Part shown: positions 1 to 64,000 of the stretch, piece after piece
Position numbering within the stretch: position 1 is the first letter of the stretch
How the letters are laid out: the number at the start of each line of letters is the position of its first letter
NCBI GenBank assembly: GCA_013415865.1
Contig: CP058896.1
Location: 971,957-1,035,956, forward strand
DNA length: 64,000 nucleotides
From: Methanomassiliicoccales archaeon
GTDB taxonomy: Archaea; Thermoplasmatota; Thermoplasmata; Methanomassiliicoccales; UBA472
Direction of reading: 5' to 3'
Translations under genes and position numbers: made by a program
Notes under the pieces: generated by a model
What the model was told of the DNA's origin: nothing
Database searches by the model: none
Seen by the model: only the letters and a program-made list of their open reading frames with translations

Positions 1-862
1 TTGCAGGCGGTATGCCAGATGTCTGGTTGTCGAAATATGTGGTGACGTGGTACTGGAGCAGCTCCCACAGGTCCTCGACTATCAGCTGTGGGGCGCCAGC
101 ATCACGGTTCTCACGAAGGCGCTGATTGATCCTCAGCACATCGACGAGCTTGTGGGTGAGGTCATCCTCAGACCTGTCGCTCGACTCCAGTGTGATCGAT
201 GGTCGGACGGTCACGGGGGGAACTGGGAGCGCTGTGAGCACCATCCACTCAGGACGGCAGGACTGGGGGTCGATGCCTAGCGGCACCAGGTCCTCAGCTG
301 GTATCCTCTCCAACCTCTCCCTGACCTCCTTCGGGGTCAGCTTATGACCGTCCTCTCGGAAGGTGGTCGGCTTGTCCAATGTTATCTTGAGCTGTTCCTT
401 TCCGCAATGAGGGCATATCTGTTTCTGTGCGTCCTTGGCCGTGTCCTTGGAGAGCTCGCGTATGTCGGTCGTGTCCCCGCCCAGCTCCTCGAACTGTTCC
501 ATCTTCGACCTGAAGCCCTTGACCTCCTCCTCGTTGAGCATCAGGCGGCCGCAGCTCTTGCAGGTGGCCTGCAACAGCTTCTTAATCTCCTTGACATAGC
601 CCACGTGAATGACGGGCATGGCAAGGTCTATGCTGCCAAAGTGGCCGGGGCATTCGTCCACCTTGTGCCCGCAGGTCTTGCACCTGAGGCCCGGTTCGAT
701 GACCCCGAGGTGAGGGTCCATCAGGCCCATCTCTATCGGGAAACCGTCATCGTCATAGGTGTCGGCCGTTATTATCTTTGCAGCGGACATCTTGCGTATC
801 TCATCAGGGGACAGGCAGGCGAACTTTATCGACCCTATCCTCTTGGAAACCCCTCTCTTCAT
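1..862 (-). CDS. rpoA1: DNA-directed RNA polymerase subunit A' (N-terminal part; gene runs off the left edge of the window)
   Basis: Absent from the ORF track because there is no stop inside the window. The reverse-strand ATG at 862 overlaps the rpoB stop (ATGA). My hand translation is [89 protein letters not shown]..., the conserved zinc/clamp N-terminus of archaeal RpoA'. I checked the frame codon by codon over positions 2..541 and translated about 100 codons downstream of the ATG at 862, without finding a stop. Gene order is the canonical rpoH-rpoB-rpoA1. Confidence 0.9.
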
Positions 863-3800
863 CGCAAATCCTCCAGCTGAAGGCGCATGGCGACCCCAAG
901 CGATAGCAGCTCATCGAGGAGCAGTTTGAACGCATAGGACGTCTGCACCAGGTGCACGTTCGTGTTGTTTCCGCATACAGGGCAGCGGAGCGCCCCTCTT
1001 CGGTCCAATATCGCTATATGGCCGCAGTTGGGGTTGCCGCATACATATTGATAGGTACCATCGGACTCGTCGAGAAGCCGGTCCTTTATGACCATGGCGG
1101 CACCATGGCCTATCAGGCAGTCACGCTCCATCTCACCGAACCTGAGACCGCCCTGTCTGGAGCGGCCTTCTGTCGGTTGCCTCGTGAGTATCTGCACAGG
1201 CCCGCGGGACCTGACGTGCATCTTCCCTGAGACCATGTGATGGAGCTTCTGGTAATAGATCACGCCCATGAATATGTCGGCCTCTATCTTCCTTCCTGTC
1301 TGGCCATCGTACATGACCTCTCTTCCGGAGTGCATGAAGCCGGCCCTGACCAAGGACTCCCTGATCGCCTCCTCCTTCTCTCCGCTGAACGGGGTGCCAT
1401 CGATGGTCCTCGCCTCCGCACAGCCGACCTTTCCACCGATCATCTCAAGTATGTGCGCCACGGTCATACGGGACGGTATACCGTGCGGGTTGACGACCAG
1501 GTCGGGAGTGAGCCCTTCTGCTGTAAAGGGCATGTCCTCTGCAGGTTGGATCAGACCGACGACCCCTTTCTGCCCATGCCTTGAGGCGAACTTGTCGCCC
1601 AGCTCTGGAATGCGCTCGTCCCTCACCTTCACCTTGACGAGCCTGGAGCCGTTCTCGGACTCGGTCAGCATGACCGAGTCGACCCATCCGGTCTCGCCGC
1701 CGCGGCAGGTGACCGATGTCTCCCTGCGCTTCTGAACGGAAAGGAAGTCACCGACATCCTCCTCAAGGAACCTCGGCGGCGAGGTCTTCCCTATCAGCAC
1801 ATCGCCGGCATTGACCGCTATCTCAGGTGAGATCAGACCGTCGTCAGGGTCAAGGTTGACATATGACTGGTCCTGCCTTGCGCCACGGACGTCCGGCTGG
1901 GGGATCTCGAAATGGTCCTCCTGTCCCCCTGGGTATCTGCGTTCCTCGGCCCTGTATGTTCTCATGAATGTGGACCTGCCGAGGCCGCGCTCGACGCTCG
2001 CCTTGTTGAGGATCAATGCGTCCTCCATGTTGAAACCATGATAGGACAGGACGGCCACGACAAAGTTCTGCCCTGCGGGCCTCTTGTTGAACGCAACGAA
2101 GTCCATCGTCTTCGTCTGGACCAACGGCTTCTGCGGATAATGCATGATGTGCCCACGGGTGTCCGGCCTCATACGGTAGTTGGAGGCGGCCAGGCCCAAC
2201 GATTGCTTCGCCATCCCTGCCCCCATGGTGACACGCGGTGACGAGTTATGCTCTGGGTATGGCACCAGTCCGGAGCAGACCCCGAGTATGCACATCGGAT
2301 CTACCTCCATGTGGGTGTGCTCCTTGGTGATCAAAAGCTTGGATGAGATCATCCCTCCGCAATGCCTGCATTTGAGCTGGGCATCCTTGTCCGCCGTGCC
2401 TGGGTTCATCCAATCAAGGTCCATAGGTGATAATGCACGCCCACAATGGTCACATCTCTCAGGGACCTCATACGGAGATACGGCGATGAACGCGTCCTCT
2501 TCCTCCTCCGCATCGATCCATTCTATGACGCCCTCGCGGACGAGGTCGTTCCAGCGGAGCTTGCCCTCGCGGATCTCCTCAATATGCCTCCTGGTAAGGG
2601 CGATCTTCCCATCATTGACAACGATGAGGCTCCTCCGGAGACGCCCCTCATCGCAGTTGATTATGACCTCGTCCATCTCCTCATCATAACGGACGTTTAT
2701 CTCATGTGAGAGGAGCCCTGACCTGCGCCTCTGGCGCATCTCGTTGATGAGGTACTTTGCCCGGTCATGGACCCCCTTCAGGTCCCCATTTACATAGACC
2801 CGGGTGCCCGCCTTCTGCTGGCCTCTCACCTCTTTTACCCCAAGGTCCTTCAGCAGGTATGTGACGTCCTCCTCACGGAACCCTTCTGAGACGTCGATGA
2901 TAAGCGCGGCATTCTTGACCAGACCGCAGTTCTGCCCCTCGGGGGTCTCGTTGGGGCATAGACGGCCCCACTGGGTGGGATGTAGGTCACGCGCCTCGAA
3001 GTGTGGCTGGCTCCTGGTCAAGGAAGACGTAATACGCCTGAGGTGGGAGAGCGTGGACATGTTCGAGGTCCTGTCCAGCAGCTGGCTCACACCTGCACGA
3101 CCACCGACCCAATTGCCGGTCGCCAGGGCGTGCAGGAGACGGTGTGACAAAAGGTCTGGCCTGATTGCGCTCCCTATCCGAAGGTCCTTCTTCCTTGCAT
3201 AGGACCTCTCCAGCTGGTACTTCAGGTCTTTCATGAGGTTTGTGAAGGCGACGCGGAAGAGGTCCTCCATCAGGTCGCCTGCCAGCTTCAGCCTCTTGTT
3301 GGCATAATGGTCCTTGTCATCCTCGTTCCTCATGTTCAATGAAAGCTCAAGCACGGACCTTGCGATGCGGCCGAGGAATATCGCCTTCTTCATGCGGTCA
3401 TCGGGCGTATCGCCAAGGTGCGGGAGCAATGAGCGGTCGATGATGGACTCGACCTTCTTGACGCGGTATTCCTTTGCCTGCCCGGTAGCGAACTTGCGTT
3501 CCAGGTAGGCGATGGCGTCGTTCGTGGTGAAAATACCGTTGGGGGGGTAGACCTTCTTATCATGGATCTCCTCGATGTTAGCGTAAACGATGTTGCTCAT
3601 CCTCGGATCGGACGCGATGGCCTCGAATATCTCCTGGTCGTTCTCCATGCCTAAAGCCTTCATCAGTGCGACGAGGGGTATCTGGCCAGATGCCGCCGGG
3701 ACGGTGACCATAAGCACCCCATCCCGCTTCTTCTCGACAAGCGTCAGGGCTCGGTGCCCTTCCTTCTGCGAGAACACCTTAGCTACTTCCAGCTTCGTGC

Positions 3801-4458
3801 CATAGCGCTCGTTGAACTCCACCATGACACGGTTAGGCGCGAGGTCCTCGAGGGTGATAAGAACACGCTCCGTACCTCCGATGATGAAATAACCGCCTGG
3901 GTCCATCGGGTCCTCGCCCTTTTTCTGAAGGGTCCTGTTATATTCCTCCTCTGTCAGCTCCCGCTCCTCTTCAAGGTTCTCTTTATAAAGGTTGCACTTT
4001 TTGCTCTTGACCATGATCGGGAGGTCGCCTATGTGGACCGTCTCCGACTCCTTCTCTATCCCATCCTCTATAACCGTGAACTCGAGAAAGATCGGGGCCA
4101 GGTAGTTGAGGTTCCTCAACCTGGCCTCCATCGGGGTCAGCTCATGGACGTAACCATTGGCCTCCCGGGTCTCAGGGAGCTTGACATGGATCGTAGGCTT
4201 GGCGCTCTGGTCGATCGCTCCCGTCTTCTCATCCCTCTTCCTACCGACGCGGATCTCGACGATCCTTCCGTCCGTCTTGTCCTTGTCCAATCTTATGATG
4301 CCCCTGTCAAGGTCCTCAGCGGACACACGAAGGTTGTCAACGATCTTCTGCATCCTGCTGTTAGGATTGTCCATTGTGGACAGGAAGTCATTGAAGCTGG
4401 ATATATGATGGTTGACGATGCTCCTGTCCTTAAAATAGAGTTCGACTAGATCTCGCAA
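859..4458 (-). CDS. rpoB: DNA-directed RNA polymerase subunit B, unsplit (1199 aa)
   Basis: ORF track. Conserved Rpb2/RpoB blocks are present: [74 protein letters not shown], and the C-terminal CxxC..CxxC clamp zinc site. The only usable start is TTG at 4458, because an in-frame TAA lies directly upstream and the conserved N-terminus begins at once. Confidence 0.97.
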
Positions 4459-4463
4459 TTAAT

Positions 4464-4727
4464 TCACCCTCTGACCAAACGATAGGCGACCGCTACCTCC
4501 GCGGTCTTGCTCTTGCGGGTTATCTGGATGATAGACCCCTCCTTGATGTCTGTATGACTGATCTTCTCGAGGACCTTGATGCAGGCGTCGTTCTTCCTAA
4601 TCTTTGGAAGCTGATCCTTGGAGATCTTGAGCTTCGCTAGGACGGCCTCGGCCTCTTCATCCGATAACAAACGATGCTCGGGCACGAGATTGTGCTCTAA
4701 TACGTTGAACTGTGGCGTTTCGACCAA
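4464..4727 (-). CDS. rpoH: DNA-directed RNA polymerase subunit H (Rpb5-like)
   Basis: ORF track (87 aa) with the typical RpoH core (LVPEHRLLSDEEAEAVLAKLKISKDQLPKI...ITRKS...YRLV). It lies immediately upstream of rpoB. The start is TTG at 4727, preceded by a strong GAGGTGAT Shine-Dalgarno 5-6 nt upstream. Confidence 0.9.
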   Translation of the reverse strand: MVETPQFNVLEHNLVPEHRLLSDEEAEAVLAKLKISKDQLPKIRKNDACIKVLEKISHTDIKEGSIIQITRKSKTAEVAVAYRLVRG

Positions 4728-4847
4728 AAAATCACCTCGTCAATGACCCGCGACCTGTTTTCATCCTATAAGGTATAGATATTAATAGGCATCGGTGTCG
4801 GATTATGTTCTCCTGTTCGACTCCCATATTCCATTCACCTACCCAAG

Positions 4848-4981
4848 CGGGCCCGCGGGGATTTTCGACGCCACGGAGTTACCGTGAAACGATTCGAACC
4901 CCGGACCACCTGGTTAAAAGCCAGATGCTCTTTCTAGGGACCGCTGTTGCCAACGGTCCTACCTAGCTGAGCTACGGGCCC
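4848..4981 (-). tRNA. tRNA-Lys (anticodon UUU) with two predicted introns (about 4931..4959 in the D-loop, about 4861..4891 in the T-loop)
   Basis: The reverse complement reads GGGCCCG TA GCTC AGCTAGGTA [29 nt] GAGC A TCTGG CTTTTAA CCAGG TGGTC CGGGG TTCGAAT [31 nt] CCCCG CGGGCCC G. Removing the two inserts gives a complete 74-nt cloverleaf. Intron 1 shows a bulge-helix-bulge (CTAG/CTAG helix, GTA and AAA bulges). Splice junctions are ambiguous by 1 nt because of repeated bases. Confidence 0.8.
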
Positions 4982-5280
4982 TTTTGGATGTGTGCGCCGG
5001 CGCTGCGCCGCCGAGCATAAATGCTGCCCTTATTTAAGTGTTCGCCAAGTAATCCTTTCTTCCGACGCCGGACGGATAAACTATTTCATCTATTGTGAAT
5101 GGGAATTGTCACATGCCCAGTTCTTACCCAATCTTTATATTTCCTTTCGAGGATGGTCTTTTTAGACCATACAGTCAGGGCCCTGTGACCGCCCATTCCA
5201 AGTTCATTTATGTTCTCTTTGACCTAGGCTGAAATTTTTATATAGGGAGCCTAATCTCGCTACCCTCGCAGGTGCGATAC

Positions 5281-5448
5281 ATGCAGAATGAAAAGATTTG
5301 CAGTTCATGCGGCATCAGGTTGACCGGGACCGGTATTACATTCTTCAAATGCCCTGGTTGTGGGCAGGTAGAGGTCGGACGATGCTACAATTGCCGCGAC
5401 CAGAGCGTCAAATACGTTTGCCCTAGATGCGGGTTCACAGGACCATAA
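5281..5448 (+). CDS. Small zinc-ribbon protein (55 aa, four CxxC pairs), the class found upstream of aEF-1beta in archaea
   Basis: Below the ORF-track length cutoff. ATG at 5281, TAA at 5446. Translation: MQNEKICSSCGIRLTGTGITFFKCPGCGQVEVGRCYNCRDQSVKYVCPRCGFTGP. A TATA-like tttttatata lies about 40 nt upstream, and the gene ends 10 nt before the EF-1beta start. Confidence 0.75.
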   Translation: MQNEKICSSCGIRLTGTGITFFKCPGCGQVEVGRCYNCRDQSVKYVCPRCGFTGP

Positions 5449-5458
5449 AGGTGTTCAT

Positions 5459-5725
5459 ATGGGGCAGGTAGCTTCAGTTCACACCTTGATGTCAGAAGAC
5501 CCTGACTTCAATTATGAGAAGCTAGGTAATGATCTTCAGAGCTTGGTGCCGTCAGGCATCAAGGTCATCAGGACAGAGGTCAAGCCTTTGGCCTTTGGAC
5601 TGAAGATGTTGGAGGTCACCTGCATCATGCAGGACGCAGCGGGACTCATCGAGGAGCTGGAAAAGGTCTATAGCTCCATCGAAGGCATCTCCAACGTCGA
5701 GGTCAAGGAAGTCGGCCTCATTTGA
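5459..5725 (+). CDS. ef1b: Translation elongation factor aEF-1 beta
   Basis: ORF track (88 aa). The size and the sequence (VKPLAFGLKMLEVTCIMQD...GISNVEVKEVGLI) are typical of archaeal EF-1beta. Confidence 0.88.
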   Translation: MGQVASVHTLMSEDPDFNYEKLGNDLQSLVPSGIKVIRTEVKPLAFGLKMLEVTCIMQDAAGLIEELEKVYSSIEGISNVEVKEVGLI

Positions 5726-5835
5726 GCGCAGGGTCGTTCAATGTCATGCTGATAAACGCCTTCCGCTTCGGATTTTTTATTAATGTTGCTCAAGCACCTA
5801 GTATCTAAGGTCCTCGAGGTTTGGAGGTCTATGAT

Positions 5836-7449
5836 ATGAGGGCGACGGTCATCGACTGCTATATTGACGAACCTGGTTCCCTGGGAGTCCCACCGTTCAT
5901 ACACCCAGGGGTCCGGGCCGTATATGGCGCGCTCGTCGATGCCGGCTGCGACACCTCGTACGTAACTATAGATGACATCAGACAGGGAATGCACCTTGAC
6001 AACGCGGATGTGTACGTGGTCATGGCTGGATGCGCAGTTCCTGGCAGATATATCAGGGCGATGCCTGCCTCGGCCAAAGAGGTGCTCTCATTAGCAAGGA
6101 CTTTGCCAGGCATCAAGGTCCTGGGCGGACCCGCTGCCCTTGAGAAAATGGATTGGTCGAGCGCCTTCGATGTCATAGGAAAAAAGGACGCCGCCTCCGC
6201 TTCCTTCGATCTCGTGAGAAAAGGGTGGGGGACAGACCGTTGGAGGACGGTCTCGGAATGGGAACGGTGGTTACTGAAGGGTGCGGAGTGTGTTATGCAG
6301 CACCCTGACCATCCACAGCCATTGATAGCAGAGATAGAGACGTACAGGGGATGCGTAAGGTACCGAAGCGGAGGATGTTCATTCTGCATCGAGCCACTTA
6401 AGGGAGAGCCTGAGTTCAGGGATGCGGGCAGTATAATAGAGGAGGTCGCTCGCCTGCATGAGCTTGGCGTGCGCAACTTCCGTCTTGGAGCGCAGACCTG
6501 TTTCATATCCTATAAGGCCCATATGGATGGAACGGACAGGCCAAGACCTAACCCCCAGGAGGTCGAGCGCCTTCTTTCGGGGATCTCCTCGGTCAGACCG
6601 GACGTCCTGCACCTTGACAATGCCAACCCGGCGATCATCGCTCAATGGCCAGATGAGGCCAGGATGGTCCTTGAGAGCATAGCTGAGCATTGCACGAGCG
6701 GTAATGTTCTGGCTTTGGGGCTAGAATCGGCCGATCCTGTCGTGAGGGAGGCCAACAACCTGAACGCCTCGGCCGAGGAGACCATGCAGGCCGTGAGGAT
6801 GATCAACGAGGTGGGAGGTGAGCGTGGACCCAACGGGCTCCCCAAGGTCCTCCCAGGCATCAATTTCATAGTTGGTCTGGATGGTGAGCGGAAAGAGTCG
6901 CTCTTGCACAACATGAGGTTCTTGAAGGGAGTTATGTCCGAAGGCCTCCTCCTGCGGAGGATCAACATCAGGCAGGTGATCGGCATCCGCAGACAGTTCA
7001 GACAGAACCTTACCCATGGGGAGTTCCTTAAATTCAAGGAATGGGTCAGGCAGGAGGTCGACCACGTGATGCTCGAAAGGATGCTTCCCAGGGGCACCCT
7101 TCTCAAAGGAATATATACCGAGCTCAAGGAGGGCAAGGTGACGTTCGGTAGGCAGATAGGTACTTATCCCATCCTTGTGGGATTCGAGCATCCTGTGGAG
7201 ATGTCCCGCCTCTATGACGCCAAGGTCACAGGCTGGGGTTTCAGAAGCATCACCGCGGTTGAATGGCCCTTGAGCATCAACAGGTGCCACATATCTGCGA
7301 TCGAGGCCCTTCCGGGCGTAGGGAGGAAGAGGGCCATGAGGGTGTTCAGGGCAAGGCCTTTCAAAGGACCGGAGGACTTTGTTGCAAGCTTCGACGATGT
7401 TGAGCTAGGAAGATACCTGCTGGATTACGTGACCTTCGATCGGTTGTAA
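5836..7449 (+). CDS. Radical SAM protein with B12-binding-like N-domain and C-terminal helix-hairpin-helix
   Basis: ORF track 5821..7449. I prefer the ATG at 5836, which has a GGAGGT 8 nt upstream. There is a cysteine-rich core (ETYRGCVRYRSGGCSFC) and a C-terminal ALPGVGRKRAMRVF HhH-like motif. Confidence 0.7.
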   Translation: MRATVIDCYIDEPGSLGVPPFIHPGVRAVYGALVDAGCDTSYVTIDDIRQGMHLDNADVYVVMAGCAVPGRYIRAMPASAKEVLSLARTLPGIKVLGGPAALEKMDWSSAFDVIGKKDAASASFDLVRKGWGTDRWRTVSEWERWLLKGAECVMQHPDHPQPLIAEIETYRGCVRYRSGGCSFCIEPLKGEPEFRDAGSIIEEVARLHELGVRNFRLGAQTCFISYKAHMDGTDRPRPNPQEVERLLSGISSVRPDVLHLDNANPAIIAQWPDEARMVLESIAEHCTSGNVLALGLESADPVVREANNLNASAEETMQAVRMINEVGGERGPNGLPKVLPGINFIVGLDGERKESLLHNMRFLKGVMSEGLLLRRINIRQVIGIRRQFRQNLTHGEFLKFKEWVRQEVDHVMLERMLPRGTLLKGIYTELKEGKVTFGRQIGTYPILVGFEHPVEMSRLYDAKVTGWGFRSITAVEWPLSINRCHISAIEALPGVGRKRAMRVFRARPFKGPEDFVASFDDVELGRYLLDYVTFDRL

Positions 7450-7486
7450 TGTAAGTTTTTTATCGGCACATAAGGATGGACAGGAC

Positions 7487-8563
7487 ATGGAGACCCAACT
7501 CCTGTCCCGATATCCGTTCTTGAAGGCGGCCTCCGAGCTGGTCAGGTCCAGCAATGTCTCTCTCGATGAGCTATTGACGCACAGGGCGTATGAGGGTCCA
7601 AGGGCCAGGGGAAAACAGCGGGTCATGGACGCGTTGAACGACCTGAAGGTCGGTCTTGTACCTACCTCTTCGGACGAGGGGGCGATATTGCTGGAGGTGC
7701 TCAGCTATCCCGTCGCGAGGGTCCTGGTATCTTGTGTGGCCGATGAGTTCCTCGTAAGAAGATATGCCTTGGCCGAGGCGAAGACCATGCACGAACGCCT
7801 GGAGACGGAGGATCTTGATATCGTCGTTGAGGTGGCCGAGGACCTGGGCGTCACTGCGCACAGGGATGGCGATGTGCTCAGCATGCATTTCTGTGATTTC
7901 TTGCGGTACACCTCTGGCCTCAGGGGGAAAGAATGGAAGCTGGTCAACCATGAGCTCAGGAAAGGGTTCGTGGTCCTCCCAAAGAAGAAGTTCGCAAGGG
8001 TCCTTGAGCAGGCCCTCGCTGAGAAGATCGGGATGGAGCTTCCATTGCCCGTGTCTGATGATATAATGGAGGCGATGGCCAAGGACGTCGCTGAGATCAC
8101 GGCCGTCGTGTCACAGATGAGGGAGAGGATGAAGGAGCAGGGGTTCGGCGAAGTGAGCATCACCAAGTTCCCTCCCTGCATGAAAAAGCTGACGGTAATG
8201 GCCGAGAAGGGGGAGAACATGCCCCATGCCGGGCGATTCGCCATCACCACTTTCCTCAGCGCCCTGGGAATGTCGAATGATGACATCGTGAAGACCTTCT
8301 TCTCTTCTCCTGATTTCGATAATTCCATGACGGTCTACCAGGTCAGGCACATCACGGGGGATGGGATGGGTAAAAGATATTCCTGTCCAGAGTGCGCGAC
8401 CATGCGAACGAACGGCCTGTGCATCGATATGGACGATCTATGCCGGAGCGGTAAGGTCAGACATCCATTGGGTTATTACAGGATAAGGTCCATGGAACAA
8501 AAAAGGAGGCCCCGTCCTGAAGAGAGCGAGCAGATAGCTGCTCAGAGACCGTCAGGGCATTGA
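7487..8563 (+). CDS. priL: DNA primase large (regulatory) subunit PriL
   Basis: ORF track (358 aa). The C-terminal Fe-S cysteines (FPPCM ... YSCPECATMRTNGLC) and overall layout match archaeal PriL. Confidence 0.8.
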   Translation: METQLLSRYPFLKAASELVRSSNVSLDELLTHRAYEGPRARGKQRVMDALNDLKVGLVPTSSDEGAILLEVLSYPVARVLVSCVADEFLVRRYALAEAKTMHERLETEDLDIVVEVAEDLGVTAHRDGDVLSMHFCDFLRYTSGLRGKEWKLVNHELRKGFVVLPKKKFARVLEQALAEKIGMELPLPVSDDIMEAMAKDVAEITAVVSQMRERMKEQGFGEVSITKFPPCMKKLTVMAEKGENMPHAGRFAITTFLSALGMSNDDIVKTFFSSPDFDNSMTVYQVRHITGDGMGKRYSCPECATMRTNGLCIDMDDLCRSGKVRHPLGYYRIRSMEQKRRPRPEESEQIAAQRPSGH

Positions 8564-8569
8564 AGAGCG

Positions 8570-9211
8570 CTACCTGCCCCCCAGCGCCCTCCATGTGTAA
8601 AGGGCCCTTTGGACCGCGGTGATGTTCCCGATGACCGCGAACCAGGCCATCATCAGCTCGAAGATCGATATTTCAGACCCCAGGAGCGAGAACGTCATAT
8701 CTCCCGTGATGGCAGTGAACGATAATTGTAACATTGGGACAAAGAACATCAGGACTATCCGGTCGGCACGGCCCAGCAGGCCTCCGTACATACGACCGAT
8801 GCCCAACGCTTGGGCCTGTGTGCCCATGTATGAGGTCATCAGTACGCCGAGGAGCGCCAGGATCCCTAGATGGATGTCACACCACCCGCTCAATGCGACA
8901 CCGCCTATCATGAAGATGTCCGCATACCTGTCGAACACGTGGTCGATGAAGTCGCCGCGCTTGTTCGCCTTTCCAGATATCCTGGCGACCTTACCATCGA
9001 CAGCATCGAGATATCCGCTGGTGATGACCAATACCGATGTTGATGGAAGAAGCAGCCTCCAATGTTCATAGCTGTAATAAGCAGAGATGCCTGTCAGAAA
9101 TGCCAATATCAATGCCATCAGTGAGATGACGTTAGGGTCCACTTTCCTCAATGCCTTTGCCGCTGGCATCAGGAACCTCTCGGCCTTGTCCCTCTTCGCA
9201 TCTAGTACCAC
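8570..9211 (-). CDS. CDP-alcohol phosphatidyltransferase family protein (archaetidylinositol-phosphate / archaetidylserine synthase-like)
   Basis: ORF track (213 aa). The signature DAVDGKVARISGKANKRGDFIDHVFDRYAD matches D-G-x2-A-R-x8-G-x3-D-x3-D, and the protein has multiple TM segments. GTG start at 9211, TAG stop. Confidence 0.85.
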   Translation of the reverse strand: MVLDAKRDKAERFLMPAAKALRKVDPNVISLMALILAFLTGISAYYSYEHWRLLLPSTSVLVITSGYLDAVDGKVARISGKANKRGDFIDHVFDRYADIFMIGGVALSGWCDIHLGILALLGVLMTSYMGTQAQALGIGRMYGGLLGRADRIVLMFFVPMLQLSFTAITGDMTFSLLGSEISIFELMMAWFAVIGNITAVQRALYTWRALGGR

Positions 9212-9777
9212 TTCAGCACCTCGTCGCTCCAGTCGATATTTCCAGGCGCGTACTTGTCTGTTATCCCGTTTATGATGGACAACACGGCATCCACGATGTC
9301 CTTTCTCGGTCTGTCGGTCGTGTCTATCTCATAGACCTTTCCTGCAGTGCTCAATGATTCTATAAGGACCGCGTCGACCGCCTCTGCCTCGATGTTCTCA
9401 CGGACCTTCCTATCGCTCCACCCACGTGATGCCAATCTCTTTCCGAGCACGCTTGGCCTACATCTCAGGACAATGGCCACTTCAGGACCGACCAGGTGGG
9501 CTAGGTGGCCAACCAAGATGACCACCCCCTCACCTCTCAATGAAATAGCGGCTGCTTTGAGCTCGCCCACATCGACGTTATAACTATTACGGTCTACATC
9601 CATCTCCCCGAGCATCCCATGTTCCTTTGCCAGATCTGATACTTCTACCACGCGCAGACCTCTTTCCCGAAGATCGGAGGCTATGGTGGATTTCCCTGTC
9701 CCGGGGGTACCTGTCAGAGCGATGAGCACACCATCTGAATGCACGTTGTGATTAAAATATAGGAGGTACGGAGGCAC
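9202..9777 (-). CDS. Putative adenylate kinase AK6/Fap7-like nucleoside-triphosphatase
   Basis: ORF track (191 aa). P-loop LTGTPGTGKST near the N-terminus, with a size typical of the archaeal Fap7 homolog. There is no ATG start: the candidates are GTG at 9777 or GTG at 9741. It overlaps the downstream gene by 10 nt. Confidence 0.7.
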   Translation of the reverse strand: MPPYLLYFNHNVHSDGVLIALTGTPGTGKSTIASDLRERGLRVVEVSDLAKEHGMLGEMDVDRNSYNVDVGELKAAAISLRGEGVVILVGHLAHLVGPEVAIVLRCRPSVLGKRLASRGWSDRKVRENIEAEAVDAVLIESLSTAGKVYEIDTTDRPRKDIVDAVLSIINGITDKYAPGNIDWSDEVLKWY

Positions 9778-9925
9778 CTATGTGAGATGCCCCTCCCCCG
9801 TGGTCCTTCTCCCCAAACCTTACTAATGACTCAGAGCACGGGAACGATATTAAAATAATGATTGAGCATGCTACAGTCTGCTTTATATACTAGAATGTCG
9901 AGAAAGAGCATGCCACATTTCCAGG

Positions 9926-10747
9926 TCATTTGTCATCGTTACCGATATCTAGCAGAGAATCGTAAAAAAATAATTCGAGAAGGGCCTCTTCCCTTTTCTC
10001 ACCTACCTTTCTTTTCATAGGCTCGGTGCTCTCCGCCTTGAAATCGATGTCATAAATAATGTCCATCAAGCACAGGCCATATGGGTCTGCAAGGCCGAAA
10101 GATATGTCCCTTCCCTCGAGCGCTTCCCTGATGTCCGCTACGGTGACCGTCCCCCTCCCGGCCTTTTCCATCGCCGCCACCATCCTTCTGACCATGTTCC
10201 TGAGGAACTCCCTGGCATATAGGTCGATGATGAACAGCCCACCTGCCTTGGTAACGACTATGTTGTTCACTGTTTTCACCGTTGCCCTGCCTTCAGGCTT
10301 GCAAAAGCGTCGAAAATCGTGCCTTCCGACGAATAGCCGAGAGGCAGATATCAGTAGGTCCATATCGATCCCGTCGTCCGCAAGGAAGTACCTGTACCAT
10401 CGTTCCTTGGCCCTTCTAGGGGAGAATGATGGTGCCACTTCCCTGCAAGCGATGAAGTAAACGTCATCGCATACAGCGTTCAGGGCATGAAGGATCCTGT
10501 CCCTGCTGAACTCTGTGTCAAAGCATACAAGATTGCCCAACGCGCTCACACCTGCATCGGTCCTGCTCGCCACCTTGAACCTGGCCGTGACCGGGTCGTC
10601 CATAGCGCCTATCTTCTTGAGCCCCCTGATGACCTCGCCCTCGACCGTCCTTACCCCTGGTTGCCTCTGAGAGCCGTTGAAGTTCTTCCCTTCATATGCG
10701 AACTTGATGGCGGCGCGCCACATCCGCATCCAATCTCTGTCCTGCAT
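9926..10747 (-). CDS. truA: tRNA pseudouridine(38-40) synthase TruA
   Basis: ORF track (273 aa). Catalytic motif RTDAGVSALGN and TruA-like length. Confidence 0.85.
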   Translation of the reverse strand: MQDRDWMRMWRAAIKFAYEGKNFNGSQRQPGVRTVEGEVIRGLKKIGAMDDPVTARFKVASRTDAGVSALGNLVCFDTEFSRDRILHALNAVCDDVYFIACREVAPSFSPRRAKERWYRYFLADDGIDMDLLISASRLFVGRHDFRRFCKPEGRATVKTVNNIVVTKAGGLFIIDLYAREFLRNMVRRMVAAMEKAGRGTVTVADIREALEGRDISFGLADPYGLCLMDIIYDIDFKAESTEPMKRKVGEKREEALLELFFYDSLLDIGNDDK

Positions 10748-10820
10748 TATAATCGTTTTCCGATGTTATGCGAAATAATGGTGAAAAGACAAATAATCCA
10801 TCAGGCTCTCCTAGAAAAAG

Positions 10821-11564
10821 ATGGTCTCCTTCAGAGTGGTCTTGGTAGAGCCGCAGAACGACGGGAATGTGGGTGCTGTCGCAAGGTCCATGGGTAATTT
10901 CGGTTTCAAGGAGCTGTGCATGGTCTCCCCATGTGAGATAACCGATGAGGCGTTCAAGCGCGCGAAGCACGCTGGCGACATACTCAGGAGCGCGAAGGTC
11001 GTGTCGAGCTTTGAGGAGGCGGTCAGGGACTGTTACCTTGTGGTCGGGACCTCAGGGATAATCACCTATGGCGATGCCCATTTTGTAAGGATACCGATAA
11101 CACCAAAGGAATTCGCACAGAAGACCGTGGGCTTGGAGGAGAACATTGCCTTGGTCTTCGGTCGGGAGGACATAGGCCTTACCCAGGAACAGCTGCATAG
11201 ATGTGACCTGTTGGTCAACATCCCGGCCCATGAAGAGTATCCCGTCCTCAACCTTTCACATGCGGTCACCATAATACTCTATGAGATCTTCGCCCTCCAA
11301 GGGAAACCGAGCAACACGAGGCCTTCGACCGACGAGCAGAAGGAGCTCATGTTCAAATTCTTCGCAGAGGTCCTTGAGGCCATCAACTATCCTAAGTTCA
11401 GAAGGGAGAAGACCGACGTCATGTTCCGAAGGATGATGGGACGTGCCGTCCCGTCCAGATGGGAGTTCTATACTATCATGGGGGTGCTTGGCGGGGCGGC
11501 CAAGAAGATCAGGAGGCTCGAGGCGGAGAATGAAAGGCTCCGACAGACGACCGGGAAAAAATGA
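10821..11564 (+). CDS. SpoU/TrmH-family RNA 2'-O-methyltransferase (TrmJ-like)
   Basis: ORF track (247 aa). N-terminal VVLVEPQNDGNVGAVARSMGNFGF and the SPOUT knot region (NLSHAVTIILYE). Confidence 0.8.
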   Translation: MVSFRVVLVEPQNDGNVGAVARSMGNFGFKELCMVSPCEITDEAFKRAKHAGDILRSAKVVSSFEEAVRDCYLVVGTSGIITYGDAHFVRIPITPKEFAQKTVGLEENIALVFGREDIGLTQEQLHRCDLLVNIPAHEEYPVLNLSHAVTIILYEIFALQGKPSNTRPSTDEQKELMFKFFAEVLEAINYPKFRREKTDVMFRRMMGRAVPSRWEFYTIMGVLGGAAKKIRRLEAENERLRQTTGKK

Positions 11565-11565
11565 C

Positions 11566-12594
11566 CTAACGGCCATATTTCTTGAGCAATACTGAAAGGT
11601 CCCTTGTCATCTCAGGGCCGCTCGCCGGTTCATCAGGGATGTCGGTTATCCCCGTGATGACGGCTATCAGGCGGATCGTCGATTCGTTATCGTCCTCTAT
11701 CCTCACACCAAATTTAATGTTCGCGTCTGGATCAAGATGTCCGGTTATGCCTTGGAAGACCTTGTAGGCCTTCCTGAGGGTCAGCGTGCTACCTCCTGAC
11801 AGATGGACCAGCGCTCCCGTCCCTCCTTTGATGTCAATGTCAAGGAGGGGATTGTTGATCGCATCATTGACGACCCCATCAGGGTCAGCGTTCTCGGCAT
11901 ATAATATGGTAGATACCCCACCATGGGAAATGACCGTCTTCAGGTCGGCGAAATCGAGATTGATGAGCGATGGTTTGGTAAGCGCGTCCACTATGCCCCT
12001 AATAAGTTCGGCGATGAGCTGGTCCATGACCCCTAATGCCTGATTGAAGGGGATGTTCCCACATATTTCAATGAGCCTGTTATTGTCCAACACCAGTAAC
12101 GTGTCGGATGATTCGCTCAGACGCCGCAGGCCCTTGAGAGCGTTGCTCTTCCTTACCCCCCCTTCGATATGGAAGGGCAAAGTGGCGATCGATATCACGA
12201 CCGCCCCGTTACGCTTGGCCGTCTCAGCGACTATCGGTGCAGCGCCGGTACCGGTCCCCCCGCCCATCCCGACGATGATGAAGCAGAGGTCTACATCCCT
12301 TAGGGTCTGGTCGATGATCCCGCCTGCATTCATTGCGCATGTCTCTCCTACATCGACCCTTCCACCCGCGCCACGCCCCTTTGTGTACTCAGCACCTATG
12401 AGAAGGCGGTTCTTCGCGCAAGTTGCCTTAAGGCTGATGGCGTCTGTGTTAATTGCGAGCGTGTCGGCCCCTTCGATCCCTATCTTGTTGAGCCTGTGTA
12501 TGCTGTTACAACCCGCCCCACCGCACCCCACTACGAGTATCTTTAACCGATGGATATCGTAATCTGATGCTTCGCCTCCGTAGCTGGACCCCAT
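11566..12594 (-). CDS. ftsZ: Divergent FtsZ-family tubulin-like GTPase (third paralog; FtsZ2-like by its RHH-gene synteny)
   Basis: ORF track (342 aa). Contains GCGGAGCN, NTDA, the tubulin signature [12 protein letters not shown] and the T7-loop NLDFADL. It lacks the long C-terminal tail of the other two copies. It lies 28 nt downstream of the RHH gene on the same strand. Confidence 0.85.
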   Translation of the reverse strand: MGSSYGGEASDYDIHRLKILVVGCGGAGCNSIHRLNKIGIEGADTLAINTDAISLKATCAKNRLLIGAEYTKGRGAGGRVDVGETCAMNAGGIIDQTLRDVDLCFIIVGMGGGTGTGAAPIVAETAKRNGAVVISIATLPFHIEGGVRKSNALKGLRRLSESSDTLLVLDNNRLIEICGNIPFNQALGVMDQLIAELIRGIVDALTKPSLINLDFADLKTVISHGGVSTILYAENADPDGVVNDAINNPLLDIDIKGGTGALVHLSGGSTLTLRKAYKVFQGITGHLDPDANIKFGVRIEDDNESTIRLIAVITGITDIPDEPASGPEMTRDLSVLLKKYGR

Positions 12595-12622
12595 CCCTGT
12601 TCCTCCGGAGGGCTTGAGCGAG

Positions 12623-12964
12623 TCATTTCATCTCGTTCACGGCCCTTTCGAGACGCATGCGAACGTATTCCCGGACCGCGTTCCTGATCGCGTCATCGAT
12701 CGATACCGAATCACCTTCTTTTACCAAGGCCTCCAGCTCAACAAGTTTACCTTTTGGGAGCTCCACCGTGACCCTTTCGATGTATTCTGGCGTAAAATGG
12801 GTCTCGATGAAGTTGTCGATGGCTGCTCGTATGGCGTCCGATATTGTCGGATATTTGCCATCATTGACGAGCCCCTGAAGGGCCTGCAGCTTGTCAGCAG
12901 GTAAGCGGATCGTGATTCTCTCGGTATCGCTCATGGCACAACTCTGGAACGATGTGTCTGACAT
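12623..12964 (-). CDS. Ribbon-helix-helix (CopG/Arc/MetJ) DNA-binding protein with two RHH repeats in one chain
   Basis: ORF track (113 aa). Repeat 1 is ERITIRLPADKLQALQGLVNDGKYPTISDAIRAAIDNFIE. Repeat 2 is ERVTVELPKGKLVELEALVKEGDSVSIDDAIRNAVREYVR. They are about 40% identical over 40 aa by eye. An alternative start is the second MSDT at 12934. Confidence 0.8.
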   Translation of the reverse strand: MSDTSFQSCAMSDTERITIRLPADKLQALQGLVNDGKYPTISDAIRAAIDNFIETHFTPEYIERVTVELPKGKLVELEALVKEGDSVSIDDAIRNAVREYVRMRLERAVNEMK

Positions 12965-12984
12965 ATATAGTTATTTTGTCAGAC
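12956..12984. promoter_or_regulatory. 7-bp inverted repeat GTCTGAC-N15-GTCAGAC spanning the RHH start codon and 5' leader (candidate autoregulatory operator)
   Basis: GTCTGAC at 12956..12962 and GTCAGAC at 12978..12984, read directly. A TATA-like tttatatattt (reverse strand) lies at about 13000..13010. Confidence 0.35.
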
Positions 12985-13260
12985 AAATGCAAGATTATTT
13001 TGTAAATATATAAACATTACAACATAGGGATTAGAGATGCACCAGATTGTAGTAGCGATGGATTTTTATTCATCTGCCGAGACCGATGATCGTTCATAAT
13101 GGTTCCTCATCTGGCGGATCGACCAGCATATACGTTCTGAAGAGGTCTGGCCAGGATGGCGCTGTATTAGATGTCGCGGCGAGGCGCTCAGCCTTCATAT
13201 CGATGGGTACGTGCCTCCTTTCCTTCATGCCTGAACGTGTCTGCCCATGTGGCAAAATCC

Positions 13261-13280
13261 TTTATATAAGGTATTTAAAT
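13261..13280 (+). promoter_or_regulatory. TATA-box region of the tbp promoter
   Basis: tttatataaggtatttaaat lies 25-45 nt upstream of the tbp ATG (13305). GGTGA Shine-Dalgarno at 13293..13297. Confidence 0.45.
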
Positions 13281-13304
13281 ACCACGCAAAAAGGTGACCT
13301 TGTA

Positions 13305-13853
13305 ATGGCCAAAATCAAGATAGAGAATGTTGTGGCATCGACCTCCCTCGGGGAGGAACTAGACCTTCAGTCCATCGCGTTGGCCCTCGATGATGCTGAG
13401 TACGAGCCCGAGCAGTTCCCTGGCCTCATATACAGATTGAAGGACCCAAAGACCGCGACCCTTCTATTCCGGAGCGGTAAGGTCGTATGTACTGGGGCAA
13501 AGTCCCTCGAGCACGTAAAGGTCGCGATCAATAAGGTCGCCAAGCAGATAGAGAAAGCCGGGATCAAGATAAAGATGGAGCCAAAGATCGAGGTCCAGAA
13601 CATCGTTGCATCTTCAGACCTTGGACAGGAGATCAACCTGAACGCGATCGCGATATCCCTCGGCCTTGAGCGGGTCGAATACGAGCCCGAGCAGTTCCCT
13701 GGCCTTGTCTATCGGATCGATGAGCCGAAAGTGGTGGTCCTATTGTTCGGTTCCGGGAAACTTGTCTGCACCGGCGCCAGGAAGCCCCAGGACGTGGAGG
13801 CGGCGGTCAACAAGATCACCGAGGAACTAAAAGCAGCTGGTCTGCTAAGGTGA
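13305..13853 (+). CDS. tbp: TATA-box binding protein
   Basis: ORF track 13086..13853, trimmed to ATG 13305 (MAKIKIENVVAST...). This gives the canonical 182-aa two-repeat TBP (EQFPGLIYRL / EQFPGLVYRI repeats). Promoter and SD elements lie inside the track's upstream extension. Confidence 0.93.
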   Translation: MAKIKIENVVASTSLGEELDLQSIALALDDAEYEPEQFPGLIYRLKDPKTATLLFRSGKVVCTGAKSLEHVKVAINKVAKQIEKAGIKIKMEPKIEVQNIVASSDLGQEINLNAIAISLGLERVEYEPEQFPGLVYRIDEPKVVVLLFGSGKLVCTGARKPQDVEAAVNKITEELKAAGLLR

Positions 13854-14704
13854 AATCTTTTCCATACATCCTCGACAACCACATTCATCTTCAGCCGAAA
13901 GGAAGGGGGGTCGAGGCGATCAAAGAATTCTCAAAGGCAGGAGGCACGCACGCCATCCTGAGCCATATGCCTTATGATGAGGTCTTCATAAAGACCTCCG
14001 CCGATTTCATGAGGTCCTATCAGATAACTCTGGAACAAATGGACCTTTGCAATAGAGAGACCCCTGTGAAGATGTTCTGTACCGTCGGGCCCTATCCTGT
14101 GCTTCTTATCGAGCTTGCCAAGGATCACGGTCTGGTCAAGGCCAAGGAGATGATGATGGAGGGCATGGACCAGGCAGCCCACCTTGTCGAAGAAGGGAGG
14201 GCGGTCGCGATAGGAGAGGTAGGAAGACCTCATTTCCCGGTCGGCGCGGACATGATGGAGGCCTCCAATGAGATCCTGGCCTATGGCATGAGACTTTGTA
14301 AAGAGCTTGGATGCGCCATCGTCGTCCATGCCGAGAGCGCTACGCCGTCATCGATGGGGGACCTTGGAAGGATCGCTGATGCAGTCGGTCTTCCCAGGGA
14401 TAAGGTAGTAAAACATTTTTGTGCACCTTTAGTGCTTCCAGAGGAATCGAGGGGGTTGATGCCCTCGGTGCTGGCCAGCAAGAATGCTGTCCAGGAGGCC
14501 CTTTCCAAGGGTGACCGGTTCCTTTTGGAGACCGATTACATGGACGACCCGGCCAGGCCTGGAGCTGTCCTAGGCATCGCGACCGTCCCAAAAAGGATAA
14601 AGGGACTTTTGCTCTCGGGGGCGGAAGGGGGCCGGTTAGAAGATGCCTTATGGAAGATCAATAAGGATAATCCTGAGAGGACCTATGGCATCGACATCAG
14701 GTGA
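13850..14704 (+). CDS. TatD-related metal-dependent hydrolase
   Basis: ORF track (284 aa). Amidohydrolase-type H-x-H (NHIHLQP) at the N-terminus and a later HAE motif. The start overlaps the tbp stop (GTGA). Confidence 0.65.
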   Translation: MKSFPYILDNHIHLQPKGRGVEAIKEFSKAGGTHAILSHMPYDEVFIKTSADFMRSYQITLEQMDLCNRETPVKMFCTVGPYPVLLIELAKDHGLVKAKEMMMEGMDQAAHLVEEGRAVAIGEVGRPHFPVGADMMEASNEILAYGMRLCKELGCAIVVHAESATPSSMGDLGRIADAVGLPRDKVVKHFCAPLVLPEESRGLMPSVLASKNAVQEALSKGDRFLLETDYMDDPARPGAVLGIATVPKRIKGLLLSGAEGGRLEDALWKINKDNPERTYGIDIR

Positions 14705-14707
14705 TGA

Positions 14708-14980
14708 TCAATGGATCTCGAAGGTCGAGAACTCATTCTTTGGGGGCAGCCAGATGATGTCTACATGGTCAACTCTGGCATTAGGGTGGTCCTCAGACAA
14801 TAACCGTATGACCTCTTCGATCGCTTCGCTCTCCCCCTCGAACACAGCCTCCACAGACCCGTCTGGCATGTTCTTGACCCATCCTGTGACGCCCAGCCGC
14901 TTTGAGAACCTCCTGGTGAACTCCCGGAAATGCACACCCTGAACCCTTCCCCTGAACCTCACCTCGGCCCTCGAAGTCAT
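14708..14980 (-). CDS. acyP: Acylphosphatase
   Basis: ORF track (90 aa). Signature VRFRGRVQGVHFREFT ... GWVKNMPDGSVEAVFEG. Confidence 0.85.
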   Translation of the reverse strand: MTSRAEVRFRGRVQGVHFREFTRRFSKRLGVTGWVKNMPDGSVEAVFEGESEAIEEVIRLLSEDHPNARVDHVDIIWLPPKNEFSTFEIH

Positions 14981-15278
14981 TCGATCCCATTTTTAAGAAG
15001 GGACTGCATCAGACTTTAATATTCTCATACTTGATGGGGGCCATTGCCGTTGCTGCGAGCACGACCTCTACATGGTGAAAATAATGGGCGTTGGCGGTCG
15101 TCAAATCGACCGACCATTTACCAACATGGCCATAAGAAAGCCTATGGATCGATATGGGCCCAGACTGGCCTGGGGTTTACAGTTTCATATCGGCGTCAAA
15201 TATGTTTATCAAAGGTTTTTTATTAATTCAAATGGATGAGGGTTCAATTTGTGTATTTCACACTAGGATGGGATTGGG

Positions 15279-16409
15279 ATGATGAAATCGCTCGTAGAGG
15301 AAGCTTTGGCTAAAGATAATGATGTGCCGATGAGGCCCGAACCCAGGATGCAGATGGCCCCACCGCCGATGATGGACAACACCGATGCAGAGCTGATCGA
15401 GCTCTTGCAGAAACTAAGGACGAACATCAAGATAATCGGTGTGGGGGGCGGCGGGTCCAACACTGTCACCAGGATCTCTGAGGAGAACATCGCCGGGGCT
15501 GAGACCTACGCGGCGAACACTGACGCACAGCATCTTCTGGCATCCAAGGCACAGCATAAGATATTGCTCGGAAGGAGGAGCACCCGAGGTCTGGGTGCAG
15601 GTGCCATCCCGCAGATGGGCGAGGCTGCCGCCAAAGAGGCCGATGTAGAGCTGAAGAAGGCCTTGAGCGACGCAAATATAGTATTCGTCACTGCAGGAAT
15701 GGGAGGGGGGACCGGTACCGGCGCTGCTGCGGTCGTGGCGGAGACCGCAAAGGAACTAGGGGCCCTGACGATCGCGGTCGTGACGACGCCGTTCAAGGGA
15801 GAGGGTAAGCTTCGTTTTGAGAATGCTGAGTGGGGACTACAGCGCCTCAGGAATGCTGCGGACACGGTCATCGTCATCCCGAACGATAAGCTCCTCCAGC
15901 TATATCCTAAACTTTCTCTCAATGCTGCCTTCAAGGTTGCCGATGACGTCCTTTACAGGGCCATCAAAGGCATCACCGAGCTCATAACCAAGCCTGGCCT
16001 GGTCAACCTGGACTTCAATGACCTAAAGACCATTATGAAGGGCGCAGGGGTCGCCATGATCGGGATGGGAGAGAGCGACGGGGACCCTGCGGACAGGGCC
16101 ATGGAGGCCATAGAGATGGCTTTGAACTCCCCACTGCTCGAGGTCGACATATCGACCGCCACCGGTGCGCTCGTGAACGTCATGGGTGGGCCGGATATGA
16201 CCATAGCAGACGCCCAGAAGGTCGCCGAAGAGGTACATAAGCGCATAAGTCCCAATGCCAGGATAATATGGGGAGCGGGCGTGGACCCATCTTTGGAACA
16301 CAAGATCAGGGTCATGGTGGTGATGTCGGGTGTCAGATCGTCCCAGATCCTAGGAAGGTCAGAGGAAGCGCATAAGATCAAAGGGGCAGACCTCGACTTC
16401 ATCAAGTGA
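15279..16409 (+). CDS. ftsZ: Cell division GTPase FtsZ (copy a)
   Basis: ORF track (376 aa). Contains [28 protein letters not shown] and NLDFNDL. About 70% aa identity to copy b by eye. Confidence 0.93.
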
Positions 16410-16436
16410 CTCTTGAGGGTTCAACAGACGGTCAAA

Positions 16437-16480
16437 AAGGCGGCCGGTCAGGCCGCCTTGTGAATTCTTTATCTTCTTCC
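16437..16480. terminator. Bidirectional terminator-like hairpin between convergent ftsZ-a and the XRE gene
   Basis: A 9-bp stem AAGGCGGCC/GGCCGCCTT (16437..16459, loop GGTCA) is followed by a T-rich tract on the + strand (ttgtgaattctttatcttctt). It is preceded by A5 on the + strand, which reads as T5 on the - strand. Confidence 0.5.
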
Positions 16481-16539
16481 CTAAACAGAACAGGGCATGA
16501 TGCAGATGGACATCTGGTCTCGATCGCTCCATCTGACGG

Positions 16540-16731
16540 TCAGTCAGATGTGAACAATTCCTCGACCCTGACCTTGAACAGCCTTGCTATCCTAATGGCC
16601 AATTTCAAAGAAGGATCGGAGCGTTCATTCTCGATCGCGATTATCCGTTGCCTTGTGACCCCCACCTTTTTCGCCAGCTCTTCCTGGGTTATGTTCGTCA
16701 TCGCCCTGTACATTCTTATCTTATTTTTCAT
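16540..16731 (-). CDS. Small XRE/Cro-C1-type helix-turn-helix transcriptional regulator (63 aa)
   Basis: ORF track. The HTH TQEELAKKVGVTRQRIIAIENER is typical of the short XRE family. It is transcribed divergently from ftsZ-b across the AT-rich region. Confidence 0.85.
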   Translation of the reverse strand: MKNKIRMYRAMTNITQEELAKKVGVTRQRIIAIENERSDPSLKLAIRIARLFKVRVEELFTSD

Positions 16732-16766
16732 GTCAGCCCAGAAGGAGATGATTGTGATATTAAATT

Positions 16767-16798
16767 AACATTTTGTTAATTATTATATACAAAATGTT
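16767..16798. promoter_or_regulatory. Perfect 10-bp inverted repeat AACATTTTGT-N12-ACAAAATGTT around a TATA-like core (candidate operator/promoter of the XRE gene)
   Basis: Read directly: arms at 16767..16776 and 16789..16798, with spacer TAATTATTATAT. On the reverse strand the spacer reads as a TATA box about 50 nt upstream of the XRE ATG. Confidence 0.5.
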
Positions 16799-16811
16799 TA
16801 TCACAATAAAC

Positions 16812-16837
16812 ATAATGTTAATTATTATATACATTAT
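16812..16837. promoter_or_regulatory. Second inverted repeat ATAATGT-N12-ACATTAT with the identical TAATTATTATAT core
   Basis: Arms at 16812..16818 and 16831..16837. The 18-nt TGTTAATTATTATATACA is perfectly repeated at 16774..16791 and 16816..16833, a 42-bp period. Confidence 0.45.
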
Positions 16838-17024
16838 TTATTGATTATTAATTATAATATAGCATATTAAATAAATCAATGCCAGTATTTATAATATATA
16901 TTATAATAATATTATTTAACTGCAAACATGACGCTTGGGACCGAAACTCTTTTTTATATTCGAAACGGTAACCACCATAAGGAGTGATACCTTAGGGTAT
17001 ATCCTTTGTCAAGGGGAGTCTCAT

Positions 17025-18131
17025 ATGAAATCATTCATCACAGATGCGATGTCAAAGGCGGGGCCTTCTAGCGCCCCAGAGATGATGAGCAGCTATAGGA
17101 GCCCGACCGCGGACGATGAGGAGCTCGAGCGCATACTCATGAGCCTAAAGACCAATGTGAAGATCGTTGGATGTGGTGGCGGGGGATGCAACACCATAAA
17201 CAGGCTTTATGAAGCGAACATCAGGGACGCGGAGCTGTTCGCGCTCAATACCGATGCACAACATCTGCTGATAGTCCGCGCCAACAAGAAGATACTGTTG
17301 GGCCGGAGGAGCACTCGTGGACTTGGTGCTGGCGCATTGCCTCAGGTAGGCGAGGAGGCCGCCCGTGAAGCTGAGGAGGACATACGCAAGGCGCTAACGG
17401 GGGCGGACATCGTCTTTGTGACGGCCGGTCTGGGAGGAGGTACTGGGACAGGGTCTGCCCCTTATGTTGCCCAGATTGCAAAGGACATGGGTGCATTGAC
17501 CGTTGCAATAGTCACATCGCCGTTCAAAGCGGAAGGTGCGATAAGAACTGAGAACTTCGAGTGGGGCCTCGAAAGGTTACGCGGGATCGCTGATACGGTC
17601 ATCGTTGTCCCGAACGAGAAGCTCCTAGAGCTGTGCCCCAGGTATTCCCTCAATGCGGCGTTCAAGGTCGCTGATGAGGTCCTGATGAGGGCCATCAAGG
17701 GCATCACCGAGCTCATAACCAAGCCAGGACTGGTAAACCTGGACTTCAATGACCTTAGGACGATCATGAAGGGCGCAGGGGTCGCCATGATCGGGATGGG
17801 CGAGGGCGAGGATGACGACAAGGTCGAACAGGCGGTCAGTGAAGCGATCAACTCCCCGCTCATCGACGTCGACATCACAGGAGCTAGCGGCGCCCTCATA
17901 AATGTCACCGGCGGCGAGGACATGACGGTCAGCGAGGCTGAGAAGGTCGCCGAGATAATTCAGTCCAAGATCAACCCGAACGCCAGGATCATCTGGGGGG
18001 CGTCCATCGATCCATCCCTTGAGAACAAGATGAGGGTGATGGTGGTCGTCACCGGTGTCAAATCCAAATATGTCCTTGGACATAAAGAAGGACAGGCCCA
18101 GAAGGTGATGGGGGTAGACTTCATTAAGTGA
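17025..18131 (+). CDS. ftsZ: Cell division GTPase FtsZ (copy b, in the conserved ftsZ-secE-spt5-rpl11 synteny)
   Basis: ORF track 16935..18131, trimmed to ATG 17025 ([11 protein letters not shown]...) with a GGGGAG SD 8 nt upstream. Contains [27 protein letters not shown] and NLDFNDL. Confidence 0.93.
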
Positions 18132-18146
18132 GCCCTGTCCGAAAGA

Positions 18147-18162
18147 AAATTTAATTAAATAG
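18147..18162 (+). promoter_or_regulatory. TATA-like element upstream of secE
   Basis: aaatttaattaaatag lies about 40 nt upstream of the secE ATG (18198). Confidence 0.4.
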
Positions 18163-18197
18163 TATCTATTAGGGCCGCAGTCACAGAGCGTAGACCG

Positions 18198-18413
18198 ATG
18201 GACATAATCGAGAAATCCCAGGAGGTCCAAGACGGGATCGAAGAGAGGGTCAGGAACCTCGGGAAGGGCAAGTATGGGCGCGTCCTGAAGATGGCGCGCA
18301 GGCCCACCAACGACGAGTATTCCAAGATCGTCCTGATAACTGGCATAGGCATAGTCCTGATTGGATTGCTAGGTTTCGCCATATATTGGATATGGAAGTC
18401 CGTCTCGCCTTGA
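18198..18413 (+). CDS. secE: Preprotein translocase subunit SecE / Sec61-gamma
   Basis: ORF track (71 aa). It has a single C-terminal TM (IVLITGIGIVLIGLLGFAIYWIW) and the conserved position before spt5. Confidence 0.85.
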   Translation: MDIIEKSQEVQDGIEERVRNLGKGKYGRVLKMARRPTNDEYSKIVLITGIGIVLIGLLGFAIYWIWKSVSP

Positions 18414-18414
18414 C

Positions 18415-19335
18415 ATGGCGGAAGGATGTTACGCTCACAAACGAGGTTTGATCATGAATCAAGACGCGGACCAGCAGGCAGCCCCAATATCGACGCGCGG
18501 TGGAAGCGTGGTCATGAGCGGAGAGAGCGGAAGGCTCAACGTCACGGCCGGAAGCGTCGCTAACTGGAACATACAGATCAGAACAGAGGACGCTGCCAAG
18601 AAGAACGTTGTGGTGCGCGTGAACATCAACTACGAACCAGGCGCGCCCGAATGGGATGTAAAGCTCTCCGATAGGATGGACGTGCTTTACGACTCGGCCT
18701 CACTTGGTGAACCGGTAGTGAAGCTTCAGCTTGACAACCGCCCGAAGGACCTCAAGCTGAGCGCCGAGGCGCCACGCGGTGCCAGGATAGATGATGTCGT
18801 AAAGATATCATTGGAGGCCTTCCCTGAAGGGGACGCGTCATCGATTAGCAGGATGGAATTCTCGGCCTATGCTGTCCCTTCCGTCCTGATCCTAAAGACC
18901 TCGATAGGTCATGAGAGAAATGTTGCAGATGGCGTTGCAAGCAAGGCCAAGGCCGCGAAAGACCTTGGTAACAGCCTTGGCATATTCGCCATCTTGGCCC
19001 CTGAGAAGCTGGACGGGTATGTGATCGTTGAAGGGATGAACACAGACCTTGTTCGCGAGACGGTCCGAGGGGTACGGAAATCAAAGGGACTGGTAGAGGG
19101 AGAGACCAAGTTCAGCGAGATAGAGCACTTCCTGACGCCGAAGCCGCTGGTTTCTGGTATAATGGAGGGTGATGTCGTCGAGCTGGTGGCCGGACCGTTC
19201 AAGGGAGAGAAGGCCAGGGTCCAGAAGATCGATGAGAGTAAAGAGGAGATCACGGTGGAGCTCTTTGAGGCGCTGGTACCGATCCCAGTGACCGTCCGCG
19301 GAGACCATGTGAGGGTCCTCGAGAAGGAGAAGTGA
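18415..19335 (+). CDS. spt5: Transcription elongation factor Spt5 (NusG family) with an in-frame N-terminal extension of about 146 aa
   Basis: ORF track (306 aa). Residues from about 147 onward ([25 protein letters not shown] ... [22 protein letters not shown]...) form a normal NGN+KOW Spt5. The upstream 438 nt are open in the same frame starting 1 nt after the secE stop. The canonical-length alternative start is ATG 18853. Confidence 0.85.
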
Positions 19336-19339
19336 GAAA

Positions 19340-19819
19340 ATGCCAGAAACGATCGAGGTGCTGGTGGATGGCGGCAAGGCCACACCAGGTCCGCCGCTCG
19401 GGCCCGCATTGGGACCGACGGGGATCAACGTTGTACAAGTAGTGCAGAAGATCAACGAGAAGACAAAGGACTTCGCCGGCATGAAGGTCCCGGTCAAGGT
19501 CATCATCGACCCTAAGAACAAGTCGTTCGAGATCAAGGTCGGAACGCCACCGACCTCCGCCCTCCTCTTCAAGGAGCTTGGCATCGAGAAGGGCTCAGGG
19601 GCTCCCAAGGTGACCAAGGCAGGGAACATAACGATAGAGCAGGCCATCAAGGTCGCCGAGATGAAGAAGGACAGTCTCATGGGTAAGGACCTGAAGAACC
19701 GCGTCCTGGAGGTAATCGGCACTGCTGTCTCCTGCGGCATCACCATCGAGGGCAAGGACCCCAAGGAGATGCAGAAGGAGATAAAGGATGGAAAGTGGGA
19801 TGCCAAGTTGGTCGGATAA
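19340..19819 (+). CDS. rpl11: 50S ribosomal protein L11
   Basis: ORF track (159 aa). Contains [21 protein letters not shown]. Confidence 0.95.
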
Positions 19820-19845
19820 ACGCCATCCCATCCAATACCTTTATA

Positions 19846-19920
19846 AACGGTAGTCCCCTTAAGGGGGGCGCCGTACTGTAGGAGGGCCAAGGGCCCGCAA
19901 GGACTACAGGAGGGATAGAA
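19846..19920 (+). promoter_or_regulatory. Structured leader of the rpl1-rplP0-rpl12 operon (candidate L1 autoregulatory mRNA site); a TATA-like tttataaa precedes it at 19840..19847
   Basis: Nested stems read directly: CTGTAG/CTACAG (19876..19881 with 19904..19909) encloses GGGCC/GGCCC. An alternative 7-bp pairing is GTAGTCC (19850..19856) with GGACTAC (19901..19907). The GGAGG SD (19909..19913) abuts the stems. Confidence 0.4.
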
Positions 19921-20559
19921 TTGGTAGAAAAGACGACACTTGCGGCCGTCAAGGAAGTGCTGGAGAAATCTCCTAAGCGCAATTTTCGTGAGACGGTCGA
20001 CCTATCGATAAACCTGAAGGACGTTGACCTGTCCATCCCAAAGAACAGGATACAGGAGGACGTCATTCTGCCCCACGGTAGGGGCCGCGACATCAAGGTC
20101 TGCGTCATCGGTGGCGGAGAGCTCGCCATGAAGGCACGCGGGGTCGCGGACAAGGTCATAATGCCCGAGGAGCTCGGGACGCTCGCCGACGATAAAAAGG
20201 CGGCAAAGAAGATCGCCAATGAGATGGATTTCTTCATTGCGGAGGCGACTTTGATGCCCACTGTCGGTAAGAGGCTAGGTATCGTTCTCGCCCCGAGGGG
20301 CAAGATGCCCAAGCCTATCGCACCAGGTGCTGACCCAAGACCTTTGGTCGAGAACCTGCGCAAGAGCGTCACGGTGCGAAGCAAGGACAAGATGACCTTC
20401 CACACCACGGTAGGGACGACAGCCATGACGCCGGAGGAACTGGCCGAGAACATCGAGCTGGTGCTCAAGCGCATTTCCGCAAAGCTAGAGAAAGGAACGA
20501 TGAACATCAGATCGGTCTACGTCAAGACGACGATGGGACCTTCGAGGAAGATAATGTGA
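19921..20559 (+). CDS. rpl1: 50S ribosomal protein L1
   Basis: ORF track (212 aa). N-terminus AVKEVLEKSPKRNFRETVDLSINLK. TTG start with a GGAGG 9 nt upstream. Confidence 0.93.
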   Translation: MVEKTTLAAVKEVLEKSPKRNFRETVDLSINLKDVDLSIPKNRIQEDVILPHGRGRDIKVCVIGGGELAMKARGVADKVIMPEELGTLADDKKAAKKIANEMDFFIAEATLMPTVGKRLGIVLAPRGKMPKPIAPGADPRPLVENLRKSVTVRSKDKMTFHTTVGTTAMTPEELAENIELVLKRISAKLEKGTMNIRSVYVKTTMGPSRKIM

Positions 20560-20569
20560 GGTGAGCTGA

Positions 20570-21448
20570 ATGGCACACGTTGCAACTTGGAAGAAGGACG
20601 TCGTCAAGGACCTGACCGAACAAATGACCTCGCACCAGGTGGTGGCGGTCGTCAACTTGAGAGGCATCCCGTCCGCACAGCTGCAGAAGATGCGCGCCGA
20701 CCTGAGGAAGGATGCGAACCTCGTGATGACGAGGAACACCCTCATGGACATCGCGATCACCGAGGCTGCAAAGAAGAGGCCTGGCCTGGAGGCCCTGAAG
20801 GAGGTCGTCGACGGGCAATGCGCCATCGTGACCACCGACATGAACCCGTTCAAGCTGTTCAGGGCCATGGAGGCCACCAAGAGCCCCGCGCCAGCAAAGC
20901 CCGGTGATATCGCCCCCGAGGACATCACCATAAAGGCCGGAGAGACGCCCTTCAAGCCGGGCCCGATCGTTGGCGAACTTCAGAAGGTCGGCATTCCGGC
21001 CGGTATCGAGAACGGTAAGGTCGTGTTCAAGAAGGACAAGGTCTTGGTGGAGAAAGGAAAGCCGGTACCTGACGATATCGCCAAGGTACTGCCACGCCTG
21101 GAGATATTCCCAATGACCGTTGGTCTTGACCTGATGGCGGCCTTCGAGGACGGTCTCTTGTACCGCAGGGACGTGCTGAACATCCCGGCGGACTACTACA
21201 CGACGATGCTGTCCACCGCTAGCAGGAACGCGCTCGCTCTGAGCATGCATATCGCATATGTCACGCCGCAGACGATCACACCGCTGCTCGCCAAGGCGTA
21301 CCGCGAAGCGATGGCCCTGAGCGTAGAGGCCGCGTACCCGACAAAAGATAACATCAAGATCCTCCTGGCCAAGGCCGATGCACAAATGGCAGCTCTGGCC
21401 CGAAAGACCGATGGGTTGGAGGATGAACGCCTCAAGAAGAGGATCTAA
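20570..21448 (+). CDS. rplP0: 50S ribosomal protein L10 / acidic protein P0
   Basis: ORF track (292 aa). Position between L1 and L12, with P0-like sequence. Confidence 0.92.
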   Translation: MAHVATWKKDVVKDLTEQMTSHQVVAVVNLRGIPSAQLQKMRADLRKDANLVMTRNTLMDIAITEAAKKRPGLEALKEVVDGQCAIVTTDMNPFKLFRAMEATKSPAPAKPGDIAPEDITIKAGETPFKPGPIVGELQKVGIPAGIENGKVVFKKDKVLVEKGKPVPDDIAKVLPRLEIFPMTVGLDLMAAFEDGLLYRRDVLNIPADYYTTMLSTASRNALALSMHIAYVTPQTITPLLAKAYREAMALSVEAAYPTKDNIKILLAKADAQMAALARKTDGLEDERLKKRI

Positions 21449-21479
21449 GGATAGAGCAGAATAATAAGGAGGTAAAAAA

Positions 21480-21788
21480 ATGGAGTACATATACAGCGCC
21501 CTGGTTCTTCACGCCGCTGGTAAGCAGATTTCCGAGGACGCCGTCGCTGCCGTATTGAAGGCCGCCGGCGTCGAGGCCGATGCCGCTAAGGTAAAGGCCT
21601 TGACCGCATCCCTCGAGGGTGTCAACATCGATGAGGCGATCGCCTCCGCGATGGTTGCCGCCGCCCCTGCCGCAGCCCCGGCCGCCGCCGGTGCAGCACC
21701 TGCCGCTGAGCCAAAGAAGGAAGAGAAGAAGGAGGAGGCCGTTTCCGAGGAAGAGGCCGCCGCTGGACTCTCTGCCCTCTTCGGCTGA
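21480..21788 (+). CDS. rpl12: 50S ribosomal stalk protein L12 / P1
   Basis: ORF track (102 aa). Ala/Pro hinge, a KKEEKKEE stretch and the conserved C-terminal GLSALFG. Confidence 0.95.
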
Positions 21789-21814
21789 AGCCTATCAGGC
21801 GACGCGCCGACCTT

Positions 21815-21856
21815 GGGGCATCATGCCCCGGAAAACCATTTACCATTCTTTGTTTT
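21815..21856 (+). terminator. Hairpin plus T-rich tract after rpl12
   Basis: GGGGCA-TCA-TGCCCC (21815..21829) is followed by ttctttgtttt (21846..21856). Confidence 0.5.
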
Positions 21857-22119
21857 GACTCCACAGATGCATTGAACCGATCAAATGATTACACCTTTTG
21901 CTGCTGAAACGACGTATCAAGCCTGTTAGGGCCTCCGCTTTGGGCCAGCTCATATTGGTGAGGCCCTATGGTCCGAACAAGAGGGCCCAATGATTCCTTC
22001 TATTTCGAGCTCGGACGCCCGCCTGATATCGTTTCCTTGACGACCTACTTTATTACCAGATGAGTGTTGCCGCCCTTGTCCAAGAAGACATTATATAATC
22101 ACATGGTTTTTTCAAGGGC

Positions 22120-23079
22120 ATGTCCCTCAAACTCGGGGAGATCTATCGCTTGGCCATTGAAAAGGGGATGGAGAACGACGTCCGCACCAAGGAGGAGATC
22201 GCTTCTGACCTCGCACGGGTCCAGAAGAGATATGAAAAGATGGACGTCAAGGAAAAGGACCGTTTTGACACGGACGCGCTATGGAACCCCTATGCGGACT
22301 GCCGGGTCCTCTTTGGGGACCTTGAGAAGGAGGTCAGGACCGTCCTTTGGGGCATCGACATCGCGACCCCGGAGGTCCTTCTGGCCGACCGCCTGAGGGA
22401 GAAGGGAAGAAGGATAGACGCTCTGATAAGCCATCATCCCATCGGAAGGGCAAGGGCCAGGTTGCATGAGGCGATGCCGGTGCTCGAATACCTTATGCGC
22501 TCTGCTGGGGTCCCGATCACTACGGCCGAGGACATCCTCGGGCCGAGGATGAGGGAGATCCGCAATCTTACGGCCGTTGACAATCATATGCAGACGATAG
22601 ATGCGGCTAGACTGTTGGACATACCATTGATGTGCCTGCACTCTTGCACCGACAATCTTGTGCAGAGGTTCATAGAGAAGCTGGTGGAAGAAAGAAGGCC
22701 AGAAAGGATCGAGGATATCCTCGAGCTTCTGCTGGAGCTTCCAGAGTTCGATCGCATGGCACGGAACGGGAACGGCCCTGAGGTCTATGTCGGGGACAGA
22801 GGAAGGCGTGCTGGGAAGATCATGGTCAAGATGTGCGGCGGGACCTCTGGCCCTAAGGAGATGTTCGAAGAGCTCTCGGACGCTGGCGTCGGAACCTACA
22901 TGTGCATGCACCTCCCTGAGAACCAGCTCGAGGAGGCAAAGAAACATCATATCAATATCATCATTACAGGTCATGAGGCCTCGGACTCGCTAGGAGTCAA
23001 TCTTCTGGCGGACGAGGTCGAGGCCAGAGGGGTGGAGGTCGTCCCGTTCTCAGGGTTGATCAGGGTGAAGAGGAATTGA
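22120..23079 (+). CDS. NIF3-family (dinuclear metal centre) protein
   Basis: ORF track (319 aa). NIF3-like blocks are present (WGIDIATPEVLLA, ALISHHPIG, GHEASDSLG). Its stop overlaps the orc1 TTG start. Confidence 0.6.
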   Translation: MSLKLGEIYRLAIEKGMENDVRTKEEIASDLARVQKRYEKMDVKEKDRFDTDALWNPYADCRVLFGDLEKEVRTVLWGIDIATPEVLLADRLREKGRRIDALISHHPIGRARARLHEAMPVLEYLMRSAGVPITTAEDILGPRMREIRNLTAVDNHMQTIDAARLLDIPLMCLHSCTDNLVQRFIEKLVEERRPERIEDILELLLELPEFDRMARNGNGPEVYVGDRGRRAGKIMVKMCGGTSGPKEMFEELSDAGVGTYMCMHLPENQLEEAKKHHINIIITGHEASDSLGVNLLADEVEARGVEVVPFSGLIRVKRN

Positions 23080-24245
23080 GCTCAAAACTTAAGCGGCATG
23101 GTAGGGTCTTCAAGGACCAGTCGAAGCTTTCCTTCGATTATGTACCTGAAAGGCTGGTCCATCGTGAAAAGCAATTGGAGATATTGAGCTCCATCTTCAG
23201 ACCGGTCCTGGAGGGACAGATGTCCCAGACCGCCATGCTCGTGGGCAGCGTCGGGACGGGCAAGACGGCGACGACGAAAAGGTTCTGCCTTGATGCGCAG
23301 AGGGCATCTGAGGGGTCGGGGCGCGCCATCGATTTCATCATCGTGAACTGCAGACAAAGGAGCTCTGAGAATGCCGTCCTCCAGAGGTTGATCGCTCATT
23401 TCGACGACCGCTACCCCGACAGGGGCTTCTCGACCGCTGAGATGCTCAGGGCGATCGCGAAACACATCGAAAAGAGAAAGATACACCTGATAGTCGTCCT
23501 GGACGAGGCGGACGTCCTTGTGAGAAGGGGTGCCTCGGACCTCATCTACCAATTGTCGCGGTTCGATGAGGAGAAGATCTGCCCAAGGCCATCGCTCTCC
23601 CTGATCCTGATCTCCCAAAAATATGTGCTTGACATGCTGGACCAGGCGGCGGTCTCGACTTTCCGCCGAGCGAACGCCATCCGCTTTGAGAGATACAGCT
23701 CTCAGGAGCTGAAGGACATTGTGAGCTCCAGGGCGGAACTGGCCCTGTTCCCAGGTTCGATCGATGATGGCCCCGTCCAACTTATCGCCGATATCGCCTC
23801 AGAGTTCGGTGATGCAAGGTTCGCCATCGAGCTCCTGGAAAAAGCTGGGATGATTGCCGAGGAGGGGGGGCATGATTCCATATTGGCCGAGCACGTACGT
23901 GCAGCGAAGGCGCTCACATATTCCGTGGTCACCGAATCGAAAATAGAAGACCTGGACAGACAAAGAAAGCTGGTCCTTTTGGCCATATGCCGGTCCATGA
24001 AGGACCAGGCCTATGTGACGACCGGGGAGGTCGAGAGGGCATATAAGGTAGTAGCTGAGGAACATGGGGAGAAGGCAAGGGCCCACACGCAGTTCTGGGA
24101 ATATGTACAGGACCTTTCCAACAATGGGCTGATCAGCACGAAGGTCACGGGAGACCCGTCGGGAGGTAGGACGACATACATCTCATTGCCAGATATTCCT
24201 GCGAAGGTCCTCGCCGAAAAATTGGAGTCCGTGCTGCGGCCGTGA
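23076..24245 (+). CDS. orc1: Orc1/Cdc6 replication initiator
   Basis: ORF track (389 aa). Contains LSFDYVPERLVHREKQLEIL, Walker A GSVGTGKT, Walker B VVLDEAD and a C-terminal winged helix. The TTG start overlaps the NIF3 stop (TTGA). Confidence 0.92.
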   Translation: MSSKLKRHGRVFKDQSKLSFDYVPERLVHREKQLEILSSIFRPVLEGQMSQTAMLVGSVGTGKTATTKRFCLDAQRASEGSGRAIDFIIVNCRQRSSENAVLQRLIAHFDDRYPDRGFSTAEMLRAIAKHIEKRKIHLIVVLDEADVLVRRGASDLIYQLSRFDEEKICPRPSLSLILISQKYVLDMLDQAAVSTFRRANAIRFERYSSQELKDIVSSRAELALFPGSIDDGPVQLIADIASEFGDARFAIELLEKAGMIAEEGGHDSILAEHVRAAKALTYSVVTESKIEDLDRQRKLVLLAICRSMKDQAYVTTGEVERAYKVVAEEHGEKARAHTQFWEYVQDLSNNGLISTKVTGDPSGGRTTYISLPDIPAKVLAEKLESVLRP

Positions 24246-24293
24246 GTAAGAAAACTATACATGGACCGTCGTGCCATCGGTCAGTGTGATGAT

Positions 24294-25394
24294 ATGAGGA
24301 GGACCCCGCTCTACGAGGAGCATCTGGCATCAGGGGCCAGGATGGTCGATTTCGCAGGTTGGGAGATGCCGATACAGTACCAAGGCATAATCGACGAACA
24401 TCTGGCCATCAGGTCAAGGGCCGGTATTTTCGATGTGTCCCACATGGGGGACGTCCTTATCTCGGGTCCCAACGCAAAGGACCTCCTTCTCAGGCTCCTC
24501 ACCAACGATATTTCGAAGCTCCCGGTCTGGAAGGCTCTCTATTCACATATATTGAATGAAAGGGGGAAGATAATTGACGACACCATCGTCTATCGGTTGG
24601 GCGAGGAAGAGTACCTGCTCATCCCTAACGCTGCCACGACCGACCGGGTGGTCGAATGGATCGAGGAGCACAGAAGCTCGGAGGTCGTTGAGAACATCTC
24701 GTCCAGGGTCGCATGCATTGCCCTCCAAGGACCGATGGCGGTCAACATATTGCAGAGGCTGACGTCAGAGGATGTCCCCTCCATCTATCATTTCACATGC
24801 AGGTTCCTCGACCTTGGTACGAAGGTGAGCGGGGATGTGATCTGGAACGGAAAGGCCCTGGTCGCCCGGACCGGATACACAGGTGAGGACGGTTTCGAGA
24901 TAATGCTCGACAGCTCTCTCGCAGTGGAGGTCTGGAGGAAACTTCTCTCGGCTGGAAGGCAGGACGGGCTTGTGCCAGCAGGCCTTGGGGCCAGGGACAC
25001 CCTGAGACTGGAGATGGGGTATCTCCTGTCGGGAACGGACTTCGACGGCTCACAGAGCTCTGTCCAGACGGGACCGTCGTGGGTCATCAAATGGGACCAT
25101 GACTTCATAGGGCGCGAGGCCCTGAGGGCAGATGCCGCCAATGGGTCCCTTCCCCGATTGGCCTGCATTCAGCTCGAGTCAAAGGGCATACCTAGACATG
25201 GATACTACATCATGCATGATGGGAAGGTCGTGGGGCATGTGACGTCCGGCACATTCTCTCCATCATTGAGAAGGGGGATTGCGATGGGCTATCTGCCCCC
25301 TGAGCTGGCGAAGGAAGGGCAGGAGGTGGGGATCGCCATCAGGAACGAGAGGGTGCCCGCCAAGGTGGTCAGGCCGCCCTTCCTGAAGAGGTGA
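24294..25394 (+). CDS. gcvT: Glycine cleavage system T protein (aminomethyltransferase)
   Basis: ORF track 24261..25394, with ATG 24294 preferred (MRRTPLYEEH...). Contains GWEMPIQY, FDVSHMG and RTGYTGEDGFE. Confidence 0.9.
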   Translation: MRRTPLYEEHLASGARMVDFAGWEMPIQYQGIIDEHLAIRSRAGIFDVSHMGDVLISGPNAKDLLLRLLTNDISKLPVWKALYSHILNERGKIIDDTIVYRLGEEEYLLIPNAATTDRVVEWIEEHRSSEVVENISSRVACIALQGPMAVNILQRLTSEDVPSIYHFTCRFLDLGTKVSGDVIWNGKALVARTGYTGEDGFEIMLDSSLAVEVWRKLLSAGRQDGLVPAGLGARDTLRLEMGYLLSGTDFDGSQSSVQTGPSWVIKWDHDFIGREALRADAANGSLPRLACIQLESKGIPRHGYYIMHDGKVVGHVTSGTFSPSLRRGIAMGYLPPELAKEGQEVGIAIRNERVPAKVVRPPFLKR

Positions 25395-25398
25395 TCGT

Positions 25399-26457
25399 AT
25401 GGACAAGAACGTCATGGAGACCCTCATAGACCTGTTATTGATAGAGAGCGACCACACCAAGGACAAGAAGGAAATGGTGGATTATGTTGTAGGTTGGCTC
25501 CGCAATCTGGGTCTGGAGGTGGATATTGTCGGTGACCCCGCCGTCCCTGCCATCAGCGCCTATAATGGCTACAACGGTATAGCATTGGCGGGGCATCTGG
25601 ACACTGTCCCGATAGGTATGAACTGGACCTATGAGCAGGGAGAGGTGGAGGGCAACAGGGTCTACGGTCGGGGAGCTGCCGACATGAAGGGCGCCTGTGC
25701 CTGCATGCTGCACGCGGCCAAGGCCCTGATGAAAGAGGACGTGGATTTCTATGTCCTGTTCACGACCGACGAGGAGATGAGGATGAGCGGGGCCAAGGCT
25801 CTCCTGCACTCGCATGCCGTCAAGAACGCCTGTGGAATGGTCATCGGTGAGCCTACCGACCTGAGGGTGGCATATAAGGAGAAAGGGGTCTCCCAGATAG
25901 AGCTGACCACAAAAGGAAGGACCGCCCATGCAAGCATGCCGAAGCTAGGTGACAATGCGATCATCAAGATGAACCGTCTTCTGAGCAGGGTCGAGGCCTA
26001 TGCTGAAGAGGTGAACGCGGACGGGAGCGGGCTGACCGTCGGTGTGAACGTGATAAGGGGTGGGGAGAAGAGCAACGTGGTACCAGACCTCTGCAGAGCG
26101 GAATTGGATGTAAGGACACCCTATCCCATGAAGGCCGAGGATGTCGTAGAGGAGCTGAGGAGCAGGTTGAATGGACTGGAATTTGAAGTGAGGATAGCTC
26201 ATGAAGTGCCTTCTTTCCAGACCAGCCCTGACTCCCCCCTGTTGAGGGCCGCTCTCGAGATGCTCGGCACCGAGGCGATAGAAGTGCCTTATGCAACTGA
26301 GGCTGCGATCTACAGCAAGGAGGTAAAGGACATATTGATCTGCGGCCCTGGGGACCTCAGACTAGCCCATTCTCCTGATGAATATGTCGAAAAAGAGCAG
26401 TTGGGGCGCACTGTCGATCTATATGTCCATCTTGCAAAGATCATGGCTCAGGGATAG
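25399..26457 (+). CDS. M20-family metallopeptidase / deacylase (ArgE/DapE/LysK-like)
   Basis: ORF track (352 aa). Contains GHLDTVP, GRGAADMKG and TTDEE. TAG stop. Confidence 0.8.
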   Translation: MDKNVMETLIDLLLIESDHTKDKKEMVDYVVGWLRNLGLEVDIVGDPAVPAISAYNGYNGIALAGHLDTVPIGMNWTYEQGEVEGNRVYGRGAADMKGACACMLHAAKALMKEDVDFYVLFTTDEEMRMSGAKALLHSHAVKNACGMVIGEPTDLRVAYKEKGVSQIELTTKGRTAHASMPKLGDNAIIKMNRLLSRVEAYAEEVNADGSGLTVGVNVIRGGEKSNVVPDLCRAELDVRTPYPMKAEDVVEELRSRLNGLEFEVRIAHEVPSFQTSPDSPLLRAALEMLGTEAIEVPYATEAAIYSKEVKDILICGPGDLRLAHSPDEYVEKEQLGRTVDLYVHLAKIMAQG

Positions 26458-27746
26458 ACCCTTGCCACCGTCCTCGGGAACGGTATGGCATCCCTGATGT
26501 GCTCGAGCTTGCAGACCCATCTGACCACGCGCTCTATGCCAAGGCCGAAGCCGGAGTGCGGGACGGACCCGAACCTCCTCAGGTCAAGATACCATTGATA
26601 TGCTTCAACAGGTACCTGATGCTCCTCCAACCTGGCAAGAAGTTTGTTAAGGTCGGTCTCCCTCTCGCTGCCCCCGATTATCTCCCCGTAGCCTTCAGGC
26701 GCAAGAAGGTCCGCGCACTTCACGGTCCTTGGGTCCTCAGGGTCTTCTTTCATGTAGAAGGCCTTGCACTCCTTCGGGAAGTTCATGACAAAGGTGGGTA
26801 CCTTCTCATCCTCTGTCACGGCCCTCTCCTCCGGTGCCCCAAGGTCCGAGCCCCATTCGATCTCGAAGTTCTTTTTCTTCAACCTGTCGATCATCTGGGA
26901 GTAGGTCACCCTTTTGAAAGGGGGCGCTATCTCCTTGAGGTCCTCGATGTCCCGCCCGAGAAGTCTGAGCTCCTCGGGGCGCTCCTGGACGGCCTTATCT
27001 ACCATCGCCGATACCAGCTTCTCCTGTATCTCCATGTTCTGAGCGTTGTCCGTCCAGGCCTCCTCCAGCTCGAGGTGCCAAAATTCGGTCAGATGTCTGG
27101 TCGTCCGGGACTTCTCGGCCCTGAATGAGGGCGTTATTGCGTATACCCTCTCCAACGAGAATATCATGGCCTCCAGATACATCTGCGCGCTCTGGCTCAG
27201 GAATGCCTGGTCATCGAAGTATTTCAGCTTGAAGAGGGTCACCCCGCCCTCGCAGGCATTTTTTGTAAGTATAGGCGGTGTCACCTCGTAGAACTCGTTC
27301 GAGTTGAGCCATTCCCTTGCCCCCTTCATCAAGGATGCTTTGACCTTCATCACCGCGGTCTGTTCCCTGGACCTGATCCAAAGGTGCCTGTTGTCAAGAA
27401 GGAGCTCCTCGCTCTGATATTCGGTTATGGGGAACGGTGCTGCAGCACCGATAAGATGGAAGGATGTGGCCCTTATCTCATAGCCACCGGGGGCCCTTTC
27501 GTCCTTGAACATCCTGCCCTTGACGACCACGGATGATTCTATCTGGGAGCGCTGAGCGTCCTCGAACTCCTTGTCTGGAAGATTCCCCTTCTTTATTGTG
27601 ACCTGTATAACACCTGTCGAGTCCCTGAGGACATCGAACACGATCTTCCCACTGCTCCTGGTGCGGTAGACCCAGCCACGGACCTCGACGTCGGAGTCGA
27701 AGACTGGCTGTTTCAGAAGGTCGCTGATGTGGGATGCTGGGCACAT
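26448..27746 (-). CDS. asnS: Asparaginyl-tRNA synthetase (class IIb)
   Basis: ORF track 26448..27767 (TTG start); the ATG at 27746 is an alternative. Motif FRAEKSRTTRHLTEFWHLELE is AsnRS-type, and the C-terminus has GFGLGIERV. Confidence 0.85.
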   Translation of the reverse strand: MCPASHISDLLKQPVFDSDVEVRGWVYRTRSSGKIVFDVLRDSTGVIQVTIKKGNLPDKEFEDAQRSQIESSVVVKGRMFKDERAPGGYEIRATSFHLIGAAAPFPITEYQSEELLLDNRHLWIRSREQTAVMKVKASLMKGAREWLNSNEFYEVTPPILTKNACEGGVTLFKLKYFDDQAFLSQSAQMYLEAMIFSLERVYAITPSFRAEKSRTTRHLTEFWHLELEEAWTDNAQNMEIQEKLVSAMVDKAVQERPEELRLLGRDIEDLKEIAPPFKRVTYSQMIDRLKKKNFEIEWGSDLGAPEERAVTEDEKVPTFVMNFPKECKAFYMKEDPEDPRTVKCADLLAPEGYGEIIGGSERETDLNKLLARLEEHQVPVEAYQWYLDLRRFGSVPHSGFGLGIERVVRWVCKLEHIRDAIPFPRTVARVYP

Positions 27747-27856
27747 TTTGAACACGCTCCCGTCCAATCAATGTACGGATATCTCATGATTTCGATTGCG
27801 CAACGGTGCCGTGTTGCCTGACAAGCGTTATCAATTGGCTTGAGGATGGTCCATCG

Positions 27857-28297
27857 ATGAACATCCGCCCTGCCTCGATGGACGACCTAGACGGCCTTCT
27901 GGAAATAGAGGTCTCCTGCTTTGGGAGCGAAAGGTTCGATTCCAAGATGCTGACGAGCATCATGCTGGATGAGCGCAACGAGACGTTCGTCGCGGAGGAG
28001 GGGCATGTCATCATAGGGTCTGCCATGGTCCATCATGATCCTGCATTAGGACGTTCCAGGATCCTGTCCATCGCCATCCTTCCTTCTGAGAGGGAGAGGG
28101 GGAAAGGAAGGGCGCTTTTGGAGCATCTCGAGGAAATGGCGAGATCTAAGGGCTCCAAGATAATGGAGCTTGAGGTCAGGATCGTCAATGTTGCGGCCAT
28201 AGGGCTCTATCTCTCATCGGGATATCGTCCCCAAGGGATCATACCGAACTACTTTGGTCGAGGAGAGGATGCCCTCTATATGGAGAAATCCCTCTAA
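27857..28297 (+). CDS. rimI: GNAT N-acetyltransferase (RimI-like)
   Basis: ORF track 27806..28297, trimmed to ATG 27857 (MNIRPASMDDLDGLLEIE...). Acetyl-CoA site RERGKGRALL. Confidence 0.75.
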   Translation: MNIRPASMDDLDGLLEIEVSCFGSERFDSKMLTSIMLDERNETFVAEEGHVIIGSAMVHHDPALGRSRILSIAILPSERERGKGRALLEHLEEMARSKGSKIMELEVRIVNVAAIGLYLSSGYRPQGIIPNYFGRGEDALYMEKSL

Positions 28298-28440
28298 GAT
28301 GGCCCCATCTCTGACCGAGCATTTCCATCATCTGGATGCCTCTCAGTTCATCCGATGGTTGACAAAAATGATTTATATAGAGGGTTGTATTCCGCTTTTT
28401 GTCATGCCCTCATATGGGTGTTGGCTCGAGGTAGGTTTCC

Positions 28441-28608
28441 ATGGAAGAGTCTCTGTGCAACGTCGAGTTCCTCAAGAACAACAACACATTCATAGCCCGC
28501 GTGCAAAGCGAGCTCGGTGGCCTTAGGGAATACCAGAGCTCGAGCCTCGAAGAGGTTCTGGAACAGGTCATCATCGATCTGCAGGAAGAGTTCGAAACCT
28601 CGATGTGA
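28441..28608 (+). CDS. Candidate small acidic protein (55 aa), weakly HicB/UPF0150-like
   Basis: Not in the track (under 60 aa). Translation: MEESLCNVEFLKNNNTFIARVQSELGGLREYQSSSLEEVLEQVIIDLQEEFETSM. A GAGGT lies 8 nt upstream and a TATA-like atttatatag is at about 28371..28380. The competing track ORFs in this gap have no such signals. Confidence 0.4.
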   Translation: MEESLCNVEFLKNNNTFIARVQSELGGLREYQSSSLEEVLEQVIIDLQEEFETSM

Positions 28609-28663
28609 GCGTCAGTACCCTTTGTAACCGCCCTGAGAAGGATCGTCAAGCGGGGGTTTAGCT

Positions 28664-28999
28664 GTGCCGGAAGAGGAAAAGAACGGTATCGATAAGGTCA
28701 TGTCATCCTATTATGGAGATGACCAAGTGACCGCTATCATCAACCTAAAGGTCGACACCAAAGAGGCCGACAAGATCGCGCAGAAGGTCTCAGAGATCGA
28801 CATAGTCGAAGATGTGTTCCTGGTCACTGGCGACACCGACATCGTCGTCAAGACCAAGTTCAAGAACTATAACCAGCTCAAAAGGTTCTTAGTTGAGGAC
28901 ATTTCCGTCATCAACGGTGTGAAGGACACCAAGACGCTAATGGTCGTGACCACGTTCAAAGAGAATGGCGAGGTCAAAGAAGAGGGCCAAGAAAGCTAG
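28664..28999 (+). CDS. Lrp/AsnC ligand-binding (RAM) domain protein
   Basis: ORF track (111 aa, GTG start). Contains VTAIINLKVD...DIVEDVFLVTGDTDIVVK...GVKDTKTLMV, typical of the stand-alone AsnC_trans_reg domain. Confidence 0.65.
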   Translation: MPEEEKNGIDKVMSSYYGDDQVTAIINLKVDTKEADKIAQKVSEIDIVEDVFLVTGDTDIVVKTKFKNYNQLKRFLVEDISVINGVKDTKTLMVVTTFKENGEVKEEGQES

Positions 29000-29031
29000 G
29001 TTCATAATTACGATACAAAGGAGGTAATAAA

Positions 29032-29307
29032 ATGGCAGTCGATCCAAAGATTAAGCTTGGCCAGATCATCGAGGTCCTTGACCAGCTTGCCGAGGACACT
29101 TCGGTCCCAAGGAACATCCGCCGCGGGGCCACTGAGGCTAAGACCAGGCTCGAACATCCGACCGAGCCCATGGACGTCAAGATCGCAGGAGCGATAGGCA
29201 AGCTTGATGACCTGGCGAATGACCCGAACATACCGATGCACGGAAGAACGGTCATTTACAGGATAATCACCGAGCTAGAGAACGTCCTGAAGATCGTCAG
29301 CAAATGA
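29032..29307 (+). CDS. UPF0147-family small protein
   Basis: ORF track (91 aa). Contains DTSVPRNIRRGATEAK...LDDLANDPNIPMHGRT, as in the archaeal UPF0147 family. Confidence 0.7.
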   Translation: MAVDPKIKLGQIIEVLDQLAEDTSVPRNIRRGATEAKTRLEHPTEPMDVKIAGAIGKLDDLANDPNIPMHGRTVIYRIITELENVLKIVSK

Positions 29308-29367
29308 TGATCTCGGGGCCTCTTACCCGACAAGCACATCTATTGAAACGTACATCCGAGAAAACAT

Positions 29368-29439
29368 GCGGGTATAGTCTAGTGGTCAGGACAGAAGCTT
29401 CCCAAGCTTCGAGCCCGGGTTCGAATCCCGGTACCCGCA
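29368..29439 (+). tRNA. tRNA-Gly (anticodon CCC)
   Basis: GCGGGTA TA GTCT AGTGGTCA GGAC A GAAGC TTCCCAA GCTTC GAGC CCGGG TTCGAAT CCCGG TACCCGC A. This is a complete 72-nt cloverleaf without an intron. Confidence 0.93.
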
Positions 29440-29460
29440 CTCCATATCATCGAACCTTGA

Positions 29461-30612
29461 TCATATCTGTAGGGCCTTCTGTCCGACCGGAAGATAGATG
29501 TTGAACACCGAGCCCTTACCTATCTCGCTCTTTACCTCGATCCAACCACCATGACCTTTGACCACACCATATGCTATCGACAGCCCGAGCCCGGTCCCTT
29601 TGCCCTCAGGTTTGGTGGTGAAGAAAGGGTCGAACATTCTCGACATGACCTCTGGCGTCATGCCGATTCCCGAGTCGGACACAGTTAGGACCACGTAACA
29701 CCCGGGAGAGGCGCCATTATTGACGGCCGCCTCACTGACGACCTCATTCCTGAGGGAGATGAGCAATGTGCCTCCAGAGGGCATGGCATCCCTTGCGTTG
29801 GTGACCAGGTTCACCAACATCTGTTCCAGCATCCCCTGGTCCCCTTCGACCGGCCACAATCCTTCCTCCTTTTCGTACCTGACCTCAATGCCGGCGGGTA
29901 AGAGGCTCTCTATAAGCTGAAGTGTCCCGTATGCGACCGAGCCTAGGTCCACTGTCGACCTGTTCATTGGTTGTCTCCTGCTCACCAATAGCAGTTTGTT
30001 CACAAGTTCGGACGCTCTCATCGAGGCCTCATTGATGTTGTCGGCATACCTCTCCGTCTTGCTCCCCTTTTCGGAATGGGCCTTGATCAGGTCCGAGTTG
30101 CCCTTTATGACTGTAAGAAGGTTCTTGAGGTCATGCGCCAGTCCGGCCGCCATGCTTCCGATCGCTTCCATCTTTTGTGAATGGAACACTTGTTCCTGCA
30201 ATTTTCTGTTGAGCTCCTCCGTCCTTTTCATGTCGTCTATGTCGATGACGGTGCCGATATACCCCATGAATGTGCCGTCCTCCGTGATGATCGGTTTCGC
30301 TGAGTCCAGGACCCATCTGTATGTACCATCATGACGTCTGATCCTGTATTCCATCCTGAGAGGGAGCCTCTCATCGAAGGACCGGTTATAGGTCTGGATG
30401 CACATCTCTTTGTCCTCCGGATGGAGCCCCTCCGTCCATCCGTCGCCAAGCTCCTCCTCCATTCTCCTTCCTCTGAACTCTAACCATGGCCTGTTGAAAA
30501 AGATGCACTGCTTGTCGGCCCCTGAGACCCAGATCATGACCGGTGCCAGATCGGCCATCAACCTTGCACTTACCCGTTCCACCCTCAGTAAGGGAGCGTT
30601 TGATGATAACAC
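29461..30612 (-). CDS. PAS-domain sensor histidine kinase (no adjacent response regulator)
   Basis: ORF track (383 aa). PAS region (FFNRPWLEFRGR...YRIRRHDGTYRWV), H-box AAGLAHDLKNLL, and HATPase N/G boxes (NARDAM, DSGIGM, GTGLGL). Confidence 0.9.
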   Translation of the reverse strand: MLSSNAPLLRVERVSARLMADLAPVMIWVSGADKQCIFFNRPWLEFRGRRMEEELGDGWTEGLHPEDKEMCIQTYNRSFDERLPLRMEYRIRRHDGTYRWVLDSAKPIITEDGTFMGYIGTVIDIDDMKRTEELNRKLQEQVFHSQKMEAIGSMAAGLAHDLKNLLTVIKGNSDLIKAHSEKGSKTERYADNINEASMRASELVNKLLLVSRRQPMNRSTVDLGSVAYGTLQLIESLLPAGIEVRYEKEEGLWPVEGDQGMLEQMLVNLVTNARDAMPSGGTLLISLRNEVVSEAAVNNGASPGCYVVLTVSDSGIGMTPEVMSRMFDPFFTTKPEGKGTGLGLSIAYGVVKGHGGWIEVKSEIGKGSVFNIYLPVGQKALQI

Positions 30613-30719
30613 GTTTTCAGCCTTTCAAGAAACCGATGCTTGAACTAATAAATTCTATCCCGTGAATGAAATATTCGAAGATTGACGGGGCGGGATGGCC
30701 GCGCCGCCTTTTTTTAAGT

Positions 30720-31124
30720 TCACTCCGTCGGTTTCCCGTCGTACTCTTCCGGCTCGGCCAATGCCTGCGCCTTGGTGTGACGGACGGTCTTGTCCATGTG
30801 CTCCGGCGGCGAGTATATCGTATAGAGCTTGAGGTCCTTCTTCTTGGAGGTATTGACCACGTTGTGCTTCGCCCCCGATGGTACAATGACGGCCATGCCG
30901 TCCTTCACTTTATGCACCACATCATTGATTATGACCTCTCCCTCTCCCTCCTCGAACCTGAAGAACTGGTCTACTGTATCGTGTACCTCAGAGCCTATCT
31001 CCTCGCCGGGCCTCAGGGTCATGAGCACCAGCTGGCTATACTTACCTGTATACAGCACACGGCGGAAATCGGTGTTCTTGACAGTCTCCTTCTCGATGTC
31101 AGTGATAAATCCCTTCTTTGCCAT
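30720..31124 (-). CDS. Cupin-domain protein
   Basis: ORF track 30720..31154, with ATG 31124 preferred. Cupin motifs are GEEIGSEVHDTVDQFFRFEEGEG and PSGAKHNVVN. Confidence 0.7.
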   Translation of the reverse strand: MAKKGFITDIEKETVKNTDFRRVLYTGKYSQLVLMTLRPGEEIGSEVHDTVDQFFRFEEGEGEVIINDVVHKVKDGMAVIVPSGAKHNVVNTSKKKDLKLYTIYSPPEHMDKTVRHTKAQALAEPEEYDGKPTE

Positions 31125-31262
31125 TTCATCCCTCTCCTTAGAACAACCTTCCATCTTTCAATATTAAATTGTGATAAGCATTCACAGACCCCATGATATT
31201 AATTTTTTATGCGCCCCTACATCAATGCCTACGGGCGTTGCAAAATGACCTATGCCCGACCC

Positions 31263-31910
31263 TCATCCAGATCTTTGTTTCACAGCCCGTGCGAGCTCCT
31301 TTGTCTGCTTGAAGGCGTCCTCTATGAGCTTTAAGGAGCAGCTCCTGCTCTCATGCCTCAGCTCAAGGCGGTCGGCGAACTCCTTCGAGCGCTTCTCCCA
31401 ATGGTCCCTATCACCCACGTTGGTATCTATGAACAGACACCTCTGGTATCCCTCGAACATCATCTTCATGAAGTACATCGGGTCATAACCTTCATCCATC
31501 ATCGAATCCAGATGGAGCTCCCTGATCGCGCCTTCGATCCCCACCTCGGCCCAGCCAGGGGTATTGAACCACGTGCCTGTGCACTGCCTCTTCTCCTCGG
31601 CATAGCCCTGAGGTGTGAGCACCGCGGCAATGCAATCGTCCACCTCCAGCATAACCGTGGGGACCCTTATCTCCTGGGTCACCCCTTTCAGGGACTGGCA
31701 TATGGCATATCCGAGGAATACCGCGTCGACCTTTCCCTCGAGAGCGTTGACCTTGTCCAGAACAGTGAACCTCAGCTTCGGCGGGTCTATGTGCAGGGCA
31801 TACTCAAGATACTCCTTGTGTACCACATCTGGGTCGTCACCGACCACCTTGTCTATCTCCCTTTTTATGACATCGCAACCGATGACGCCGATCCTGACCC
31901 CTTCGGACAT
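31263..31910 (-). CDS. DUF1638-family protein
   Basis: ORF track (215 aa). The N-terminal IGVIGCDVIKREI and the overall pattern resemble DUF1638, often found near corrinoid methyltransferase genes. This is from recollection and not searched. Confidence 0.5.
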   Translation of the reverse strand: MSEGVRIGVIGCDVIKREIDKVVGDDPDVVHKEYLEYALHIDPPKLRFTVLDKVNALEGKVDAVFLGYAICQSLKGVTQEIRVPTVMLEVDDCIAAVLTPQGYAEEKRQCTGTWFNTPGWAEVGIEGAIRELHLDSMMDEGYDPMYFMKMMFEGYQRCLFIDTNVGDRDHWEKRSKEFADRLELRHESRSCSLKLIEDAFKQTKELARAVKQRSG

Positions 31911-31974
31911 CAGTATGGTTAAGGGAACATAGTATTATAATAGATTTCCACCCCGGTGGTGGTAGAAGCTGGCG

Positions 31975-33888
31975 CTACTCTTTTCTCATATCGTCCTCGG
32001 TTCCTTGACCTTCTATTTTCATATGGTCTGGTCCATCGACATTATTCAAGGAAACCTCCGCGCTCAAGCTTGCTCTGTCATAAGGGCCGGTCACATCGAC
32101 CTTTCTCTGCTTCTTTACGATGGATCCGAAGGCCGCCCTTCTTTGGGCCTTGTCCTTGATGTTCTTTGTTTTCAGGGGGGAGGGGGCTCTCTGAATGCTC
32201 TTAACATTGAGCGCATGACCTTCTCCATGTGCCCTTACAGCACGTGAGGTCGTATGCATCATGACGATAAGAGATACGAGATATCCAAGGAGCACAAGGA
32301 GGCTGGACCACCAGATGATCGTGAACATGAACGTGGCCAGGACGATCGCGGCCATGGCCGCGGTGATGAAGGCGGATATGAACCTGCTTATCTGCCTAGG
32401 GTCCCTGACAGCGACACCGAGATTGTCGTAATTGCAGGTCCTCACGATCCCAAGGAACTCCTTTTCAGCGAGCGGGTACATCCAGGCCGTCACGGTAAGC
32501 ACGGCCGTCAAGACCATTAGCTGGGGGGGGCCGTTGGTTATCATGAGGAGGATGAGGAGGATGAAGTAGCTTACAAGAAGTGCGTCCATACGTCTCGTCC
32601 TTTGGAACAGCTTCAATGATGACGGAAGTATCACCTTCCCTACTGTCCTGTTGATAAGCGCCGCGGAAAGGCGAACTGATGATGGCAATATCTTTCTAAA
32701 GAAGTCCGCTATAGAGCCGCTTGCCCTCATCAAAGCAGGGGTCATCATGCTCATTGAAAAACAGAAGGCCCCAGCAAAGGGGTGGATGACCGATGCTTTT
32801 GTCACGCCCACCGAGTTCGACCCTATGGTGGCGAACATCACCGATTCGGCCCCTCTCCCGCACATCGAGGAGCCCATGAACGCGGCCCCTTTTGGCCCGA
32901 AACCTAGGAAATATGCAAGGGCTCCGGTAAGAAGGAGGTCGCTGAGAATGACGAGAGGTATGGCCAGGACCACTATCGGAAGGACGGTCCCGAACATCGC
33001 CGGGTCTATCATCATGCCGAAGGAGACAAAGAAGACGGCCACGAAGGCGTCCTTGAAGGGGGAGATCCTTTCCTCCAACCGTTTTGACAGTCTCGACTCT
33101 GCAAAGACCATGCCCAGGAAGAACGCCCCGATTATCGCTGGGACGCCCGCCGCCTCGGCCAGTGCCGCCGACAGCAGCAACATCCCCAGGGCAAAGAGGA
33201 CGAACAGCTCATCGTTCTTGATCCGTTCGATCTGCTTTATCGTCCGCGGTATCACCAACAGGGCAAGAAAAATGAAGAATGCATAGAACGCGACAATGCC
33301 TACGATCATCTGGGTAAGGCTGAACGGGTCCACCGCATTGGACTTGAAGATAAGGCCGCCGGCGATGGTCATCAGCACCATCGATACGAAGTCCTCAACG
33401 ACAAGTATCCCAAGGAGAAACTCTGTCTCTGGAGCGGACATCTTCTGCATCTCGAGAAGGGATTTCCCTGTTATGGCCGCCGAGCCCATGGCGAAGACGC
33501 CGGCGAGGAACACCGTGTCGATGATGGGCCATCCAAGTATGTACCCGATGGTCACCCCCATGAACATGTCCAGGCCAGTGTTGAGCAGGGCCACGATCAA
33601 TGCGGGCGACCTCGTCCGTCTTAGCTTGCTGAAAGAGAACTCCAGCCCGACGAAGAACATGAGGAGGGTGAGCCCGAACATGGACAATGCGGAGATTAGG
33701 TCAGTATCGTGGACGAGACCGTCGTACCTCCAACCGAACAGCTCGAGGGCCATATGAGGCCCGATGAGCATCCCGGCCAGGATATAGCCTATGATGACGC
33801 TCTGCTTGGCCTTCATGGCCAAGGCTGCGCCTATGAAAGACACTATCATGATCGCCCCGATCTCGAATATCAGGTTGCTCGTCTCCAT
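31975..33888 (-). CDS. Cation:proton antiporter (CPA2/Kef-type) with extra C-terminal TM segments and a charged tail
   Basis: ORF track (637 aa). The first roughly 390 aa are typical of the Na+/H+ exchanger family (multi-TM, GLEFS motif). The C-terminal 240 aa add TM helices and a Lys/Arg-rich tail. Confidence 0.8.
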   Translation of the reverse strand: METSNLIFEIGAIMIVSFIGAALAMKAKQSVIIGYILAGMLIGPHMALELFGWRYDGLVHDTDLISALSMFGLTLLMFFVGLEFSFSKLRRTRSPALIVALLNTGLDMFMGVTIGYILGWPIIDTVFLAGVFAMGSAAITGKSLLEMQKMSAPETEFLLGILVVEDFVSMVLMTIAGGLIFKSNAVDPFSLTQMIVGIVAFYAFFIFLALLVIPRTIKQIERIKNDELFVLFALGMLLLSAALAEAAGVPAIIGAFFLGMVFAESRLSKRLEERISPFKDAFVAVFFVSFGMMIDPAMFGTVLPIVVLAIPLVILSDLLLTGALAYFLGFGPKGAAFMGSSMCGRGAESVMFATIGSNSVGVTKASVIHPFAGAFCFSMSMMTPALMRASGSIADFFRKILPSSVRLSAALINRTVGKVILPSSLKLFQRTRRMDALLVSYFILLILLMITNGPPQLMVLTAVLTVTAWMYPLAEKEFLGIVRTCNYDNLGVAVRDPRQISRFISAFITAAMAAIVLATFMFTIIWWSSLLVLLGYLVSLIVMMHTTSRAVRAHGEGHALNVKSIQRAPSPLKTKNIKDKAQRRAAFGSIVKKQRKVDVTGPYDRASLSAEVSLNNVDGPDHMKIEGQGTEDDMRKE

Positions 33889-34129
33889 CGAAATCCGGGG
33901 CCGAGGCCCCGATGCAAACCACTGGCCCGGACGATGTCGCGTATGATCGCTGGCCGGAGCAGGGGTGTCCCTGGACCTATTTCACCATCCTCTCGCGCCC
34001 ATCCGCATCTGAACGGGCCTTGTGCATCCCGAAGGCCGCATTCCGTTCCGAAGATATTAATGATTCGTGACCACCACACCTCTGTTGACCAGTAGGAGAA
34101 CATATCGTTATGTTCTTCCTATACTGCCT

Positions 34130-35179
34130 ATGATGGCATCGGTCAAGGAGGGAAAAGAGGTCGTCATCGACGGCTCGATGGGCGAAGGGGGCGGACAGGT
34201 CGTCAGGACCTCGGTTGCGCTTTCAGCTGTGACTGGTAAGGCCGTCCGGATCAAAAATATACGGGCAGGGAGATCGAGGCCTGGCCTTATGGCCCAGCAT
34301 TTGACCGCTATCAGGGCGGTCGGCCAGCTATGCGATGCGGAGGTGGCCGGGGACAAGGTGGGAAGCTCAGAGGTCATGTTCTCGCCCTCCTGTGTCCGGC
34401 CAGGCAGGATAGATGTCGAAGTTGGCACGGCCGGGAGCGTGAGCTTGGTCCTGCAGTCATGCATCCTTGCGCTTGCCAGGACCGACGGTGAGAGCCTTCT
34501 CATCATCAAGGGTGGGACCGATGTGAAGATGGCCCCTCCCCTGTCATATTACGATCTGGTCCTGTTCCCATTATTGAAGATGATGGGCATCGATGCTGTG
34601 ATCGAAGAGTTTAAAAGGGGCTTCTATCCCGAGGGAGGGGGGATGTGCCAGGTCAGGGTCGGCCCGAAAGGCATCGTCGGGCTGGACCTTGATGTCAGGG
34701 GCGGGTTTAAAGGCACGAAGGGTGTGGCGTACTCCCAGAACCTCCCCGAACACGTGGTCTCGAGGATGGCTTCCACGGCCAAAAGGGAGCTGGTCGACCA
34801 TCAGCCGGTGACGATCCTACAGGAACGAAGTTACGGACCGTCTACGGGGGCGGGGGTCGTCCTTTCAGCCATCTATGAGAGGACGGTCATCGGGTCCTCC
34901 TGCCTTGGGGAGAAGGGGATGAGCTCCGAGAGGGTGGCACAGATGGCATCGGAGGAGCTGAGAACGTACCTCAGGTCCATATGCACCCTTGACGTACATG
35001 CGAGCGACCAATTGCTGCCATATATGGCATTGGCGGATTCCCCTTCGGTCTTCATCGTGGACAGGGTCACATCGCACCTCGAGACCCAGATAGAGCTGGT
35101 CAGGAAATTCCTAGACATGGATGTCTCCATCGAGGGCCAAGGCCCTTTCAAGATCAGGATAACGCCTATCCGAACATGA
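34130..35179 (+). CDS. rtcA: RNA 3'-terminal phosphate cyclase
   Basis: ORF track 34067..35179, with ATG 34130 preferred. Contains GSMGEGGGQVVRTSVALSAVTGKAVRIKNIRAGRSRPGLMAQHL. Confidence 0.9.
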   Translation: MMASVKEGKEVVIDGSMGEGGGQVVRTSVALSAVTGKAVRIKNIRAGRSRPGLMAQHLTAIRAVGQLCDAEVAGDKVGSSEVMFSPSCVRPGRIDVEVGTAGSVSLVLQSCILALARTDGESLLIIKGGTDVKMAPPLSYYDLVLFPLLKMMGIDAVIEEFKRGFYPEGGGMCQVRVGPKGIVGLDLDVRGGFKGTKGVAYSQNLPEHVVSRMASTAKRELVDHQPVTILQERSYGPSTGAGVVLSAIYERTVIGSSCLGEKGMSSERVAQMASEELRTYLRSICTLDVHASDQLLPYMALADSPSVFIVDRVTSHLETQIELVRKFLDMDVSIEGQGPFKIRITPIRT

Positions 35180-35969
35180 CCTCTCTGGAGCGCTTCTTCG
35201 CCATCTCCTCTGAGTCCGTGGTCTTCTTCGCTATGTCCTTTAGGGCCTGTTCTATCATCGCTGCCTCCTCCAGCAGGGGTTTTGTGTCCAGCTGTGTGTG
35301 CAATAGTAGCTTATCGATGACCTCCACCGCTGTCGCGGCGGCCCTGGCGTCAGGATAGTCCGCGTGGGCCTCGGACAATATCGATATCACGTCGAAGTCC
35401 CTGTTCACGCCCTCGTTGAGCAGGACCCCTGCCAGACCAACGACCACGCCGTTCTCGAATATCGGGATGTTATTGGCCTGAAGAAGCTCCCTGGCCCTTG
35501 GGGTCGACGCGACGCCATAGAATGTCACTTCCGGTTCGTCCCCCTTTTTCTCGACCTTGGTCTGGGGACCGTTACCTTGATTCTCACTGGCCTTGCTCGC
35601 GATGCCTTCCGGCGAGATGACCATCCTGCACCTCTTGTCCTCCACCCAGTCCATGAGCGTCAACGCCAGTGATTTGAGGATCTCCTGTGGTGGCTCGAAC
35701 TCGGATACCACCACCACGATCTTGTCCTTCTTGTCCTGACCGATCTGGCCAGCATATATGCGGACCGGGCTGTGGGGAACACCGTCCCTGACTATCGAGA
35801 CAGAAGGCAGGTATGCTGAGTCGAGGATGGCGATCTGCTGCAGGTCCAGCAGCGTGACGATGTAATTTGCGGCGATCGAGCCTACGAGGCCGATGCTAGA
35901 GAAACCTTCGATCACGTAAGCTCCCTTGATGTTGTTCGGCCTGATCTCAATGATGTCGAAATCGTTCAT
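35166..35969 (-). CDS. PAC2-family proteasome assembly chaperone-like protein
   Basis: ORF track (267 aa). N-terminal GAYVIEGFSSIGLVGSIAANYIV and length typical of archaeal PAC2 (ATP-grasp-like) proteins. Confidence 0.65.
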   Translation of the reverse strand: MNDFDIIEIRPNNIKGAYVIEGFSSIGLVGSIAANYIVTLLDLQQIAILDSAYLPSVSIVRDGVPHSPVRIYAGQIGQDKKDKIVVVVSEFEPPQEILKSLALTLMDWVEDKRCRMVISPEGIASKASENQGNGPQTKVEKKGDEPEVTFYGVASTPRARELLQANNIPIFENGVVVGLAGVLLNEGVNRDFDVISILSEAHADYPDARAAATAVEVIDKLLLHTQLDTKPLLEEAAMIEQALKDIAKKTTDSEEMAKKRSREVMFG

Positions 35970-36053
35970 CGCCAGTGTATTGCTGAATCGGCCATATTAA
36001 TTGATTGACATTTACCGCAAAGTATTATGAGCGGACCGAGGGATGGGTGGGAC

Positions 36054-36689
36054 ATGAGGCCCAGGGTCATTGTGAACTGTGCCATGTCCGCAGATGGTAA
36101 GATAGCCAGCAAAGAAAGGAGACAGTTAAGGATATCTTCGGACGAGGACCTTGCCCGGGTCAAAGCGCTGCGCCTCGATTGCGATGCCGTCTGTGTGGGC
36201 GTAGGGACGGTCATCGCCGACGACCCTCACCTGACCGTCAAAGGCCGGCCAAGGGAGGAGCAGCCGCTCCGCATCGTGATCGACCCCAACGGTCGTACCC
36301 CTGACGGGGCCAAGGTCCTTAATGATTGGGCCGATACCCTCATCGTCACCAACATCAGATGCAGGAGGAGATGGCCAGGTGCAGAGGTGTTGAGGTCCGG
36401 GGAGGACCGTGTCAACCTCCGATCTCTCATGGCACATCTGGAGGCGAGCTGGGTCAAGAAGCTCCTGGTCGAGGGGGGCGGAGAGACGATATGGTCCTTC
36501 TTCGAGGCCGGCCTGGTGGACGAATATCATGTCTATATCGGGCCGATGGTAATAGGAGGGAGGGACGCGCCGACCCCTGTCGACGGCGCTGGTTTCACTG
36601 GCAGTTCTGCCGTAAAGCTCAGACTGACCGGCCATGATAGGATGGGAGAAGGTGTGCTGTTGAGCTTCGAGGTCGTCAAAGATGTCTAG
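36054..36689 (+). CDS. 2,5-diamino-6-ribosylamino-4(3H)-pyrimidinone 5'-phosphate reductase (RibD C-terminal-domain family)
   Basis: ORF track 36027..36689, with ATG 36054 preferred (MRPRVIVNCAMSADGKIA...). Also GVGTVIADDPHLTV and LLVEGGGET. Confidence 0.85.
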   Translation: MRPRVIVNCAMSADGKIASKERRQLRISSDEDLARVKALRLDCDAVCVGVGTVIADDPHLTVKGRPREEQPLRIVIDPNGRTPDGAKVLNDWADTLIVTNIRCRRRWPGAEVLRSGEDRVNLRSLMAHLEASWVKKLLVEGGGETIWSFFEAGLVDEYHVYIGPMVIGGRDAPTPVDGAGFTGSSAVKLRLTGHDRMGEGVLLSFEVVKDV

Positions 36690-37158
36690 GCCACGGTTCG
36701 CCGCGGATGAGATGCTCGGGAGCCTTGCAAAGTGGTTGAGGATACTTGGTTATGACACTACCTACGAGAAGGACAAGAAAGATGATGAGATCCTAAAGCT
36801 CGCGATCGAGGAGGGAAGGGTGCTTCTGACCAGGGACAAGGGGCTTGCCAGGTCTGCCGAGGATAATGCTCTCTACATTGAGAGCGATGACATCGATGAG
36901 CAGCTGAGGCAGGTCGTTTCAAGGTACCGTCTTGTGTTCAACGAGGGGTTCACGAGATGCGCTTCCTGCGGAGGGGACCTTATGAGGGTCTCGAGGGAAG
37001 AGGCCTCAAAGGAGGTGCCTGCACGCTCGCTTGCCATGACCGATGAGTTCTTCCGATGCGTATCGTGCGGGCAGTATTATTGGAAAGGCACGCATTGGAA
37101 GAGCATGACCGAGAGGATCGATTCACTTGGTATCCCTCACGAGAGGTCTTTAGAGTAG
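36682..37158 (+). CDS. Mut7-C (DUF82) PIN-like RNase domain protein with C-terminal zinc ribbon
   Basis: ORF track (158 aa). Contains RFAADEMLGSLAKWLRILGYDT, then CASCGG...CVSCGQYYWKGTHW. Confidence 0.75.
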   Translation: MSRPRFAADEMLGSLAKWLRILGYDTTYEKDKKDDEILKLAIEEGRVLLTRDKGLARSAEDNALYIESDDIDEQLRQVVSRYRLVFNEGFTRCASCGGDLMRVSREEASKEVPARSLAMTDEFFRCVSCGQYYWKGTHWKSMTERIDSLGIPHERSLE

Positions 37159-38102
37159 TAGTCTTCGCTGATGATCTTCCCCGTCCCAGCGTTCAGGACC
37201 ATCACGCCCTTTACACCTTCGACGCACCAGACTGGAAGATAATGGATGCCAAGGCTCTCTAGCACTATCTCGTCCCTTTTCGGCGACACCTTCTTACGTT
37301 CTGTGACGGTGACGTTCCCTGACTCCCTCACCACGTCCCTCTCGGCCGTGTGGCGGGCCATTATCTCGTCGAGGGCAAAGGCCTTGGACTCGTCGATGTC
37401 TATCCTCGGTTCAAGCCGCTGATGGCTCTGGTCGATGGTGAGCACGAGCTCCATGTTCTCAGGCCATTCGACCGTCTCGTTCGTCAGCGCATTGATCGCG
37501 AGCGTCCCTTCCTGCATGCCCAGCCTATGATGGTCGATATAGAGGGCGCAAGCATAGCGGAAAAGATAATGAGGCACCAGCTCGAGCCTGAAACGGAACC
37601 CCTCGACCGTTCTGGCCCCTATCTCCTTTGCGGCGTCCACGTTGACTATCGGTTTGACGATGCGCTCCCCGACCTCTAGAACATCGAACTTATCAAGGTC
37701 CTCGGCCGATACCGTTCTGGGATAGTCGTCAGCGACGAACTCATCCACCAGCCCTGCCTCCCTGTTGCCGACTATCCTCTCGATATGGACCCGACCGATC
37801 TCGTGCTCTATGGCCTCCCTGTCCCAAACAATTATACCAGAAGGGACCTTGTTCATGAAACCTTCCGGTAGACGGGAAAGCGTGGCGATGACCTTCCTTC
37901 CAGCGAGCCCTTTTGTCCTGGACACGAATTCGTCGAGCTTCCTTTCGTCAGGCATTTCCATGATAAAGAAGACCACCTCGACGTCTCCTTTCTTGCAATG
38001 GATGAGCCCGTCCCTTTCGACGACGCCGAAATCACGCGAGTGCATGATATCGTAAACCAACGCCTTCAAGGAGGACATGGAAGTTCCGGAGACCTCAATC
38101 AT
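37137..38102 (-). CDS. Hypothetical protein; N-terminal restriction-endonuclease-like (Mrr-type, possibly inactive) fold plus a repeated beta-hairpin C-terminal region
   Basis: ORF track (321 aa). The N-terminal pattern GDVEVVFFIMEM...GRKVIATLSRLPEGF...GIIVWDREAIEHEI resembles Mrr_cat but lacks the Lys. The C-terminus has two similar units: LVPHYLFRY...GTLAINALTNE and IHYLPVWCVEG...MVLNAGTGKIISE. Confidence 0.45.
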   Translation of the reverse strand: MIEVSGTSMSSLKALVYDIMHSRDFGVVERDGLIHCKKGDVEVVFFIMEMPDERKLDEFVSRTKGLAGRKVIATLSRLPEGFMNKVPSGIIVWDREAIEHEIGRVHIERIVGNREAGLVDEFVADDYPRTVSAEDLDKFDVLEVGERIVKPIVNVDAAKEIGARTVEGFRFRLELVPHYLFRYACALYIDHHRLGMQEGTLAINALTNETVEWPENMELVLTIDQSHQRLEPRIDIDESKAFALDEIMARHTAERDVVRESGNVTVTERKKVSPKRDEIVLESLGIHYLPVWCVEGVKGVMVLNAGTGKIISEDYYSKDLS

Positions 38103-38162
38103 GCTCGGATATTAAAAGGATTATCCAGCCGCTCTGAAGATGGCTTCCGGTCATCCAAGGGT

Positions 38163-39158
38163 TCATTGCTCAAGGTCCGCCCATAGGTCCCTGCCTAGAC
38201 ATGCATCGTTGCTCATCATCTCCAGGAACTCATCAGGGAACGGTTGCAGGAACCTCTGTTGCCTCAGATAGGGGATGTCGAACCTCGCGACCCAGGCCTT
38301 TATAATCCCGATAGGGACGGTCATCGGGACCTTTCCATCATTGAACTTCTTGAGGGTGTCGAGGAAGAGCGCCTTCTCCTCTGTATTGAGCTTGTCCGAC
38401 AGATAGCCGAAAGCATGGAGCAGGACGTTCGTCCCAGAACCGCATCGGGGGGGCCTTGACAATGCCGCGTAGAAATGAGGAGAATAGGCCTCTATGACCT
38501 CATCGAATCTTCTCTTCTCTCTGTTCGCCACGATGTTCCCCAGAGTTCGAAGTTCCTTATGGCTATAGCTCATGAGCAGCAGCTTGTACCTGCTATGCAT
38601 GTCAACAAGTTTTGACAATTTCCTCGACCCCTTGACATCCCGCAGCTCGGCGAAAGCGAATATCTGAGTAAGAAAGTGCTCGCCGATCCTCATGTTCAAA
38701 AGCCTGGCCTCGTCCTCGATGGCCAGATGGCCGAACTTTGCGAGCACTGCCCTGCCGAAGAACCCCCTCTCCTTGGCCGTGAGGGCGGCAACCTTCTCTC
38801 CTGGCGGGTAGACCTTGACATCCTTGATGCCACAGGAGGGGGACCTGCTCTTGAGAAGGAACCCGTCCACCTCGCCGATATGGGAAAGGTATCTGTCACA
38901 GAACTCGTTGGCCAGGTCCGTAACGTCCCTCCCCGTGGCAGGTTGCACCATCCTCAGCCCTTCCTTTTCCTTGACCACCCTTACCGGGTCCCTAGGAACG
39001 CCCAGGCCGATCTCGACCTCCATGCATACCGGGAGCATGTCACAATAAGGCATCAATCGCTTGACAATGTCGCTGTTGATCATCTCCCCGTTCCATCTGC
39101 ATCTTTCGAACTCGATGCACTTGCTGATGACCAACCTCGGTCGGCAAAAGGAAGACAT
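38163..39158 (-). CDS. DUF523 (TudS-like 2-thiouracil desulfurase family) fused to DUF1722
   Basis: ORF track (331 aa). N-terminal VISKCIEFERCRWNG...SPSCG cysteine pattern of DUF523, and a helical DUF1722-like C-terminal half. Confidence 0.6.
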   Translation of the reverse strand: MSSFCRPRLVISKCIEFERCRWNGEMINSDIVKRLMPYCDMLPVCMEVEIGLGVPRDPVRVVKEKEGLRMVQPATGRDVTDLANEFCDRYLSHIGEVDGFLLKSRSPSCGIKDVKVYPPGEKVAALTAKERGFFGRAVLAKFGHLAIEDEARLLNMRIGEHFLTQIFAFAELRDVKGSRKLSKLVDMHSRYKLLLMSYSHKELRTLGNIVANREKRRFDEVIEAYSPHFYAALSRPPRCGSGTNVLLHAFGYLSDKLNTEEKALFLDTLKKFNDGKVPMTVPIGIIKAWVARFDIPYLRQQRFLQPFPDEFLEMMSNDACLGRDLWADLEQ

Positions 39159-39241
39159 CTGCGATGCTCTCCAGGAAATAGATATATTACGACGTTCTTA
39201 GGTTGTATGCTCAAATTATAATTTCCCCTCCTGGTGACACG

Positions 39242-39658
39242 ATGAACTACCTGAGAACCGTCGGTAAGGTCATGTTCTTTTTCGGGATGGTGTGCATGGC
39301 CATAGCTCTCCTGGGAGGGGAGTTCGAGATAGGGCTCTTCATGATGTTCCTTCCTGTGCTCATAGCCAAGACGTTCCTTTCCACACTGGCGGTGCTTCTG
39401 ATATTCTTCGGTATGATGACCTGGATCTTCGGGATGCTGGATGACGCGAGGACAAGGGAGGAGGTCTCCCATCTGCTCGAGAAGGGGCTGGACGGTAGCT
39501 GTCAGAACGGCGAGGACAAGATAAAATGTGCAACATCCGGTGTCGTCCTGATAGGCCCGATATTGATCGTCTGGGACTCGGACTACAGGATGATACTTCT
39601 TGCGGTCGTGATCGTGATGGTGATGCTCTCCTCGATGCTCCTTCTATACTTCAGATGA
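39242..39658 (+). CDS. Small integral membrane protein
   Basis: ORF track 39203..39658 (TTG start). I prefer ATG 39242 with a GGTGA 5 nt upstream. Three or four hydrophobic segments. Confidence 0.55.
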   Translation: MNYLRTVGKVMFFFGMVCMAIALLGGEFEIGLFMMFLPVLIAKTFLSTLAVLLIFFGMMTWIFGMLDDARTREEVSHLLEKGLDGSCQNGEDKIKCATSGVVLIGPILIVWDSDYRMILLAVVIVMVMLSSMLLLYFR

Positions 39659-39838
39659 TCTTGCTAGTAACTTCGCGGCCTTGTCCAGCGATACATCGTC
39701 CTTTTTTGCCCTGCCTCTGACGATCCCGATCAGCCGGACATAATCATCGTAGCCCAGTCCTTCCCGTCTCATGCATCTGCCAAGGACCTGTTCGAAGACC
39801 TCGCCCTTGTCCTTGAAGGCCCTTGCCGCCTCTTTCAA
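39644..39838 (-). CDS. Small helical hypothetical protein (64 aa) immediately downstream of guaA subunit A
   Basis: ORF track. It starts 20 nt after the guaAa stop on the same strand. No recognisable motif. Confidence 0.35.
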   Translation of the reverse strand: MKEAARAFKDKGEVFEQVLGRCMRREGLGYDDYVRLIGIVRGRAKKDDVSLDKAAKLLARSSEV

Positions 39839-39858
39839 CGCCCGGACCTCGGCTTCGC

Positions 39859-40437
39859 TCAGCTCTTCTTCGCGCGCTCGACCACCCTCAGGAAGTTCTT
39901 GAAGATGTCATAACCATGCTCGGTGTTCTCGACCTCGGGATGGAACTGCAGGCCGTAGATCGGCCTGGACACGTGCCTGATTGCCTCGATCTCACAGGAG
40001 TCCGTACGGGCCAATACCTCAAATCCTGGAGGGAGGGTCTTGACCTCATCGTTGTGCGACTCCCATACGGTGAACTCCCTTGGCAGGCCGTCGAACAGGT
40101 CGCCGTCCTTCTCGACACGGAGCGTCGCCTTCCCGAACTCGGGCCTCTCCGCCGGTCCTATCGTGCCACCGAAGTGCGTGCTCATGAACTGCATGCCAGC
40201 ACATATGCCCAAGATGGGGAACGTCGCCCTGTCCAGATATTCACCGTTCCTGCCCATCCGTCCCGCCTCCGAGGCCACGCTGGGGGACCCTCCTGACAGG
40301 ATGAGCCCATCTACCTCGGCTATTTCCTCGAACGGGGTACTGTTCGGGACTATCTTGGTGTCCACCTTCAGATACTTCAGGACCCTCCATTCCCTATGCG
40401 TCCACTGGCCACCGTTGTCGATCACGTAGACCTTCAT
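39859..40437 (-). CDS. guaAA: GMP synthase, glutamine amidotransferase subunit A
   Basis: ORF track (192 aa). Class I GATase with GICAGMQ and a HPE triad region. Confidence 0.9.
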   Translation of the reverse strand: MKVYVIDNGGQWTHREWRVLKYLKVDTKIVPNSTPFEEIAEVDGLILSGGSPSVASEAGRMGRNGEYLDRATFPILGICAGMQFMSTHFGGTIGPAERPEFGKATLRVEKDGDLFDGLPREFTVWESHNDEVKTLPPGFEVLARTDSCEIEAIRHVSRPIYGLQFHPEVENTEHGYDIFKNFLRVVERAKKS

Positions 40438-40550
40438 CTGCTGACGAAAATGACCGAATTATTATTAAACCGATGGGGTGGCGTGTTCCGCCATGAACGA
40501 GAACCTTCTGAGAAAAAGGTTAAATCAAGGGCGACAATGGTCAACCTGAG

Positions 40551-41264
40551 ATGAAAGCCGTCCTCTTCGACCTGGGCCATACGCTCATCGATTATTATTA
40601 CGATTGGGAAGGGCCAGAGGACCGTTCCATAAGGAAGTTCTATGGAATGGTGATCGATGCTGGCGGGGATGCTGAGGAGATGGAGTTCACCAGGTTCGTC
40701 AAGGCCCTATTGAACGAGGGGAGGAGAAGGAGATCGGCCGAGATGGTCGAGATACCTCTCGAGAAGGTGCTGATGGCCGTGCTGGAGCATTATGAGATGG
40801 AGGATGATGACCACCTTGTCAAGCTGGGCTGCGATGCGTTCTATGGTTCCCTCATGGAGGAGAGGGAGCTGGTCCCAGGGACCATAGAGATGCTTGAGAG
40901 GGTGAAGGCCAAGGGTTACAAGGTCGGCCTGGTGTCGGACGTTGCCTGGGGCCTTCCTGTGGAGTATCCCATGCAGGACATAGAGCTCTATGGCCTGGAT
41001 GCCTACTTCGACGACCTCGTCTTCAGCACCGATGTCGGGCTCAGGAAGCCTCACCCCAGGTTGTTCAAGCTTGCGCTATATAACCTTGGCGTCAAGGCGG
41101 AGGACTCTTTCTTCATAGGCAATTCGATAAGATGCGATATCAAGGGGGCGAACGACGTTGGAATGACGTCTGTGCTCAAGGAATCGGTGCACCCGGAGCC
41201 TGTGGACGGCGTGGTTCCGAAGCACAGGATCAAGGACTGGGATGAGCTGGATGACATACTATGA
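40551..41264 (+). CDS. HAD-superfamily hydrolase
   Basis: ORF track (237 aa). Motif I is FDLGHTL. It also has a later SD(V) and a GNS..CDIKGA motif. Confidence 0.7.
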   Translation: MKAVLFDLGHTLIDYYYDWEGPEDRSIRKFYGMVIDAGGDAEEMEFTRFVKALLNEGRRRRSAEMVEIPLEKVLMAVLEHYEMEDDDHLVKLGCDAFYGSLMEERELVPGTIEMLERVKAKGYKVGLVSDVAWGLPVEYPMQDIELYGLDAYFDDLVFSTDVGLRKPHPRLFKLALYNLGVKAEDSFFIGNSIRCDIKGANDVGMTSVLKESVHPEPVDGVVPKHRIKDWDELDDIL

Positions 41265-41285
41265 CACGGCCCTGGTATTAATGGT

Positions 41286-42233
41286 TCACTCCCATTCGAT
41301 CGTCGCGGGCGGCTTGTGCGTTATGTCGTAGACCACACGATTGACGTCCGCCTTCATCTCGCTCGTTATCCTGAGCGATATCCTCTCAAGGACGTCGTGC
41401 GGGACCTTCGAATAGGCGGCGCTCATGCCATCTATCGACTCCACCGCCCTGACGGCGATCGTGCGGCCGTAGGCGCGCCTGTCCCCTTGTACCCCTACGG
41501 ACTGGCAAGGAAGAAGGACCGCGAAATATTGCCAAGGTCTCTCCATCTTTCCTTCGGCCGAGGCCTTTTCGAGCTCTTCTTCCACTATCGCGCACGCCTC
41601 ACGGACGATCTCGACCGACTCCCGCGTAGCCTCCCCTATCACCCTTATGGCCAATGCCGGGCCTGGGAAGGGCTGCCTCTCCGACACCTCGATCCCGAGG
41701 TATCTTGCAACGACGCGCACCTCGTCCTTGTAGAGGTCCCTTAACGGCTCGACTACCTTCAGATGCATGTCCTCAGGCAGCCCACCAACGTTGTGATGGC
41801 TCTTGATAGTGTCCCTGACACCGTCCCCCGACTCTATCCAATCAGGCGCTATGGTGCCCTGCACGAGATATTCAGCGTGATATGCCTTGGCCTCGCGCTC
41901 AAATACACGTATGAACTTCTCCCCGATGATCTTCCTCTTCTTCTCTGGCTCGGTCACGCCTTTCATCGCGCTGAAGAACTCGTCCGACGCGTCGACTATC
42001 TTATAATGAATGTTCAGCTTGCTGAACATCCTGTCAACATACTCTGTCTCCCCCTTCCTCATGAAGCCGTTGTTGACATATACTGTCAGCAATTTGTCGC
42101 CGATGGCCTTGGAGACCAGAACGGCCGCGACCGTGCTGTCTACCCCGCCAGAGCAGGCGATCACCGCCCTCCCCTTTATCGTGCTTTTCAGCTCTTCGAC
42201 CTTCTCGCTCACGAAAGACCCTGCGTCGAACAT
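41286..42233 (-). CDS. guaAB: GMP synthase, ATP pyrophosphatase subunit B
   Basis: ORF track (315 aa). PP-loop SGGVDSTV and the C-terminal KPPATIEWE. Confidence 0.93.
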   Translation of the reverse strand: MFDAGSFVSEKVEELKSTIKGRAVIACSGGVDSTVAAVLVSKAIGDKLLTVYVNNGFMRKGETEYVDRMFSKLNIHYKIVDASDEFFSAMKGVTEPEKKRKIIGEKFIRVFEREAKAYHAEYLVQGTIAPDWIESGDGVRDTIKSHHNVGGLPEDMHLKVVEPLRDLYKDEVRVVARYLGIEVSERQPFPGPALAIRVIGEATRESVEIVREACAIVEEELEKASAEGKMERPWQYFAVLLPCQSVGVQGDRRAYGRTIAVRAVESIDGMSAAYSKVPHDVLERISLRITSEMKADVNRVVYDITHKPPATIEWE

Positions 42234-42700
42234 CAGTTCAGCTCCTGAGAGTCCTTCTCGATCTTTTCGGCCATCTCCTTCCTATAGGCCTCGAGCTCTC
42301 CCTGCAGCCTCTTGTCCTTCAGGCTGAGGATGGAGACCGCCAGCAGCGCCGCGTTGTCCCCGCGGTCAAGACCGACGCATGCCACCGGTATGCCTGGTGG
42401 CATCTGAACGATGGATAATATGGAATCGAGGTTGACGTTCCCGCTTATGGGCACACCTATCACCGGTCTCGTCGTGAGCGAGGCGACGACCCCCGGAAGG
42501 GCGGCCGATAGGCCTGCCATAGCTATGAAGACCTCTGCATCGCTCGTTGTGACGAGCGATTTCACCCTCTCAGGGGTGCGGTGGGCGGACGCCACCTTGA
42601 TCTCGCTTGTCACTTTGAACCTGTCCAGCATGGCCTTGGCCTTTTTACCTGTCTCAGCATCGCTCTTACTTCCTAGCAGAATGAGGACTTGGGGCATCAT
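42233..42700 (-). CDS. purE: Phosphoribosylaminoimidazole carboxylase/mutase PurE
   Basis: ORF track 42233..42769, trimmed to ATG 42700 (MMPQVLILLGSKSDAE...ASAHRTPE...). The stop overlaps the guaAB start by 1 nt. Confidence 0.88.
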   Translation of the reverse strand: MMPQVLILLGSKSDAETGKKAKAMLDRFKVTSEIKVASAHRTPERVKSLVTTSDAEVFIAMAGLSAALPGVVASLTTRPVIGVPISGNVNLDSILSIVQMPPGIPVACVGLDRGDNAALLAVSILSLKDKRLQGELEAYRKEMAEKIEKDSQELN

Positions 42701-42778
42701 GTCCACTGACCGATTACAAATAAAAATATCTTTTCTTGATAAAATGAAAAAGGGATTGTGAGGGGGCATCCCCTTCGT

Positions 42779-43090
42779 TCAGCTCTTCATTATCGCCAAA
42801 AGGAACGCACCGATCGCGATCAGGGCGCCGATCACCGCGGCGATGATGTACACGAACGCGTTCCAGATCACATCACTGATGTGAACATCCTCTGGCAGTG
42901 GGATGTAGTCTCCCCCGCCCCACATCGCGCCATATACCCAGATAACGCCGACAACGAGGCCGACTACGAGCAGCACGATACCGATCATCCTGCTCTTTCC
43001 ACTTCCGAAGTAGGCGGTGAAGACGCCGGCCACGAGCATGAACAGAGCAAACGTCAGCACGAGCACTGTCAGGAACTCCCAAAGATCCAT
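42779..43090 (-). CDS. Small membrane protein (3 TM)
   Basis: ORF track (103 aa) with three clear hydrophobic helices. A TATA-like caatataaaaatg (reverse strand) lies about 30 nt upstream. Confidence 0.55.
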   Translation of the reverse strand: MDLWEFLTVLVLTFALFMLVAGVFTAYFGSGKSRMIGIVLLVVGLVVGVIWVYGAMWGGGDYIPLPEDVHISDVIWNAFVYIIAAVIGALIAIGAFLLAIMKS

Positions 43091-43327
43091 TTAGGTCACC
43101 TTTCTGTCGTTGACATGAACATTTTTATATTGATGACTTTCGGGTCCTCTCGAACAGAGTTCAGCCCAATATAGGACCGGACAACGTTCCAGTGGTCCCA
43201 CCGCCACCCGTTCACTTGCCGCCCGTTACGATTTTTTAGTTATTAAACGTTTCTACTTTGGCCGTGCATGGGTTGATTGGAAATCCATAGGTCCAGAGAT
43301 TTATTCTTCCTCATGCTTGAAAATCGC

Positions 43328-44242
43328 TCATAGGTATGGGGCCGCCCTTTCCATCACCATGTCCCAGGTAGGGATGAAGGTCAAGGAGCCTCTGCTCTCT
43401 ATGACGAAAGAGGCGGCCGAGCTTCCTAGTACCCCGCACTCGAACAGACTGAGATCTCTGTAGAGGCCCGCATAGAACCCGGCCCTGTAGGCATCTCCAC
43501 AACCGGTCGTGTCAACGATGCTGCGCGGATGGACCACGGGTATCTCCACCCTCGATTCCTTGGTTAGTATGACGCTGCCCTTGGCCCCCCTCGTGCTGAC
43601 CACCATCGGTACGAGGTCGAGAAGTTCCTCTTCTTTGGTCGTTCCCGTATAACGCAAGGCCGTGGAGAGCTCGCTCTCGTTGCAGAACAGGATGTCGCTG
43701 AGCGCGAGCGCCTTACTGAAACGCCCAGGGTCCCAGACGTGATGGACCTCCTGCGCGGGGTCGAAGCCGACCTTCTTCCCTTTGCTCCTGAGCTTTTCCA
43801 TGACCTTCAGATAATAATCAGGGCGCCCGGTCATGATGTGCGCCCTTTGGGACCTCTCGGCCATGTCCGTGATGGGATGGATGGTGTCCATGGCCCCCAT
43901 GGGGCCTTGGTAGACGAACGCTATCTGGTTGTGCTCTTTGTCTGAGACTATCCAGACCGTAGGGGTCTCATAGCCTTCCACGACCTTAAGGTCTGTAAGG
44001 TCCACGCCGAAGCGTTCCATCATCCTGCGGAACTCGATGGGCATGTCCGTTCCGACGAAGGATGCCAATGCGGTCGGGACGCCAAGGGCGGAGGCCATGG
44101 TCGCGACGTTCGCGGCGGTACCTCCAAAATACCTCTTTTTCTCAATGATATCGACCGAGGTGTTCTTCGGGGGAAGCCTCTCCAGGCTCATGATGAAGTC
44201 TAGATTCGTGTGACCATAGACACATAGGAACGGGTCCGGCAT
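43328..44242 (-). CDS. PfkB-family carbohydrate/nucleoside kinase
   Basis: ORF track 43328..44260. I prefer ATG 44242, which overlaps the ahcY stop (TGATG). Contains GGTAANVA and the C-terminal DTTGCGDAYRAGF motif. Confidence 0.85.
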   Translation of the reverse strand: MPDPFLCVYGHTNLDFIMSLERLPPKNTSVDIIEKKRYFGGTAANVATMASALGVPTALASFVGTDMPIEFRRMMERFGVDLTDLKVVEGYETPTVWIVSDKEHNQIAFVYQGPMGAMDTIHPITDMAERSQRAHIMTGRPDYYLKVMEKLRSKGKKVGFDPAQEVHHVWDPGRFSKALALSDILFCNESELSTALRYTGTTKEEELLDLVPMVVSTRGAKGSVILTKESRVEIPVVHPRSIVDTTGCGDAYRAGFYAGLYRDLSLFECGVLGSSAASFVIESRGSLTFIPTWDMVMERAAPYL

Positions 44243-45483
44243 CAGGTCCCCTCTTTCCACTCCTCAAGATACTTCCTCTGCCCAGGGGTCAGCACGTCGA
44301 TCTTTGACCCCAGGGAGCGGAGCGCCAGATGAGCAACTTCCTCATCGATCTCCCTCGGAACGTCGTATACCTTGTTCTCCAACCTCGGATGCTCCTTTAC
44401 AAGATGTTCAAGGCACAGTGCCTGGATGGCAAAGCTCATATCCATTATCTCCACGGGATGCCCCTGCCCGGCGGCCAGGTTCATCAACCTGCCCTCCGCG
44501 ATAAGGTAGACCTTCCTTCCATCTCTCAGTACGTACTCGTCCACGAACTCCCTGACCTTCCTCGGCCTCGACGCCGCTTCCGCGAGCGCGACCTTGCTGA
44601 TCTCATTGTCGAAATGTCCTGAGTTCCCCATGACGCAACCGTCCTTGATCACCTCGAGGTGCTCCTTCCTGATGATGTCCTTGCATCCTGTGGCCGAGAT
44701 TATGATGTCCGCCCGGGACGCTGCCTCCATCATCGGCATCACCTGGTGCCCGTCCATCCTCGCCTCGATCGCCCGGACGGGGTCCACCTCCGTCACGATA
44801 ACATTAGCACCAAGCCCCTTCGCCCTCATGGCTATGCCCCTTCCACACCAGCCATAACCGGCAACGACCAAGGTCTTCCCTGCGACCAACAGGTTGGTCG
44901 CGTTCATCCACCCATCGAACGTGCTCTGTCCGGTCCCATACCTGTTGTCAAAAAGATGTTTCATCTGTGCATCGTTGACCGAGATCACAGGAAAGCACAG
45001 GCGGCCCTCCTTGGCCATGGCCCTTAATCTGATGACGCCCGTGGTGGTCTCTTCGTTGCCGCCCTTGACGTTGGCGAGAAGGTCCCTTCTCGTGGTGTGC
45101 AGGAGGGTGATGAGGTCCGCGCCATCGTCGACGACGTAATCAGGCCTCATGTCAAGGACCGCGCCCAGGTTGGCATAGTACTCCTCGGTGCTCTCCCATT
45201 TTTTGGCATATACCTTGACCCCATAGTCCTCCCTCAGGGAGGTTGCTACAGAATCGTCCGTGGACAATGGGTTGCAGCTGGCCAGCCTTACCTCGGCACC
45301 CGCCCTGGCAAGCCATACCGCCAACATGCCGGTCTTCGCCTCCACATGAAGGGCCATACCGACCTTCACACCTGTCAACGTCTGCTCCTGGACCATCCTG
45401 TTGCCTATCTCTTTCATCACCCTCATATGGGTCTCTGCCCATTCCAGCCTTCTCTTGCCCTTGGCCCTGAGCTCATCGTCCAT
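44242..45483 (-). CDS. ahcY: S-adenosyl-L-homocysteine hydrolase
   Basis: ORF track (413 aa). NAD site VVAGYGWCGRG and the HFDNEI motif. Confidence 0.95.
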   Translation of the reverse strand: MDDELRAKGKRRLEWAETHMRVMKEIGNRMVQEQTLTGVKVGMALHVEAKTGMLAVWLARAGAEVRLASCNPLSTDDSVATSLREDYGVKVYAKKWESTEEYYANLGAVLDMRPDYVVDDGADLITLLHTTRRDLLANVKGGNEETTTGVIRLRAMAKEGRLCFPVISVNDAQMKHLFDNRYGTGQSTFDGWMNATNLLVAGKTLVVAGYGWCGRGIAMRAKGLGANVIVTEVDPVRAIEARMDGHQVMPMMEAASRADIIISATGCKDIIRKEHLEVIKDGCVMGNSGHFDNEISKVALAEAASRPRKVREFVDEYVLRDGRKVYLIAEGRLMNLAAGQGHPVEIMDMSFAIQALCLEHLVKEHPRLENKVYDVPREIDEEVAHLALRSLGSKIDVLTPGQRKYLEEWKEGT

Positions 45484-45489
45484 CCAGGA

Positions 45490-46254
45490 TCACCTTCTTA
45501 GGCAGGCCTCGCCCCTCCCCCTCATTAGATTAGAGCATATGATGACCATCATCTCCTCCAGGCATCTCCTGTTATCATGACCCGCGATGGCGTTCTTTCT
45601 TGCGACCGCATCCTCCTTCATACGCTCCGCCGCCGTGATCATGTTTGCCACCGCCCTTGTGAGCTCGTCGACTATGGTCACGTGAGCGGTCTGTGCCGTC
45701 CTTGACAATGGGTTAAGGTCGATGGCTATGACCTTCTTCCCTGCCTTTACCAACGCCTCGGCCCGGTCGCCGTCCTCCAATGGTATGAGCACCACGTCTG
45801 CGGCCATAATGCCCTCCTTCGTGCACTTGGCCCTGTCGGAGGCTATACCTGGTAAAACCGCATCAGGCTCCCTTCCCAGGACCTTCATCCCACCTTCTTT
45901 CTCAACGTAAGCGCAGACCTTTTCGACCCTTTCGTCGGTGCGGTGGAATAAGTTCACCTCGACCTTTGCCCCTACTAGCTTGGCCAGTTCAACGAGCTCT
46001 TTTGCGGCAAGGCCCGCCGCGTTACCGTTGACCGTTATGACGGGCGATCTCGCCTCGAGCAAAAGAGCGGCAGCGGCCTCTTCCGCTCCAAGAGCTGGGG
46101 GATTTGTCCTCTCTCCGATAAGATAGTCGAACGCCTCGCCTCTCCCATGAGCGATGAGGCCGGTCGGGGCGACGATCCCCAGCGAGACCAGCTCGCTCAT
46201 CCTTTCCCGCGTCACCAAAGACCTATAGCGGGGATGGTCCTTCGATATTTCCAC
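45490..46254 (-). CDS. 4-phosphopantoate--beta-alanine ligase (archaeal phosphopantothenate synthetase)
   Basis: ORF track (254 aa). N-terminal HPRYRSLVTRERMSELVSLGIVAPTGLIAHGRGEAFDYLIGE matches my recollection of the archaeal PPS (COG1701) family. Confidence 0.65.
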   Translation of the reverse strand: MEISKDHPRYRSLVTRERMSELVSLGIVAPTGLIAHGRGEAFDYLIGERTNPPALGAEEAAAALLLEARSPVITVNGNAAGLAAKELVELAKLVGAKVEVNLFHRTDERVEKVCAYVEKEGGMKVLGREPDAVLPGIASDRAKCTKEGIMAADVVLIPLEDGDRAEALVKAGKKVIAIDLNPLSRTAQTAHVTIVDELTRAVANMITAAERMKEDAVARKNAIAGHDNRRCLEEMMVIICSNLMRGRGEACLRR

Positions 46255-46462
46255 ATAAAGGGGAACGCTCTATGCAATAAAGATATTGAGGGCGGAAGGG
46301 ACAAGGACCGCTCCGTTCCTGAAAAAAGAGGTACTTCTTATCTACGTGGAATTTTTATATATGCCGCATGCAAAAGCAAATATATGTTTGGGTAAGGTTT
46401 AAATATTTGTTTCTTATTTGGTTCCCTAACGCCGGTTAATATCGGCAAGACCCTGGTGAAGT

Positions 46463-46744
46463 ATGCGGTTTCTTGGGAATGTCCAAGAAGTGAGTTTTGA
46501 TGGCAAGCTTATCGTTCGCGGTTCCTTCGCCCCACAGTCTCATTCCAGAGTTGTGGACAACAGACAGAGGCCTGTGGGCAAGGTCGCGAGGGTCTTCGGG
46601 CCAGTAGAAGCACCTTACGTCACTGTGGAGCCAACAGGCGGATCTTCGCTGCTCTCCGCCATAGGGAAGCAGCTATATGTGGAGGAGGTCGGAACAACTG
46701 CCAAAACCAAGGGAAGGGACAGACGAGATAGAAAGATGTCCTGA
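46463..46744 (+). CDS. gar1: H/ACA RNP protein Gar1
   Basis: ORF track (93 aa). Contains [17 protein letters not shown]...[26 protein letters not shown] and a basic tail. Confidence 0.8.
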
Positions 46745-47630
46745 GTGCAACAGCGGTCACCTGGTCAGGGACTATGAGAGAGGTGAGTTGATCTGCGAGG
46801 AGTGCGGCCTGGTCATAGACGACCAGTTCATCGACCTTGGTCCTGAGTGGAGGGCTTTCGATGTCGAGCAGGGCGAGAAGCGGGCCCGCACCGGTGCCCC
46901 CATGACATATACCATACACGACAAGGGGCTATCGACCGAGATCTCCTGGAAGAACAAGGACTCCTACGGAAAGAGCATCCCGACAAGGAACCGCGCGCAG
47001 CTCTACCGTCTCCGCAAGTGGCAGAGAAGGATCCGCGTGTCCAACGCCACCGAGAGGAACCTTGCGTTCGCCCTGAGCGAGCTGGACAGGATGGCCTCCG
47101 CCATGGGCCTCCCGCGGAACGTGAGGGAGACCGCCGCCATGGTCTATAGGAAAGCGGTCAACAAGAACCTCATAAGAGGAAGGAGCATCGAGGGTGTCGT
47201 TGCCGCATCGCTCTACGCCGCGTGCAGGCAGTGCAACGTCCCAAGGACCCTCGATGAGGTCGCAAACTCCTCAAGGGTAGGGAGAAAGGAGATTGGGCGC
47301 ACGTACCGTTTCATGACGAGGGAATTGAAGCTCAAGCTCATGCCCACCCGCCCACAGGACTATGTCCAGAGGTTCTGCTCCGAACTGAAACTGAGCGGAG
47401 AGGTCCAGGCCAAGGCCGCGGACATACTGAAGGACGCGGCAAAAAAAGAGCTGACATCTGGACGAGGCCCTACGGGGGTTGCGGCCGCTGCCATCTACAT
47501 CGCCTCGATATTGTGCAATGAGCGCAGGACGCAGCGCGAGGTAGCGGACATAGCCGGGGTGACGGAGGTCACCATCCGTAACCGTTACAAGGAGCTGACG
47601 GAGAAGCTGGGGATAGAGATCCAGCTCTGA
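46677..47630 (+). CDS. tfb: Transcription initiation factor TFB
   Basis: ORF track (317 aa). Zinc ribbon [25 protein letters not shown]-reader/linker and two cyclin folds. The only in-frame start is ATG 46677, which gives a 68-nt overlap with gar1. Confidence 0.93.
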
Positions 47631-47726
47631 AAACCTTTCTTTTCCAGCCCGGGCCCGATGGTCCTGGGCCTAAAACGTATTATATAGCTCGGTCGTTTTT
47701 CAAAAAAAGGACTTGAGGTGCATCGA

Positions 47727-48713
47727 ATGGACAAGAAATTCCTATTGTTGAGGCCCTTGGCCGTTTGGATGATATTTGCTGGACTGCTCACCCTGATAAC
47801 TACGGTGGCTGTCACCTTCATCTTCGGGGTCCTCAGCTCTATTGTGGGTTTCATATCGCTCCTGTTCCTTGTCTTCCTCGCGGCCTATGAGATGGCGACC
47901 TTCCGTTCCATCTGGATAGCCCAGGTGGGGGAATGGGCCAACATAATCAAGGCCTTGGGCGTGAGCGTGGTCGTCAGGGCGGTCTTATTGTCTTTGACCT
48001 TCTCAGCATACGGCGATGGCTTCACCGGGAGCGACCGGGTGCTCCTCGATGCGCTCTTCCTTCTCAACGTCGCTTCGATCCTGATAGAGGCTGGAGGATT
48101 GGCATTCATATTCATGAAGAAACAATACTTCCTCCCTTCCCAAGAGGAGATAGATGCGGTCATGCGCCGCCTCAGGGCGGTTGGCACTACCACGGTCGCC
48201 GAATGCCCTACCTGCAGACAGTTGGTCGAAGCGGATTGGCGCTGCTGTCCCACCTGCGGGACTGGCCTCCCGAAGTTCTGTGCGTCCTGCAAGGCCGAGG
48301 TAGGGGGCGAAGATGTAAAATGCCCCAAGTGCGGGGCAGATGTCGTTCCGACAGAGGCCATCGAGAGCCTCATCAGGACGATGAAGGAGACGGCCGAACA
48401 GCCGGCCATGCCGGAAACGAGGTCGGTCCGTTACGCGAGATATGCCGAGGCGCTGCTGAAGGGAGGCCGTGTGGAGGAGGCGATCGAGGCCTACAGGCAG
48501 GCCATCCACTACACCAAGTTCGTAAGGAAACAGACGAACTTCCTCGTCAAGATGGCCACCATCTACAAGAACACTGGAAAGCAGAAGGAGGCCGCCGAGC
48601 TGTTGAATGCGGCGATCGAGCTTGACTCTGAGGACATCGCAGGTGCCAGAAAGGCATTGGAGGACCTTATGGCCCCTGTTGCCGGGGACGGGACGAAGAC
48701 CGTCAAGGCCTGA
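47727..48713 (+). CDS. Membrane protein with cytoplasmic double zinc ribbon and TPR-like C-terminus
   Basis: ORF track 47718..48713 (GTG). I prefer ATG 47727 with a GAGGTG 7 nt upstream. It has about 4 TM helices, then CPTCRQ...CCPTCG and CASCKA...CPKCG, then a helical repeat tail. Confidence 0.6.
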   Translation: MDKKFLLLRPLAVWMIFAGLLTLITTVAVTFIFGVLSSIVGFISLLFLVFLAAYEMATFRSIWIAQVGEWANIIKALGVSVVVRAVLLSLTFSAYGDGFTGSDRVLLDALFLLNVASILIEAGGLAFIFMKKQYFLPSQEEIDAVMRRLRAVGTTTVAECPTCRQLVEADWRCCPTCGTGLPKFCASCKAEVGGEDVKCPKCGADVVPTEAIESLIRTMKETAEQPAMPETRSVRYARYAEALLKGGRVEEAIEAYRQAIHYTKFVRKQTNFLVKMATIYKNTGKQKEAAELLNAAIELDSEDIAGARKALEDLMAPVAGDGTKTVKA

Positions 48714-49758
48714 CCCGCTTCAGCTTTGCATATTGCACCCTGTCTTCTCCAACCCGCCCGAAAAGTACCTCTTTTTTGACCCCGTGGGCCAGACGGATGG
48801 CCCTCGATACCTCGGCCCAGATGGTCACATAGTCCTCAGGTACCGCGTGAACAAGATATTTCGAGTGGTGATTTCCTGGATCGCCCTCGTAGACGCGGAA
48901 ATGGGTCCCATACTTGAACCCTGTCTTTACCACCAGGCCTCTGGACCTTAGGTCCGTGAAGGCCTTTAACCTCATATCGAAATCTGGCTGCACTGCCCTG
49001 GCCCTCTTGTTGAACGCTATCTCCCTGATGTTCCTACCAGACCTGCTGGAACGGACGGTGAGCCTTCCCAAGGACTGAAGATGGGCGGCCTCTATCAACG
49101 AGAGCTGGAGGAATCTTCCGACCTTCTTTCCATAGAACCCCTCCTTTATTAGGGCGTCCGCCTCGGCCTCGTCGATGACGAGCACGCTGTCCTCTACCAG
49201 AATCCCCTTTGCGTCCTCGATCATCGGTTCTTTCTCAAGCTCCCCATGAGGGTCGGCCCTTTCCGCCTCATAATACGTTATGTCGCCCTCCTCGTCGACG
49301 ACGGCCAGAAGCAGCTCCTTCCTTGTCCGTTCGGATATTTCTGCCTGCGCTAACATATCCACGATGCTAAACGAGGATCTTTCAGACACTGCGAGCACCC
49401 ACGCCTTTGTTTGGGATGTCGTCGGGGTCCCGCCCCTTGGGAATATCCTGAAATCGAAATCCCCCCCATCAAGCTTGACGATATACCCCCGCTGTCGGAG
49501 GTCCCGATAGACCAGGAAGCGCGTGTGGAAATCCTGCCTGCTCCCTACGCCGGCATGGACGAGCTCTTGCAGGCCTATCTCCTTTCCATCTGAGAACACC
49601 TTTAACCGGTCACTTTCTGTAAGATAGATGGCCTCCATTATGTCGAGCTCCAGGCTCCCACCCCGCTGCGGATATCCATAATAACCGCGGTTGTAGATCT
49701 GGCTCGCCTCGGACTGGTCCTCGATGATCACAAAGTCGCCACGGAGTTCGCCTGGCAT
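48703..49758 (-). CDS. endA: tRNA-splicing endonuclease EndA, two-domain (alpha'2 homodimer-type) form
   Basis: ORF track (351 aa). The C-terminal unit keeps the catalytic Tyr/His/Lys context (FRVYEG, HSKYLVHAV, GVKKEV). The N-terminal unit is a degenerate copy (FRIFPRG, KAWVLAV). Confidence 0.85.
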   Translation of the reverse strand: MPGELRGDFVIIEDQSEASQIYNRGYYGYPQRGGSLELDIMEAIYLTESDRLKVFSDGKEIGLQELVHAGVGSRQDFHTRFLVYRDLRQRGYIVKLDGGDFDFRIFPRGGTPTTSQTKAWVLAVSERSSFSIVDMLAQAEISERTRKELLLAVVDEEGDITYYEAERADPHGELEKEPMIEDAKGILVEDSVLVIDEAEADALIKEGFYGKKVGRFLQLSLIEAAHLQSLGRLTVRSSRSGRNIREIAFNKRARAVQPDFDMRLKAFTDLRSRGLVVKTGFKYGTHFRVYEGDPGNHHSKYLVHAVPEDYVTIWAEVSRAIRLAHGVKKEVLFGRVGEDRVQYAKLKRVRP

Positions 49759-49873
49759 CAGACCTTAAGAGGGATGCCGTAGTTAAATATTGTCTGGGGC
49801 TTGGTCTTCGATGATCGATCGTGTCCCGGACCGGGTAGAACGAGAATATTAAATAAGAGGATGTACAAGTAAT

Positions 49874-49884
49874 GTATACAACTT
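49874..49884 (+). promoter_or_regulatory. Shared promoter/operator core GTATACAACTT (copy 1, upstream of the wHTH regulator gene)
   Basis: The identical 11-mer ends exactly 26 nt before ATG 49910. It is followed by nnnGTTGnnATC, as in copy 2. A TATA-like aatattaaataa lies at 49845..49856. Confidence 0.55.
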
Positions 49885-49909
49885 GTAGTTGATATCTAAG
49901 GTGGCCCCT

Positions 49910-50575
49910 ATGGACGAGCTCGACATGCTGCTCTCGGTGATAGAGAACCCTACGAGAAGGAAGATACTGGAGGCGCTGATGCGTGAACCGCATTATCCAC
50001 TTCAGCTCTCCAGGGAGCTGGGCCTAAGCCAGCAAGGGATAATGAAGCACCTCAAGGTGTTGGAGGACTACGACCTTGTCAGGTCTTACAGCGAGGAGAG
50101 CGACCAGGGGGGCCCATCAAGGAAGATCTATGTTCCGACCACCGGGTTCACGATCACGGTGGACATCGGGCCAGGTCTTTTCAACACAGAGCTCGTGAAA
50201 AGGGTCCTTGAGATGGACGATGTCAATGAAAAGGAGATGTCCAGTTCAGATCTGAAAGAATTCAAGGACAAGCTCATGCAGGCGAGGGGCAAGATCAGGG
50301 ACATCGACCGGGAACTGGAGGCGCTTGCGGAGAGGAGGGCCCGCCTGATACAGGAGAAGGAAAAGAGCCTGAACGACGCGTACAATCTGATCGAGGCGCT
50401 TATCGATGATTACCATGAAAGGCGCGTTCTTTATGCCTATATGCAAAGACCTGAGCTTGACGAGAAGGACCTGGCCCGTACGCTGGGCCTTAGGGACGAG
50501 TATGTGAAGGATACTCTAGAGAGATATGCCGGGGGTGTAAAAGATGACCGAAGGGGGCAGCGACAGGAGCGATAA
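49910..50575 (+). CDS. Winged-helix (ArsR/Phr-like) regulator with long C-terminal coiled coil; candidate heat-shock regulator
   Basis: ORF track 49889..50575 (TTG). I prefer ATG 49910 (MDELDMLLSVIENPTRRKILEALMREPHYPLQLSRELGLSQQGIMKHLKVLEDYDLV), followed by a coiled-coil region. Confidence 0.75.
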   Translation: MDELDMLLSVIENPTRRKILEALMREPHYPLQLSRELGLSQQGIMKHLKVLEDYDLVRSYSEESDQGGPSRKIYVPTTGFTITVDIGPGLFNTELVKRVLEMDDVNEKEMSSSDLKEFKDKLMQARGKIRDIDRELEALAERRARLIQEKEKSLNDAYNLIEALIDDYHERRVLYAYMQRPELDEKDLARTLGLRDEYVKDTLERYAGGVKDDRRGQRQER

Positions 50576-50849
50576 ATACGTCGAGGAACTGAAAAAGTTG
50601 CTGGATGATGCTCAGAAAGACTTTGAGAAGGGGATCAAGGAGATCGACCGATTAGGAAAGATCGTCTTTGAAGATGTCAGAAAGGGGATCAAGGAGACAA
50701 AGATGGATGTAAGAGAGACCACCGGAAAGGTTAGGGAAGACCTTGAAAAGGAGCTCCCGGGCATCAAGGCCGAGGTGAAAGAGTTCCAGAGAAAGATGGA
50801 GAGGCATCTGCGGGACCTTGAGGAGGAGCTTAAAAGGGTGTTAAAGTAA
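50544..50849 (+). CDS. Small charged coiled-coil protein (101 aa)
   Basis: ORF track. Lys/Glu-rich heptad-like sequence. It overlaps the upstream gene's end by 32 nt. Confidence 0.5.
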   Translation: MTEGGSDRSDKYVEELKKLLDDAQKDFEKGIKEIDRLGKIVFEDVRKGIKETKMDVRETTGKVREDLEKELPGIKAEVKEFQRKMERHLRDLEEELKRVLK

Positions 50850-50888
50850 AATTTAAATAGAAGCGCAAACTATACTATACATTGTAAA

Positions 50889-50899
50889 GTATACAACTT
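50889..50899 (+). promoter_or_regulatory. Shared promoter/operator core GTATACAACTT (copy 2, upstream of hsp20)
   Basis: The identical 11-mer ends exactly 26 nt before ATG 50925. ACAAC-N5-GTTGT dyad. A TATA-like atttaaatag lies at 50851..50860. Confidence 0.55.
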
Positions 50900-50924
50900 A
50901 AGGTTGTAATCAGGAGGGATCGAC

Positions 50925-51392
50925 ATGGACGCGAAAAGAAGGACAGAACTGGTCCCGTTCCAGTGGGGACCTATGAGCATCTTCGAGGAGCTTGAGAGGT
51001 TCATAAATGACAGGACCATGGACCTTGACAGGTTCTGGTTCCCCCAGGTCGTCGCGGGAGGGTACAGGGTACCTGCCATCGACCTTAGAGAGGAAGGGGA
51101 CAGGTATGTGCTCACAGCAGACCTGCCTGGTATGTCCAAGGAGGACGTGAACATCGAGATCGGCGATGGCGTTGTGGAGATCACCGCCAAGAAGGAGACC
51201 TCCAAGGATGAGGAGAAGGAGGGCTACATCCGCAAGGAGCGCGGGTCCATGTACTACCACCGGAGGCTGGCGATGCCCGAGAACGTCGACACGGAGGGCA
51301 TCTCAGCAAAGCTTAACAACGGGGTGTTGGAGCTGACGCTCCCGAAGGTTAAGGAAGCGGAGAGGGCCAAGAGGAAGGTCGACATCCAATGA
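50925..51392 (+). CDS. hsp20: Small heat-shock protein (Hsp20/alpha-crystallin)
   Basis: ORF track (155 aa). ACD core: PAIDLREEGDRYVLTADLPGMSKEDVNIEI...GVLELTLPK. Confidence 0.92.
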   Translation: MDAKRRTELVPFQWGPMSIFEELERFINDRTMDLDRFWFPQVVAGGYRVPAIDLREEGDRYVLTADLPGMSKEDVNIEIGDGVVEITAKKETSKDEEKEGYIRKERGSMYYHRRLAMPENVDTEGISAKLNNGVLELTLPKVKEAERAKRKVDIQ

Positions 51393-51460
51393 TGTCGGCC
51401 ATCAAAACCCTTTATTGATGAACGATAGGATGATAAATTGAAGATGGACAAGGAAAAGAT

Positions 51461-53644
51461 ATGGTAGCTACTGACAAAGTGCTAAAGGTCGCTGAGGCTA
51501 AGCCGAGGGACGCTGGCAAGGGGATCGCAAGGATAGACCCGGAGATAATGGAGATATTGGGCATACAACCCGGTGACGTTATTCAGATAGACGGCAAGAA
51601 GAAGACCGTTGCGGTCGTCTGGCCAGGCTACTCGGAGGACGAGAACCGCGGACTTATACGTATCGATGGACATATAAGGCGGAACGCCAACGTCGGTCTG
51701 GACGACAAGGTGGCCATAAGGAAGATCGTCGTTAAGAGCGCGCAGAAGATGACCTTCGCCCCTTTGGAGGAGATGAAGATAATGGGGGGCGAGGAATATC
51801 TGGGCCAGGCCCTGGAGGGCAGGGTCGTCACGAGAGGCGACGTGGTCGAGCTCAACGTCATGGGAAGGCGGATCGACCTGGCCGTGGTCTCATATCATCC
51901 AGCTGCGGATGCTGCGATGATCCAGCGTGATACGGAGATAAAGATCAGCGACAAGCCCGCTAAGGACACGCTGTCGAAGATACCGAAGGTCACGTACGAG
52001 GACATAGGTGGCCTGGGCGACGAGGTGAAGAAGGTCCGAGAGATGATCGAGCTGCCGCTGAGGCACCCAGAGCTGTTCGAGAGGCTGGGCGTCGAAGCCC
52101 CCAAGGGCGTTCTGCTGCATGGTCCTCCTGGGACAGGAAAGACGCTGTTGGCCAAGGCCGTCGCTGGCGAGACCAACGCCAATTTCGTCTCGATCGGCGG
52201 ACCGGAGATCATGAGCAAGTTCTATGGCGAGTCCGAGGAGCGCCTCAGGGAGATATTCAAGCAGGCGGAGGAGAACGCGCCGACCATCATATTCATCGAT
52301 GAGATAGACTCGATCGCCCCGAAGAGGGACGAGGTCACCGGTGAGACCGAGCGGCGCATCGTGGCGCAGCTGCTCGCGCTGATGGACGGTCTGGAGTCCC
52401 GTGGCAAGGTAGTTGTCATAGGGGCCACGAACCGCCCGAACGCGCTGGACCCGGCGCTCAGGAGGCCGGGCCGCTTCGACAGGGAGATAGAGATCAGCAT
52501 ACCGAACAAGGAAGGCAGGCTCGAGATCCTGCAGATCCACACGCGGGGCATGCCTCTGGACGAGGATGTTGACCTGGCGAGGCTCGCCGCCTTGACGCAT
52601 GGGTATGCGGGTGCCGACCTGCAAGCGCTGGCCAAGGAGGCGGCGATGCGCTCCCTGAGACGGGTGCTTCCGGACCTGGACCTGGAGATGGACTCGATAC
52701 CCGCCGAGGTGCTCAACAAGCTGATCGTCAAGAGGCAGGACTTCTTCGATGCCCTGAGGGAGATGCAGCCCTCGAGCCTGAGGGAGGTCCTGATCGAGTC
52801 CCCGGACGTCAAATGGGATGACATTGGCGGCCTGGAGGACGTAAAAAAGGAGCTGAAGGAGGCGGTCGAATGGCCCCTGAAGTACAACCTGGTCTTCGAG
52901 CGCATGGACGCAAGACCTCCGAAGGGGATACTGCTGTACGGGCCTCCTGGTACCGGAAAGACCATGCTGGCAAAGGCCGTTGCAACGGAGGCCGAGGCGA
53001 ACTTCATCAACGTGAAGGGGCCAGAGTTCCTGAGCAAGTGGGTCGGAGAGTCGGAGAAGGCGGTCAGGGAGACCTTCAGGAAGGCACGTCAGGCCGCGCC
53101 GTGCATAATATTCATGGACGAGATCGATTCGATCGCCCCTGTCAGGGGAGGGAGCTCGGACTCTCACGTCACCGAGAGGGTGATATCTCAGCTCCTGACG
53201 GAGATGGACGGGCTGGAGTCGCTACATAACGTCGTGATCATCGCGGCGACGAACCGGCCAGACATGATCGACCCGGCCTTACTTAGGCCAGGAAGGTTCG
53301 ACAGGCTCGTGTCTGTAGGCGTCCCGGACCTGGCGGCCAGGAAGGACATACTCAGGGTGCATACGAGGAAGAGGCCTCTTGACCCTGGCGTGGACCTGAA
53401 CGAGCTTGCCGAGAAGATGGACGGATACACCGGTGCGGACATAGCGGCCGTCGTGAACGAGGCGGTCATGATGGCCATAAGGGAGTTCGTGGCGGAGGGC
53501 GGCGAGCTGACGAAGGAGCGTGTGGGCGAGATGAGGCTGATGAAGAAGCACTTCGACTCGGCGCTGGGGCATTACAAGCCCCGGACCAGGTCTGAAGTGT
53601 CGGAGTTCAACAAGCTCATCAAGGACTTTGAGTACGTGAGGTGA
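51461..53644 (+). CDS. cdc48: AAA+ ATPase Cdc48/VCP/VAT
   Basis: ORF track (727 aa). N-domain, two Walker A (GPPGTGKT twice) and Walker B ([16 protein letters not shown]) modules. Confidence 0.95.
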
Positions 53645-54153
53645 TGATGATGGCGAAGATATCATTTGACATCGAGGACCCCTTCTCGGAATTCGACCGG
53701 ATGTTCGAGGAGATGAGGAGGCGCATGGATGAGATGATCCGAGGCGCCGTTCCGATGTATGATGATGAGGAGCCTGTCTTCGTCTCCTACCGGAGGATCG
53801 AGGGGGCCGGCCGTGAACCCATTGAGGAGGTGAGGAGCAGCGTCCCGATGAGAAAGGCCTTGCCCGTCCACGATGAAGATGCTTTGATCGACGTAAGGGA
53901 GAAGGACGGAAAGGTGACGGTCCTGGTCGAGCTGCCTGGGATCGCGAAGGAGGATATCGACCTGGAGGTCGTCGACAAGAGCCTTGTCATCGATGTGGAC
54001 GTGCCACAGAAAAGGTTCTCAAAGGAGGTGGAGCTGCCCTGTGCCGTGAAGGCGTCCTCGACGAGGGCAAGCTATAGGAACGGCGTCCTAGAGGTGGTGC
54101 TCGATAAGAATGTTCCACGCAAACGTAAGGGGACAAAGGTCAAGGTCGAGTGA
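53644..54153 (+). CDS. Hsp20/alpha-crystallin-domain protein (divergent second copy)
   Basis: ORF track 53641..54153. ATG 53644 overlaps the cdc48 stop (TGATG). ACD-like LIDVREKDGKVTVLVELPGIAKEDIDLEV...NGVLEVVLDK. Confidence 0.8.
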   Translation: MMMAKISFDIEDPFSEFDRMFEEMRRRMDEMIRGAVPMYDDEEPVFVSYRRIEGAGREPIEEVRSSVPMRKALPVHDEDALIDVREKDGKVTVLVELPGIAKEDIDLEVVDKSLVIDVDVPQKRFSKEVELPCAVKASSTRASYRNGVLEVVLDKNVPRKRKGTKVKVE

Positions 54154-54177
54154 CCTGGCCTTTTTTAATTTCGGGCC

Positions 54178-55194
54178 GTGGGGTCCGGTCTATATAGTAA
54201 TCCTTTTATAAACGTGCGGGACAATCATATTTTCGTGCAGCGTGACGATCTAATCAATGGAGTGAGAGAGGCCCTCATCCGTTCTGGGTTCACGGTCTCA
54301 AAGCCCCTCAACATGAGGAGCATAAGCTTTGACATCGTCGCGAGGCGGGACAAGTCCCTGCTGTTGATCAAGATATTGAGCAATGTCGATGCGTTCTCAA
54401 AAGAGACCGCGGACGAGCTGAAGATATTGTCCGAGGCGTTGGCGGCATCTCCCCTGCTCATAGGGGAGCGCTCTGGTTCGGGCGAGATCGAGGAGGGCAT
54501 AGTCTATTCGAGGTTCTCGGTCCCGATAATATCCCTGAAGACCTTGTCCGACCTTCTTTGCGAGAACGTACCGCCTTTCATATTCGCTGCCCCAGGTGGG
54601 CTTTATGTAAAGCTCGACAGCGAGCTTCTCCATAAGATAAGGGAGGACAAGAACATAAGCCTCGGCACGCTCGCAGAGGTCGCGGGGGTCTCCAGGAGGA
54701 CCATCCAGATGTATGAGGCGGGGATGGGCGCGATGATCGATGCGGCCATACGTCTTGAGGAGTTCCTTGACGCCCCGATACTCATTCCGGTGGACCCGCT
54801 ATCGTTCAGGCCTGAAAGGACCGAGCGTCCGAAGGTCGATATCGAGAGCCTCGACCCCTTTACCCGTGAGATCTTCCGGGTCCTCATGAACATGGGATAT
54901 TCGATCAGGCCGACACAACGGGCTCCCTTCGAGGCGCTGACAGTGGACGACGAGGTCCTGATCCTCACTGGCCTTGGTAAGGATGAATCGAAGGTCGTTG
55001 AGAAGGCAAGGGTCGTTCATGACATATCCAAGGTCACCGGGAAGGAATCGGTGATCTTCATAGAAAGGGTCCGCTCCAAGCAGTCGATAGGAGGTACGGC
55101 CCTCATCGGAAAAGATGAGCTTCGCAAGATTGATGAGGGCGTCAAGCTTCGCCGTCTCGTGATCGAGAGAAGTGAGACGGATGAGAAGTATTGA
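54178..55194 (+). CDS. Archaeal putative HTH-type transcriptional regulator (about 330-aa family with a central XRE-type HTH)
   Basis: ORF track (338 aa, GTG start). Central HTH ISLGTLAEVAGVSRRTIQMYEAG. The layout resembles the conserved euryarchaeal family. Confidence 0.65.
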   Translation: MGSGLYSNPFINVRDNHIFVQRDDLINGVREALIRSGFTVSKPLNMRSISFDIVARRDKSLLLIKILSNVDAFSKETADELKILSEALAASPLLIGERSGSGEIEEGIVYSRFSVPIISLKTLSDLLCENVPPFIFAAPGGLYVKLDSELLHKIREDKNISLGTLAEVAGVSRRTIQMYEAGMGAMIDAAIRLEEFLDAPILIPVDPLSFRPERTERPKVDIESLDPFTREIFRVLMNMGYSIRPTQRAPFEALTVDDEVLILTGLGKDESKVVEKARVVHDISKVTGKESVIFIERVRSKQSIGGTALIGKDELRKIDEGVKLRRLVIERSETDEKY

Positions 55195-55792
55195 GCTGAA
55201 CGGCTGCAAGGTGACCGTCCTGCCTGTGATAAAGGGACTTGTATCTGAGGAAAAGAAGGTCCAGGAAGCGTTCGATGCGGTCATGCCCGATGTCGTAGGG
55301 ATATCGATCTCCAAGGAGGAGCTGGAAGGTCTTTCGCATAAAGAGGAATACGAGTTCATCGAGCCTTCCTATATAGAGAAGGTGTACCAGGCGAATCTTG
55401 AGACGTTCGGGGAGGTCAGATTGCCTCCCCCCTGCTATGTCAGGACCATGGACCTTTGCGCTGAAAGGGGCATCAGGCTCATACCGCTTGACATGAACGA
55501 GGAGCTGTTCAGCGAGACCTATTGCGAGAAGGTCGGTGGCATCGAACTTCTAAGGGAGGCGTTCTTTTCCAGCAGGGTCCATAGAATGAGGTTCGACCTC
55601 TCGTCTCCAGAGAAATTTGTTATTGATTGGGATAAAAGGATCAACAAGAGCAGGGGGCTCAGGGAGCTTGCTTCATTAAGGGAGCGGCATATGAGCGATG
55701 TCATAGAAAGGCTTTCGAAGGGCTGCAATAAACTTTTGGTGGTCGTAGAGCTGGAGAGGTCCGAAGGGGTCTTGGGGTTGATTACAGAATGA
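55172..55792 (+). CDS. TraB/PrgY-like family protein
   Basis: ORF track (206 aa). N-terminal VTVLPVIKGLVSEEKKVQEAFDAVMPDVVGISISKEE resembles TraB-family proteins. It overlaps the upstream gene by 23 nt. Confidence 0.45.
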   Translation: MRRMRSIELNGCKVTVLPVIKGLVSEEKKVQEAFDAVMPDVVGISISKEELEGLSHKEEYEFIEPSYIEKVYQANLETFGEVRLPPPCYVRTMDLCAERGIRLIPLDMNEELFSETYCEKVGGIELLREAFFSSRVHRMRFDLSSPEKFVIDWDKRINKSRGLRELASLRERHMSDVIERLSKGCNKLLVVVELERSEGVLGLITE

Positions 55793-55815
55793 TGTGTTGA
55801 TAATAAGTTATATAA

Positions 55816-55834
55816 AGGGTGCTTTTGGCACCCT
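55816..55834. terminator. Hairpin between convergent genes (bidirectional terminator candidate)
   Basis: AGGGTGC-TTTTG-GCACCCT, a 7-bp stem, lies in a 50-nt A/T-rich gap between 55792 and 55843. Confidence 0.45.
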
Positions 55835-55842
55835 GAATTGAT

Positions 55843-58800
55843 TTAAGGTGCGAACTTGCTCACATCCACATCGTTGACCATGCCAGCCCCGAGATTGTCA
55901 ACGACATAAATCTGCCATCCAGAAGCGCTCTGTCTTCCTAGGTAGTTGGCATATACGAGCAGGTAGCCTGAATCTGTATAGGCTATGAGGTCGTCCCTGC
56001 CATTCCCATCAATGTCTGCACCGACCATCTTCATGAAATTCCCATACGTGTTCGAAAAGCTGAAGGACAGCAGCCCTGAATAGGTCCTTGTCGATTTTTC
56101 GGTCTGGTTGATGAAGAGTATCTTAGAGCTGGTGCAGACTGCGATATCGAGATATGCCTTTCCATATGGTGAGAAATATTTTCCACCTGTTATTGATCTG
56201 GCCGTATACAGTTGAGCATCGGCAGAGCTTACAGCGACTATATTAGAAGGCAGGAATATATCTCCTGGGCCATTGTAAAGCACATACGCCTGACCTCTAT
56301 TGCCCGTCTTCATACCGACGGCCAATATGTCGAGGTCCCCATCTTGGTCCATGTCGGCCACGTTGATCGCCAGTATGCTGCTACCGATTGCCGTTGAAGA
56401 AACGGTCGTCAGGATCTTCATTTGACCTATCCTGATATAGTTTGGATCTGGGCTGGAGGTCGTTACTCCTCCTAGGTCCTTCACGCGTATATAGACTGTA
56501 CCAGATACGGTCCCTGGTATCGACCCTGTATAAGGTTGCATCGGGAGGCTGGTCCCGATCGTGGCGGAAGTAATTTGCGTCCATGGACCGGCTATACTGG
56601 TCGAATAATAGAACACGAAATTGTCCCCATCGATGCTGGGTGACCTTAACGCATACACCTGGAACTGATGGTTCCCGCTCGAGGCCGGGTTCAATGTGAA
56701 CTGCCATATATGCTCAAGGGAGTCACCAGTCTTCCAAGTTACATTGATCCACCAATAATCAAAATTGATGGCCGCCCCATTGGTGTTCGTGTTGGTTATA
56801 TTCAGTTTGGCGGTCGTTAACGCAGATGCAAGTGTCCCTGCGTAGGGGGTCATATTGAACTCCCGTTCGACCCAGGCACCACTTGTGTTCTCGATCTGTA
56901 TGGTATTTATAACCGCACCCGTTTTATTGGTCCATATGAGATAATCTCCAGTAGTTCCATAAGCTTCATCGGTCATGTATCTGACCTTGAGCGTGACCTT
57001 GAAAGGCACAAGGTCGTCCTGAAGACCGGTCGAGTCCCAAGCTATGACCTCTGCCGTGCTTCCAGCATTTACAGTGAAGGCGCTTTCTATTGGCACGATG
57101 TCGTCCCTATACCTCAATTGTACAAGCTCATCGCTCACCTCGTTATTTGGACCTTTCAATGTCGGGAATGTTTGCGCATAGCGATATGTGATGTTTTCTC
57201 TGATCTGCTCATAGACCCCATCATCTTGGATCGGGCTTGTCGTGCTCAAGTAGTTGTTCGTCACCGTACCTGTGACGTTATATTCTGCCTGTGCCCAGAA
57301 ATCGATCAAGGCCGTTCCGGTGGAGCTAAGGCTTTGCTGTACCCAGGTCACACCATTTCCGAACTGGTTCTTAAGGACGGTTATTGTTCCCCCAGTTCTG
57401 CTGACTATGATGTCCTGGGACCTGCTCGGGTCATTCCCAGCCGTACCTGCTGGGTCCATATCCGCCAATATTACTTTCTGGACTCCCGACAATGAGACGG
57501 ATGTTCTCGTCCATGCCCCATCGTTCCTATAGATGTGCAGAATACCGGTGGTTGCATAGCTGAGCACCACATCGGCATCATTGTCAAAATCTATGTTCCC
57601 GATGGCTATATCTGTTGGTATGCTAGACAAAATTGCAATCTGTGACTTTATCCATCCTCCACCAAAGGAACTCTGGAAGTTATAATACACATAGAGGTAG
57701 ATTATGTCAGTGCTCCCATCTTGCAACACTGCCACCAGATCGGTCTTGTTATCTCCGTTCATGTCCCCTGCCCTCACCAAGAAGACGGTCGGGCTGTAGT
57801 ACTTCTTGTCTGTGCTTCCGGTCTCAAGCAGCTGGGGTGGATACCATTGGTTCTCGTTCTCGTAATAATACAATGCATTTGCGGTGGCGAACCTGGCATT
57901 GCCGGTCGGTTGGCTTCCTATAGTGATGTCCAACTTGATGGATGGGGCCGTTATGTTGATTATCTTGCTCAAGAGGCTCTTTTCGGTGCCTGCCTTGAAC
58001 ATATCATATCTCAATGCATATGCGTTTTTCCCTGGTATCCACGATTTCCCATCGGTCACGTTGTTCAGGTTTATCGCAAAACGGTATTTCCCAGGAGGTG
58101 CTTGCTGAATTATCTGCCATAGGTTGCTCACGGGTCCATTCCACTTGCTCAATGGGGTGTTGGTAGCATCGTATGCTGGTGCTTTTTTCAATTGGGCATT
58201 CCAGAAGAAATCTCTGATCTCTACATCCCCTGTGTACGGGTCCCAAGCATTACCGTTGTAATTCAAAATCTCGACATATATCACGTTGTTGGTCGGGTCG
58301 TAGGTCGTGAAGTCTGAACATGGGATCGTGTATGCACTGTCCTTGTAGGTCCTGAATACAGGGTACGTAGGCGTCTGCGAACCTCCAGGGACGGCAACGA
58401 ATATCATGTCATTCATGACGAACTGGTTGTTGGGGACCCAATTGTCCTTCAGGGATGCCGTCACGTAATAATATGACGACATGTAAGGCAGATTGGTCGT
58501 GTTGAAGGTGGCTAGGTACACATAATAACCAGAGACGTAAAGATAGGGCACGAACTTGACATTGGGCGTTGAGACCGCCGAATATGGCAATTTCGTGGTC
58601 CCGTTTATCACCTGGAAGAGATTCTCATTCTGTGTGTTGACCAGATACTTGCTCACGACGACGACCGCCACGCTCTCGGTGTATGCGAATATCCTTCTTG
58701 GTGTGGCATTAAATGCATTTTCAATCCAATCGTTGAGCTCAAAGATGTTGAATCCTTGGAGCGCGGAGTAGTCGATATTACCAGGAGGGCCTCCACCTCC

Positions 58801-59610
58801 ACCGATTGTTCCATTTCCCTTCTCATCTTTGAAGACAACGACAGTATAATCTACAAATCCCTCTAGATTTGTCGTGTCGGTCGCATTGAACCTTACTGTC
58901 TTACCATTCCAATTAAGGTCCGCCTTTACAACGCCTGAGGCCGACCTGAACGTTCCATTCCCTGGGTCATAGGTCAATTTGTATTTTACCCCTGATAGCC
59001 CAAGCCCAGAAAGGTCCACGTACACACTGTTGAGGTTCAGATTTGAATTGAAATCAACGACCTTACAGTAGAATGTTATTAAAGAATTTTGATAAAGAGG
59101 GAACTGGACGATGCCTCTTTCTGTGATTATCGGAGCATATTCCTGATTTATCACCCCGGTCACAAGGCTGGTCTGCCAGACGATGTTGTTGTTTGTATTG
59201 TCGATTATGCTTATCTCCAATTTGTCATCAGGAAGCACGCCTGTGGCCTTATATCTCCAGGTCTCCCCTGTGACCCAAGAGGGGCCTACACCGCCCTGGA
59301 GCAACGTGAGCCGTAGCGGATTATCGTTGATGAAGAGGACCACGATGACATCCTCATTGTTCAATATCTGCCCCCCGCCCATGGTCACATTTATCATCAC
59401 ATATGGGGTCCCTCCATCGGCCCCATAGAACAATGGCTGCTCATATGAGAAGTCCGCATATGTCTGCTTCTGTGGCCCTGGGAGGTTCATCACCGAGATG
59501 AGCACACTTGAGAATAACACCACAGTTATGCCCAATATCAATAAATTGCCAATTATGTCGGAGACCGCGCTTTTTGATCTTTTATGTCTCCCTTTTGGAC
59601 CACACCTCAT
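55843..59610 (-). CDS. Large surface protein (1255 aa) with archaeal type IV pilin-like (class III) signal peptide and FG-GAP/VCBS-type repeats
   Basis: ORF track. The N-terminus KRSKSAVSDIIGNLLILGITVVLFSSVL resembles the DUF1628/archaeal pilin signal. Ca-binding FG-GAP-like loops are present: GDMNGDNKTDLVAV, NIDFDNDADVVL, DMDQDGDLDILAV, DIDGNGRDDLIAY. GC is about 40-45% on hand-counted lines. Confidence 0.85.
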   Translation of the reverse strand: MRCGPKGRHKRSKSAVSDIIGNLLILGITVVLFSSVLISVMNLPGPQKQTYADFSYEQPLFYGADGGTPYVMINVTMGGGQILNNEDVIVVLFINDNPLRLTLLQGGVGPSWVTGETWRYKATGVLPDDKLEISIIDNTNNNIVWQTSLVTGVINQEYAPIITERGIVQFPLYQNSLITFYCKVVDFNSNLNLNSVYVDLSGLGLSGVKYKLTYDPGNGTFRSASGVVKADLNWNGKTVRFNATDTTNLEGFVDYTVVVFKDEKGNGTIGGGGGPPGNIDYSALQGFNIFELNDWIENAFNATPRRIFAYTESVAVVVVSKYLVNTQNENLFQVINGTTKLPYSAVSTPNVKFVPYLYVSGYYVYLATFNTTNLPYMSSYYYVTASLKDNWVPNNQFVMNDMIFVAVPGGSQTPTYPVFRTYKDSAYTIPCSDFTTYDPTNNVIYVEILNYNGNAWDPYTGDVEIRDFFWNAQLKKAPAYDATNTPLSKWNGPVSNLWQIIQQAPPGKYRFAINLNNVTDGKSWIPGKNAYALRYDMFKAGTEKSLLSKIINITAPSIKLDITIGSQPTGNARFATANALYYYENENQWYPPQLLETGSTDKKYYSPTVFLVRAGDMNGDNKTDLVAVLQDGSTDIIYLYVYYNFQSSFGGGWIKSQIAILSSIPTDIAIGNIDFDNDADVVLSYATTGILHIYRNDGAWTRTSVSLSGVQKVILADMDPAGTAGNDPSRSQDIIVSRTGGTITVLKNQFGNGVTWVQQSLSSTGTALIDFWAQAEYNVTGTVTNNYLSTTSPIQDDGVYEQIRENITYRYAQTFPTLKGPNNEVSDELVQLRYRDDIVPIESAFTVNAGSTAEVIAWDSTGLQDDLVPFKVTLKVRYMTDEAYGTTGDYLIWTNKTGAVINTIQIENTSGAWVEREFNMTPYAGTLASALTTAKLNITNTNTNGAAINFDYWWINVTWKTGDSLEHIWQFTLNPASSGNHQFQVYALRSPSIDGDNFVFYYSTSIAGPWTQITSATIGTSLPMQPYTGSIPGTVSGTVYIRVKDLGGVTTSSPDPNYIRIGQMKILTTVSSTAIGSSILAINVADMDQDGDLDILAVGMKTGNRGQAYVLYNGPGDIFLPSNIVAVSSADAQLYTARSITGGKYFSPYGKAYLDIAVCTSSKILFINQTEKSTRTYSGLLSFSFSNTYGNFMKMVGADIDGNGRDDLIAYTDSGYLLVYANYLGRQSASGWQIYVVDNLGAGMVNDVDVSKFAP

Positions 59611-59785
59611 GTTTTTGGACCTCCCGTATGAGCAGATATTGTAGACTAATCCTAAATTGTATTAATTCGAAATCTGACTATATAATCATTTGTTTTTATT
59701 TTTACAGCAGAGAATAAAAAATACCACGATGCCAGATGTTCTAACTTCTCGTCTTCGAAGTTTGAACTAGCAACCTTACACGGCC

Positions 59786-60313
59786 CTAATATTCTACTCC
59801 TTTTCTTGCGATCACGCCCTCATCGTATGGATGCTTCTCGGCCACCATCCTTGTCACAAGGTCTGCCTCGTCCAAGACCTCTTTGGGCGCGTTCCTTCCC
59901 GTCAGAACGACCTCTGTCCCTTCCTTTCTGGACCTTACAACGTCTATCACATCCCTAGGGGAGATGAGACCAAAGAACATGGCGACATTGACCTCATCAA
60001 GGATCACCACATCATAATCATTGGATGACAGCACGTTCCTGGCGAACTCCAGGGCATGCTCCGCCAATTCAATGTCCTCCTTTCTTACGGATTCCTTGGT
60101 TATGAGACGGTCGCTCCCGAACTGAAACACGTCGATGCCTTCCATCCTTCTCAGGGCGATTATCTCCCCATAATCCTCCCCGCTTTTCATGAACTGGATG
60201 ACACAGACCCGCAGACCGTGCCCCCACGCACGTACCGCCAGTCCAAGGGCCGCCGTCGTCTTGCCCTTGCCCTCGCCAGTATAAACGTGAACCAGTCCCA
60301 GCTCTGACCTCAT
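59786..60313 (-). CDS. cobO: Cob(I)yrinic acid a,c-diamide adenosyltransferase
   Basis: ORF track (175 aa). Contains HVYTGEGKGKTTAALGLAVRAWGHGLRVCVIQFMK and LDEVN. Confidence 0.9.
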   Translation of the reverse strand: MRSELGLVHVYTGEGKGKTTAALGLAVRAWGHGLRVCVIQFMKSGEDYGEIIALRRMEGIDVFQFGSDRLITKESVRKEDIELAEHALEFARNVLSSNDYDVVILDEVNVAMFFGLISPRDVIDVVRSRKEGTEVVLTGRNAPKEVLDEADLVTRMVAEKHPYDEGVIARKGVEY

Positions 60314-60405
60314 GGAATGCCCTCTTCTTTCTATCCCGGTCTTATGTGATATAATTTCCTACGCCTTCTGCTTTATCTATGCATTTGACGATCTCATCAG
60401 ATGTG

Positions 60406-60921
60406 ATGGAGATCGAGGTCAAGGTCCCGATAAGGGACCGGGAGGGGGTTCTATCGAGAATCCTTTCATTGGGAGGTAAAAAGACCAGTGAGAAGGTCCA
60501 GGAGGACCTTTACTTCAAACATCCATGTAGGGATCTCGGCAGGACTGACGAGGCGCTCAGGCTTCGCAGGGATGGAGCAGATGAGGTCCTGACCTATAAA
60601 GGTCCCAAGCTTGACGGCAGGTCAAAGACTAGAGAGGAGATAGAGTTCCATGTGCCCTTTGAGGAGTCACGCCGCCTGTTAGAAAAATTAGGCTTTGAGG
60701 GTTCCTTTAGGGTAAAGAAGTGGAGAGAGGAGTTCGACCTTCCTAATGTCAAGATCTGTCTCGACGACGTAGAGGGCCTTGGCTGCTTCCTGGAGCTGGA
60801 ATATAAGGGGCAGGATGTGGAGGAGGGTCTTCGCATGATCGGGAATTTAAAAAAGGAGCTGGGCGTCGAGGGGAGCGAAACGCGCTCCTACCTTGAGATG
60901 TTGTACTTCAATGAAAAATAA
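60406..60921 (+). CDS. CYTH-domain protein (class IV adenylyl cyclase CyaB / triphosphatase-like)
   Basis: ORF track 60379..60921, with ATG 60406 preferred (MEIEVKVPI...). It has the ExExK start, with LRLRR and LTYKGPK blocks. Confidence 0.75.
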   Translation: MEIEVKVPIRDREGVLSRILSLGGKKTSEKVQEDLYFKHPCRDLGRTDEALRLRRDGADEVLTYKGPKLDGRSKTREEIEFHVPFEESRRLLEKLGFEGSFRVKKWREEFDLPNVKICLDDVEGLGCFLELEYKGQDVEEGLRMIGNLKKELGVEGSETRSYLEMLYFNEK

Positions 60922-60943
60922 AAGTTGGCCGTGATCTGCCAGA

Positions 60944-61273
60944 TCACATCGACTTGATCTTCTCGATCACGAAGTTCTTTATCTGCGGGTCGTCCGGGAT
61001 GGTCACGGACTTCTTGAACCGCTCCGTCCCATCAGGCAAATAATAGCCCCTGGACAACGAAATGAACTCGTTCTCACCACCGTCCGCCGTCTTGGCCCTC
61101 TTGCGGGCCACCTCTATGAAGTTGTTCCTTCCAAATGGGATTTTCTCAGCGCTGATGGTTACGAAGGTCACATTCTTGTCCTTGCTGTCCTCTTCCAAAT
61201 CATTCTCCTCCCTTGGGACTTTATATTGGAACAACTGTATGAATATAAAAAGGTTCCATGCTCTGTTCTTCAT
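60944..61273 (-). CDS. Small PC4/YdbC-like putative ssDNA-binding protein
   Basis: ORF track 60944..61423, trimmed to ATG 61273 to avoid overlap with the divergent gene. The core NNFIEVARKRAKTADGGENEFISLSRGYYLPDGTERFKKSVTIP has the PC4-like beta pattern. This is a weak call based on recollection. Confidence 0.4.
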   Translation of the reverse strand: MKNRAWNLFIFIQLFQYKVPREENDLEEDSKDKNVTFVTISAEKIPFGRNNFIEVARKRAKTADGGENEFISLSRGYYLPDGTERFKKSVTIPDDPQIKNFVIEKIKSM

Positions 61274-61330
61274 TTGGTTATGTAAAAGTATTGGCCAGAT
61301 GTCAAAGATCGCATTGTCCGTATCTCCCTT

Positions 61331-62650
61331 GTGATACCGACAACTAAAAATAATGCGCTCCGGATGATTGCGCTCATGGAGCAGACTGGTGGGGACGCGC
61401 CAAAATGGCCTTTCTGCGGTCACTGCGGGAGGGCCATCCCAAAAGATTCCCGTTTCTGTCCATATTGCGGGGCCAGTACGTCCCTTCCTCGATCGGTGCC
61501 GGCATATAGCCCGTACCTATACTCATCATTGCCAAAGGAGACGACCTGGCAGAAGACCAGAAGGTTTGCTGCCATCGTCGTTGCGTTCGTCACATTGGCG
61601 GTGCTCATCGAGGTCGCGTTGAACGTCGTCCTGCTCCTTTGGGGTGTAACAATAATCGCCCCTAACTCTGGCCTTCATTTTCCCATCTTCATAGTCACAC
61701 CATTCATCGTGACGTTGTTCGAGGTGACCGGTCCAGCGTTCCTGCTGTACCTCGGTTTCATCGTGGTGTGCATCGTCGCGTCCTTCGCGTTCATGACATG
61801 GAAGAGCTGGAGGACCTTCAACGAGGAGCTTATGGGCATCCGTCCGAAAGGAGGGCACAGCCCGTTGTTCGTGATAGCTACGATCTTCTTCGCAGTCGTC
61901 TTCTTCAATGTCATCTTCGTTCTGTTGGTCCAGGCGTTCGGCGTCGAGCCCTCCTCGCCCGGTCTGGAGGACCAGGACCTATGGGAGATCATGTACGACC
62001 TTGCCAACGCCTCTATCTGGGAGGAGGTCATCACCAGGGTCCTTTACATCGGGGTCCCTCTTTTGTTATACGATCTTGTGACCGGCCATCGCAAGCCTGC
62101 CCGCCGATATCTACTTGGCGGGGGATTCGAGCTTAAGGGGGCGGCGATCTTCTTCCTCTTTTTCTCTGCAGGGATGTTCGGTGTTGCGCATGTCTTCAAT
62201 TGGGACCTGTGGAAGATAGCGCCAACGTTCGTGTCGGGGCTTGGCCTTGGCTATCTCTTCCTGAGATACGGCCTCTACGCCTCCGTGATGATGCACTTCT
62301 TCGTGGACTACTTGGCCATGCCGACCTATGTCTTCGAGAGCGACCTTGCAGACGTGGCCGTAGGCCTTCTTACGCTGGCGATACTCGCCGCAGGGTTCAT
62401 CTGCTTCGTTTACTACCTAGGAAAGGTCTATACGTTCTTGACCGGGAAGGAAATCATCTTAGAAAAGCCAGTGACGACCGGTGGGACCGTTGTTGTCGAT
62501 CAATATAATGTATCCGTCCCGCCGCCCGTCCAATCATCCCTGCCCACCCCCCAGACCGGGTTCGGGTTCGTCTGCAGGTACTGCGGTAACACCGAGGCAA
62601 GATACCATGATGGTACGTTGACCTGCACGAGGTGCCAGAGGAAGAACTGA
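61331..62650 (+). CDS. CPBP-family intramembrane metalloprotease with zinc ribbons at both termini
   Basis: ORF track (439 aa, GTG start; ATG alternatives at 61364 and 61376). N-terminal CGHCG...CPYCG, multi-TM core with EE..R (WEEVITR) and FGVAH/HFFVD motifs, and C-terminal CRYCG...CTRC. Confidence 0.7.
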   Translation: MIPTTKNNALRMIALMEQTGGDAPKWPFCGHCGRAIPKDSRFCPYCGASTSLPRSVPAYSPYLYSSLPKETTWQKTRRFAAIVVAFVTLAVLIEVALNVVLLLWGVTIIAPNSGLHFPIFIVTPFIVTLFEVTGPAFLLYLGFIVVCIVASFAFMTWKSWRTFNEELMGIRPKGGHSPLFVIATIFFAVVFFNVIFVLLVQAFGVEPSSPGLEDQDLWEIMYDLANASIWEEVITRVLYIGVPLLLYDLVTGHRKPARRYLLGGGFELKGAAIFFLFFSAGMFGVAHVFNWDLWKIAPTFVSGLGLGYLFLRYGLYASVMMHFFVDYLAMPTYVFESDLADVAVGLLTLAILAAGFICFVYYLGKVYTFLTGKEIILEKPVTTGGTVVVDQYNVSVPPPVQSSLPTPQTGFGFVCRYCGNTEARYHDGTLTCTRCQRKN

Positions 62651-62651
62651 C

Positions 62652-63422
62652 CTAATGATGGGATAGGAGGTCATTTAGCCTCTCCTTAGAGGTTGATGCG
62701 TCCTCGAGCCTCCTCGCCTCGATCACATACCTTCCTTTATATGACGAGAGCTTGGAGATTATCGGGGCGAAATCGATGTTCCCATCGCCTATCGGAAGAT
62801 GTTGATCGTACTTGCCCATGTTGTCATGGATGTGTATATTGACTATCAGGTCTTTGAGCCCAAGGTACTCGTGTATATTCCTCGTTGTGTTCGCATGCCC
62901 GATATCAAGGCAGACCTTCATCTCCGTCCCTTCGATCATCGAGAGCAGTTCATCCGGCGTCTTGACCATCGAGATGGGCATGTCAGGCATATTCTCCAAC
63001 GCCACCGTCACACTGTTCTCTTTTGCCACTTTATCGATCGCCTTTATAGAGGCGATGGTGACGTGCCTCGCCTCTTCTCGGTCGACCATTCCAAGAGGAG
63101 TGTAAAATCCTGGATGCAAGGTGAAGGGGCCGAACCCGAGCCTTCCTGCCACCTCTATCGAGCTGATGACCTCCTTCATCGCCTGGTCCCTCATCCTTGG
63201 GTTGAGGCTGCCGATGTTGACATCGCTCAGCGGCGTGTGCACCGAGACCTTGAGGTCATATGATGGCAGCAGCGCTCTGAGGGCGGGCTCTATGTCCGGA
63301 AGATGGTGCCCCCCTTCCCCGACGATCTCCCAGCCCTTGAACCTGGGGGCCACAAATGCGAGCGACTCCTCCACTGAGAACCTCGTCAGGGCATGTGATG
63401 ATATGGCTATCCTGTCGTTCAT
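62652..63422 (-). CDS. Sugar phosphate isomerase/epimerase (xylose-isomerase-like TIM barrel)
   Basis: ORF track (256 aa). Contains LHPGF, ALENM, CLDIGHA and HIHDN motifs. Confidence 0.75.
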   Translation of the reverse strand: MNDRIAISSHALTRFSVEESLAFVAPRFKGWEIVGEGGHHLPDIEPALRALLPSYDLKVSVHTPLSDVNIGSLNPRMRDQAMKEVISSIEVAGRLGFGPFTLHPGFYTPLGMVDREEARHVTIASIKAIDKVAKENSVTVALENMPDMPISMVKTPDELLSMIEGTEMKVCLDIGHANTTRNIHEYLGLKDLIVNIHIHDNMGKYDQHLPIGDGNIDFAPIISKLSSYKGRYVIEARRLEDASTSKERLNDLLSHH

Positions 63423-63802
63423 TCTATCACCTCCCCGTCCACCGTCATGGGGGCGATCTGGCTTATAGATGCCTCTATGTCGTCATCCTCGATGGTGACG
63501 GTGATGTTGCCCAGGGGCGGTGACCCCTCGGCCATGCTCACCTTTCCAGCATATGCGGCCTGCTTGTTCAAATGGAACGTCGTCCTGTTCCCTTCAATGC
63601 CTGCGATCATCCTCCCCCTCACAGCATCCAGTATCCTATGCTGACGGATGAGCGTCATGAACGTCCCAAGTTCGGTGGGCCTCGCTGTGATCTCGTCCTC
63701 CTCCACGACGACGTTCTCCGTCGGGAATATGTTGAGCACCGCTTCCCTGACCTTCTCCGCATCCTCCGTAGGGTAGACCTTGGCCCTGACCGAGACCATC
63801 AT
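63419..63802 (-). CDS. UPF0201-family putative RNA-binding protein
   Basis: ORF track (127 aa). N-terminal VSVRAKVYPTEDAEKVREAVLNIFP is typical of UPF0201. Its stop overlaps the downstream start. Confidence 0.65.
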   Translation of the reverse strand: MMVSVRAKVYPTEDAEKVREAVLNIFPTENVVVEEDEITARPTELGTFMTLIRQHRILDAVRGRMIAGIEGNRTTFHLNKQAAYAGKVSMAEGSPPLGNITVTIEDDDIEASISQIAPMTVDGEVIE

Positions 63803-63858
63803 ATGTCCTGGTCATAAGGGGAATAACTATTAAAAACGGATTCCCGTATCCGAGACCG

Positions 63859-64000
63859 ATGAGCGACAGGCTGATAGAGTCCCTGGCCAGCCAAGGCTTC
63901 CTTCTTGATTCCGAGGCCGAGAGGTTCATCCGTAGCCAGGAGGACCCCCTTGGTTTCATCCGAGGGGCGATAGATGCCATGGAGGAGCGGCCGCTCATAA
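63859..64000 (+). CDS. 5' end of a gene running off the right edge; N-terminus resembles the DNA polymerase II (PolD) small subunit DP1
   Basis: Not in the track because there is no stop in the window. ATG at 63859: MSDRLIESLASQGFLLDSEAERFIRSQEDPLGFIRGAIDAMEERPLI. A TATA-like ctattaaaaac lies about 30 nt upstream. Identity is tentative because only 47 aa are visible. Confidence 0.35.
   Translation, partial: MSDRLIESLASQGFLLDSEAERFIRSQEDPLGFIRGAIDAMEERPLI

Follow-up and report, generated by a model that had tools for sequence, protein, structure and literature searches.

A tRNA-Lys(UUU) gene with two predicted introns at positions 20/21 and 59/60 in a Methanomassiliicoccales archaeon, and its orthologs in Thermoplasmata

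The tRNA-Lys(UUU) gene and its surroundings

The window, meaning the whole 64-kb stretch of DNA that was analysed, belongs to a Methanomassiliicoccales archaeon of the class Thermoplasmata. On its minus strand, at 4981..4848, it encodes a 134-nt precursor of tRNA-Lys(UUU), matching exactly the transcription of this strand given in the earlier note on the same DNA. When two stretches of 29 nt (4959..4931) and 31 nt (4891..4861) are taken out, the remaining 74 nt, GGGCCCGTAGCTCAGCTAGGTAGAGCATCTGGCTTTTAACCAGGTGGTCCGGGGTTCGAATCCCCGCGGGCCCG, are recognized by ARAGORN as tRNA-Lys(ttt) with a regular cloverleaf whose stems measure 7, 4, 5 and 5 bp, just as the note had drawn it. The cutting rule for bulge-helix-bulge (BHB) motifs places the introns at 4960..4932 and 4892..4862 and leaves the 74-nt product unchanged; the one-base shift arises because A/A and AAT repeats sit at the junctions. 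The features of the locus, together with the gene for the tRNA-splicing endonuclease farther along the window, are listed here with the introns placed by the BHB rule.

4961..4981, minus strand: exon 1, with the 5′ strand of the acceptor stem, U8 and A9, the 5′ strand of the D stem and the D-loop to U20
4932..4960, minus strand: intron 1, 29 nt, position 20/21, in the D-loop
4893..4931, minus strand: exon 2, first part, with A21, the 3′ strand of the D stem and the anticodon arm (UUU at 4918-4916)
Within 4893..4931, minus strand: exon 2, second part, with the variable loop, the 5′ strand of the T stem and the T-loop to A59
4862..4892, minus strand: intron 2, 31 nt, position 59/60, in the T-loop
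4848..4861, minus strand: exon 3, with U60, the 3′ strands of the T stem and the acceptor stem, and discriminator G73
5030..5038, minus strand: BRE/TATA-like promoter element (putative), CTTAAATAA, beginning 57 nt upstream of the mature 5′ end
4464..4727, minus strand: rpoH (Pfam PF01191), the downstream neighbour and synteny anchor
4458..859, minus strand: rpoB, unsplit, downstream of rpoH
Downstream of rpoB, minus strand: N-terminus of rpoA1, the gene running off the window edge
48703..49758, minus strand: EndA, tRNA-splicing endonuclease, 351 aa (Pfam)

The position of the gene directly ahead of rpoH, rpoB and rpoA1 on the same strand had already been pointed out and is borne out by these coordinates. 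The assignment of 5030..5038 as a promoter element is putative; every intron-bearing homolog in synteny (L002-L011) has a conserved block reading AAAC(C)TTAAATAAAGGCAGC at this distance. The distance between this element and the mature 5′ end implies a 5′ leader, which would be removed by RNase P. Upstream, in divergent orientation, are genes for a small zinc-finger protein and for aEF-1beta, and a radical-SAM gene. The zinc-finger gene, which is HVO_2753-like, encodes 55 aa at about 5273..5440 on the plus strand (PF07754, 1.9e-14) upstream of aEF-1beta, and is easily overlooked, being shorter than the default 60-aa cut-off for open reading frames. Between the 3′ end of the tRNA and the TATA-like box of rpoH lies a block of roughly 45 nt, GGAATATGGGAGTCGAACAGGAGAACATAATCCGACACCGATGC (about 4835..4790, minus strand), which is conserved in L002-L011 and not in the wider family. 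This block was considered as an RNA element and set aside, its conservation being confined to the near clade and Rfam giving no match.

Standard tools pass over the gene in its unspliced form, as the earlier note had anticipated. ARAGORN makes no call on it, either by default or with introns allowed, and the Rfam tRNA model RF00005 gives no match at its gathering threshold or at E<=10; the sole Rfam match on the unspliced gene, to Pseudomon-groES at 13.7 bits, is spurious. A scan of the 64-kb window for other hidden tRNA T-arms found none beyond the known tRNA-Gly. The 3′ end of the gene does not encode CCA, the next bases being CTT. Among its relatives, CCA is encoded in intron-less orthologs (L012 399-475, L015 and L016; …GCCCGCCA), in contrast to the intron-bearing genes (…GCCCGCTT; window 4848..4845).

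The arrangement of a tRNA-Lys gene with two insertions is not a product of chance, since the precursor reaches a minimum free energy of -69.5 kcal/mol where shuffled sequences give -45.5 +/- 3.8 (z = -6.3), its unconstrained fold contains both intron helices, and orthologs exist that lack the insertions precisely. Self-splicing introns of group I or group II are ruled out by size, as the insertions are 29 and 31 nt long and a catalytic core takes hundreds of nucleotides; neither insertion matches an Rfam intron family.

Syntenic alleles and the wider ortholog family

The same locus was fetched from relatives with RpoH as the synteny anchor. Eight relatives (L002-L008 and L011; RpoH 68-90% identical) have both insertions in the same two places. 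In L010 (RpoH 78%) only the D-loop insertion is present and the T arm is uninterrupted (GGGGUUCGAAUCCCC; GGGGTTCGAATCCCCG), and neither intron occurs in L001, L012, L015 and L016 (RpoH 57-66%), whose D arm reads GCTCAGCTAGGTAGAGC and whose junction in place of intron 1 is AGCUAGGU|AGAGC. Intron 2 is precisely absent in L010, L076, L078, L121 and L127. The junctions in the window's gene are fixed by these natural intron-less alleles, which equal the in-silico splice junctions exactly. The earlier placement of one intron in the D-loop and one in the T-loop, with none at 37/38, holds. Scores from the Rfam tRNA model follow the number of introns: intron-less orthologs reach 73.4 and 74.9 bits, the one-intron L010 gene 29.9 bits, barely at threshold, and multi-intron genes are missed. 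The window's spliced product differs from the intron-less orthologs mostly by compensatory changes in stems. Synteny with rpoH is not universal, because L013 and L014 (Methanomethylophilaceae) have no tRNA-Lys within 600 nt upstream of rpoH. As for L001, this is a 56.6-kb contig (CAVGRR010000005.1) deposited as ‘Eggerthellaceae bacterium’ that has an archaeal rpoH and an archaeal tRNA-Lys; it looks archaeal and mis-binned, and its RpoH is Methanomassiliicoccales-like.

Folding and alignment of the syntenic genes agree on the structure of the precursor. Both intron helices, with their flanking bulges, appear in the unconstrained minimum-energy fold of every homolog. In the alignment of the 11 syntenic genes, the columns of exon 1 are invariant or nearly so, and 96.8% of cells are paired in the proposed structure, compared with 35-46% when partners are slid. 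Eight pairs in these genes are changed on both sides, four of them within intron hairpins, and compensatory pairs are found in the hairpins of both introns.

A scan of metagenomes with a D-loop intron signature that is not lysine-specific, GCTCAGCTAGGT N15-45 CTAGAAAGAGC, yielded at least 120 stretches, and all of the matches listed are tRNA-Lys(UUU). Together with the syntenic loci, the matches listed make up a set of at least 127 complete genes, at least 109 of them unique. Within this set of listed matches and syntenic loci, 54 unique genes have D-loop and T-loop introns as in the window, 48 have a canonical 37/38 intron in addition to these two, five have the D-loop intron only, and two combine the D-loop intron with one at 37/38. 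All 109 of the unique orthologs in the set splice in silico to 74 nt, giving 22 distinct products that ARAGORN calls Lys(ttt) without exception, and their exons vary almost wholly by compensatory stem pairs and in the variable loop. The hairpins of the introns vary freely in sequence and length, and the BHB core alone is fixed. Among the matches listed, 110 of the 111 loci with enough sequence have rpoH as the gene downstream of the intron-bearing tRNA-Lys, and the RpoH proteins of these loci are 38-100% identical to that of the window; in several three-intron loci, RpoH shares 96% identity or more with proteins labelled ‘Thermoplasmata archaeon’. Since every listed match to the intron 1 signature is the same orthologous tRNA-Lys(UUU), these sequences argue for vertical inheritance in Thermoplasmata with occasional precise loss. 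Transposition of the intron between different tRNAs is unsupported, given that a pattern without lysine specificity met only tRNA-Lys(UUU) among the matches listed.

The three-intron form can be illustrated by L017 (1279-1443, plus strand), to which L018 is identical, and is also seen in L019, L028, L029, L047 and L111. Its introns occupy 20/21, 37/38 (central helix CUUU/AAAG) and 59/60, and when they are taken out of the L017 gene the result is a 74-nt tRNA that is one compensatory pair away from the window's product. The same locus contains an rpoB with an annotated intein-splicing domain (L017 1756-3252, plus strand), 1696 residues long compared with 1199 aa for the RpoB of the window. In many lineages (metagenome loci L019-L138), the gap between the 3′ end of tRNA-Lys and rpoH is 30-70 nt, which leaves little room for a separate rpoH promoter; in those lineages, the tRNA and the RNA polymerase operon may share a transcript.

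Intron motifs and the splicing endonuclease

The central helix of intron 1 pairs CUAG (4966-4963) with CUAG (4937-4934) at probabilities of 0.67-0.69, and is flanked by the 5′ bulge GUA (4962-4960) and by the 3′ bulge AAA (4933-4931), beyond which the D stem begins. The intron hairpin (4959-4938; 9 bp, one of them G.U, with a GCAA loop) is stacked straight on this helix, so that the motif is the one that had been read from the letters. A14 and G15 oppose the AAA bulge to give a 3x2 internal loop, and thus a relaxed, HBh′-like motif. Cutting after the second nucleotide of the bulge produces AGCUAGGU|AGAGC, which corresponds to position 20/21 and to the L001 allele. A 5-bp register, CUAGG/CCUAG, is preferred in the minimum-energy fold and was rejected, as it would enlarge the D-loop by one base and contradicts the L001 allele. 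In all 109 unique orthologs among the matches listed and the syntenic loci, the helix adjacent to the bulge in intron 1 has at least 3 bp, and for the 109 unique orthologs among the matches listed its mean length is 5.6 bp, compared with 0.65 bp for shuffles, with 37 distinct stems represented.

In intron 2, the central helix pairs UUCG (4898-4895) with CGAA (4867-4864), and the T stem is stacked on it. Its bulges are AAU on the 5′ side (4894-4892) and AAU on the 3′ side (4863-4861), its hairpin is CACGG/CCGUG, and its pairing probabilities are 0.87-0.99. An extra U (4868) lies opposite the 5′ bulge and can pair with A58, and the motif is in this respect relaxed in the window's clade. Cutting gives UUCGAA|U, that is, position 59/60 and the L010 allele. 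The earlier note had correctly sensed a BHB-like motif here; its UCGA/UCGA register does not hold, as the BHB cutting rule, applied to it, would leave a 9-nt T-loop, whereas UUCG/CGAA is the only register that gives a T-loop of 7 nt. The 4-bp UUCG/CGAA helix is present in 101 of the 102 T-loop introns of orthologs among the matches listed and the syntenic loci, and in 29 of the orthologs in that set the 59/60 site shows the strict 3-4-3 form together with an adjacent helix. Both introns have a 3-4-3 core and belong to the relaxed HBh′/hBH type, a recognized variant of the BHB motif. Some T-loop introns in the family are much longer, namely those of L085 (164 nt; gene at 780-1093, minus strand), L056 (121 nt; 613-871, minus strand) and L126 (109 nt; 375-628, plus strand). 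These three are strongly structured (-38 to -43 kcal/mol), Rfam matches none of them at E<=0.1, and their length would leave room for an embedded small RNA.

The splicing endonuclease that the earlier note had placed in the window is indeed encoded there. EndA contains two copies each of PF02778 and PF01974 (the latter at 2.6e-46) and consists of a structural and a catalytic unit fused in an alpha′2-type architecture. The N-terminal, structural unit is devoid of the catalytic triad and reads FRIF where the catalytic unit has FRVY; in the C-terminal, catalytic unit, the triad Y290, H298 and K329 is invariant in the best 120 of 1,963 homologs. Sequence matches in the PDB are 5x89 (the best, a fused M. 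kandleri EndA), 2gjw/1r0v and 1a79. The protein aligns over its full length with the fused EndA of M. kandleri and with the alpha′2 EndA of A. fulgidus, which is likewise among its best matches of known structure, and its catalytic unit is collinear with the alpha subunit of M. jannaschii, with gaps of at most 2 residues. No CSL/L1, L2 or L3 insertion is found in the catalytic unit, which is gapped where A. pernix has its CSL ‘DVEKPRGADFEGP’, and no common insertion in this unit appears among the best 120 of 1,963 homologs. Those 120 proteins are about 350 aa long, nearly all of them fused, and include EndA of M. luminyensis, Ca. M. intestinalis and Thermoplasmata MAGs.

At the site of the CSL, EndA instead has a short turn, G-K-x-(I/L/V)-G (residues 210-214; window 49129..49117). 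Its Lys211 is found in 117 of the best 120 of 1,963 homologs, and the equivalent residue is N in M. jannaschii, S in A. fulgidus and T in M. kandleri. Conceivably, Lys211 could be important for the range of substrates, although this is a hypothesis only. What the sequences do present is a mismatch between predicted relaxed motifs and an EndA, the sole one within the 64-kb window, that has none of L1, L2 and L3.

Related systems and interpretation

Positions 20/21 and 59/60 are known non-canonical sites of tRNA introns (PMC4090602), and individual examples include the HBh′ intron at 20b/21 in M. kandleri tRNA-Glu and the hBH intron at 59/60 in ARMAN-2 tRNA-Cys (PMC5829648). It is reported that relaxed motifs are removed only where the enzyme is of the (alpha-beta)2 or epsilon2 type and has a specific loop; in vitro, the alpha′2 EndA of A. 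fulgidus cuts an HBh′ D-loop intron poorly and leaves a 59/60 hBH mini-helix uncut (PMC5829648). [quoted passage not shown]

The pre-tRNA-Glu(UUC) of M. kandleri (Kaneta et al. 2018, PMC5829648) resembles the window's gene in being euryarchaeal, in having more than one intron and in the essentially identical position of the D-loop intron, and here, too, a relaxed motif on the D-stem side is combined with an EndA that has no specificity loop. EndA of M. kandleri forms a heterotetramer, (alpha-beta)2, and was fused artificially for crystallization, whereas the window's EndA is fused naturally; the second M. kandleri intron is at the canonical 37/38, where the window's gene has none, its own being at 59/60, and the identity of the tRNA differs. 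The mature M. kandleri tRNA is supported by RNA-seq, unlike that of the window, which is predicted from the sequence. The pre-tRNA-Cys(GCA) of ARMAN-2 (Ca. Micrarchaeum acidiphilum) shares position 59/60 and a relaxed BHB (Fujishima et al. 2011, PMC3239211) and supplied the mini-helix studied in PMC5829648, but its EndA is a three-unit epsilon2 enzyme with ASL/L2 and L3, in contrast to the two-unit protein of the window with no such insertions.

In Thermoproteales and Thaumarchaeota, there are genes with two or three BHB introns each, at non-canonical positions that include 20/21 and 59/60 (Sugahara 2008 and Fujishima 2010, cited in PMC4090602; Chan et al. 2021, PMC8450103). Their multi-intron genes evade simple tRNA finders, as the window's gene does. 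In these archaea EndA is of the (alpha-beta)2 type and has the CSL, and each genome contains many disrupted tRNAs, whereas the window's EndA has no CSL. In Thermoproteales, moreover, similar introns recur across different tRNAs, which points to transposition, in contrast to the single orthologous tRNA-Lys(UUU) here, which points to vertical inheritance.

The census made with tRNAscan-SE 2.0 counts 25 non-canonical introns in 144 euryarchaeal genomes (PMC8450103), and in three genomes of Methanomassiliicoccales it lists 13 canonical and six non-canonical introns, and one two-intron gene (PMC8450103, Suppl. Table S7). The description of such introns as unusual for a euryarchaeal genome is right in general, but the Methanomassiliicoccales already stand out in these counts. 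The census reports three-intron tRNA genes from Thermoproteales only (PMC8450103, Suppl. Table S7), compared with 48 unique three-intron orthologs among the matches listed here. It gives counts, without gene identity, positions, motifs or enzyme, and a literature search on tRNA introns in Methanomassiliicoccales or Thermoplasmatota found nothing beyond its table. The introns counted there and the window's locus may belong to the same gene family. What the window holds is a BHB-type multi-intron tRNA gene with introns at known positions, in an order whose introns have been counted and never described. What is new is the identity of the gene, the exact location of its junctions with the supporting evidence, the occurrence across Thermoplasmata of orthologs with zero to three introns, and the mismatch between enzyme and motif.

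The locus is, with high confidence, a functional tRNA-Lys(UUU) gene, probably the organism's only decoder of AAA, whose precursor carries two protein-spliced introns that the EndA of the window would cut. The anatomy of the gene, its junctions, the conservation of its structure, its orthology, and the presence and architecture of EndA are shown directly by the analysis. We infer from the sequences that the gene is transcribed, that the window's EndA cleaves the transcript, that the exons are ligated, and that there is no second gene copy. In the proposed pathway, each intron would fold with flanking exon bases into a relaxed bulge-helix-bulge motif; a dimer of EndA (49758..48703) would cut past the second nucleotide of each 3-nt bulge, and the three exons would be joined by an RtcB-type ligase. 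The ends would be trimmed by RNase P and RNase Z, and CCA would be added post-transcriptionally, as the gene does not encode it. No sequence-specific role is apparent for the introns, because conservation is confined to the BHB core and the hairpin, and they look like old insertions that have been inherited vertically in Thermoplasmata and occasionally lost precisely.

It could instead be supposed, as the earlier note had considered, that a tRNA-Lys gene broken by two insertions is decaying as a pseudogene, with a working copy elsewhere in the genome. Rejection by the standard finders and the imperfect BHB motifs would fit such a gene, and the inspection covered 64 kb of a 1.82-Mb genome. Decay is nevertheless very improbable in view of exons that are near-invariant in the 109 unique orthologs among the matches listed while introns diverge, of compensatory changes in exon and intron helices across more than 100 orthologs, and of insertions whose two sites coincide exactly. 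Conservation also extends to the putative promoter element and to the synteny with rpoH, and a perfect cloverleaf persists across a divergence of RpoH to about 40-50% identity. Still less credible is the idea that the insertions stay in and that a stable, tRNA-like RNA of 134 nt, enlarged by two hairpins, serves a non-decoding function. In its favour, the intron hairpins are stable and structurally conserved. Contact between the D-loop and the T-loop shapes the elbow of a tRNA, however, and the insertions break both loops; the hairpins vary freely in sequence and length around a fixed BHB core, and relatives with zero, one, two or three insertions in the same tRNA body at the same locus point to removable introns.

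A different proposal accepts splicing and holds that the visible EndA is insufficient, so that a second subunit or a paralog with a specificity loop, a helper or a modification encoded outside the window would be needed. The missing L1, L2 and L3 of the window's EndA and the poor performance of loop-less enzymes on comparable substrates in vitro (PMC5829648) speak for it, and for M. kandleri the authors likewise invoke helpers or modifications (PMC5829648). Against it counts, though weakly, the observation that the best 120 of 1,963 EndA homologs are nearly all fused proteins of about 350 aa, in a search that was not aimed at separate alpha and beta subunits. A requirement of this kind seems unlikely, if far from negligible.

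Splicing of both introns by the window's EndA remains the favoured account of the locus. Its broadest extension is put forward tentatively and is on balance doubtful: throughout Thermoplasmata, a loop-less two-unit EndA would be the sole enzyme that removes relaxed 20/21 and 59/60 introns from a tRNA-Lys(UUU) gene that probably has no second copy. If true, this would reveal a further, undescribed route to a broadened range of substrates, with Lys211 in the G-K-x-x-G turn at the CSL site, or reliance on the folded tRNA body, as candidates, and it would weaken the rule that links disrupted tRNA genes to loop insertions in EndA. The orthologs with zero, one, two or three introns in more than 100 lineages would then also document, in nature, how introns were gained and precisely lost under that enzyme.

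For annotation, the consequence is that a genome of this kind, if annotated with ARAGORN and the Rfam tRNA model, both of which overlook the gene, would seem to have no decoder of AAA, and the same would apply to more than 100 related environmental archaea. Like Methanopyrus, the window's locus and its orthologs break the statement that euryarchaeal tRNA genes carry no more than a single, canonical intron, and they put pressure on the requirement of a specificity loop for relaxed motifs. The introns at 20/21 and 59/60 offer a defined pair of natural substrates for tests of the enzyme, and one gene at one chromosomal position with zero to three introns across a class is an unusually clean set for dating the gain and precise loss of introns.

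Follow-up and report, generated by a model that had tools for sequence, protein, structure and literature searches.

Does the small XRE-type protein encoded between two ftsZ genes of this Methanomassiliicoccales archaeon control a division gene, or does it control mainly itself? The original prediction, made on a 64,000-nt stretch of DNA (the window), described a division-gene supercluster in which two of three FtsZ genes stand beside a dedicated-looking small regulator. All the features that it named are present in the window, and the three FtsZ reading frames and their neighbors are arranged as follows:

11566–12594, − strand: putative FtsZ2-type FtsZ, 342 aa (Tubulin and FtsZ_C; TIGR00065 316 bits against a cut-off of 295)
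12623–12934, − strand: cdrS-like tandem RHH regulator, 103 aa, two RHH repeats (RHH_1; CdrS model NF058555)
13306–13853, + strand: TBP (PF00352, E 1.5e-65; 182 aa and syntenic in relatives), a bystander and conserved neighbor
13850–14704, + strand: TatD-family hydrolase (Pfam match, conserved synteny), a bystander
14708–14980, − strand: acylphosphatase, AcyP (Pfam match, conserved synteny), a bystander
15279–16409, + strand: ftsZ1a, upstream FtsZ1 copy, 376 aa (TIGR00065 423 bits)
16540–16731, − strand: XRE/Cro-C1-type HTH protein, 63 aa (HTH_3, E 5e-16)
17025–18131, + strand: ftsZ1b, FtsZ1 copy in the canonical position, 368 aa (TIGR00065 430 bits)
18198–18413, + strand: secE (Pfam match; conserved ftsZ1 neighborhood)
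18415–19335, + strand: nusG/spt5 (Pfam match; conserved ftsZ1 neighborhood)
19340–19819, + strand: rpl11 (L11 Pfam call on the relatives' orthologue, with 95% tblastn identity)

The assignment of all three proteins to the FtsZ family holds, since each has the Tubulin and FtsZ_C domains and exceeds the TIGR00065 FtsZ equivalog cut-off; the GGGTGTG and NLDF(A/N)DL motifs are seen in the translations. The supercluster, on the other hand, is not special to this genome. In a synteny comparison of 80 species-level loci, the complete gene order, SpoU-ftsZ2-RHH-TBP-TatD-AcyP-ftsZ1a-ftsZ1b-secE-nusG-rpl11, proved to be conserved across Methanomassiliicoccales. TBP, whose true start is at 13306 (182 aa) and not at 13086, does lie between the clusters as had been described, but nothing links it to them functionally. 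We consider it likely that the locus is an ordinary, vertically inherited Methanomassiliicoccales division-gene neighborhood with a single clade-specific addition, the XRE module.

How did the two similar FtsZ genes arise? Two studies (Pende et al. 2021, PMC8178401; Santana-Molina et al. 2023, PMC9871819) describe multiple FtsZ copies as common in archaea and place ftsZ1 beside translation genes, and ftsZ2 beside a parD/RHH_1 gene. Judged by synteny and trees (all neighbor-joining, NJ), ftsZ1a and ftsZ1b are an old tandem FtsZ1 duplication. Their identity, first put at about 70%, is 62% over the full length, and the tandem pair occurs in 54 of 65 evaluable Thermoplasmata loci. Among the branches listed in an NJ tree without bootstrap, the upstream and the secE-adjacent copies mostly group apart, and Halobacteriota FtsZ1 falls near the base of both groups. 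FtsZ1b matches the M. jannaschii "FtsZ homolog 1" in the PDB with 381 bits and its MKS start is kept in all relatives, while the ftsZ1-secE-nusG-rpl11 synteny is found in nearly all of the 80 loci. Each copy would have a separate promoter, with ftsZ1b retaining the canonical ftsZ1-secE-nusG-rpl11 position. Two elements flank the XRE gene at this point (TATA boxes and transcription starts are, throughout, predictions from sequence):

16439–16457, no strand: GC-rich hairpin in the convergent gap between ftsZ1a and XRE, flanked by A5 and T-rich runs (RNA fold −19.7 kcal/mol, z −4.0)
16940–16960, + strand: predicted ftsZ1b core promoter, BRE-like ACCGAAA followed by TATA TTTTTTATAT

The hairpin is a probable bidirectional terminator. 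A simple terminator consensus scan did not call it, and a hairpin with a T-run is also present 3′ of ftsZ1a in several relatives without XRE. Similarly, CACCGAAA-NN-TTTTAA, located ~85 nt 5′ of the ftsZ1b ATG, is kept in loci with and without XRE; the predicted ftsZ1b core promoter is ancestral and predates the XRE insertion.

The divergent FtsZ is paired with the RHH gene. By synteny and by exclusion, in a tree built without Haloferax reference sequences, we assign this FtsZ to the FtsZ2 type. It is 41% identical to FtsZ1b, its PDB matches at E ≤ 1e-20 are all FtsZ and none CetZ, and it forms its own clade outside every FtsZ1-type copy among the branches listed (NJ, no bootstrap). The RHH gene ends 28 nt 5′ of the ftsZ2 ATG, exactly as claimed, and the two are probably co-transcribed as an operon. 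Alignment places the RHH start at the second Met (12934), which shortens the protein from 113 to 103 aa, the length called in relatives as well; orthologues of 103–106 aa occur across Methanomassiliicoccales and Thermoplasmatota. The two halves of the protein are 40% identical to each other, and a structure model of the tandem RHH is of low confidence (pLDDT 62). The suggested parallel with the haloarchaeal cdrS-ftsZ2 pair is upheld both by published synteny (PMC7439475, PMC8178401, PMC9871819) and by the match to CdrS model NF058555 (E 6e-18, in two stretches, at 64.6 bits against a cut-off of 100). The promoter of the pair contains the following:

12956–13014, − strand: RHH-ftsZ2 promoter, with a predicted TATA at 13006–13014, then GTCNGAC at 12978–12984 and at 12956–12962

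Two GTCNGAC palindromes are present on the RHH promoter in 25/25 related loci with the RHH gene, compared with 0.2% of random 120-nt windows. They are spaced 22 bp apart in 23 of these loci, as in the window, and 11 bp in the other two; a TTTATATA-type box lies ~30 nt upstream (strict pattern match in 14/25 RHH loci). The conservation of the two boxes suggests RHH autoregulation. The palindromes would cover the predicted transcription start and the 5′ leader of the RHH-ftsZ2 operon. Most likely, each tandem-RHH chain would occupy one palindrome in the manner of a single-chain RHH "dimer", and by repressing its own operon the protein would set the FtsZ2 level through negative feedback.

Could the XRE gene be a regulator of the same kind? 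It is the sole gene between the two similar FtsZ genes, convergent with ftsZ1a and divergent from ftsZ1b, as described. Among the loci compared, XRE occurs at this position only in one monophyletic sub-clade (14 loci; 200/200 NJ bootstraps), so the proposal that the XRE/FtsZ adjacency is lineage-specific stands; a literature search for such an adjacency found no description. Neither the gene nor its AT-rich block is found in the sister clade or in any other member of the Thermoplasmata examined. In the sister clade the ftsZ1a-ftsZ1b spacer is 124–263 nt, and in the closest relatives it holds a hairpin with a T-run and the same CACCGAAA..TTTTAA promoter. Since the monophyletic sub-clade has retained the insertion stably, this absence weakens the proposed module only in part. 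On substitution patterns, the XRE insertion is under purifying selection, with a dN/dS of ~0.13, comparable to that of SecE (0.18), and an intact frame in 14/14 loci.

The ftsZ-linked XREs form one orthologous clade among the best 120 homologues. All four of the nearest outgroup homologues whose context was checked lie in DUF2178-XRE operons, and one such operon has a similar ACATAATGT site upstream. We propose that a single insertion, in the common ancestor of one Methanomassiliicoccaceae sub-clade, brought XRE and its ~150-nt AT-rich promoter/operator region into the gap between the ftsZ1a terminator and an ftsZ1b promoter that was already there. The gene would descend from a widespread family normally located 3′ of a DUF2178 membrane-protein gene, a partner that it lacks here.

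The divergent intergenic region carries two overlapping features:

16760–16925, no strand: AT-rich block, 88% A+T, with operators and a poorly conserved spacer
16764–16843, no strand: predicted operator array, AACATTTTGTT, TACAAAATGTT, AACATAATGTT and degenerate TACATTATTTA, at 21-bp spacing

The 88% A+T first reported is correct for 16760–16925, which is the most AT-rich stretch within the 64 kb; in relatives, the intergenic region as a whole has a GC of 0.28–0.40, compared with 0.55–0.61 for their loci. The length of this region is ~300 nt in 9 of the 14 XRE loci. What had been seen as duplicated palindromes is an array of three exact sites and one degenerate site at 21 bp. The pattern WACAWWWTGTW occurs three times in the window, every time in the array, against 0.12 expected. 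Furthermore, with one mismatch allowed, 3–5 phased sites of the consensus TTAC(A/T)TTTTGTAA are present in 14/14 XRE loci, where operator sites are ~45 times denser in the array than in the rest of the loci. These TTAC-N5-GTAA sites, in a 21-bp register, flank XRE's own predicted TATA-like elements. The palindromes look like real operators.

Which promoter would they serve? The XRE start is 29–80 nt away from the operators, whereas the ftsZ1b TATA box lies at least 100 bp downstream of them, and the ftsZ1b BRE/TATA is kept in loci without XRE; the architecture therefore favors XRE autoregulation over a dedicated FtsZ regulator. Autoregulation by XRE is well supported by this arrangement, and control of ftsZ1b is possible. 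Most likely, XRE dimers would bind cooperatively to the 3–5 operators, one per two helical turns, and, when bound around the XRE TATA box, would shut down transcription of their own gene; what is observed here is that the sites exist, are phased and are conserved. Any effect on ftsZ1b would be secondary, arising from the common divergent intergenic region.

Could XRE nevertheless be a dedicated, lineage-specific regulator of ftsZ1b that allows separate control of the FtsZ1 paralogues, in a module analogous to cdrS-ftsZ2? XRE is fixed next to ftsZ1b, in divergent orientation, across a sub-clade whose FtsZ1b proteins drop to 76% identity, it is under the purifying selection noted above, and the intergenic length is roughly kept though its middle diverges; this length and the fixed position could reflect functional coupling. 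The 64 kb and the related loci have no operators elsewhere, so any XRE regulon would be local. A weak operator-like TTCACATnnCGTCAT lies just 3′ of the ftsZ1b TATA in one subgroup (L004/L005/L007/L010); neither the window nor the other lineages have a site of this kind at that position. XRE-type repressors of division genes also have precedent, e.g., DicA in E. coli, to which the NCBIfam match is weak (E 0.0057). Such a role is opposed not only by the operator positions but also by the relatives without XRE, which conserve the BRE/TATA of ftsZ1b equally well, together with a CCAG(A) motif upstream of it, so that ftsZ1b expression would not require XRE. In addition, XRE's nearest relatives regulate, or at least accompany, an unrelated membrane-protein gene, and the same spot has gained other unrelated genes in L002 and in L003–L005, which suggests a permissive insertion site. 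We therefore regard a dedicated ftsZ1b regulator as doubtful.

The strong AT-richness of the block, its absence from sister lineages, the insertion of other genes at this site in some relatives and the weak NCBIfam similarity of XRE to phage repressors and HipB/HigA antitoxins could also mark a decaying mobile element, provirus or toxin–antitoxin remnant, with XRE an orphan antitoxin or repressor of no host function. Decay is at odds with the constrained, intact XRE frame and with an operator array kept across lineages. No toxin, integrase or repeat boundary adjoins XRE, its best match in a viral collection is only 36–45% identical and not a close relative, and its coding G+C is near that of the genome (~0.5). 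Such a remnant is improbable. A replication-origin element, with an unwinding region and initiator-binding repeats, might be read into the window's most AT-rich 300 nt, its phased repeats and an Orc1/Cdc6 gene at 23076–24245, but it is very improbable, as the block lies 6 kb from orc1 rather than adjoining it, invariably co-occurs with the XRE gene, is missing from the sister clade and other Thermoplasmata with the same gene order whereas origins are conserved, and consists of short 14-bp palindromes typical of HTH dimers with no match by eye to the ORB core.

How does a putatively self-regulating XRE module in an otherwise ordinary division locus compare with known systems? XRE is 56–68% identical to, and equal in length to, the uncharacterized DUF2178-associated XRE/HTH_3 proteins (PF09946 and PF01381 operons), and it shares their MKNKIR...TQEELA...SRQTI.AIE...DPSL signature; unlike them, it stands alone, with no DUF2178 partner, in its own orthologous clade. 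Operator arrays and autoregulated XRE repressors of the Cro/CI type are exemplified by lambda OR1-3, SinR and DicA. As in those arrays, several short palindromes lie on the same helix face over the repressor's own promoter in a divergent region; unlike in those systems, the context is an archaeal BRE/TATA, no partner gene is obviously controlled and there is no prophage context. TraY of the F plasmid is a single-chain tandem RHH protein. Like it, the RHH protein here has two RHH repeats per polypeptide and would be expected to form one intramolecular RHH DNA-binding unit, though its fold model is of low confidence; no sequence relationship to TraY was detected, and the biology is different.

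The haloarchaeal cdrS-ftsZ2 operon and CdrS have been described (Darnell et al. 2020, PMC7439475; Liao et al. 2021, PMC8406309), and the cdrS-ftsZ2 locus is conserved across archaea/Euryarchaeota (Darnell et al. 2020, PMC7439475). As there, a small RHH/CopG-type gene lies directly 5′ of an ftsZ of the ftsZ2 type, with which it is probably co-transcribed. On the other hand, CdrS is a single RHH (model of 61 positions) whereas the protein here is a 103-aa fusion of two repeats, the spacing to ftsZ2 is 28 nt here against 3 nt there, CdrL is missing here, and the promoter bears two conserved GTCNGAC boxes, of which we found no description for CdrS. Similarly, ftsZ1b follows the canonical archaeal ftsZ1, being closest to M. 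jannaschii FtsZ homolog 1 and directly 5′ of secE-nusG-rpl11-rpl1-rpl10, but it differs in having a second paralogue, ftsZ1a, in tandem upstream and, in one sub-clade, XRE between the two. Against known arrangements, the locus is a modest variant, and the XRE gene between ftsZ1a and ftsZ1b is its sub-lineage-specific part.

The three FtsZ-like genes of the original prediction were found at exactly the coordinates claimed for them (ORF list), and all three translations carry the nucleotide-binding signature (GMGGGTGTG/GLGGGTGTG) and the T7 loop (NLDFADL/NLDFNDL; criterion for an intact loop, NxDxxD). Tubulin GTPase and FtsZ_C domains (PF00091 and PF12327) were detected in 3/3 proteins, which scored 316 (ftsZ2), 423 (ftsZ1a), and 430 bits (ftsZ1b) against the FtsZ equivalog model TIGR00065, with a curated cut-off of 295. 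The identity between the two similar copies, first put at ~70%, was measured as 62% over the full length (FtsZ1a vs. FtsZ1b), and the divergent copy shares 41% identity with them.

Genes of the division locus (window coordinates)
11566-12594, minus strand: ftsZ2, the divergent copy
12623-12934, minus strand: ribbon-helix-helix (RHH) gene, corrected start 12934, 103 aa
corrected start 13306: TBP gene, between the two FtsZ groups
15279-16409, plus strand: ftsZ1a
16540-16731, minus strand: XRE gene
17025-18131, plus strand: ftsZ1b

The M. jannaschii "FtsZ homolog 1" (PDB) matched FtsZ1b with 381 bits and the divergent copy with 284 bits. No CetZ was present among the strong PDB matches of FtsZ1b or the divergent copy. 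A CetZ identity of the divergent copy was rejected, as every one of its 49 PDB hits with E ≤ 1e-20 is an FtsZ, and its score exceeds the FtsZ equivalog cut-off. In a neighbor-joining (NJ) tree of 157 FtsZ sequences from related loci (no bootstrap), among the sequences listed, the RHH-linked divergent copies branch as a clade of their own, and the upstream and secE-adjacent FtsZ1 copies fall mostly apart. The secE-linked FtsZ proteins of Halobacteriota and Methanoregula lie near the base of both FtsZ1 groups in this tree, and the products of ftsZ1a and ftsZ1b group with them to the exclusion of the divergent copy. According to published work, ftsZ1 is typically located among translation-machinery genes, a parD/RHH_1 gene is the typical companion of ftsZ2, and FtsZ1 or FtsZ2 is often present in two or more copies (PMC8178401, PMC9871819). 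On the basis of synteny, the NJ tree, the PDB scores, and these literature contexts, we refer to the three genes as ftsZ2, ftsZ1a, and ftsZ1b, with the first of them assigned to FtsZ2 by synteny and exclusion.

A search with FtsZ1b, one genome per species, yielded 80 loci, onto which twelve window proteins were mapped. The best matches came from Methanomassiliicoccaceae/Methanomassiliicoccales MAGs, with identities of up to 97%. The order SpoU-ftsZ2-RHH-(TBP)-TatD-AcyP-ftsZ1a-ftsZ1b-secE-nusG-rpl11 is kept across the family and, with wider gaps, in more distant Thermoplasmata. Because the gene order is conserved in this way, the "supercluster" that had been read as a peculiarity of the genome is instead inherited synteny. 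TBP does sit mid-cluster, as had been noted, together with the TatD-family and acylphosphatase genes. The genes secE-nusG-rpl11 directly follow ftsZ1b in the window, as they do in nearly all of the 80 loci, and in 54 of the 65 loci with enough upstream sequence, the secE-adjacent copy is immediately preceded by another FtsZ1-type gene. The two FtsZ1 genes evidently derive from an old tandem duplication, with ftsZ1a as the tandem paralogue of ftsZ1b.

Two further features of this neighborhood were observed. The NusG/Spt5 gene (18415-19335) encodes 306 aa, with the NGN domain only from residue 160; the N-terminal extension of ~150 aa has no Pfam match, and tblastn aligns it in relatives across Thermoplasmata (276 aa in the gene call of locus L081). 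Genes for Orc1/Cdc6 (23076-24245), the primase large subunit (7487-8563), and RNA polymerase subunit B (859-4458) lie a few kb from the division genes, and the window is an information-processing-rich region, possibly near a replication origin.

The RHH gene ends 28 nt upstream of ftsZ2 on the same strand (ORF list, domain search), just as predicted, and the pairing is kept in every related locus whose sequence extends that far. The suggested parallel with haloarchaeal cdrS-ftsZ2 also held: two stretches of the RHH protein match NF058555, the CdrS model of haloarchaea (E 6e-18), at 64.6 bits, which does not reach the equivalog cut-off of 100 bits. CdrS is ~60 aa long with a single RHH, whereas the window protein has 103 aa and two RHH repeats, 40% identical to each other; both are encoded immediately upstream of ftsZ2. 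Orthologues of 103-106 aa occur throughout Methanomassiliicoccales and Thermoplasmatota. Since published work describes cdrS-ftsZ2 as a highly conserved archaeal locus (PMC7439475, PMC8406309), the RHH-ftsZ2 pair is this known arrangement in a fused, tandem-RHH form. An AlphaFold2 model of the tandem RHH (mean pLDDT 62, pTM 0.37) was too uncertain for the question of a single-chain dimer.

Alignment of the upstream regions revealed a TTTATATA-type TATA box at the RHH promoter, followed ~30 nt on by two GTCNGAC palindromes. The TATA box aligned across 21 loci, and the strict pattern was matched in 14/25. Paired GTCNGAC boxes are present in 25/25 RHH-bearing loci compared with 0.2% of random 120-nt windows, with a spacing of 22 bp in 23 loci and 11 bp in two (L011 and L013).

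RHH-ftsZ2 promoter elements (alignment of relatives)
13006-13014, minus strand: TATA box
12978-12984, minus strand: GTCNGAC palindrome
12956-12962, minus strand: GTCNGAC palindrome

When the usual archaeal distance from TATA box to start is used to predict the RHH-ftsZ2 transcription start, the distal GTCNGAC box overlaps that start, with the proximal one falling in the leader. Because such placement is typical of repression, we infer negative autoregulation, in which the tandem-RHH protein would repress its own RHH-ftsZ2 operon, one chain presumably occupying each palindrome. The GTCNGAC pair is likely the autoregulatory operator pair of this protein. The motif was found at no other promoter in the window; elsewhere, TGTCNGACR occurs inside genes only (38393 and 40933). 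A perfect TGTCCGACA palindrome with the RHH-box core at 38393-38401, inside the ORF 38163-39158 (minus strand), is probably a chance match, as the overall RHH-motif count in the window is not above the chance expectation.

The 63-aa XRE gene is, as originally described, the sole gene between the two similar FtsZ genes, and its product contains an HTH_3 domain (PF01381; 58.9 bits vs. a gathering score of 23). In the 80-locus mapping, the ftsZ1a-ftsZ1b gap contains XRE in the window and in the related loci L001-L010, L012, L017, and L021 but in no other locus; two further contigs have the same ftsZ1a-XRE-ftsZ1b arrangement. The XRE-bearing loci are monophyletic in a tree of FtsZ1b, NusG, and L11 (200/200 NJ bootstraps), and XRE is absent from the sister group (L011, L013-L016, L018-L020, and L022-L024) and from all more distant Thermoplasmata in the locus set. 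Absence of the gene and its AT-rich block from close relatives had been named beforehand as evidence against a division module; both are missing in the sister group, but they are present throughout the monophyletic sub-clade.

Features of the ftsZ1a-ftsZ1b spacer in the window
16439-16457: hairpin 3' of ftsZ1a, -19.7 kcal/mol, z -4.0 (RNA fold)
16767-16777: operator site
16788-16798: operator site
16809-16819: operator site
16830-16840: degenerate fourth operator site
16940-16960: ftsZ1b BRE/TATA element, CACCGAAA-NN-TTTTAA, kept in loci with and without XRE

Where XRE is lacking, the ftsZ1a-ftsZ1b spacer measures 124-263 nt. In the closest XRE-less relatives, it contains a GC-rich hairpin with a T-run and then the BRE/TATA element ~85 nt before the ftsZ1b ATG. 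Since the same hairpin and the same element flank the XRE module in the window, the insertion comprises the XRE gene and ~150-190 nt of AT-rich upstream DNA, set between a probable terminator and a promoter that were both already in place. A consensus terminator scan did not call the ftsZ1a/XRE hairpin, despite its strong fold. A CCAG(A) motif (16882-16885), ~55-65 nt upstream of the ftsZ1b BRE/TATA, is conserved with and without XRE and could be the site of some upstream ftsZ1b regulator.

The ftsZ1a-XRE gap holds other genes in some relatives. In L003, a 257-aa ORF lies there on the ftsZ strand (6690-7463), with a similar-sized extra gap in L004 and L005, and in L002, a 165-aa ORF lies on the opposite strand (6848-7345). 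The uptake of these unrelated genes in L002 and L003 suggests that the gap is a permissive site, or insertion hot spot. The ftsZ1a of L002 is broken into three ORFs, which may reflect assembly frameshifts or a pseudogene.

Judged by its substitution pattern and relatives, the XRE gene is functional and its origin traceable. The median pairwise dN/dS across 14 loci is 0.13, compared with 0.18 for SecE. Of 1,192 database homologues, the first ~27 (at least 75% identity) are followed by a sharp drop, and the ftsZ-linked XREs form one clade in a tree of the top 120. The nearest outgroups looked up (P0028, P0029, P0037, and P0041; 63-68% identity) are, in 4/4 cases, the second gene of a DUF2178-XRE operon. 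The defining partner in such an operon is a DUF2178 membrane-protein gene immediately upstream of, and overlapping, the XRE start; the window XRE is preceded by AT-rich intergenic DNA only, without any upstream ORF. No XRE paralogue was found elsewhere in the 64 kb, and neither DUF2178 nor an XRE adjoining archaeal ftsZ was the subject of any paper found in a literature search. Two more distant Thermoplasmata carry a different XRE paralogue, 43% identical (L049, 2742-2921; L056, 780-968), which lies ~4 kb upstream of ftsZ1a near TatD and adjoins no ftsZ. A viral origin was rejected, the viral collection holding two distant matches only (36-45% identity), as was a type II toxin-antitoxin system (HipB/HigA): the neighbors are the convergent ftsZ1a and the divergent ftsZ1b, with no small ORF partner. 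NCBIfam antitoxin matches of XRE are far below their cut-offs.

The block at 16760-16925 is 88% A+T, the value first reported, and no other part of the window is as AT-rich. The palindromes described there as duplicated form a four-site array at 21-bp spacing. Alignment of the XRE-ftsZ1b intergenic regions showed conserved islands within otherwise divergent AT-rich DNA. The sequence TTAC(A/T)TTTTGTAA is repeated three to five times per locus, in strict 21-bp register, in every XRE-bearing lineage, and the copies begin 29-80 nt from the XRE start codon. The pattern WACAWWWTGTW was found 3 times vs. 0.12 expected in 64 kb, all in the array, and relaxed operator matches reach a ~45-fold higher density in the intergenic region than in the rest of the XRE-bearing loci. 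Outside that region, they have GC-rich centers, and those in the window fall in coding sequence; a few in relatives lie upstream of ftsZ1a and are not conserved. No further exact operator match that would point to other XRE targets was found in the 64 kb. Since one DUF2178-XRE operon has a similar ACATAATGT site upstream, the TTAC-N5-GTAA-type site fits the role of cognate site of the XRE family. A small ORF in the block (29 codons from ATGCCAG in the window) was rejected, with no conservation in relatives by eye, and no Rfam family was detected in 11-19 kb at permissive thresholds.

The only TATA-like elements upstream of XRE (16757-16766 and 16778-16788, minus strand) lie between or beside the operators. 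Because the operators flank these elements and the ftsZ1b TATA box is ~110 bp past the last operator, the best-supported reading is that XRE would repress its own promoter, with dimers binding cooperatively along one helix face.

Could XRE instead be a dedicated regulator of ftsZ1b? Its divergent position has been retained in the whole sub-clade, the intergenic region stays at roughly the same length (~300 nt in 9/14 XRE-bearing loci; range 269-349), no other XRE target is visible within the sequence examined, and in one subgroup the ftsZ1b TATA box is closely followed by a weak operator-like sequence. On the other hand, the operators are far from the ftsZ1b core promoter, this promoter is unchanged in XRE-less lineages, XRE descended from an unrelated operon, and other genes were inserted at the same ftsZ1a-XRE site; we consider such a role doubtful. 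It is rather improbable that, in this one Methanomassiliicoccaceae sub-clade, a captured XRE repressor has become part of the divergent ftsZ1b control region, so that occupancy of the array tunes FtsZ1b independently of FtsZ1a. Such tuning might operate by spreading, by looping, or by occlusion of an upstream promoter within the AT-rich block and, if true, would represent a newly evolved checkpoint of archaeal division that acts on a single member of the FtsZ1 pair. The purifying selection, the conserved operators, and the lack of a partner gene make it unlikely that XRE and the block are the decaying remains of a mobile element or antitoxin. A replication-origin element, for which the nearby Orc1/Cdc6 gene (23076-24245) might speak, is excluded in practice, as relatives with the same gene order lack the block, which is always found together with XRE.

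Division control in archaea other than haloarchaea is poorly understood. With a tandem FtsZ1 paralogue as the third FtsZ in most Thermoplasmata, the Haloferax "two-FtsZ" model is incomplete for this class. The GTCNGAC pair, present at every RHH-bearing locus, is a ready candidate site for testing CdrS-type regulation in methanogen relatives. Furthermore, the sister lineages that differ only by XRE and its operators between the FtsZ1 genes constitute a natural experiment, and their comparison could reveal whether the insertion rewires division-gene expression. The locus does not overturn current views, and its main value lies in the recognition that the "supercluster" is mostly conserved, known synteny. 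Most of the finding corresponds to what has already been described in archaea, namely cdrS-ftsZ2, ftsZ1 with secE, nusG, and ribosomal genes, and multiple FtsZ copies. To these known systems, the locus adds three modest elements: the tandem FtsZ1 duplication common to most Thermoplasmata examined; the fused tandem-RHH relative of CdrS with its invariant promoter palindrome pair; and a sub-clade-specific orphan XRE gene, presumably autoregulated, between the FtsZ1 paralogues.

Follow-up and report, generated by a model that had tools for sequence, protein, structure and literature searches.

The window analysed here, a 64-kb stretch of a Methanomassiliicoccales genome with an overall GC content of 54.5%, contains two divergent neighbouring genes, xre and ftsZ-b, which are separated by an extremely AT-rich block (Table 1). 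The xre gene stands alone between a terminator hairpin and this block. On the other side, ftsZ-b holds the ancestral ftsZ-secE-spt5-rpl11 position, as judged from synteny among 80 loci, and a SecE-like ORF at 18198-18413, with 21.3 bits, falls short of the Pfam cut-off (22.7).

The product of xre consists of one domain that spans the whole protein (Pfam HTH_3, 5e-16, residues 5-59 of 63). A search of the PDB with the family profile matched 9k3w (6e-29) and CylR2 (1utx/2xiu; ~1e-22 over 61 residues). The AlphaFold model of XRE (pLDDT 94) gave Foldseek TM-scores of 0.95-0.96 to 9k3w and CylR2 1utx, with an rmsd of 0.9 A to CylR2, and the P22 c2 and 434 repressors were also among the fold matches. 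No gene for a membrane partner (CylR1 or DUF2178) lies directly upstream of xre in the window, and no ORF of at least 50 aa that could encode a toxin partner adjoins it, so that xre does not have the make-up of a type II toxin-antitoxin module.

Table 1. Features of the xre/ftsZ-b region (positions in the window)
Feature	Positions	Strand	Description
xre	16540-16731	-	63-aa HTH_3 (Cro/C1-type) protein, CylR2-like fold; proposed array binder
Half-site 0	16745-16757		Centre 16751; TGT at 16753-16755; between array and xre start codon
Operator site A	16766-16778		TAACATTTTGTTA; centre 16772; 20.5 bits
TATA-like segment 1	16779-16786	-	Inside first 12-nt spacer; proposed xre TATA box
Operator site B	16787-16799		ATACAAAATGTTT; centre 16793; 21.7 bits; conserved in phase
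Operator site C	16808-16820		AAACATAATGTTA; centre 16814; 20.1 bits; conserved in phase
TATA-like segment 2	16821-16828		Inside second spacer
Half-site D	16829-16841		ATACATTATTTAT; centre 16835; 15.5 bits
AT-rich spacer	16842-16939		19% GC; sequence poorly conserved, length conserved
ftsZ-b core promoter	16941-16959	+	BRE CCGAAA 16941-16946; TATA TTTTATAT 16952-16959
ftsZ-b	17025-18131	+	FtsZ, TIGR00065 6e-129; divergent neighbour of xre

Composition and repeats of the AT-rich block

The GC content across 16761-16935 is 14% (25/175). A sliding count over the whole window placed the minimum, 17 G+C in 160 nt, from 16757 onward, and 16757-16916 is the sole 160-nt stretch in the 64 kb with a GC content of 30% or less; the initial annotation, which had counted 19 G/C per 160 nt, was right about this depletion. 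Its exact repeat is likewise present: the 18-mer TGTTAATTATTATATACA has two exact copies, which lie 42 bp apart at 16774 and 16816, and no further copy in the window even at 3 mismatches. In the closest distinct relative (L085), the two 18-mers are alike at 16 of 18 positions, and their exact identity is a lineage-specific feature. The two dyads reported in the same annotation are both perfect, with AACATTTTGT and ACAAAATGTT (16767-16798) flanking the 12-nt TAATTATTATAT, and ATAATGT and ACATTAT (16812-16837) flanking an identical TAATTATTATAT.

To assess the significance of these repeats, 16757-16930 was shuffled 2000 times with its dinucleotide composition preserved. Only two of the shuffles contained an exact direct repeat of at least 18 nt, which indicates that the 18-mer repeat is real. 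By contrast, 484 of the 2000 contained a perfect dyad of at least 10 bp with a spacer of at most 20 nt; the dyads, taken by themselves, are therefore within chance expectation for DNA so AT-rich.

The phased array and its association with xre

The actual repeat unit of the block is a 13-17-bp palindrome, TTACA-N3-TGTAA, which takes the form AACA-N3-TGTT in this genome. It recurs five times with a strict 21-bp period, the three inner copies being full sites and the outermost two half-sites, and TATA-like segments are interleaved with the sites. The original description, a 12-nt core with arms of 10 bp or 7 bp, was replaced by ACA-N3-TGT with flanks at a 21-bp period: the perfect dyads with their common spacer stand, but they are neighbouring sites and not the repeat unit, and the second dyad, which had seemed to have no gene to serve, comprises sites C and D of the same array. 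The scores in Table 1 were obtained with a 17-nt-wide matrix derived solely from orthologous loci. Four sites of at least 15 bits on this matrix occurred in 1 of the 2000 shuffles, and no other site in the 64 kb, outside the block, exceeded 11.2 bits. A degenerate pattern, TTACANNNTGTAA, gave 17 matches at 2 mismatches against 9.3 expected, a count reached in only 2 of 100 shuffles; it was rejected as an array finder, being too loose, with one match alone (16766) inside the block.

Among 17 orthologous loci, per-column conservation has a 21-bp rhythm, with peaks at AC and TG dinucleotides and drift in the intervening DNA. The TGT of half-site 0, at a distance of exactly 21 bp from site A, shows little or no variation in these loci, and the tACAT of half-site D, at +42 from site B, is kept across the orthologues. 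The block has the structure of a phased operator array, in that palindromic sites at integral turns overlap the predicted core promoter of xre itself.

In a comparison of 80 syntenic Thermoplasmata loci (861 kb), arrays with a 21-bp period were found only in xre-bearing loci, which form a monophyletic clade; arrays were also detected in L013 and L018, neither of which was used to build the matrix. In the xre-less loci, ftsZ-a and ftsZ-b are separated by a spacer of 120-260 nt with a GC content of 44-60%, which contains the same ftsZ-b BRE/TATA and no AT block. Comparison with relatives, as proposed in the initial annotation, has thus placed the block with xre and shown it to be absent from sister lineages. 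The XRE-like genes of L050 and L057 were considered as orthologues and rejected because their helix is of the RRET type and the repeat upstream of them is a different one. Across the loci, the motif follows the xre gene and its recognition helix. This helix contains RQR in the subclade of the window and RQT elsewhere; the change co-varies with the base before ACA in the window and L085 but not in L002, L082 and L084, and the operator change does not cleanly match the helix change.

Distant homologues of XRE lie in DUF2178-HTH operons, directly after the gene for a small membrane protein (DUF2178), and the promoters of these operons carry the same motif, again at 21-bp spacing. A full-text literature search for the term DUF2178, the partner-gene family, found no papers. 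An independent test was based on 68 metagenomic loci that encode homologues 50-66% identical to XRE and sharing its type of recognition helix, V(S/T)RQTI. Sites of at least 16 bits are 17 times denser in the operon promoter zone of these loci than elsewhere (p = 2e-22), and, among loci with at least 600 nt of upstream sequence, a site is present in 30 of 57, versus 0 of 8 for paralogues with an RRET helix (Fisher p = 0.006). The distances between paired sites in the homologue promoters are 21, 21, 21, 21, 21, and 42 bp. The consensus of 23 promoters, which belong to independent operons encoding homologous HTH proteins, reads ..GTAAA, ..AGTAAA, TTTATAT, TTACAttATGTAAA and TTACAt up to the start codon, with the elements 21 bp apart. 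This layout equals that of sites C and B, TATA-like segment 1, site A, and half-site 0 read toward xre, half-site 0 being the counterpart of the +21 half-site in the canonical family module.

These comparisons bear on the idea that the block is the scar of an integration event or what remains of a mobile element, with non-functional repeats. Genes of the XRE type are frequent in mobile elements and toxin-antitoxin modules, and XRE gave weak matches to the NCBIfam models RstR, HipB, and HigA, all below cut-off and the latter two far below. In addition, xre and the AT block are an insertion relative to the sister lineages, with an AT content sharply unlike that of the host genome. However, the insertion has been inherited vertically in a monophyletic clade, its sites and 21-bp phase are under purifying selection while the flanks drift, and chromosomal DUF2178-HTH operons have this same module as their normal promoter. 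With no integrase, transposase, or toxin gene adjoining the block, a scar is considered very unlikely. The further suggestion that such a scar had brought in ftsZ-a together with xre does not agree with the ancestral state of the ftsZ-a/ftsZ-b tandem in Thermoplasmata, in which only xre and the AT block are clade-specific.

A second proposal, that the block is the DNA-unwinding element of an origin served by Orc1/Cdc6, draws on the extreme AT-richness, the repeats, and an orc1/cdc6 gene at 23076-24245. The stretch would be easily unwound, yet this property is not specific to origins, and 6 kb and nine genes lie between the block and orc1. The ORB consensus of Methanomassiliicoccales is GTTCCAGTGGAAATGG-AGGGGT (PMC4153887). 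Its 22-nt form has no match in the 64 kb, even at 3 mismatches; its 12-nt core gave 5 matches at up to 2 mismatches against 18 expected, none of them near the block, and no repeats were found around the orc1 gene in this window. Cumulative GC skew climbs steadily from 13 to 29 kb with no inflection at 16.8 kb, where the initial annotation had suggested examining the skew, in a 64-kb window of limited power for this purpose. Moreover, sister lineages lack the block in otherwise collinear loci, and the repeats are the motif of a transcription factor family that is also present at ordinary operon promoters. An origin at this position is extremely unlikely, which removes a false lead.

Promoter orientation, proposed autorepression, and ftsZ-b

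The initial annotation read the first spacer as the xre TATA box clamped by operators, a reading that the 23 operon promoters support with the same predicted layout, namely a site, AAAG-TTTATAT, a site, a half-site, and the start codon. TATA-like segment 1 sits where TTTATAT lies in their consensus, between the -21 site and the main site, and L003 has a perfect GTAAAG-TTTATAAA at this place on the minus strand. Minus-strand transcription is predicted to start at about 16733-16760. TATA-like segment 2 might serve as a rightward promoter (P2) or as a promoter of xre farther upstream, or else be mere inter-site DNA; at this segment, L004 and L011 have TTTTATAT(A/T)-TACAT on the plus strand. When orientation was scored with an 81-column module matrix in 17 loci, in-phase matches appeared on both strands; 8 of the 17 (including L004-L008 and L010) scored best on the minus strand when site A was taken as the main site. 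Promoter orientation is ambiguous in this window, where the array is palindromic and periodic, and three TATA-like segments are candidates.

The most probable interpretation, to judge from the sequences, is that the block is the xre promoter-operator region, which stands back to back with the ancestral promoter of ftsZ-b, and that XRE would bind it and repress its own gene. The sites, their phasing and conservation, and their exclusive tie to xre and to the helix type are directly observed, as is the protein fold. An XRE dimer presumably binds the inverted repeat over the promoter and represses it, as suggested by the co-occurrence of the motif with both the gene and the type of recognition helix. 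XRE binding to the sites, repression by this binding, and the choice of the TATA-like segment that fires are inferred, and the model is as follows. The 63-aa XRE, presumably a dimer, would recognize the TTACA-N3-TGTAA palindrome. [quoted passage not shown] The inter-site segments would act as TATA-like elements, with the inner half of a site replacing the BRE. Since the sites are interleaved with TATA/BRE, an occupied array would keep TBP and TFB off the xre promoter and silence the gene, resulting in negative autoregulation. The extreme AT content would be made up of operator flanks, TATA elements, and a length-constrained spacer of ~100 nt that parts the array from the BRE/TATA of ftsZ-b.

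The latter promoter had been placed near 16949 on the basis of a TATA-like element, and it is a real BRE/TATA, conserved in every relative whether xre is present or not; transcription of ftsZ-b is predicted to start near 16983. Among the 17 loci that carry xre, CCGAAA-N2-TTTTAWA is located 72-118 nt upstream of the ftsZ-b start codon. The distance from site B to this BRE is 148-158 bp in 16 of the 17 loci, while the middle ~70 nt cannot be aligned. Autorepression of xre does not explain the AT-richness of the spacer or its conserved length. The AA/TT helical periodicity of the spacer is weak (9.5 bp; z = 3.7 over 40 periods, from related sequences) and was not relied on. A hairpin in the 5′-UTR of ftsZ-b was not supported, as its folding was no better than that of shuffles (z = 0.39).

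TATA-like segment 2, having no assigned gene, could instead belong to the promoter of a small RNA or micro-ORF that is unannotated in the AT-rich spacer. Consistent with this proposal, the loci L004-L011 have a common block, AAATTAAATATTCC-N4-GGAATC, just downstream of half-site D, and a G+C islet, CCAGT (16882-16886), is conserved at a fixed position in the spacer. On the other hand, the spacer sequence is essentially unconserved between subclades, RNAalifold found zero conserved pairs in it among six relatives, and the list of ORFs of at least 50 aa contains none inside it. Neither the gathering threshold nor a cut-off of E <= 1 yielded an Rfam match, and the block contains no tRNA according to ARAGORN. 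Such a gene is unlikely, and the initial suggestion of a promoter for a short RNA is not supported for a structured RNA, with no counterpart in Rfam and no conserved fold.

A possible, albeit doubtful, extension of the autorepression model is that the array is a control region shared by the two genes, which autoregulates xre and also controls ftsZ-b. This control might be exerted either by a repressed distal rightward promoter (site C, TATA-like segment 2, and half-site D) reading into ftsZ-b, or through an architectural effect on the proximal promoter that varies with length. The fixed distance between the array and the ftsZ-b BRE, despite the unalignable sequence, is in line with the second route; however, ~105 bp separate this BRE from the nearest site, a distance beyond the reach of the occlusion or TBP-recruitment mechanisms usual in archaea, and no site is located at or downstream of the ftsZ-b TATA. 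With regard to the first route, TGTAAA-TTAATATA-TACAT in L005 and TTTATATT-TACAT in L011 fit the BRE/TATA-site layout of the family on the plus strand, although the orientation of TATA-like segment 2 is ambiguous with the module matrix. The overlapping divergent promoters of the CylR2 system, with regulator genes on one side and the target operon on the other, provide a precedent (PMC3709268). In addition, xre and ftsZ-b have stayed divergent at a distance of ~300 bp in the whole of a deep clade, whose FtsZ-b proteins are 75-97% identical, and gene insertions occur between ftsZ-a and xre but never between xre and ftsZ-b. This adjacency could nevertheless be conserved because a single insertion was simply inherited, and the ftsZ-b promoter is the same as in lineages without xre.

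The position of the array beside a cell-division gene suggests, but does not prove, a new archaeal cell-division regulator, and the candidate adjoins one of the two tandem FtsZ paralogues in Methanomassiliicoccales. It is a rather speculative idea that XRE, as a protein of the Cro/C1 (CylR2) type, regulates cell division specifically in this lineage: the phased array would form a ~100-bp nucleoprotein complex that silences xre and, by way of a distal rightward promoter or the AT spacer of locked length, also sets the level of FtsZ-b versus FtsZ-a. To our knowledge, the known transcription factors of archaeal cell division are all ribbon-helix-helix (RHH) proteins; if this idea were true, XRE would be the first transcription factor outside the RHH class to be linked to archaeal FtsZ, and would represent a recruited, partner-less offshoot of the widespread DUF2178-HTH two-gene family of membrane sensors and HTH proteins. 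The AT island becomes a defined regulatory element that is directly testable. Furthermore, TTACA-N3-TGTAA, with 21-bp phasing and with sites to either side of the TATA box, becomes a predicted operator for the whole family of tiny CylR2-like regulators, which are widespread in archaea and bacteria.

Comparison with known regulators

In phages 434 and P22, the operators OR1-OR3 are short tandem palindromes of the ACAA...TTGT type that serve a divergent promoter pair and autoregulation. The repressor and Cro proteins of these phages belong to the same HTH_3 superfamily as XRE, but they act on bacterial sigma-70 promoters through three irregularly spaced operators, and the repressors have a separate oligomerization domain, whereas the window has a strict 21-bp period and a chromosomal archaeal protein of 63 aa.

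Another parallel is CylR2 of Enterococcus faecalis, with its membrane partner CylR1. CylR2 is a repressor of the cytolysin locus, where it acts at divergent promoters that overlap, including the promoter of its own genes (PMC3709268). CylR2 and XRE are both HTH_3 proteins of 63-66 aa with the same fold, 35% identity, and a recognition helix of the VSRQTI type, and cylR2 follows cylR1 as the genes for distant XRE homologues follow DUF2178. By contrast, xre in the window has no gene for a membrane partner, its host is an archaeon, and the sites are interleaved with BRE/TATA instead of -35/-10 elements; five phased sites are present as opposed to one or two inverted repeats, and the neighbour is a cell-division gene rather than a toxin operon. 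The cytolysin promoter region contains another inverted repeat, TTTTGTCAAGTG-T-CACTTGACAAAA (also given as GTCAAGTG-T-CACTTGAC), and no matrix site above 11 bits. Because this repeat looks different, the identity of the operator cannot be transferred from CylR2 to XRE.

Among archaeal regulators, Ss-LrpB, Ptr2, LrpA, Lrs14, and MDR1 have phased operators in their own control regions (reviewed in PMC2995911). Their palindromes are likewise two or three turns apart on one DNA face and bind dimers cooperatively, with autoregulation by occlusion of BRE/TATA or by a block of RNA polymerase (PMC2995911), as is predicted here. These proteins are of the Lrp/AsnC, Lrs14, and DtxR types, in contrast to the minimal Cro/C1-type HTH_3 protein of the window, and none of them is linked to ftsZ.

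The known transcription factors of archaeal cell division include CdrS/CdrL, associated with ftsZ2 in haloarchaea, and aCcr1 in Sulfolobales (PMC7439475, PMC9976878). They resemble XRE in that a very small DNA-binding protein is encoded next to a division gene in conserved synteny. They differ in being RHH proteins instead of an HTH_3 XRE, and cdrS is co-transcribed with ftsZ2 whereas xre is divergent from ftsZ-b, so that XRE is not a CdrS-type regulator, i.e., an RHH protein encoded upstream of ftsZ2 in the same orientation. A CdrS-like tandem-RHH gene is in fact present elsewhere in the window (12623-12964), where it adjoins a third FtsZ paralogue. Because the window has its own CdrS-like gene, the xre/ftsZ-b pair is a separate, additional arrangement.

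The predicted operator array in the AT-rich block

The gap between xre and ftsZ-b spans 293 nt and contains the AT-rich block singled out in the initial annotation, which holds 17 G+C per 160 nt and is the sole 160-nt stretch of 30% GC or less in the window (54.5% GC overall). The 18-mer TGTTAATTATTATATACA is indeed duplicated exactly, and no match is found elsewhere in the window with up to three mismatches allowed. In 2000 dinucleotide-preserving shuffles of the block itself, an exact 18-nt repeat was reached in 2, and is thus unusual; the two dyads described initially are both perfect, but a perfect 10-bp dyad was reached in 484 of the shuffles and is not unusual. The window belongs to a Methanomassiliicoccales archaeon, and the genome closest to it is the MAG JAJFUT01 (FtsZ-b 97% identical). 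Because the two 18-mers of L085, the closest distinct relative, are only 16/18 alike, the exact duplication is recent and the architecture old.

A repeat finder gave a period of 21 nt for the block. Each dyad arm is itself a short ACA-N3-TGT palindrome. These palindromes form three full sites (A, B, and C) that are preceded and followed by half-sites (0 and D), all five positions being exactly 21 bp, or two helical turns, apart. The true unit is therefore this palindrome, and the “12-nt cores” of the supposed dyad units are AT-rich TATA-like DNA separating adjacent sites. A 17-column matrix, built from the aligned sites of L002-L011 only with the window excluded, scores 20.5, 21.7, 20.1, and 15.5 bits at four phased window positions, the best match elsewhere in the 64-kb window reaching only 11.2 bits. 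When all 80 related loci (861 kb) were scanned, 21-bp-period arrays were confined to xre-bearing loci, including L013 and L018, which were absent from matrix building. When 17 orthologues are compared, per-column conservation is highest at AC and TG dinucleotides that recur every 21 bp, and the DNA between them varies.

Positions of the features at the xre-ftsZ-b locus in the window
Feature	Position	Strand	Description
G+C-rich hairpin	16436-16462		between ftsZ-a and xre
xre	16540-16731	-	63-aa HTH_3 gene
Half-site 0	16751		
AT-rich block	16757-16916		
Site A	16772 (centre)		ACA-N3-TGT
18-mer, copies	16774, 16816		
TATA-like segment 1	16779-16786	-	
Site B	16793 (centre)		ACA-N3-TGT
Site C	16814 (centre)		ACA-N3-TGT
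TATA-like segment 2	16821-16828		between site C and half-site D
Half-site D	16835		
CCAGT/CCAGA islet	16882-16886		
ftsZ-b BRE	16941-16946	+	
ftsZ-b TATA	16952-16959	+	
Leader hairpin	16986-17001		5′ leader of ftsZ-b
ftsZ-b	17025-18131	+	ftsZ gene

Origin of the insertion and the spacer before ftsZ-b

A scan of species-representative genomes yielded 80 loci that keep the gene order TBP, TatD, ftsZ-a, ftsZ-b, (secE), spt5, rpl11, and in 13 of them xre lies between the two ftsZ genes; three further distinct xre loci (L082, L084, and L085) were obtained by exact-protein look-ups. The placeable xre-bearing genomes form one clade (neighbour-joining of FtsZ-b, Spt5, and L11, no bootstrap), whose sister includes Methanomassiliicoccus-like genomes without xre. 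The ftsZ-a/ftsZ-b spacers of genomes lacking xre (120-260 nt, 44-60% GC) contain neither the AT block nor the sites, and the gap in genomes with xre is ~300 nt with 26-40% GC; xre and the AT block are therefore one clade-specific insertion. The suggested scar of an insertion that brought in ftsZ-a is not supported, since the ftsZ tandem is older. A mobile-element scar was rejected, as neither mobility genes nor toxin genes accompany the element, its inheritance is vertical, and its sites are under selection. The tandem genes (15279-18131; 61-65% identical), conserved as a pair in many Thermoplasmata loci (L012-L081) directly upstream of secE-spt5-rpl11-rpl1-rpl10-rpl12, stem from an old duplication, shared by the whole lineage, of the FtsZ found at the secE/nusG position. 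The hairpin GGCGGCC-GGTCA-GGCCGCC, with A- and T-runs on its flanks, separates ftsZ-a (3′ end at 16409) from the convergent xre and is probably a bidirectional terminator.

The idea that the block is an unwinding element of a replication origin was rejected. The published Methanomassiliicoccales ORB consensus (PMC4153887) has no match over the 64 kb, no repeats surround orc1, GC skew within the window shows no inflection around 16.8 kb, and sister genomes that are otherwise collinear lack the block. The Orc1/Cdc6 gene (23076-24245) overlaps the end of a NIF3-like gene, with which it probably forms an operon. No ORB element lies close to this gene, which probably corresponds to the origin-distal copy of orc1/cdc6.2 type known from Methanomassiliicoccales. 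Elsewhere, a 28-nt repeat, GTAAWGTATACAACTT..GGTTGWWATC (49869-49896 and 50884-50911), containing a CAACT-N-AGTTG-type palindrome, immediately precedes two transcription units on the plus strand (one with a 228-aa ORF, 49889-50575; the other with a 155-aa ORF, 50925-51392, and then a 727-aa ORF) and is probably a shared candidate operator of a small regulon.

The TATA-like element noted near 16949 proved to be a BRE and TATA box of ftsZ-b, and genomes without xre keep the same promoter, CCGAAA-N2-TTTTAA. The spacer from half-site D to this BRE measures 97-107 nt and is unalignable between subclades, yet site B and the BRE are 148-158 bp apart in 16 of 17 loci. The GC content of the spacer varies between 19% (window) and 46%, so extreme AT-richness is a trait of the window's subclade and not of the whole clade. 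The sole conserved G+C of the AT-rich spacer is a CCAGT/CCAGA islet ~40-46 nt after half-site D, which recurs at the corresponding place in most loci of the xre clade; in L005-L008 and L010 it is replaced by GGACA/GGATA-like sequences. A promoter for a short RNA had also been proposed, but the spacer shows no Rfam match, no conserved RNA fold, and no ORF of at least 50 aa. L004-L011 share a conserved block, AAATTAAATATTCC-N4-GGAATC, some 10-35 nt beyond half-site D (in L011, for example, at 5805-5835). It holds an inverted repeat that is perfect in L011 (ATTCCAATTGGAAT) and does not occur in the subclade of the window; a second factor could bind there, or a rightward transcript could start in this region. 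The ftsZ-b leader hairpin (GATACC-TTAG-GGTAT) keeps its stem and varies its loop in the close relatives L002, L082, L084, and L085, but in folding energy it does not surpass shuffled sequences (z = 0.39).

The XRE family and its predicted operator

XRE is a member of a large family of 63-72-aa HTH_3 proteins, and homologues at most 68% identical to it are encoded directly downstream of a gene for a DUF2178 membrane protein. Such two-gene operons (L086-L171, metagenomic and genomic) are very common in archaea and bacteria, and a full-text literature search for DUF2178 found no paper on the HTH subfamily. A metagenome scan with the family alignment yielded 80 further, unrelated loci, 68 of which encode a protein with the same V(S/T)RQTI recognition helix as XRE. 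At a threshold of at least 16 bits, the zone from -750 to -350 relative to the HTH start, that is, the promoter of the two-gene operon, is 17-fold denser in sites than the remaining sequence of these 68 loci (38 in 22.9 kb vs. 14 in 147.5 kb, p = 2e-22). When only loci with 600 nt or more of upstream sequence are counted, this zone contains a site in 30/57 with the RQT helix vs. 0/8 with the RRET helix (Fisher p = 0.006), and paired sites are spaced by 21, 21, 21, 21, 21, and 42 bp. This test, which relies neither on ftsZ nor on the Methanomassiliicoccales clade, ties the predicted operator motif to the V(S/T)RQTI subfamily. The operons with this helix share TTACA-N3-TGTAA as a predicted operator with 21-bp phasing around the TATA box; RRET-helix operons lack it, and the repeat seen in L050 and L057 is another one, resembling GTTA-N4-TAAC.

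Alignment of 23 DUF2178-HTH operon promoters on their strongest site gave the consensus ..GTAAA (-42), ..AGTAAA (-21), TTTATAT, TTACAttATGTAAA (0), and TTACAt (+21) ahead of the start codon; phased sites thus lie on either side of an archaeal BRE/TATA. In the direction of xre, the window array runs from site C through site B, TATA-like segment 1, and site A to half-site 0 and the ATG, which is the order of the consensus. At the position of segment 1, the minus strand of L003 reads GTAAAG-TTTATAAA. A module-wide matrix gives its highest score to the minus strand, site A being the main site, in 8/17 loci, including L004-L008 and L010, and orientation is ambiguous in the window's subclade, where the sequence is palindromic and periodic. 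The earlier proposal of an operator clamping the TATA/BRE of xre thus agrees with the consensus in layout, although not unequivocally in orientation. We infer that, most likely, XRE dimers bind cooperatively on one face of the DNA and would thereby occlude the BRE/TATA and start-site region of xre, resulting in negative autoregulation.

That XRE also controls ftsZ-b seems rather unlikely, as ~105 bp separate the nearest site from the ftsZ-b BRE and the promoter, the same as in xre-less lineages, is overlapped by no site; yet other genes have entered the ftsZ-a/xre interval (L003 has a DUF1801 gene there, L082 a methyltransferase gene) and never the one between xre and ftsZ-b, the distance from the array to the ftsZ-b promoter is conserved, and on the plus strand site C, TATA-like segment 2, and half-site D resemble a second, rightward family module. 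A well-defined predicted operator for an uncharacterised family, together with this possible link to cell division, raises the finding above the routine.

Comparison with known regulators

CdrS/CdrL and aCcr1, the regulators of division known from archaea, belong to the RHH proteins; a literature search found no paper on an XRE-type factor at an archaeal ftsZ locus. The window genome has three FtsZ-family genes within 7 kb. The third paralogue (342 aa) is divergent, about 38-40% identical to the tandem pair, and a 113-aa protein with two ribbon-helix-helix repeats is encoded directly upstream of and co-oriented with it (the two genes lie within 11566-12964, minus strand). This protein matches the NCBIfam CdrS model in two stretches with 64.6 bits, below the cut-off. 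The pair looks like cdrS-ftsZ2 of haloarchaea, except that the window's CdrS-like protein is a fused double.

The XRE family profile gives full-length matches to DR_2454 (9k3w; 6e-29) and CylR2 (about 1e-22), and the AlphaFold model of XRE (pLDDT 94) superposes on CylR2 with a TM-score of 0.95 and an rmsd of 0.9 Å, which makes the modeled protein a clear structural relative of CylR2. The DUF2178-HTH gene pairs of its homologues resemble cylR1-cylR2, whereas XRE itself is without the adjacent membrane partner and its predicted operator differs from the repeat of the cytolysin promoter. In archaea, autoregulation by occlusion has been described for Lrp-type regulators, Lrs14, and MDR1 (PMC2995911), and CylR2 acts by the same logic at its overlapping divergent promoters (PMC3709268). 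By analogy, the element in the window may work like those of other autoregulated HTH repressors with phased operators.
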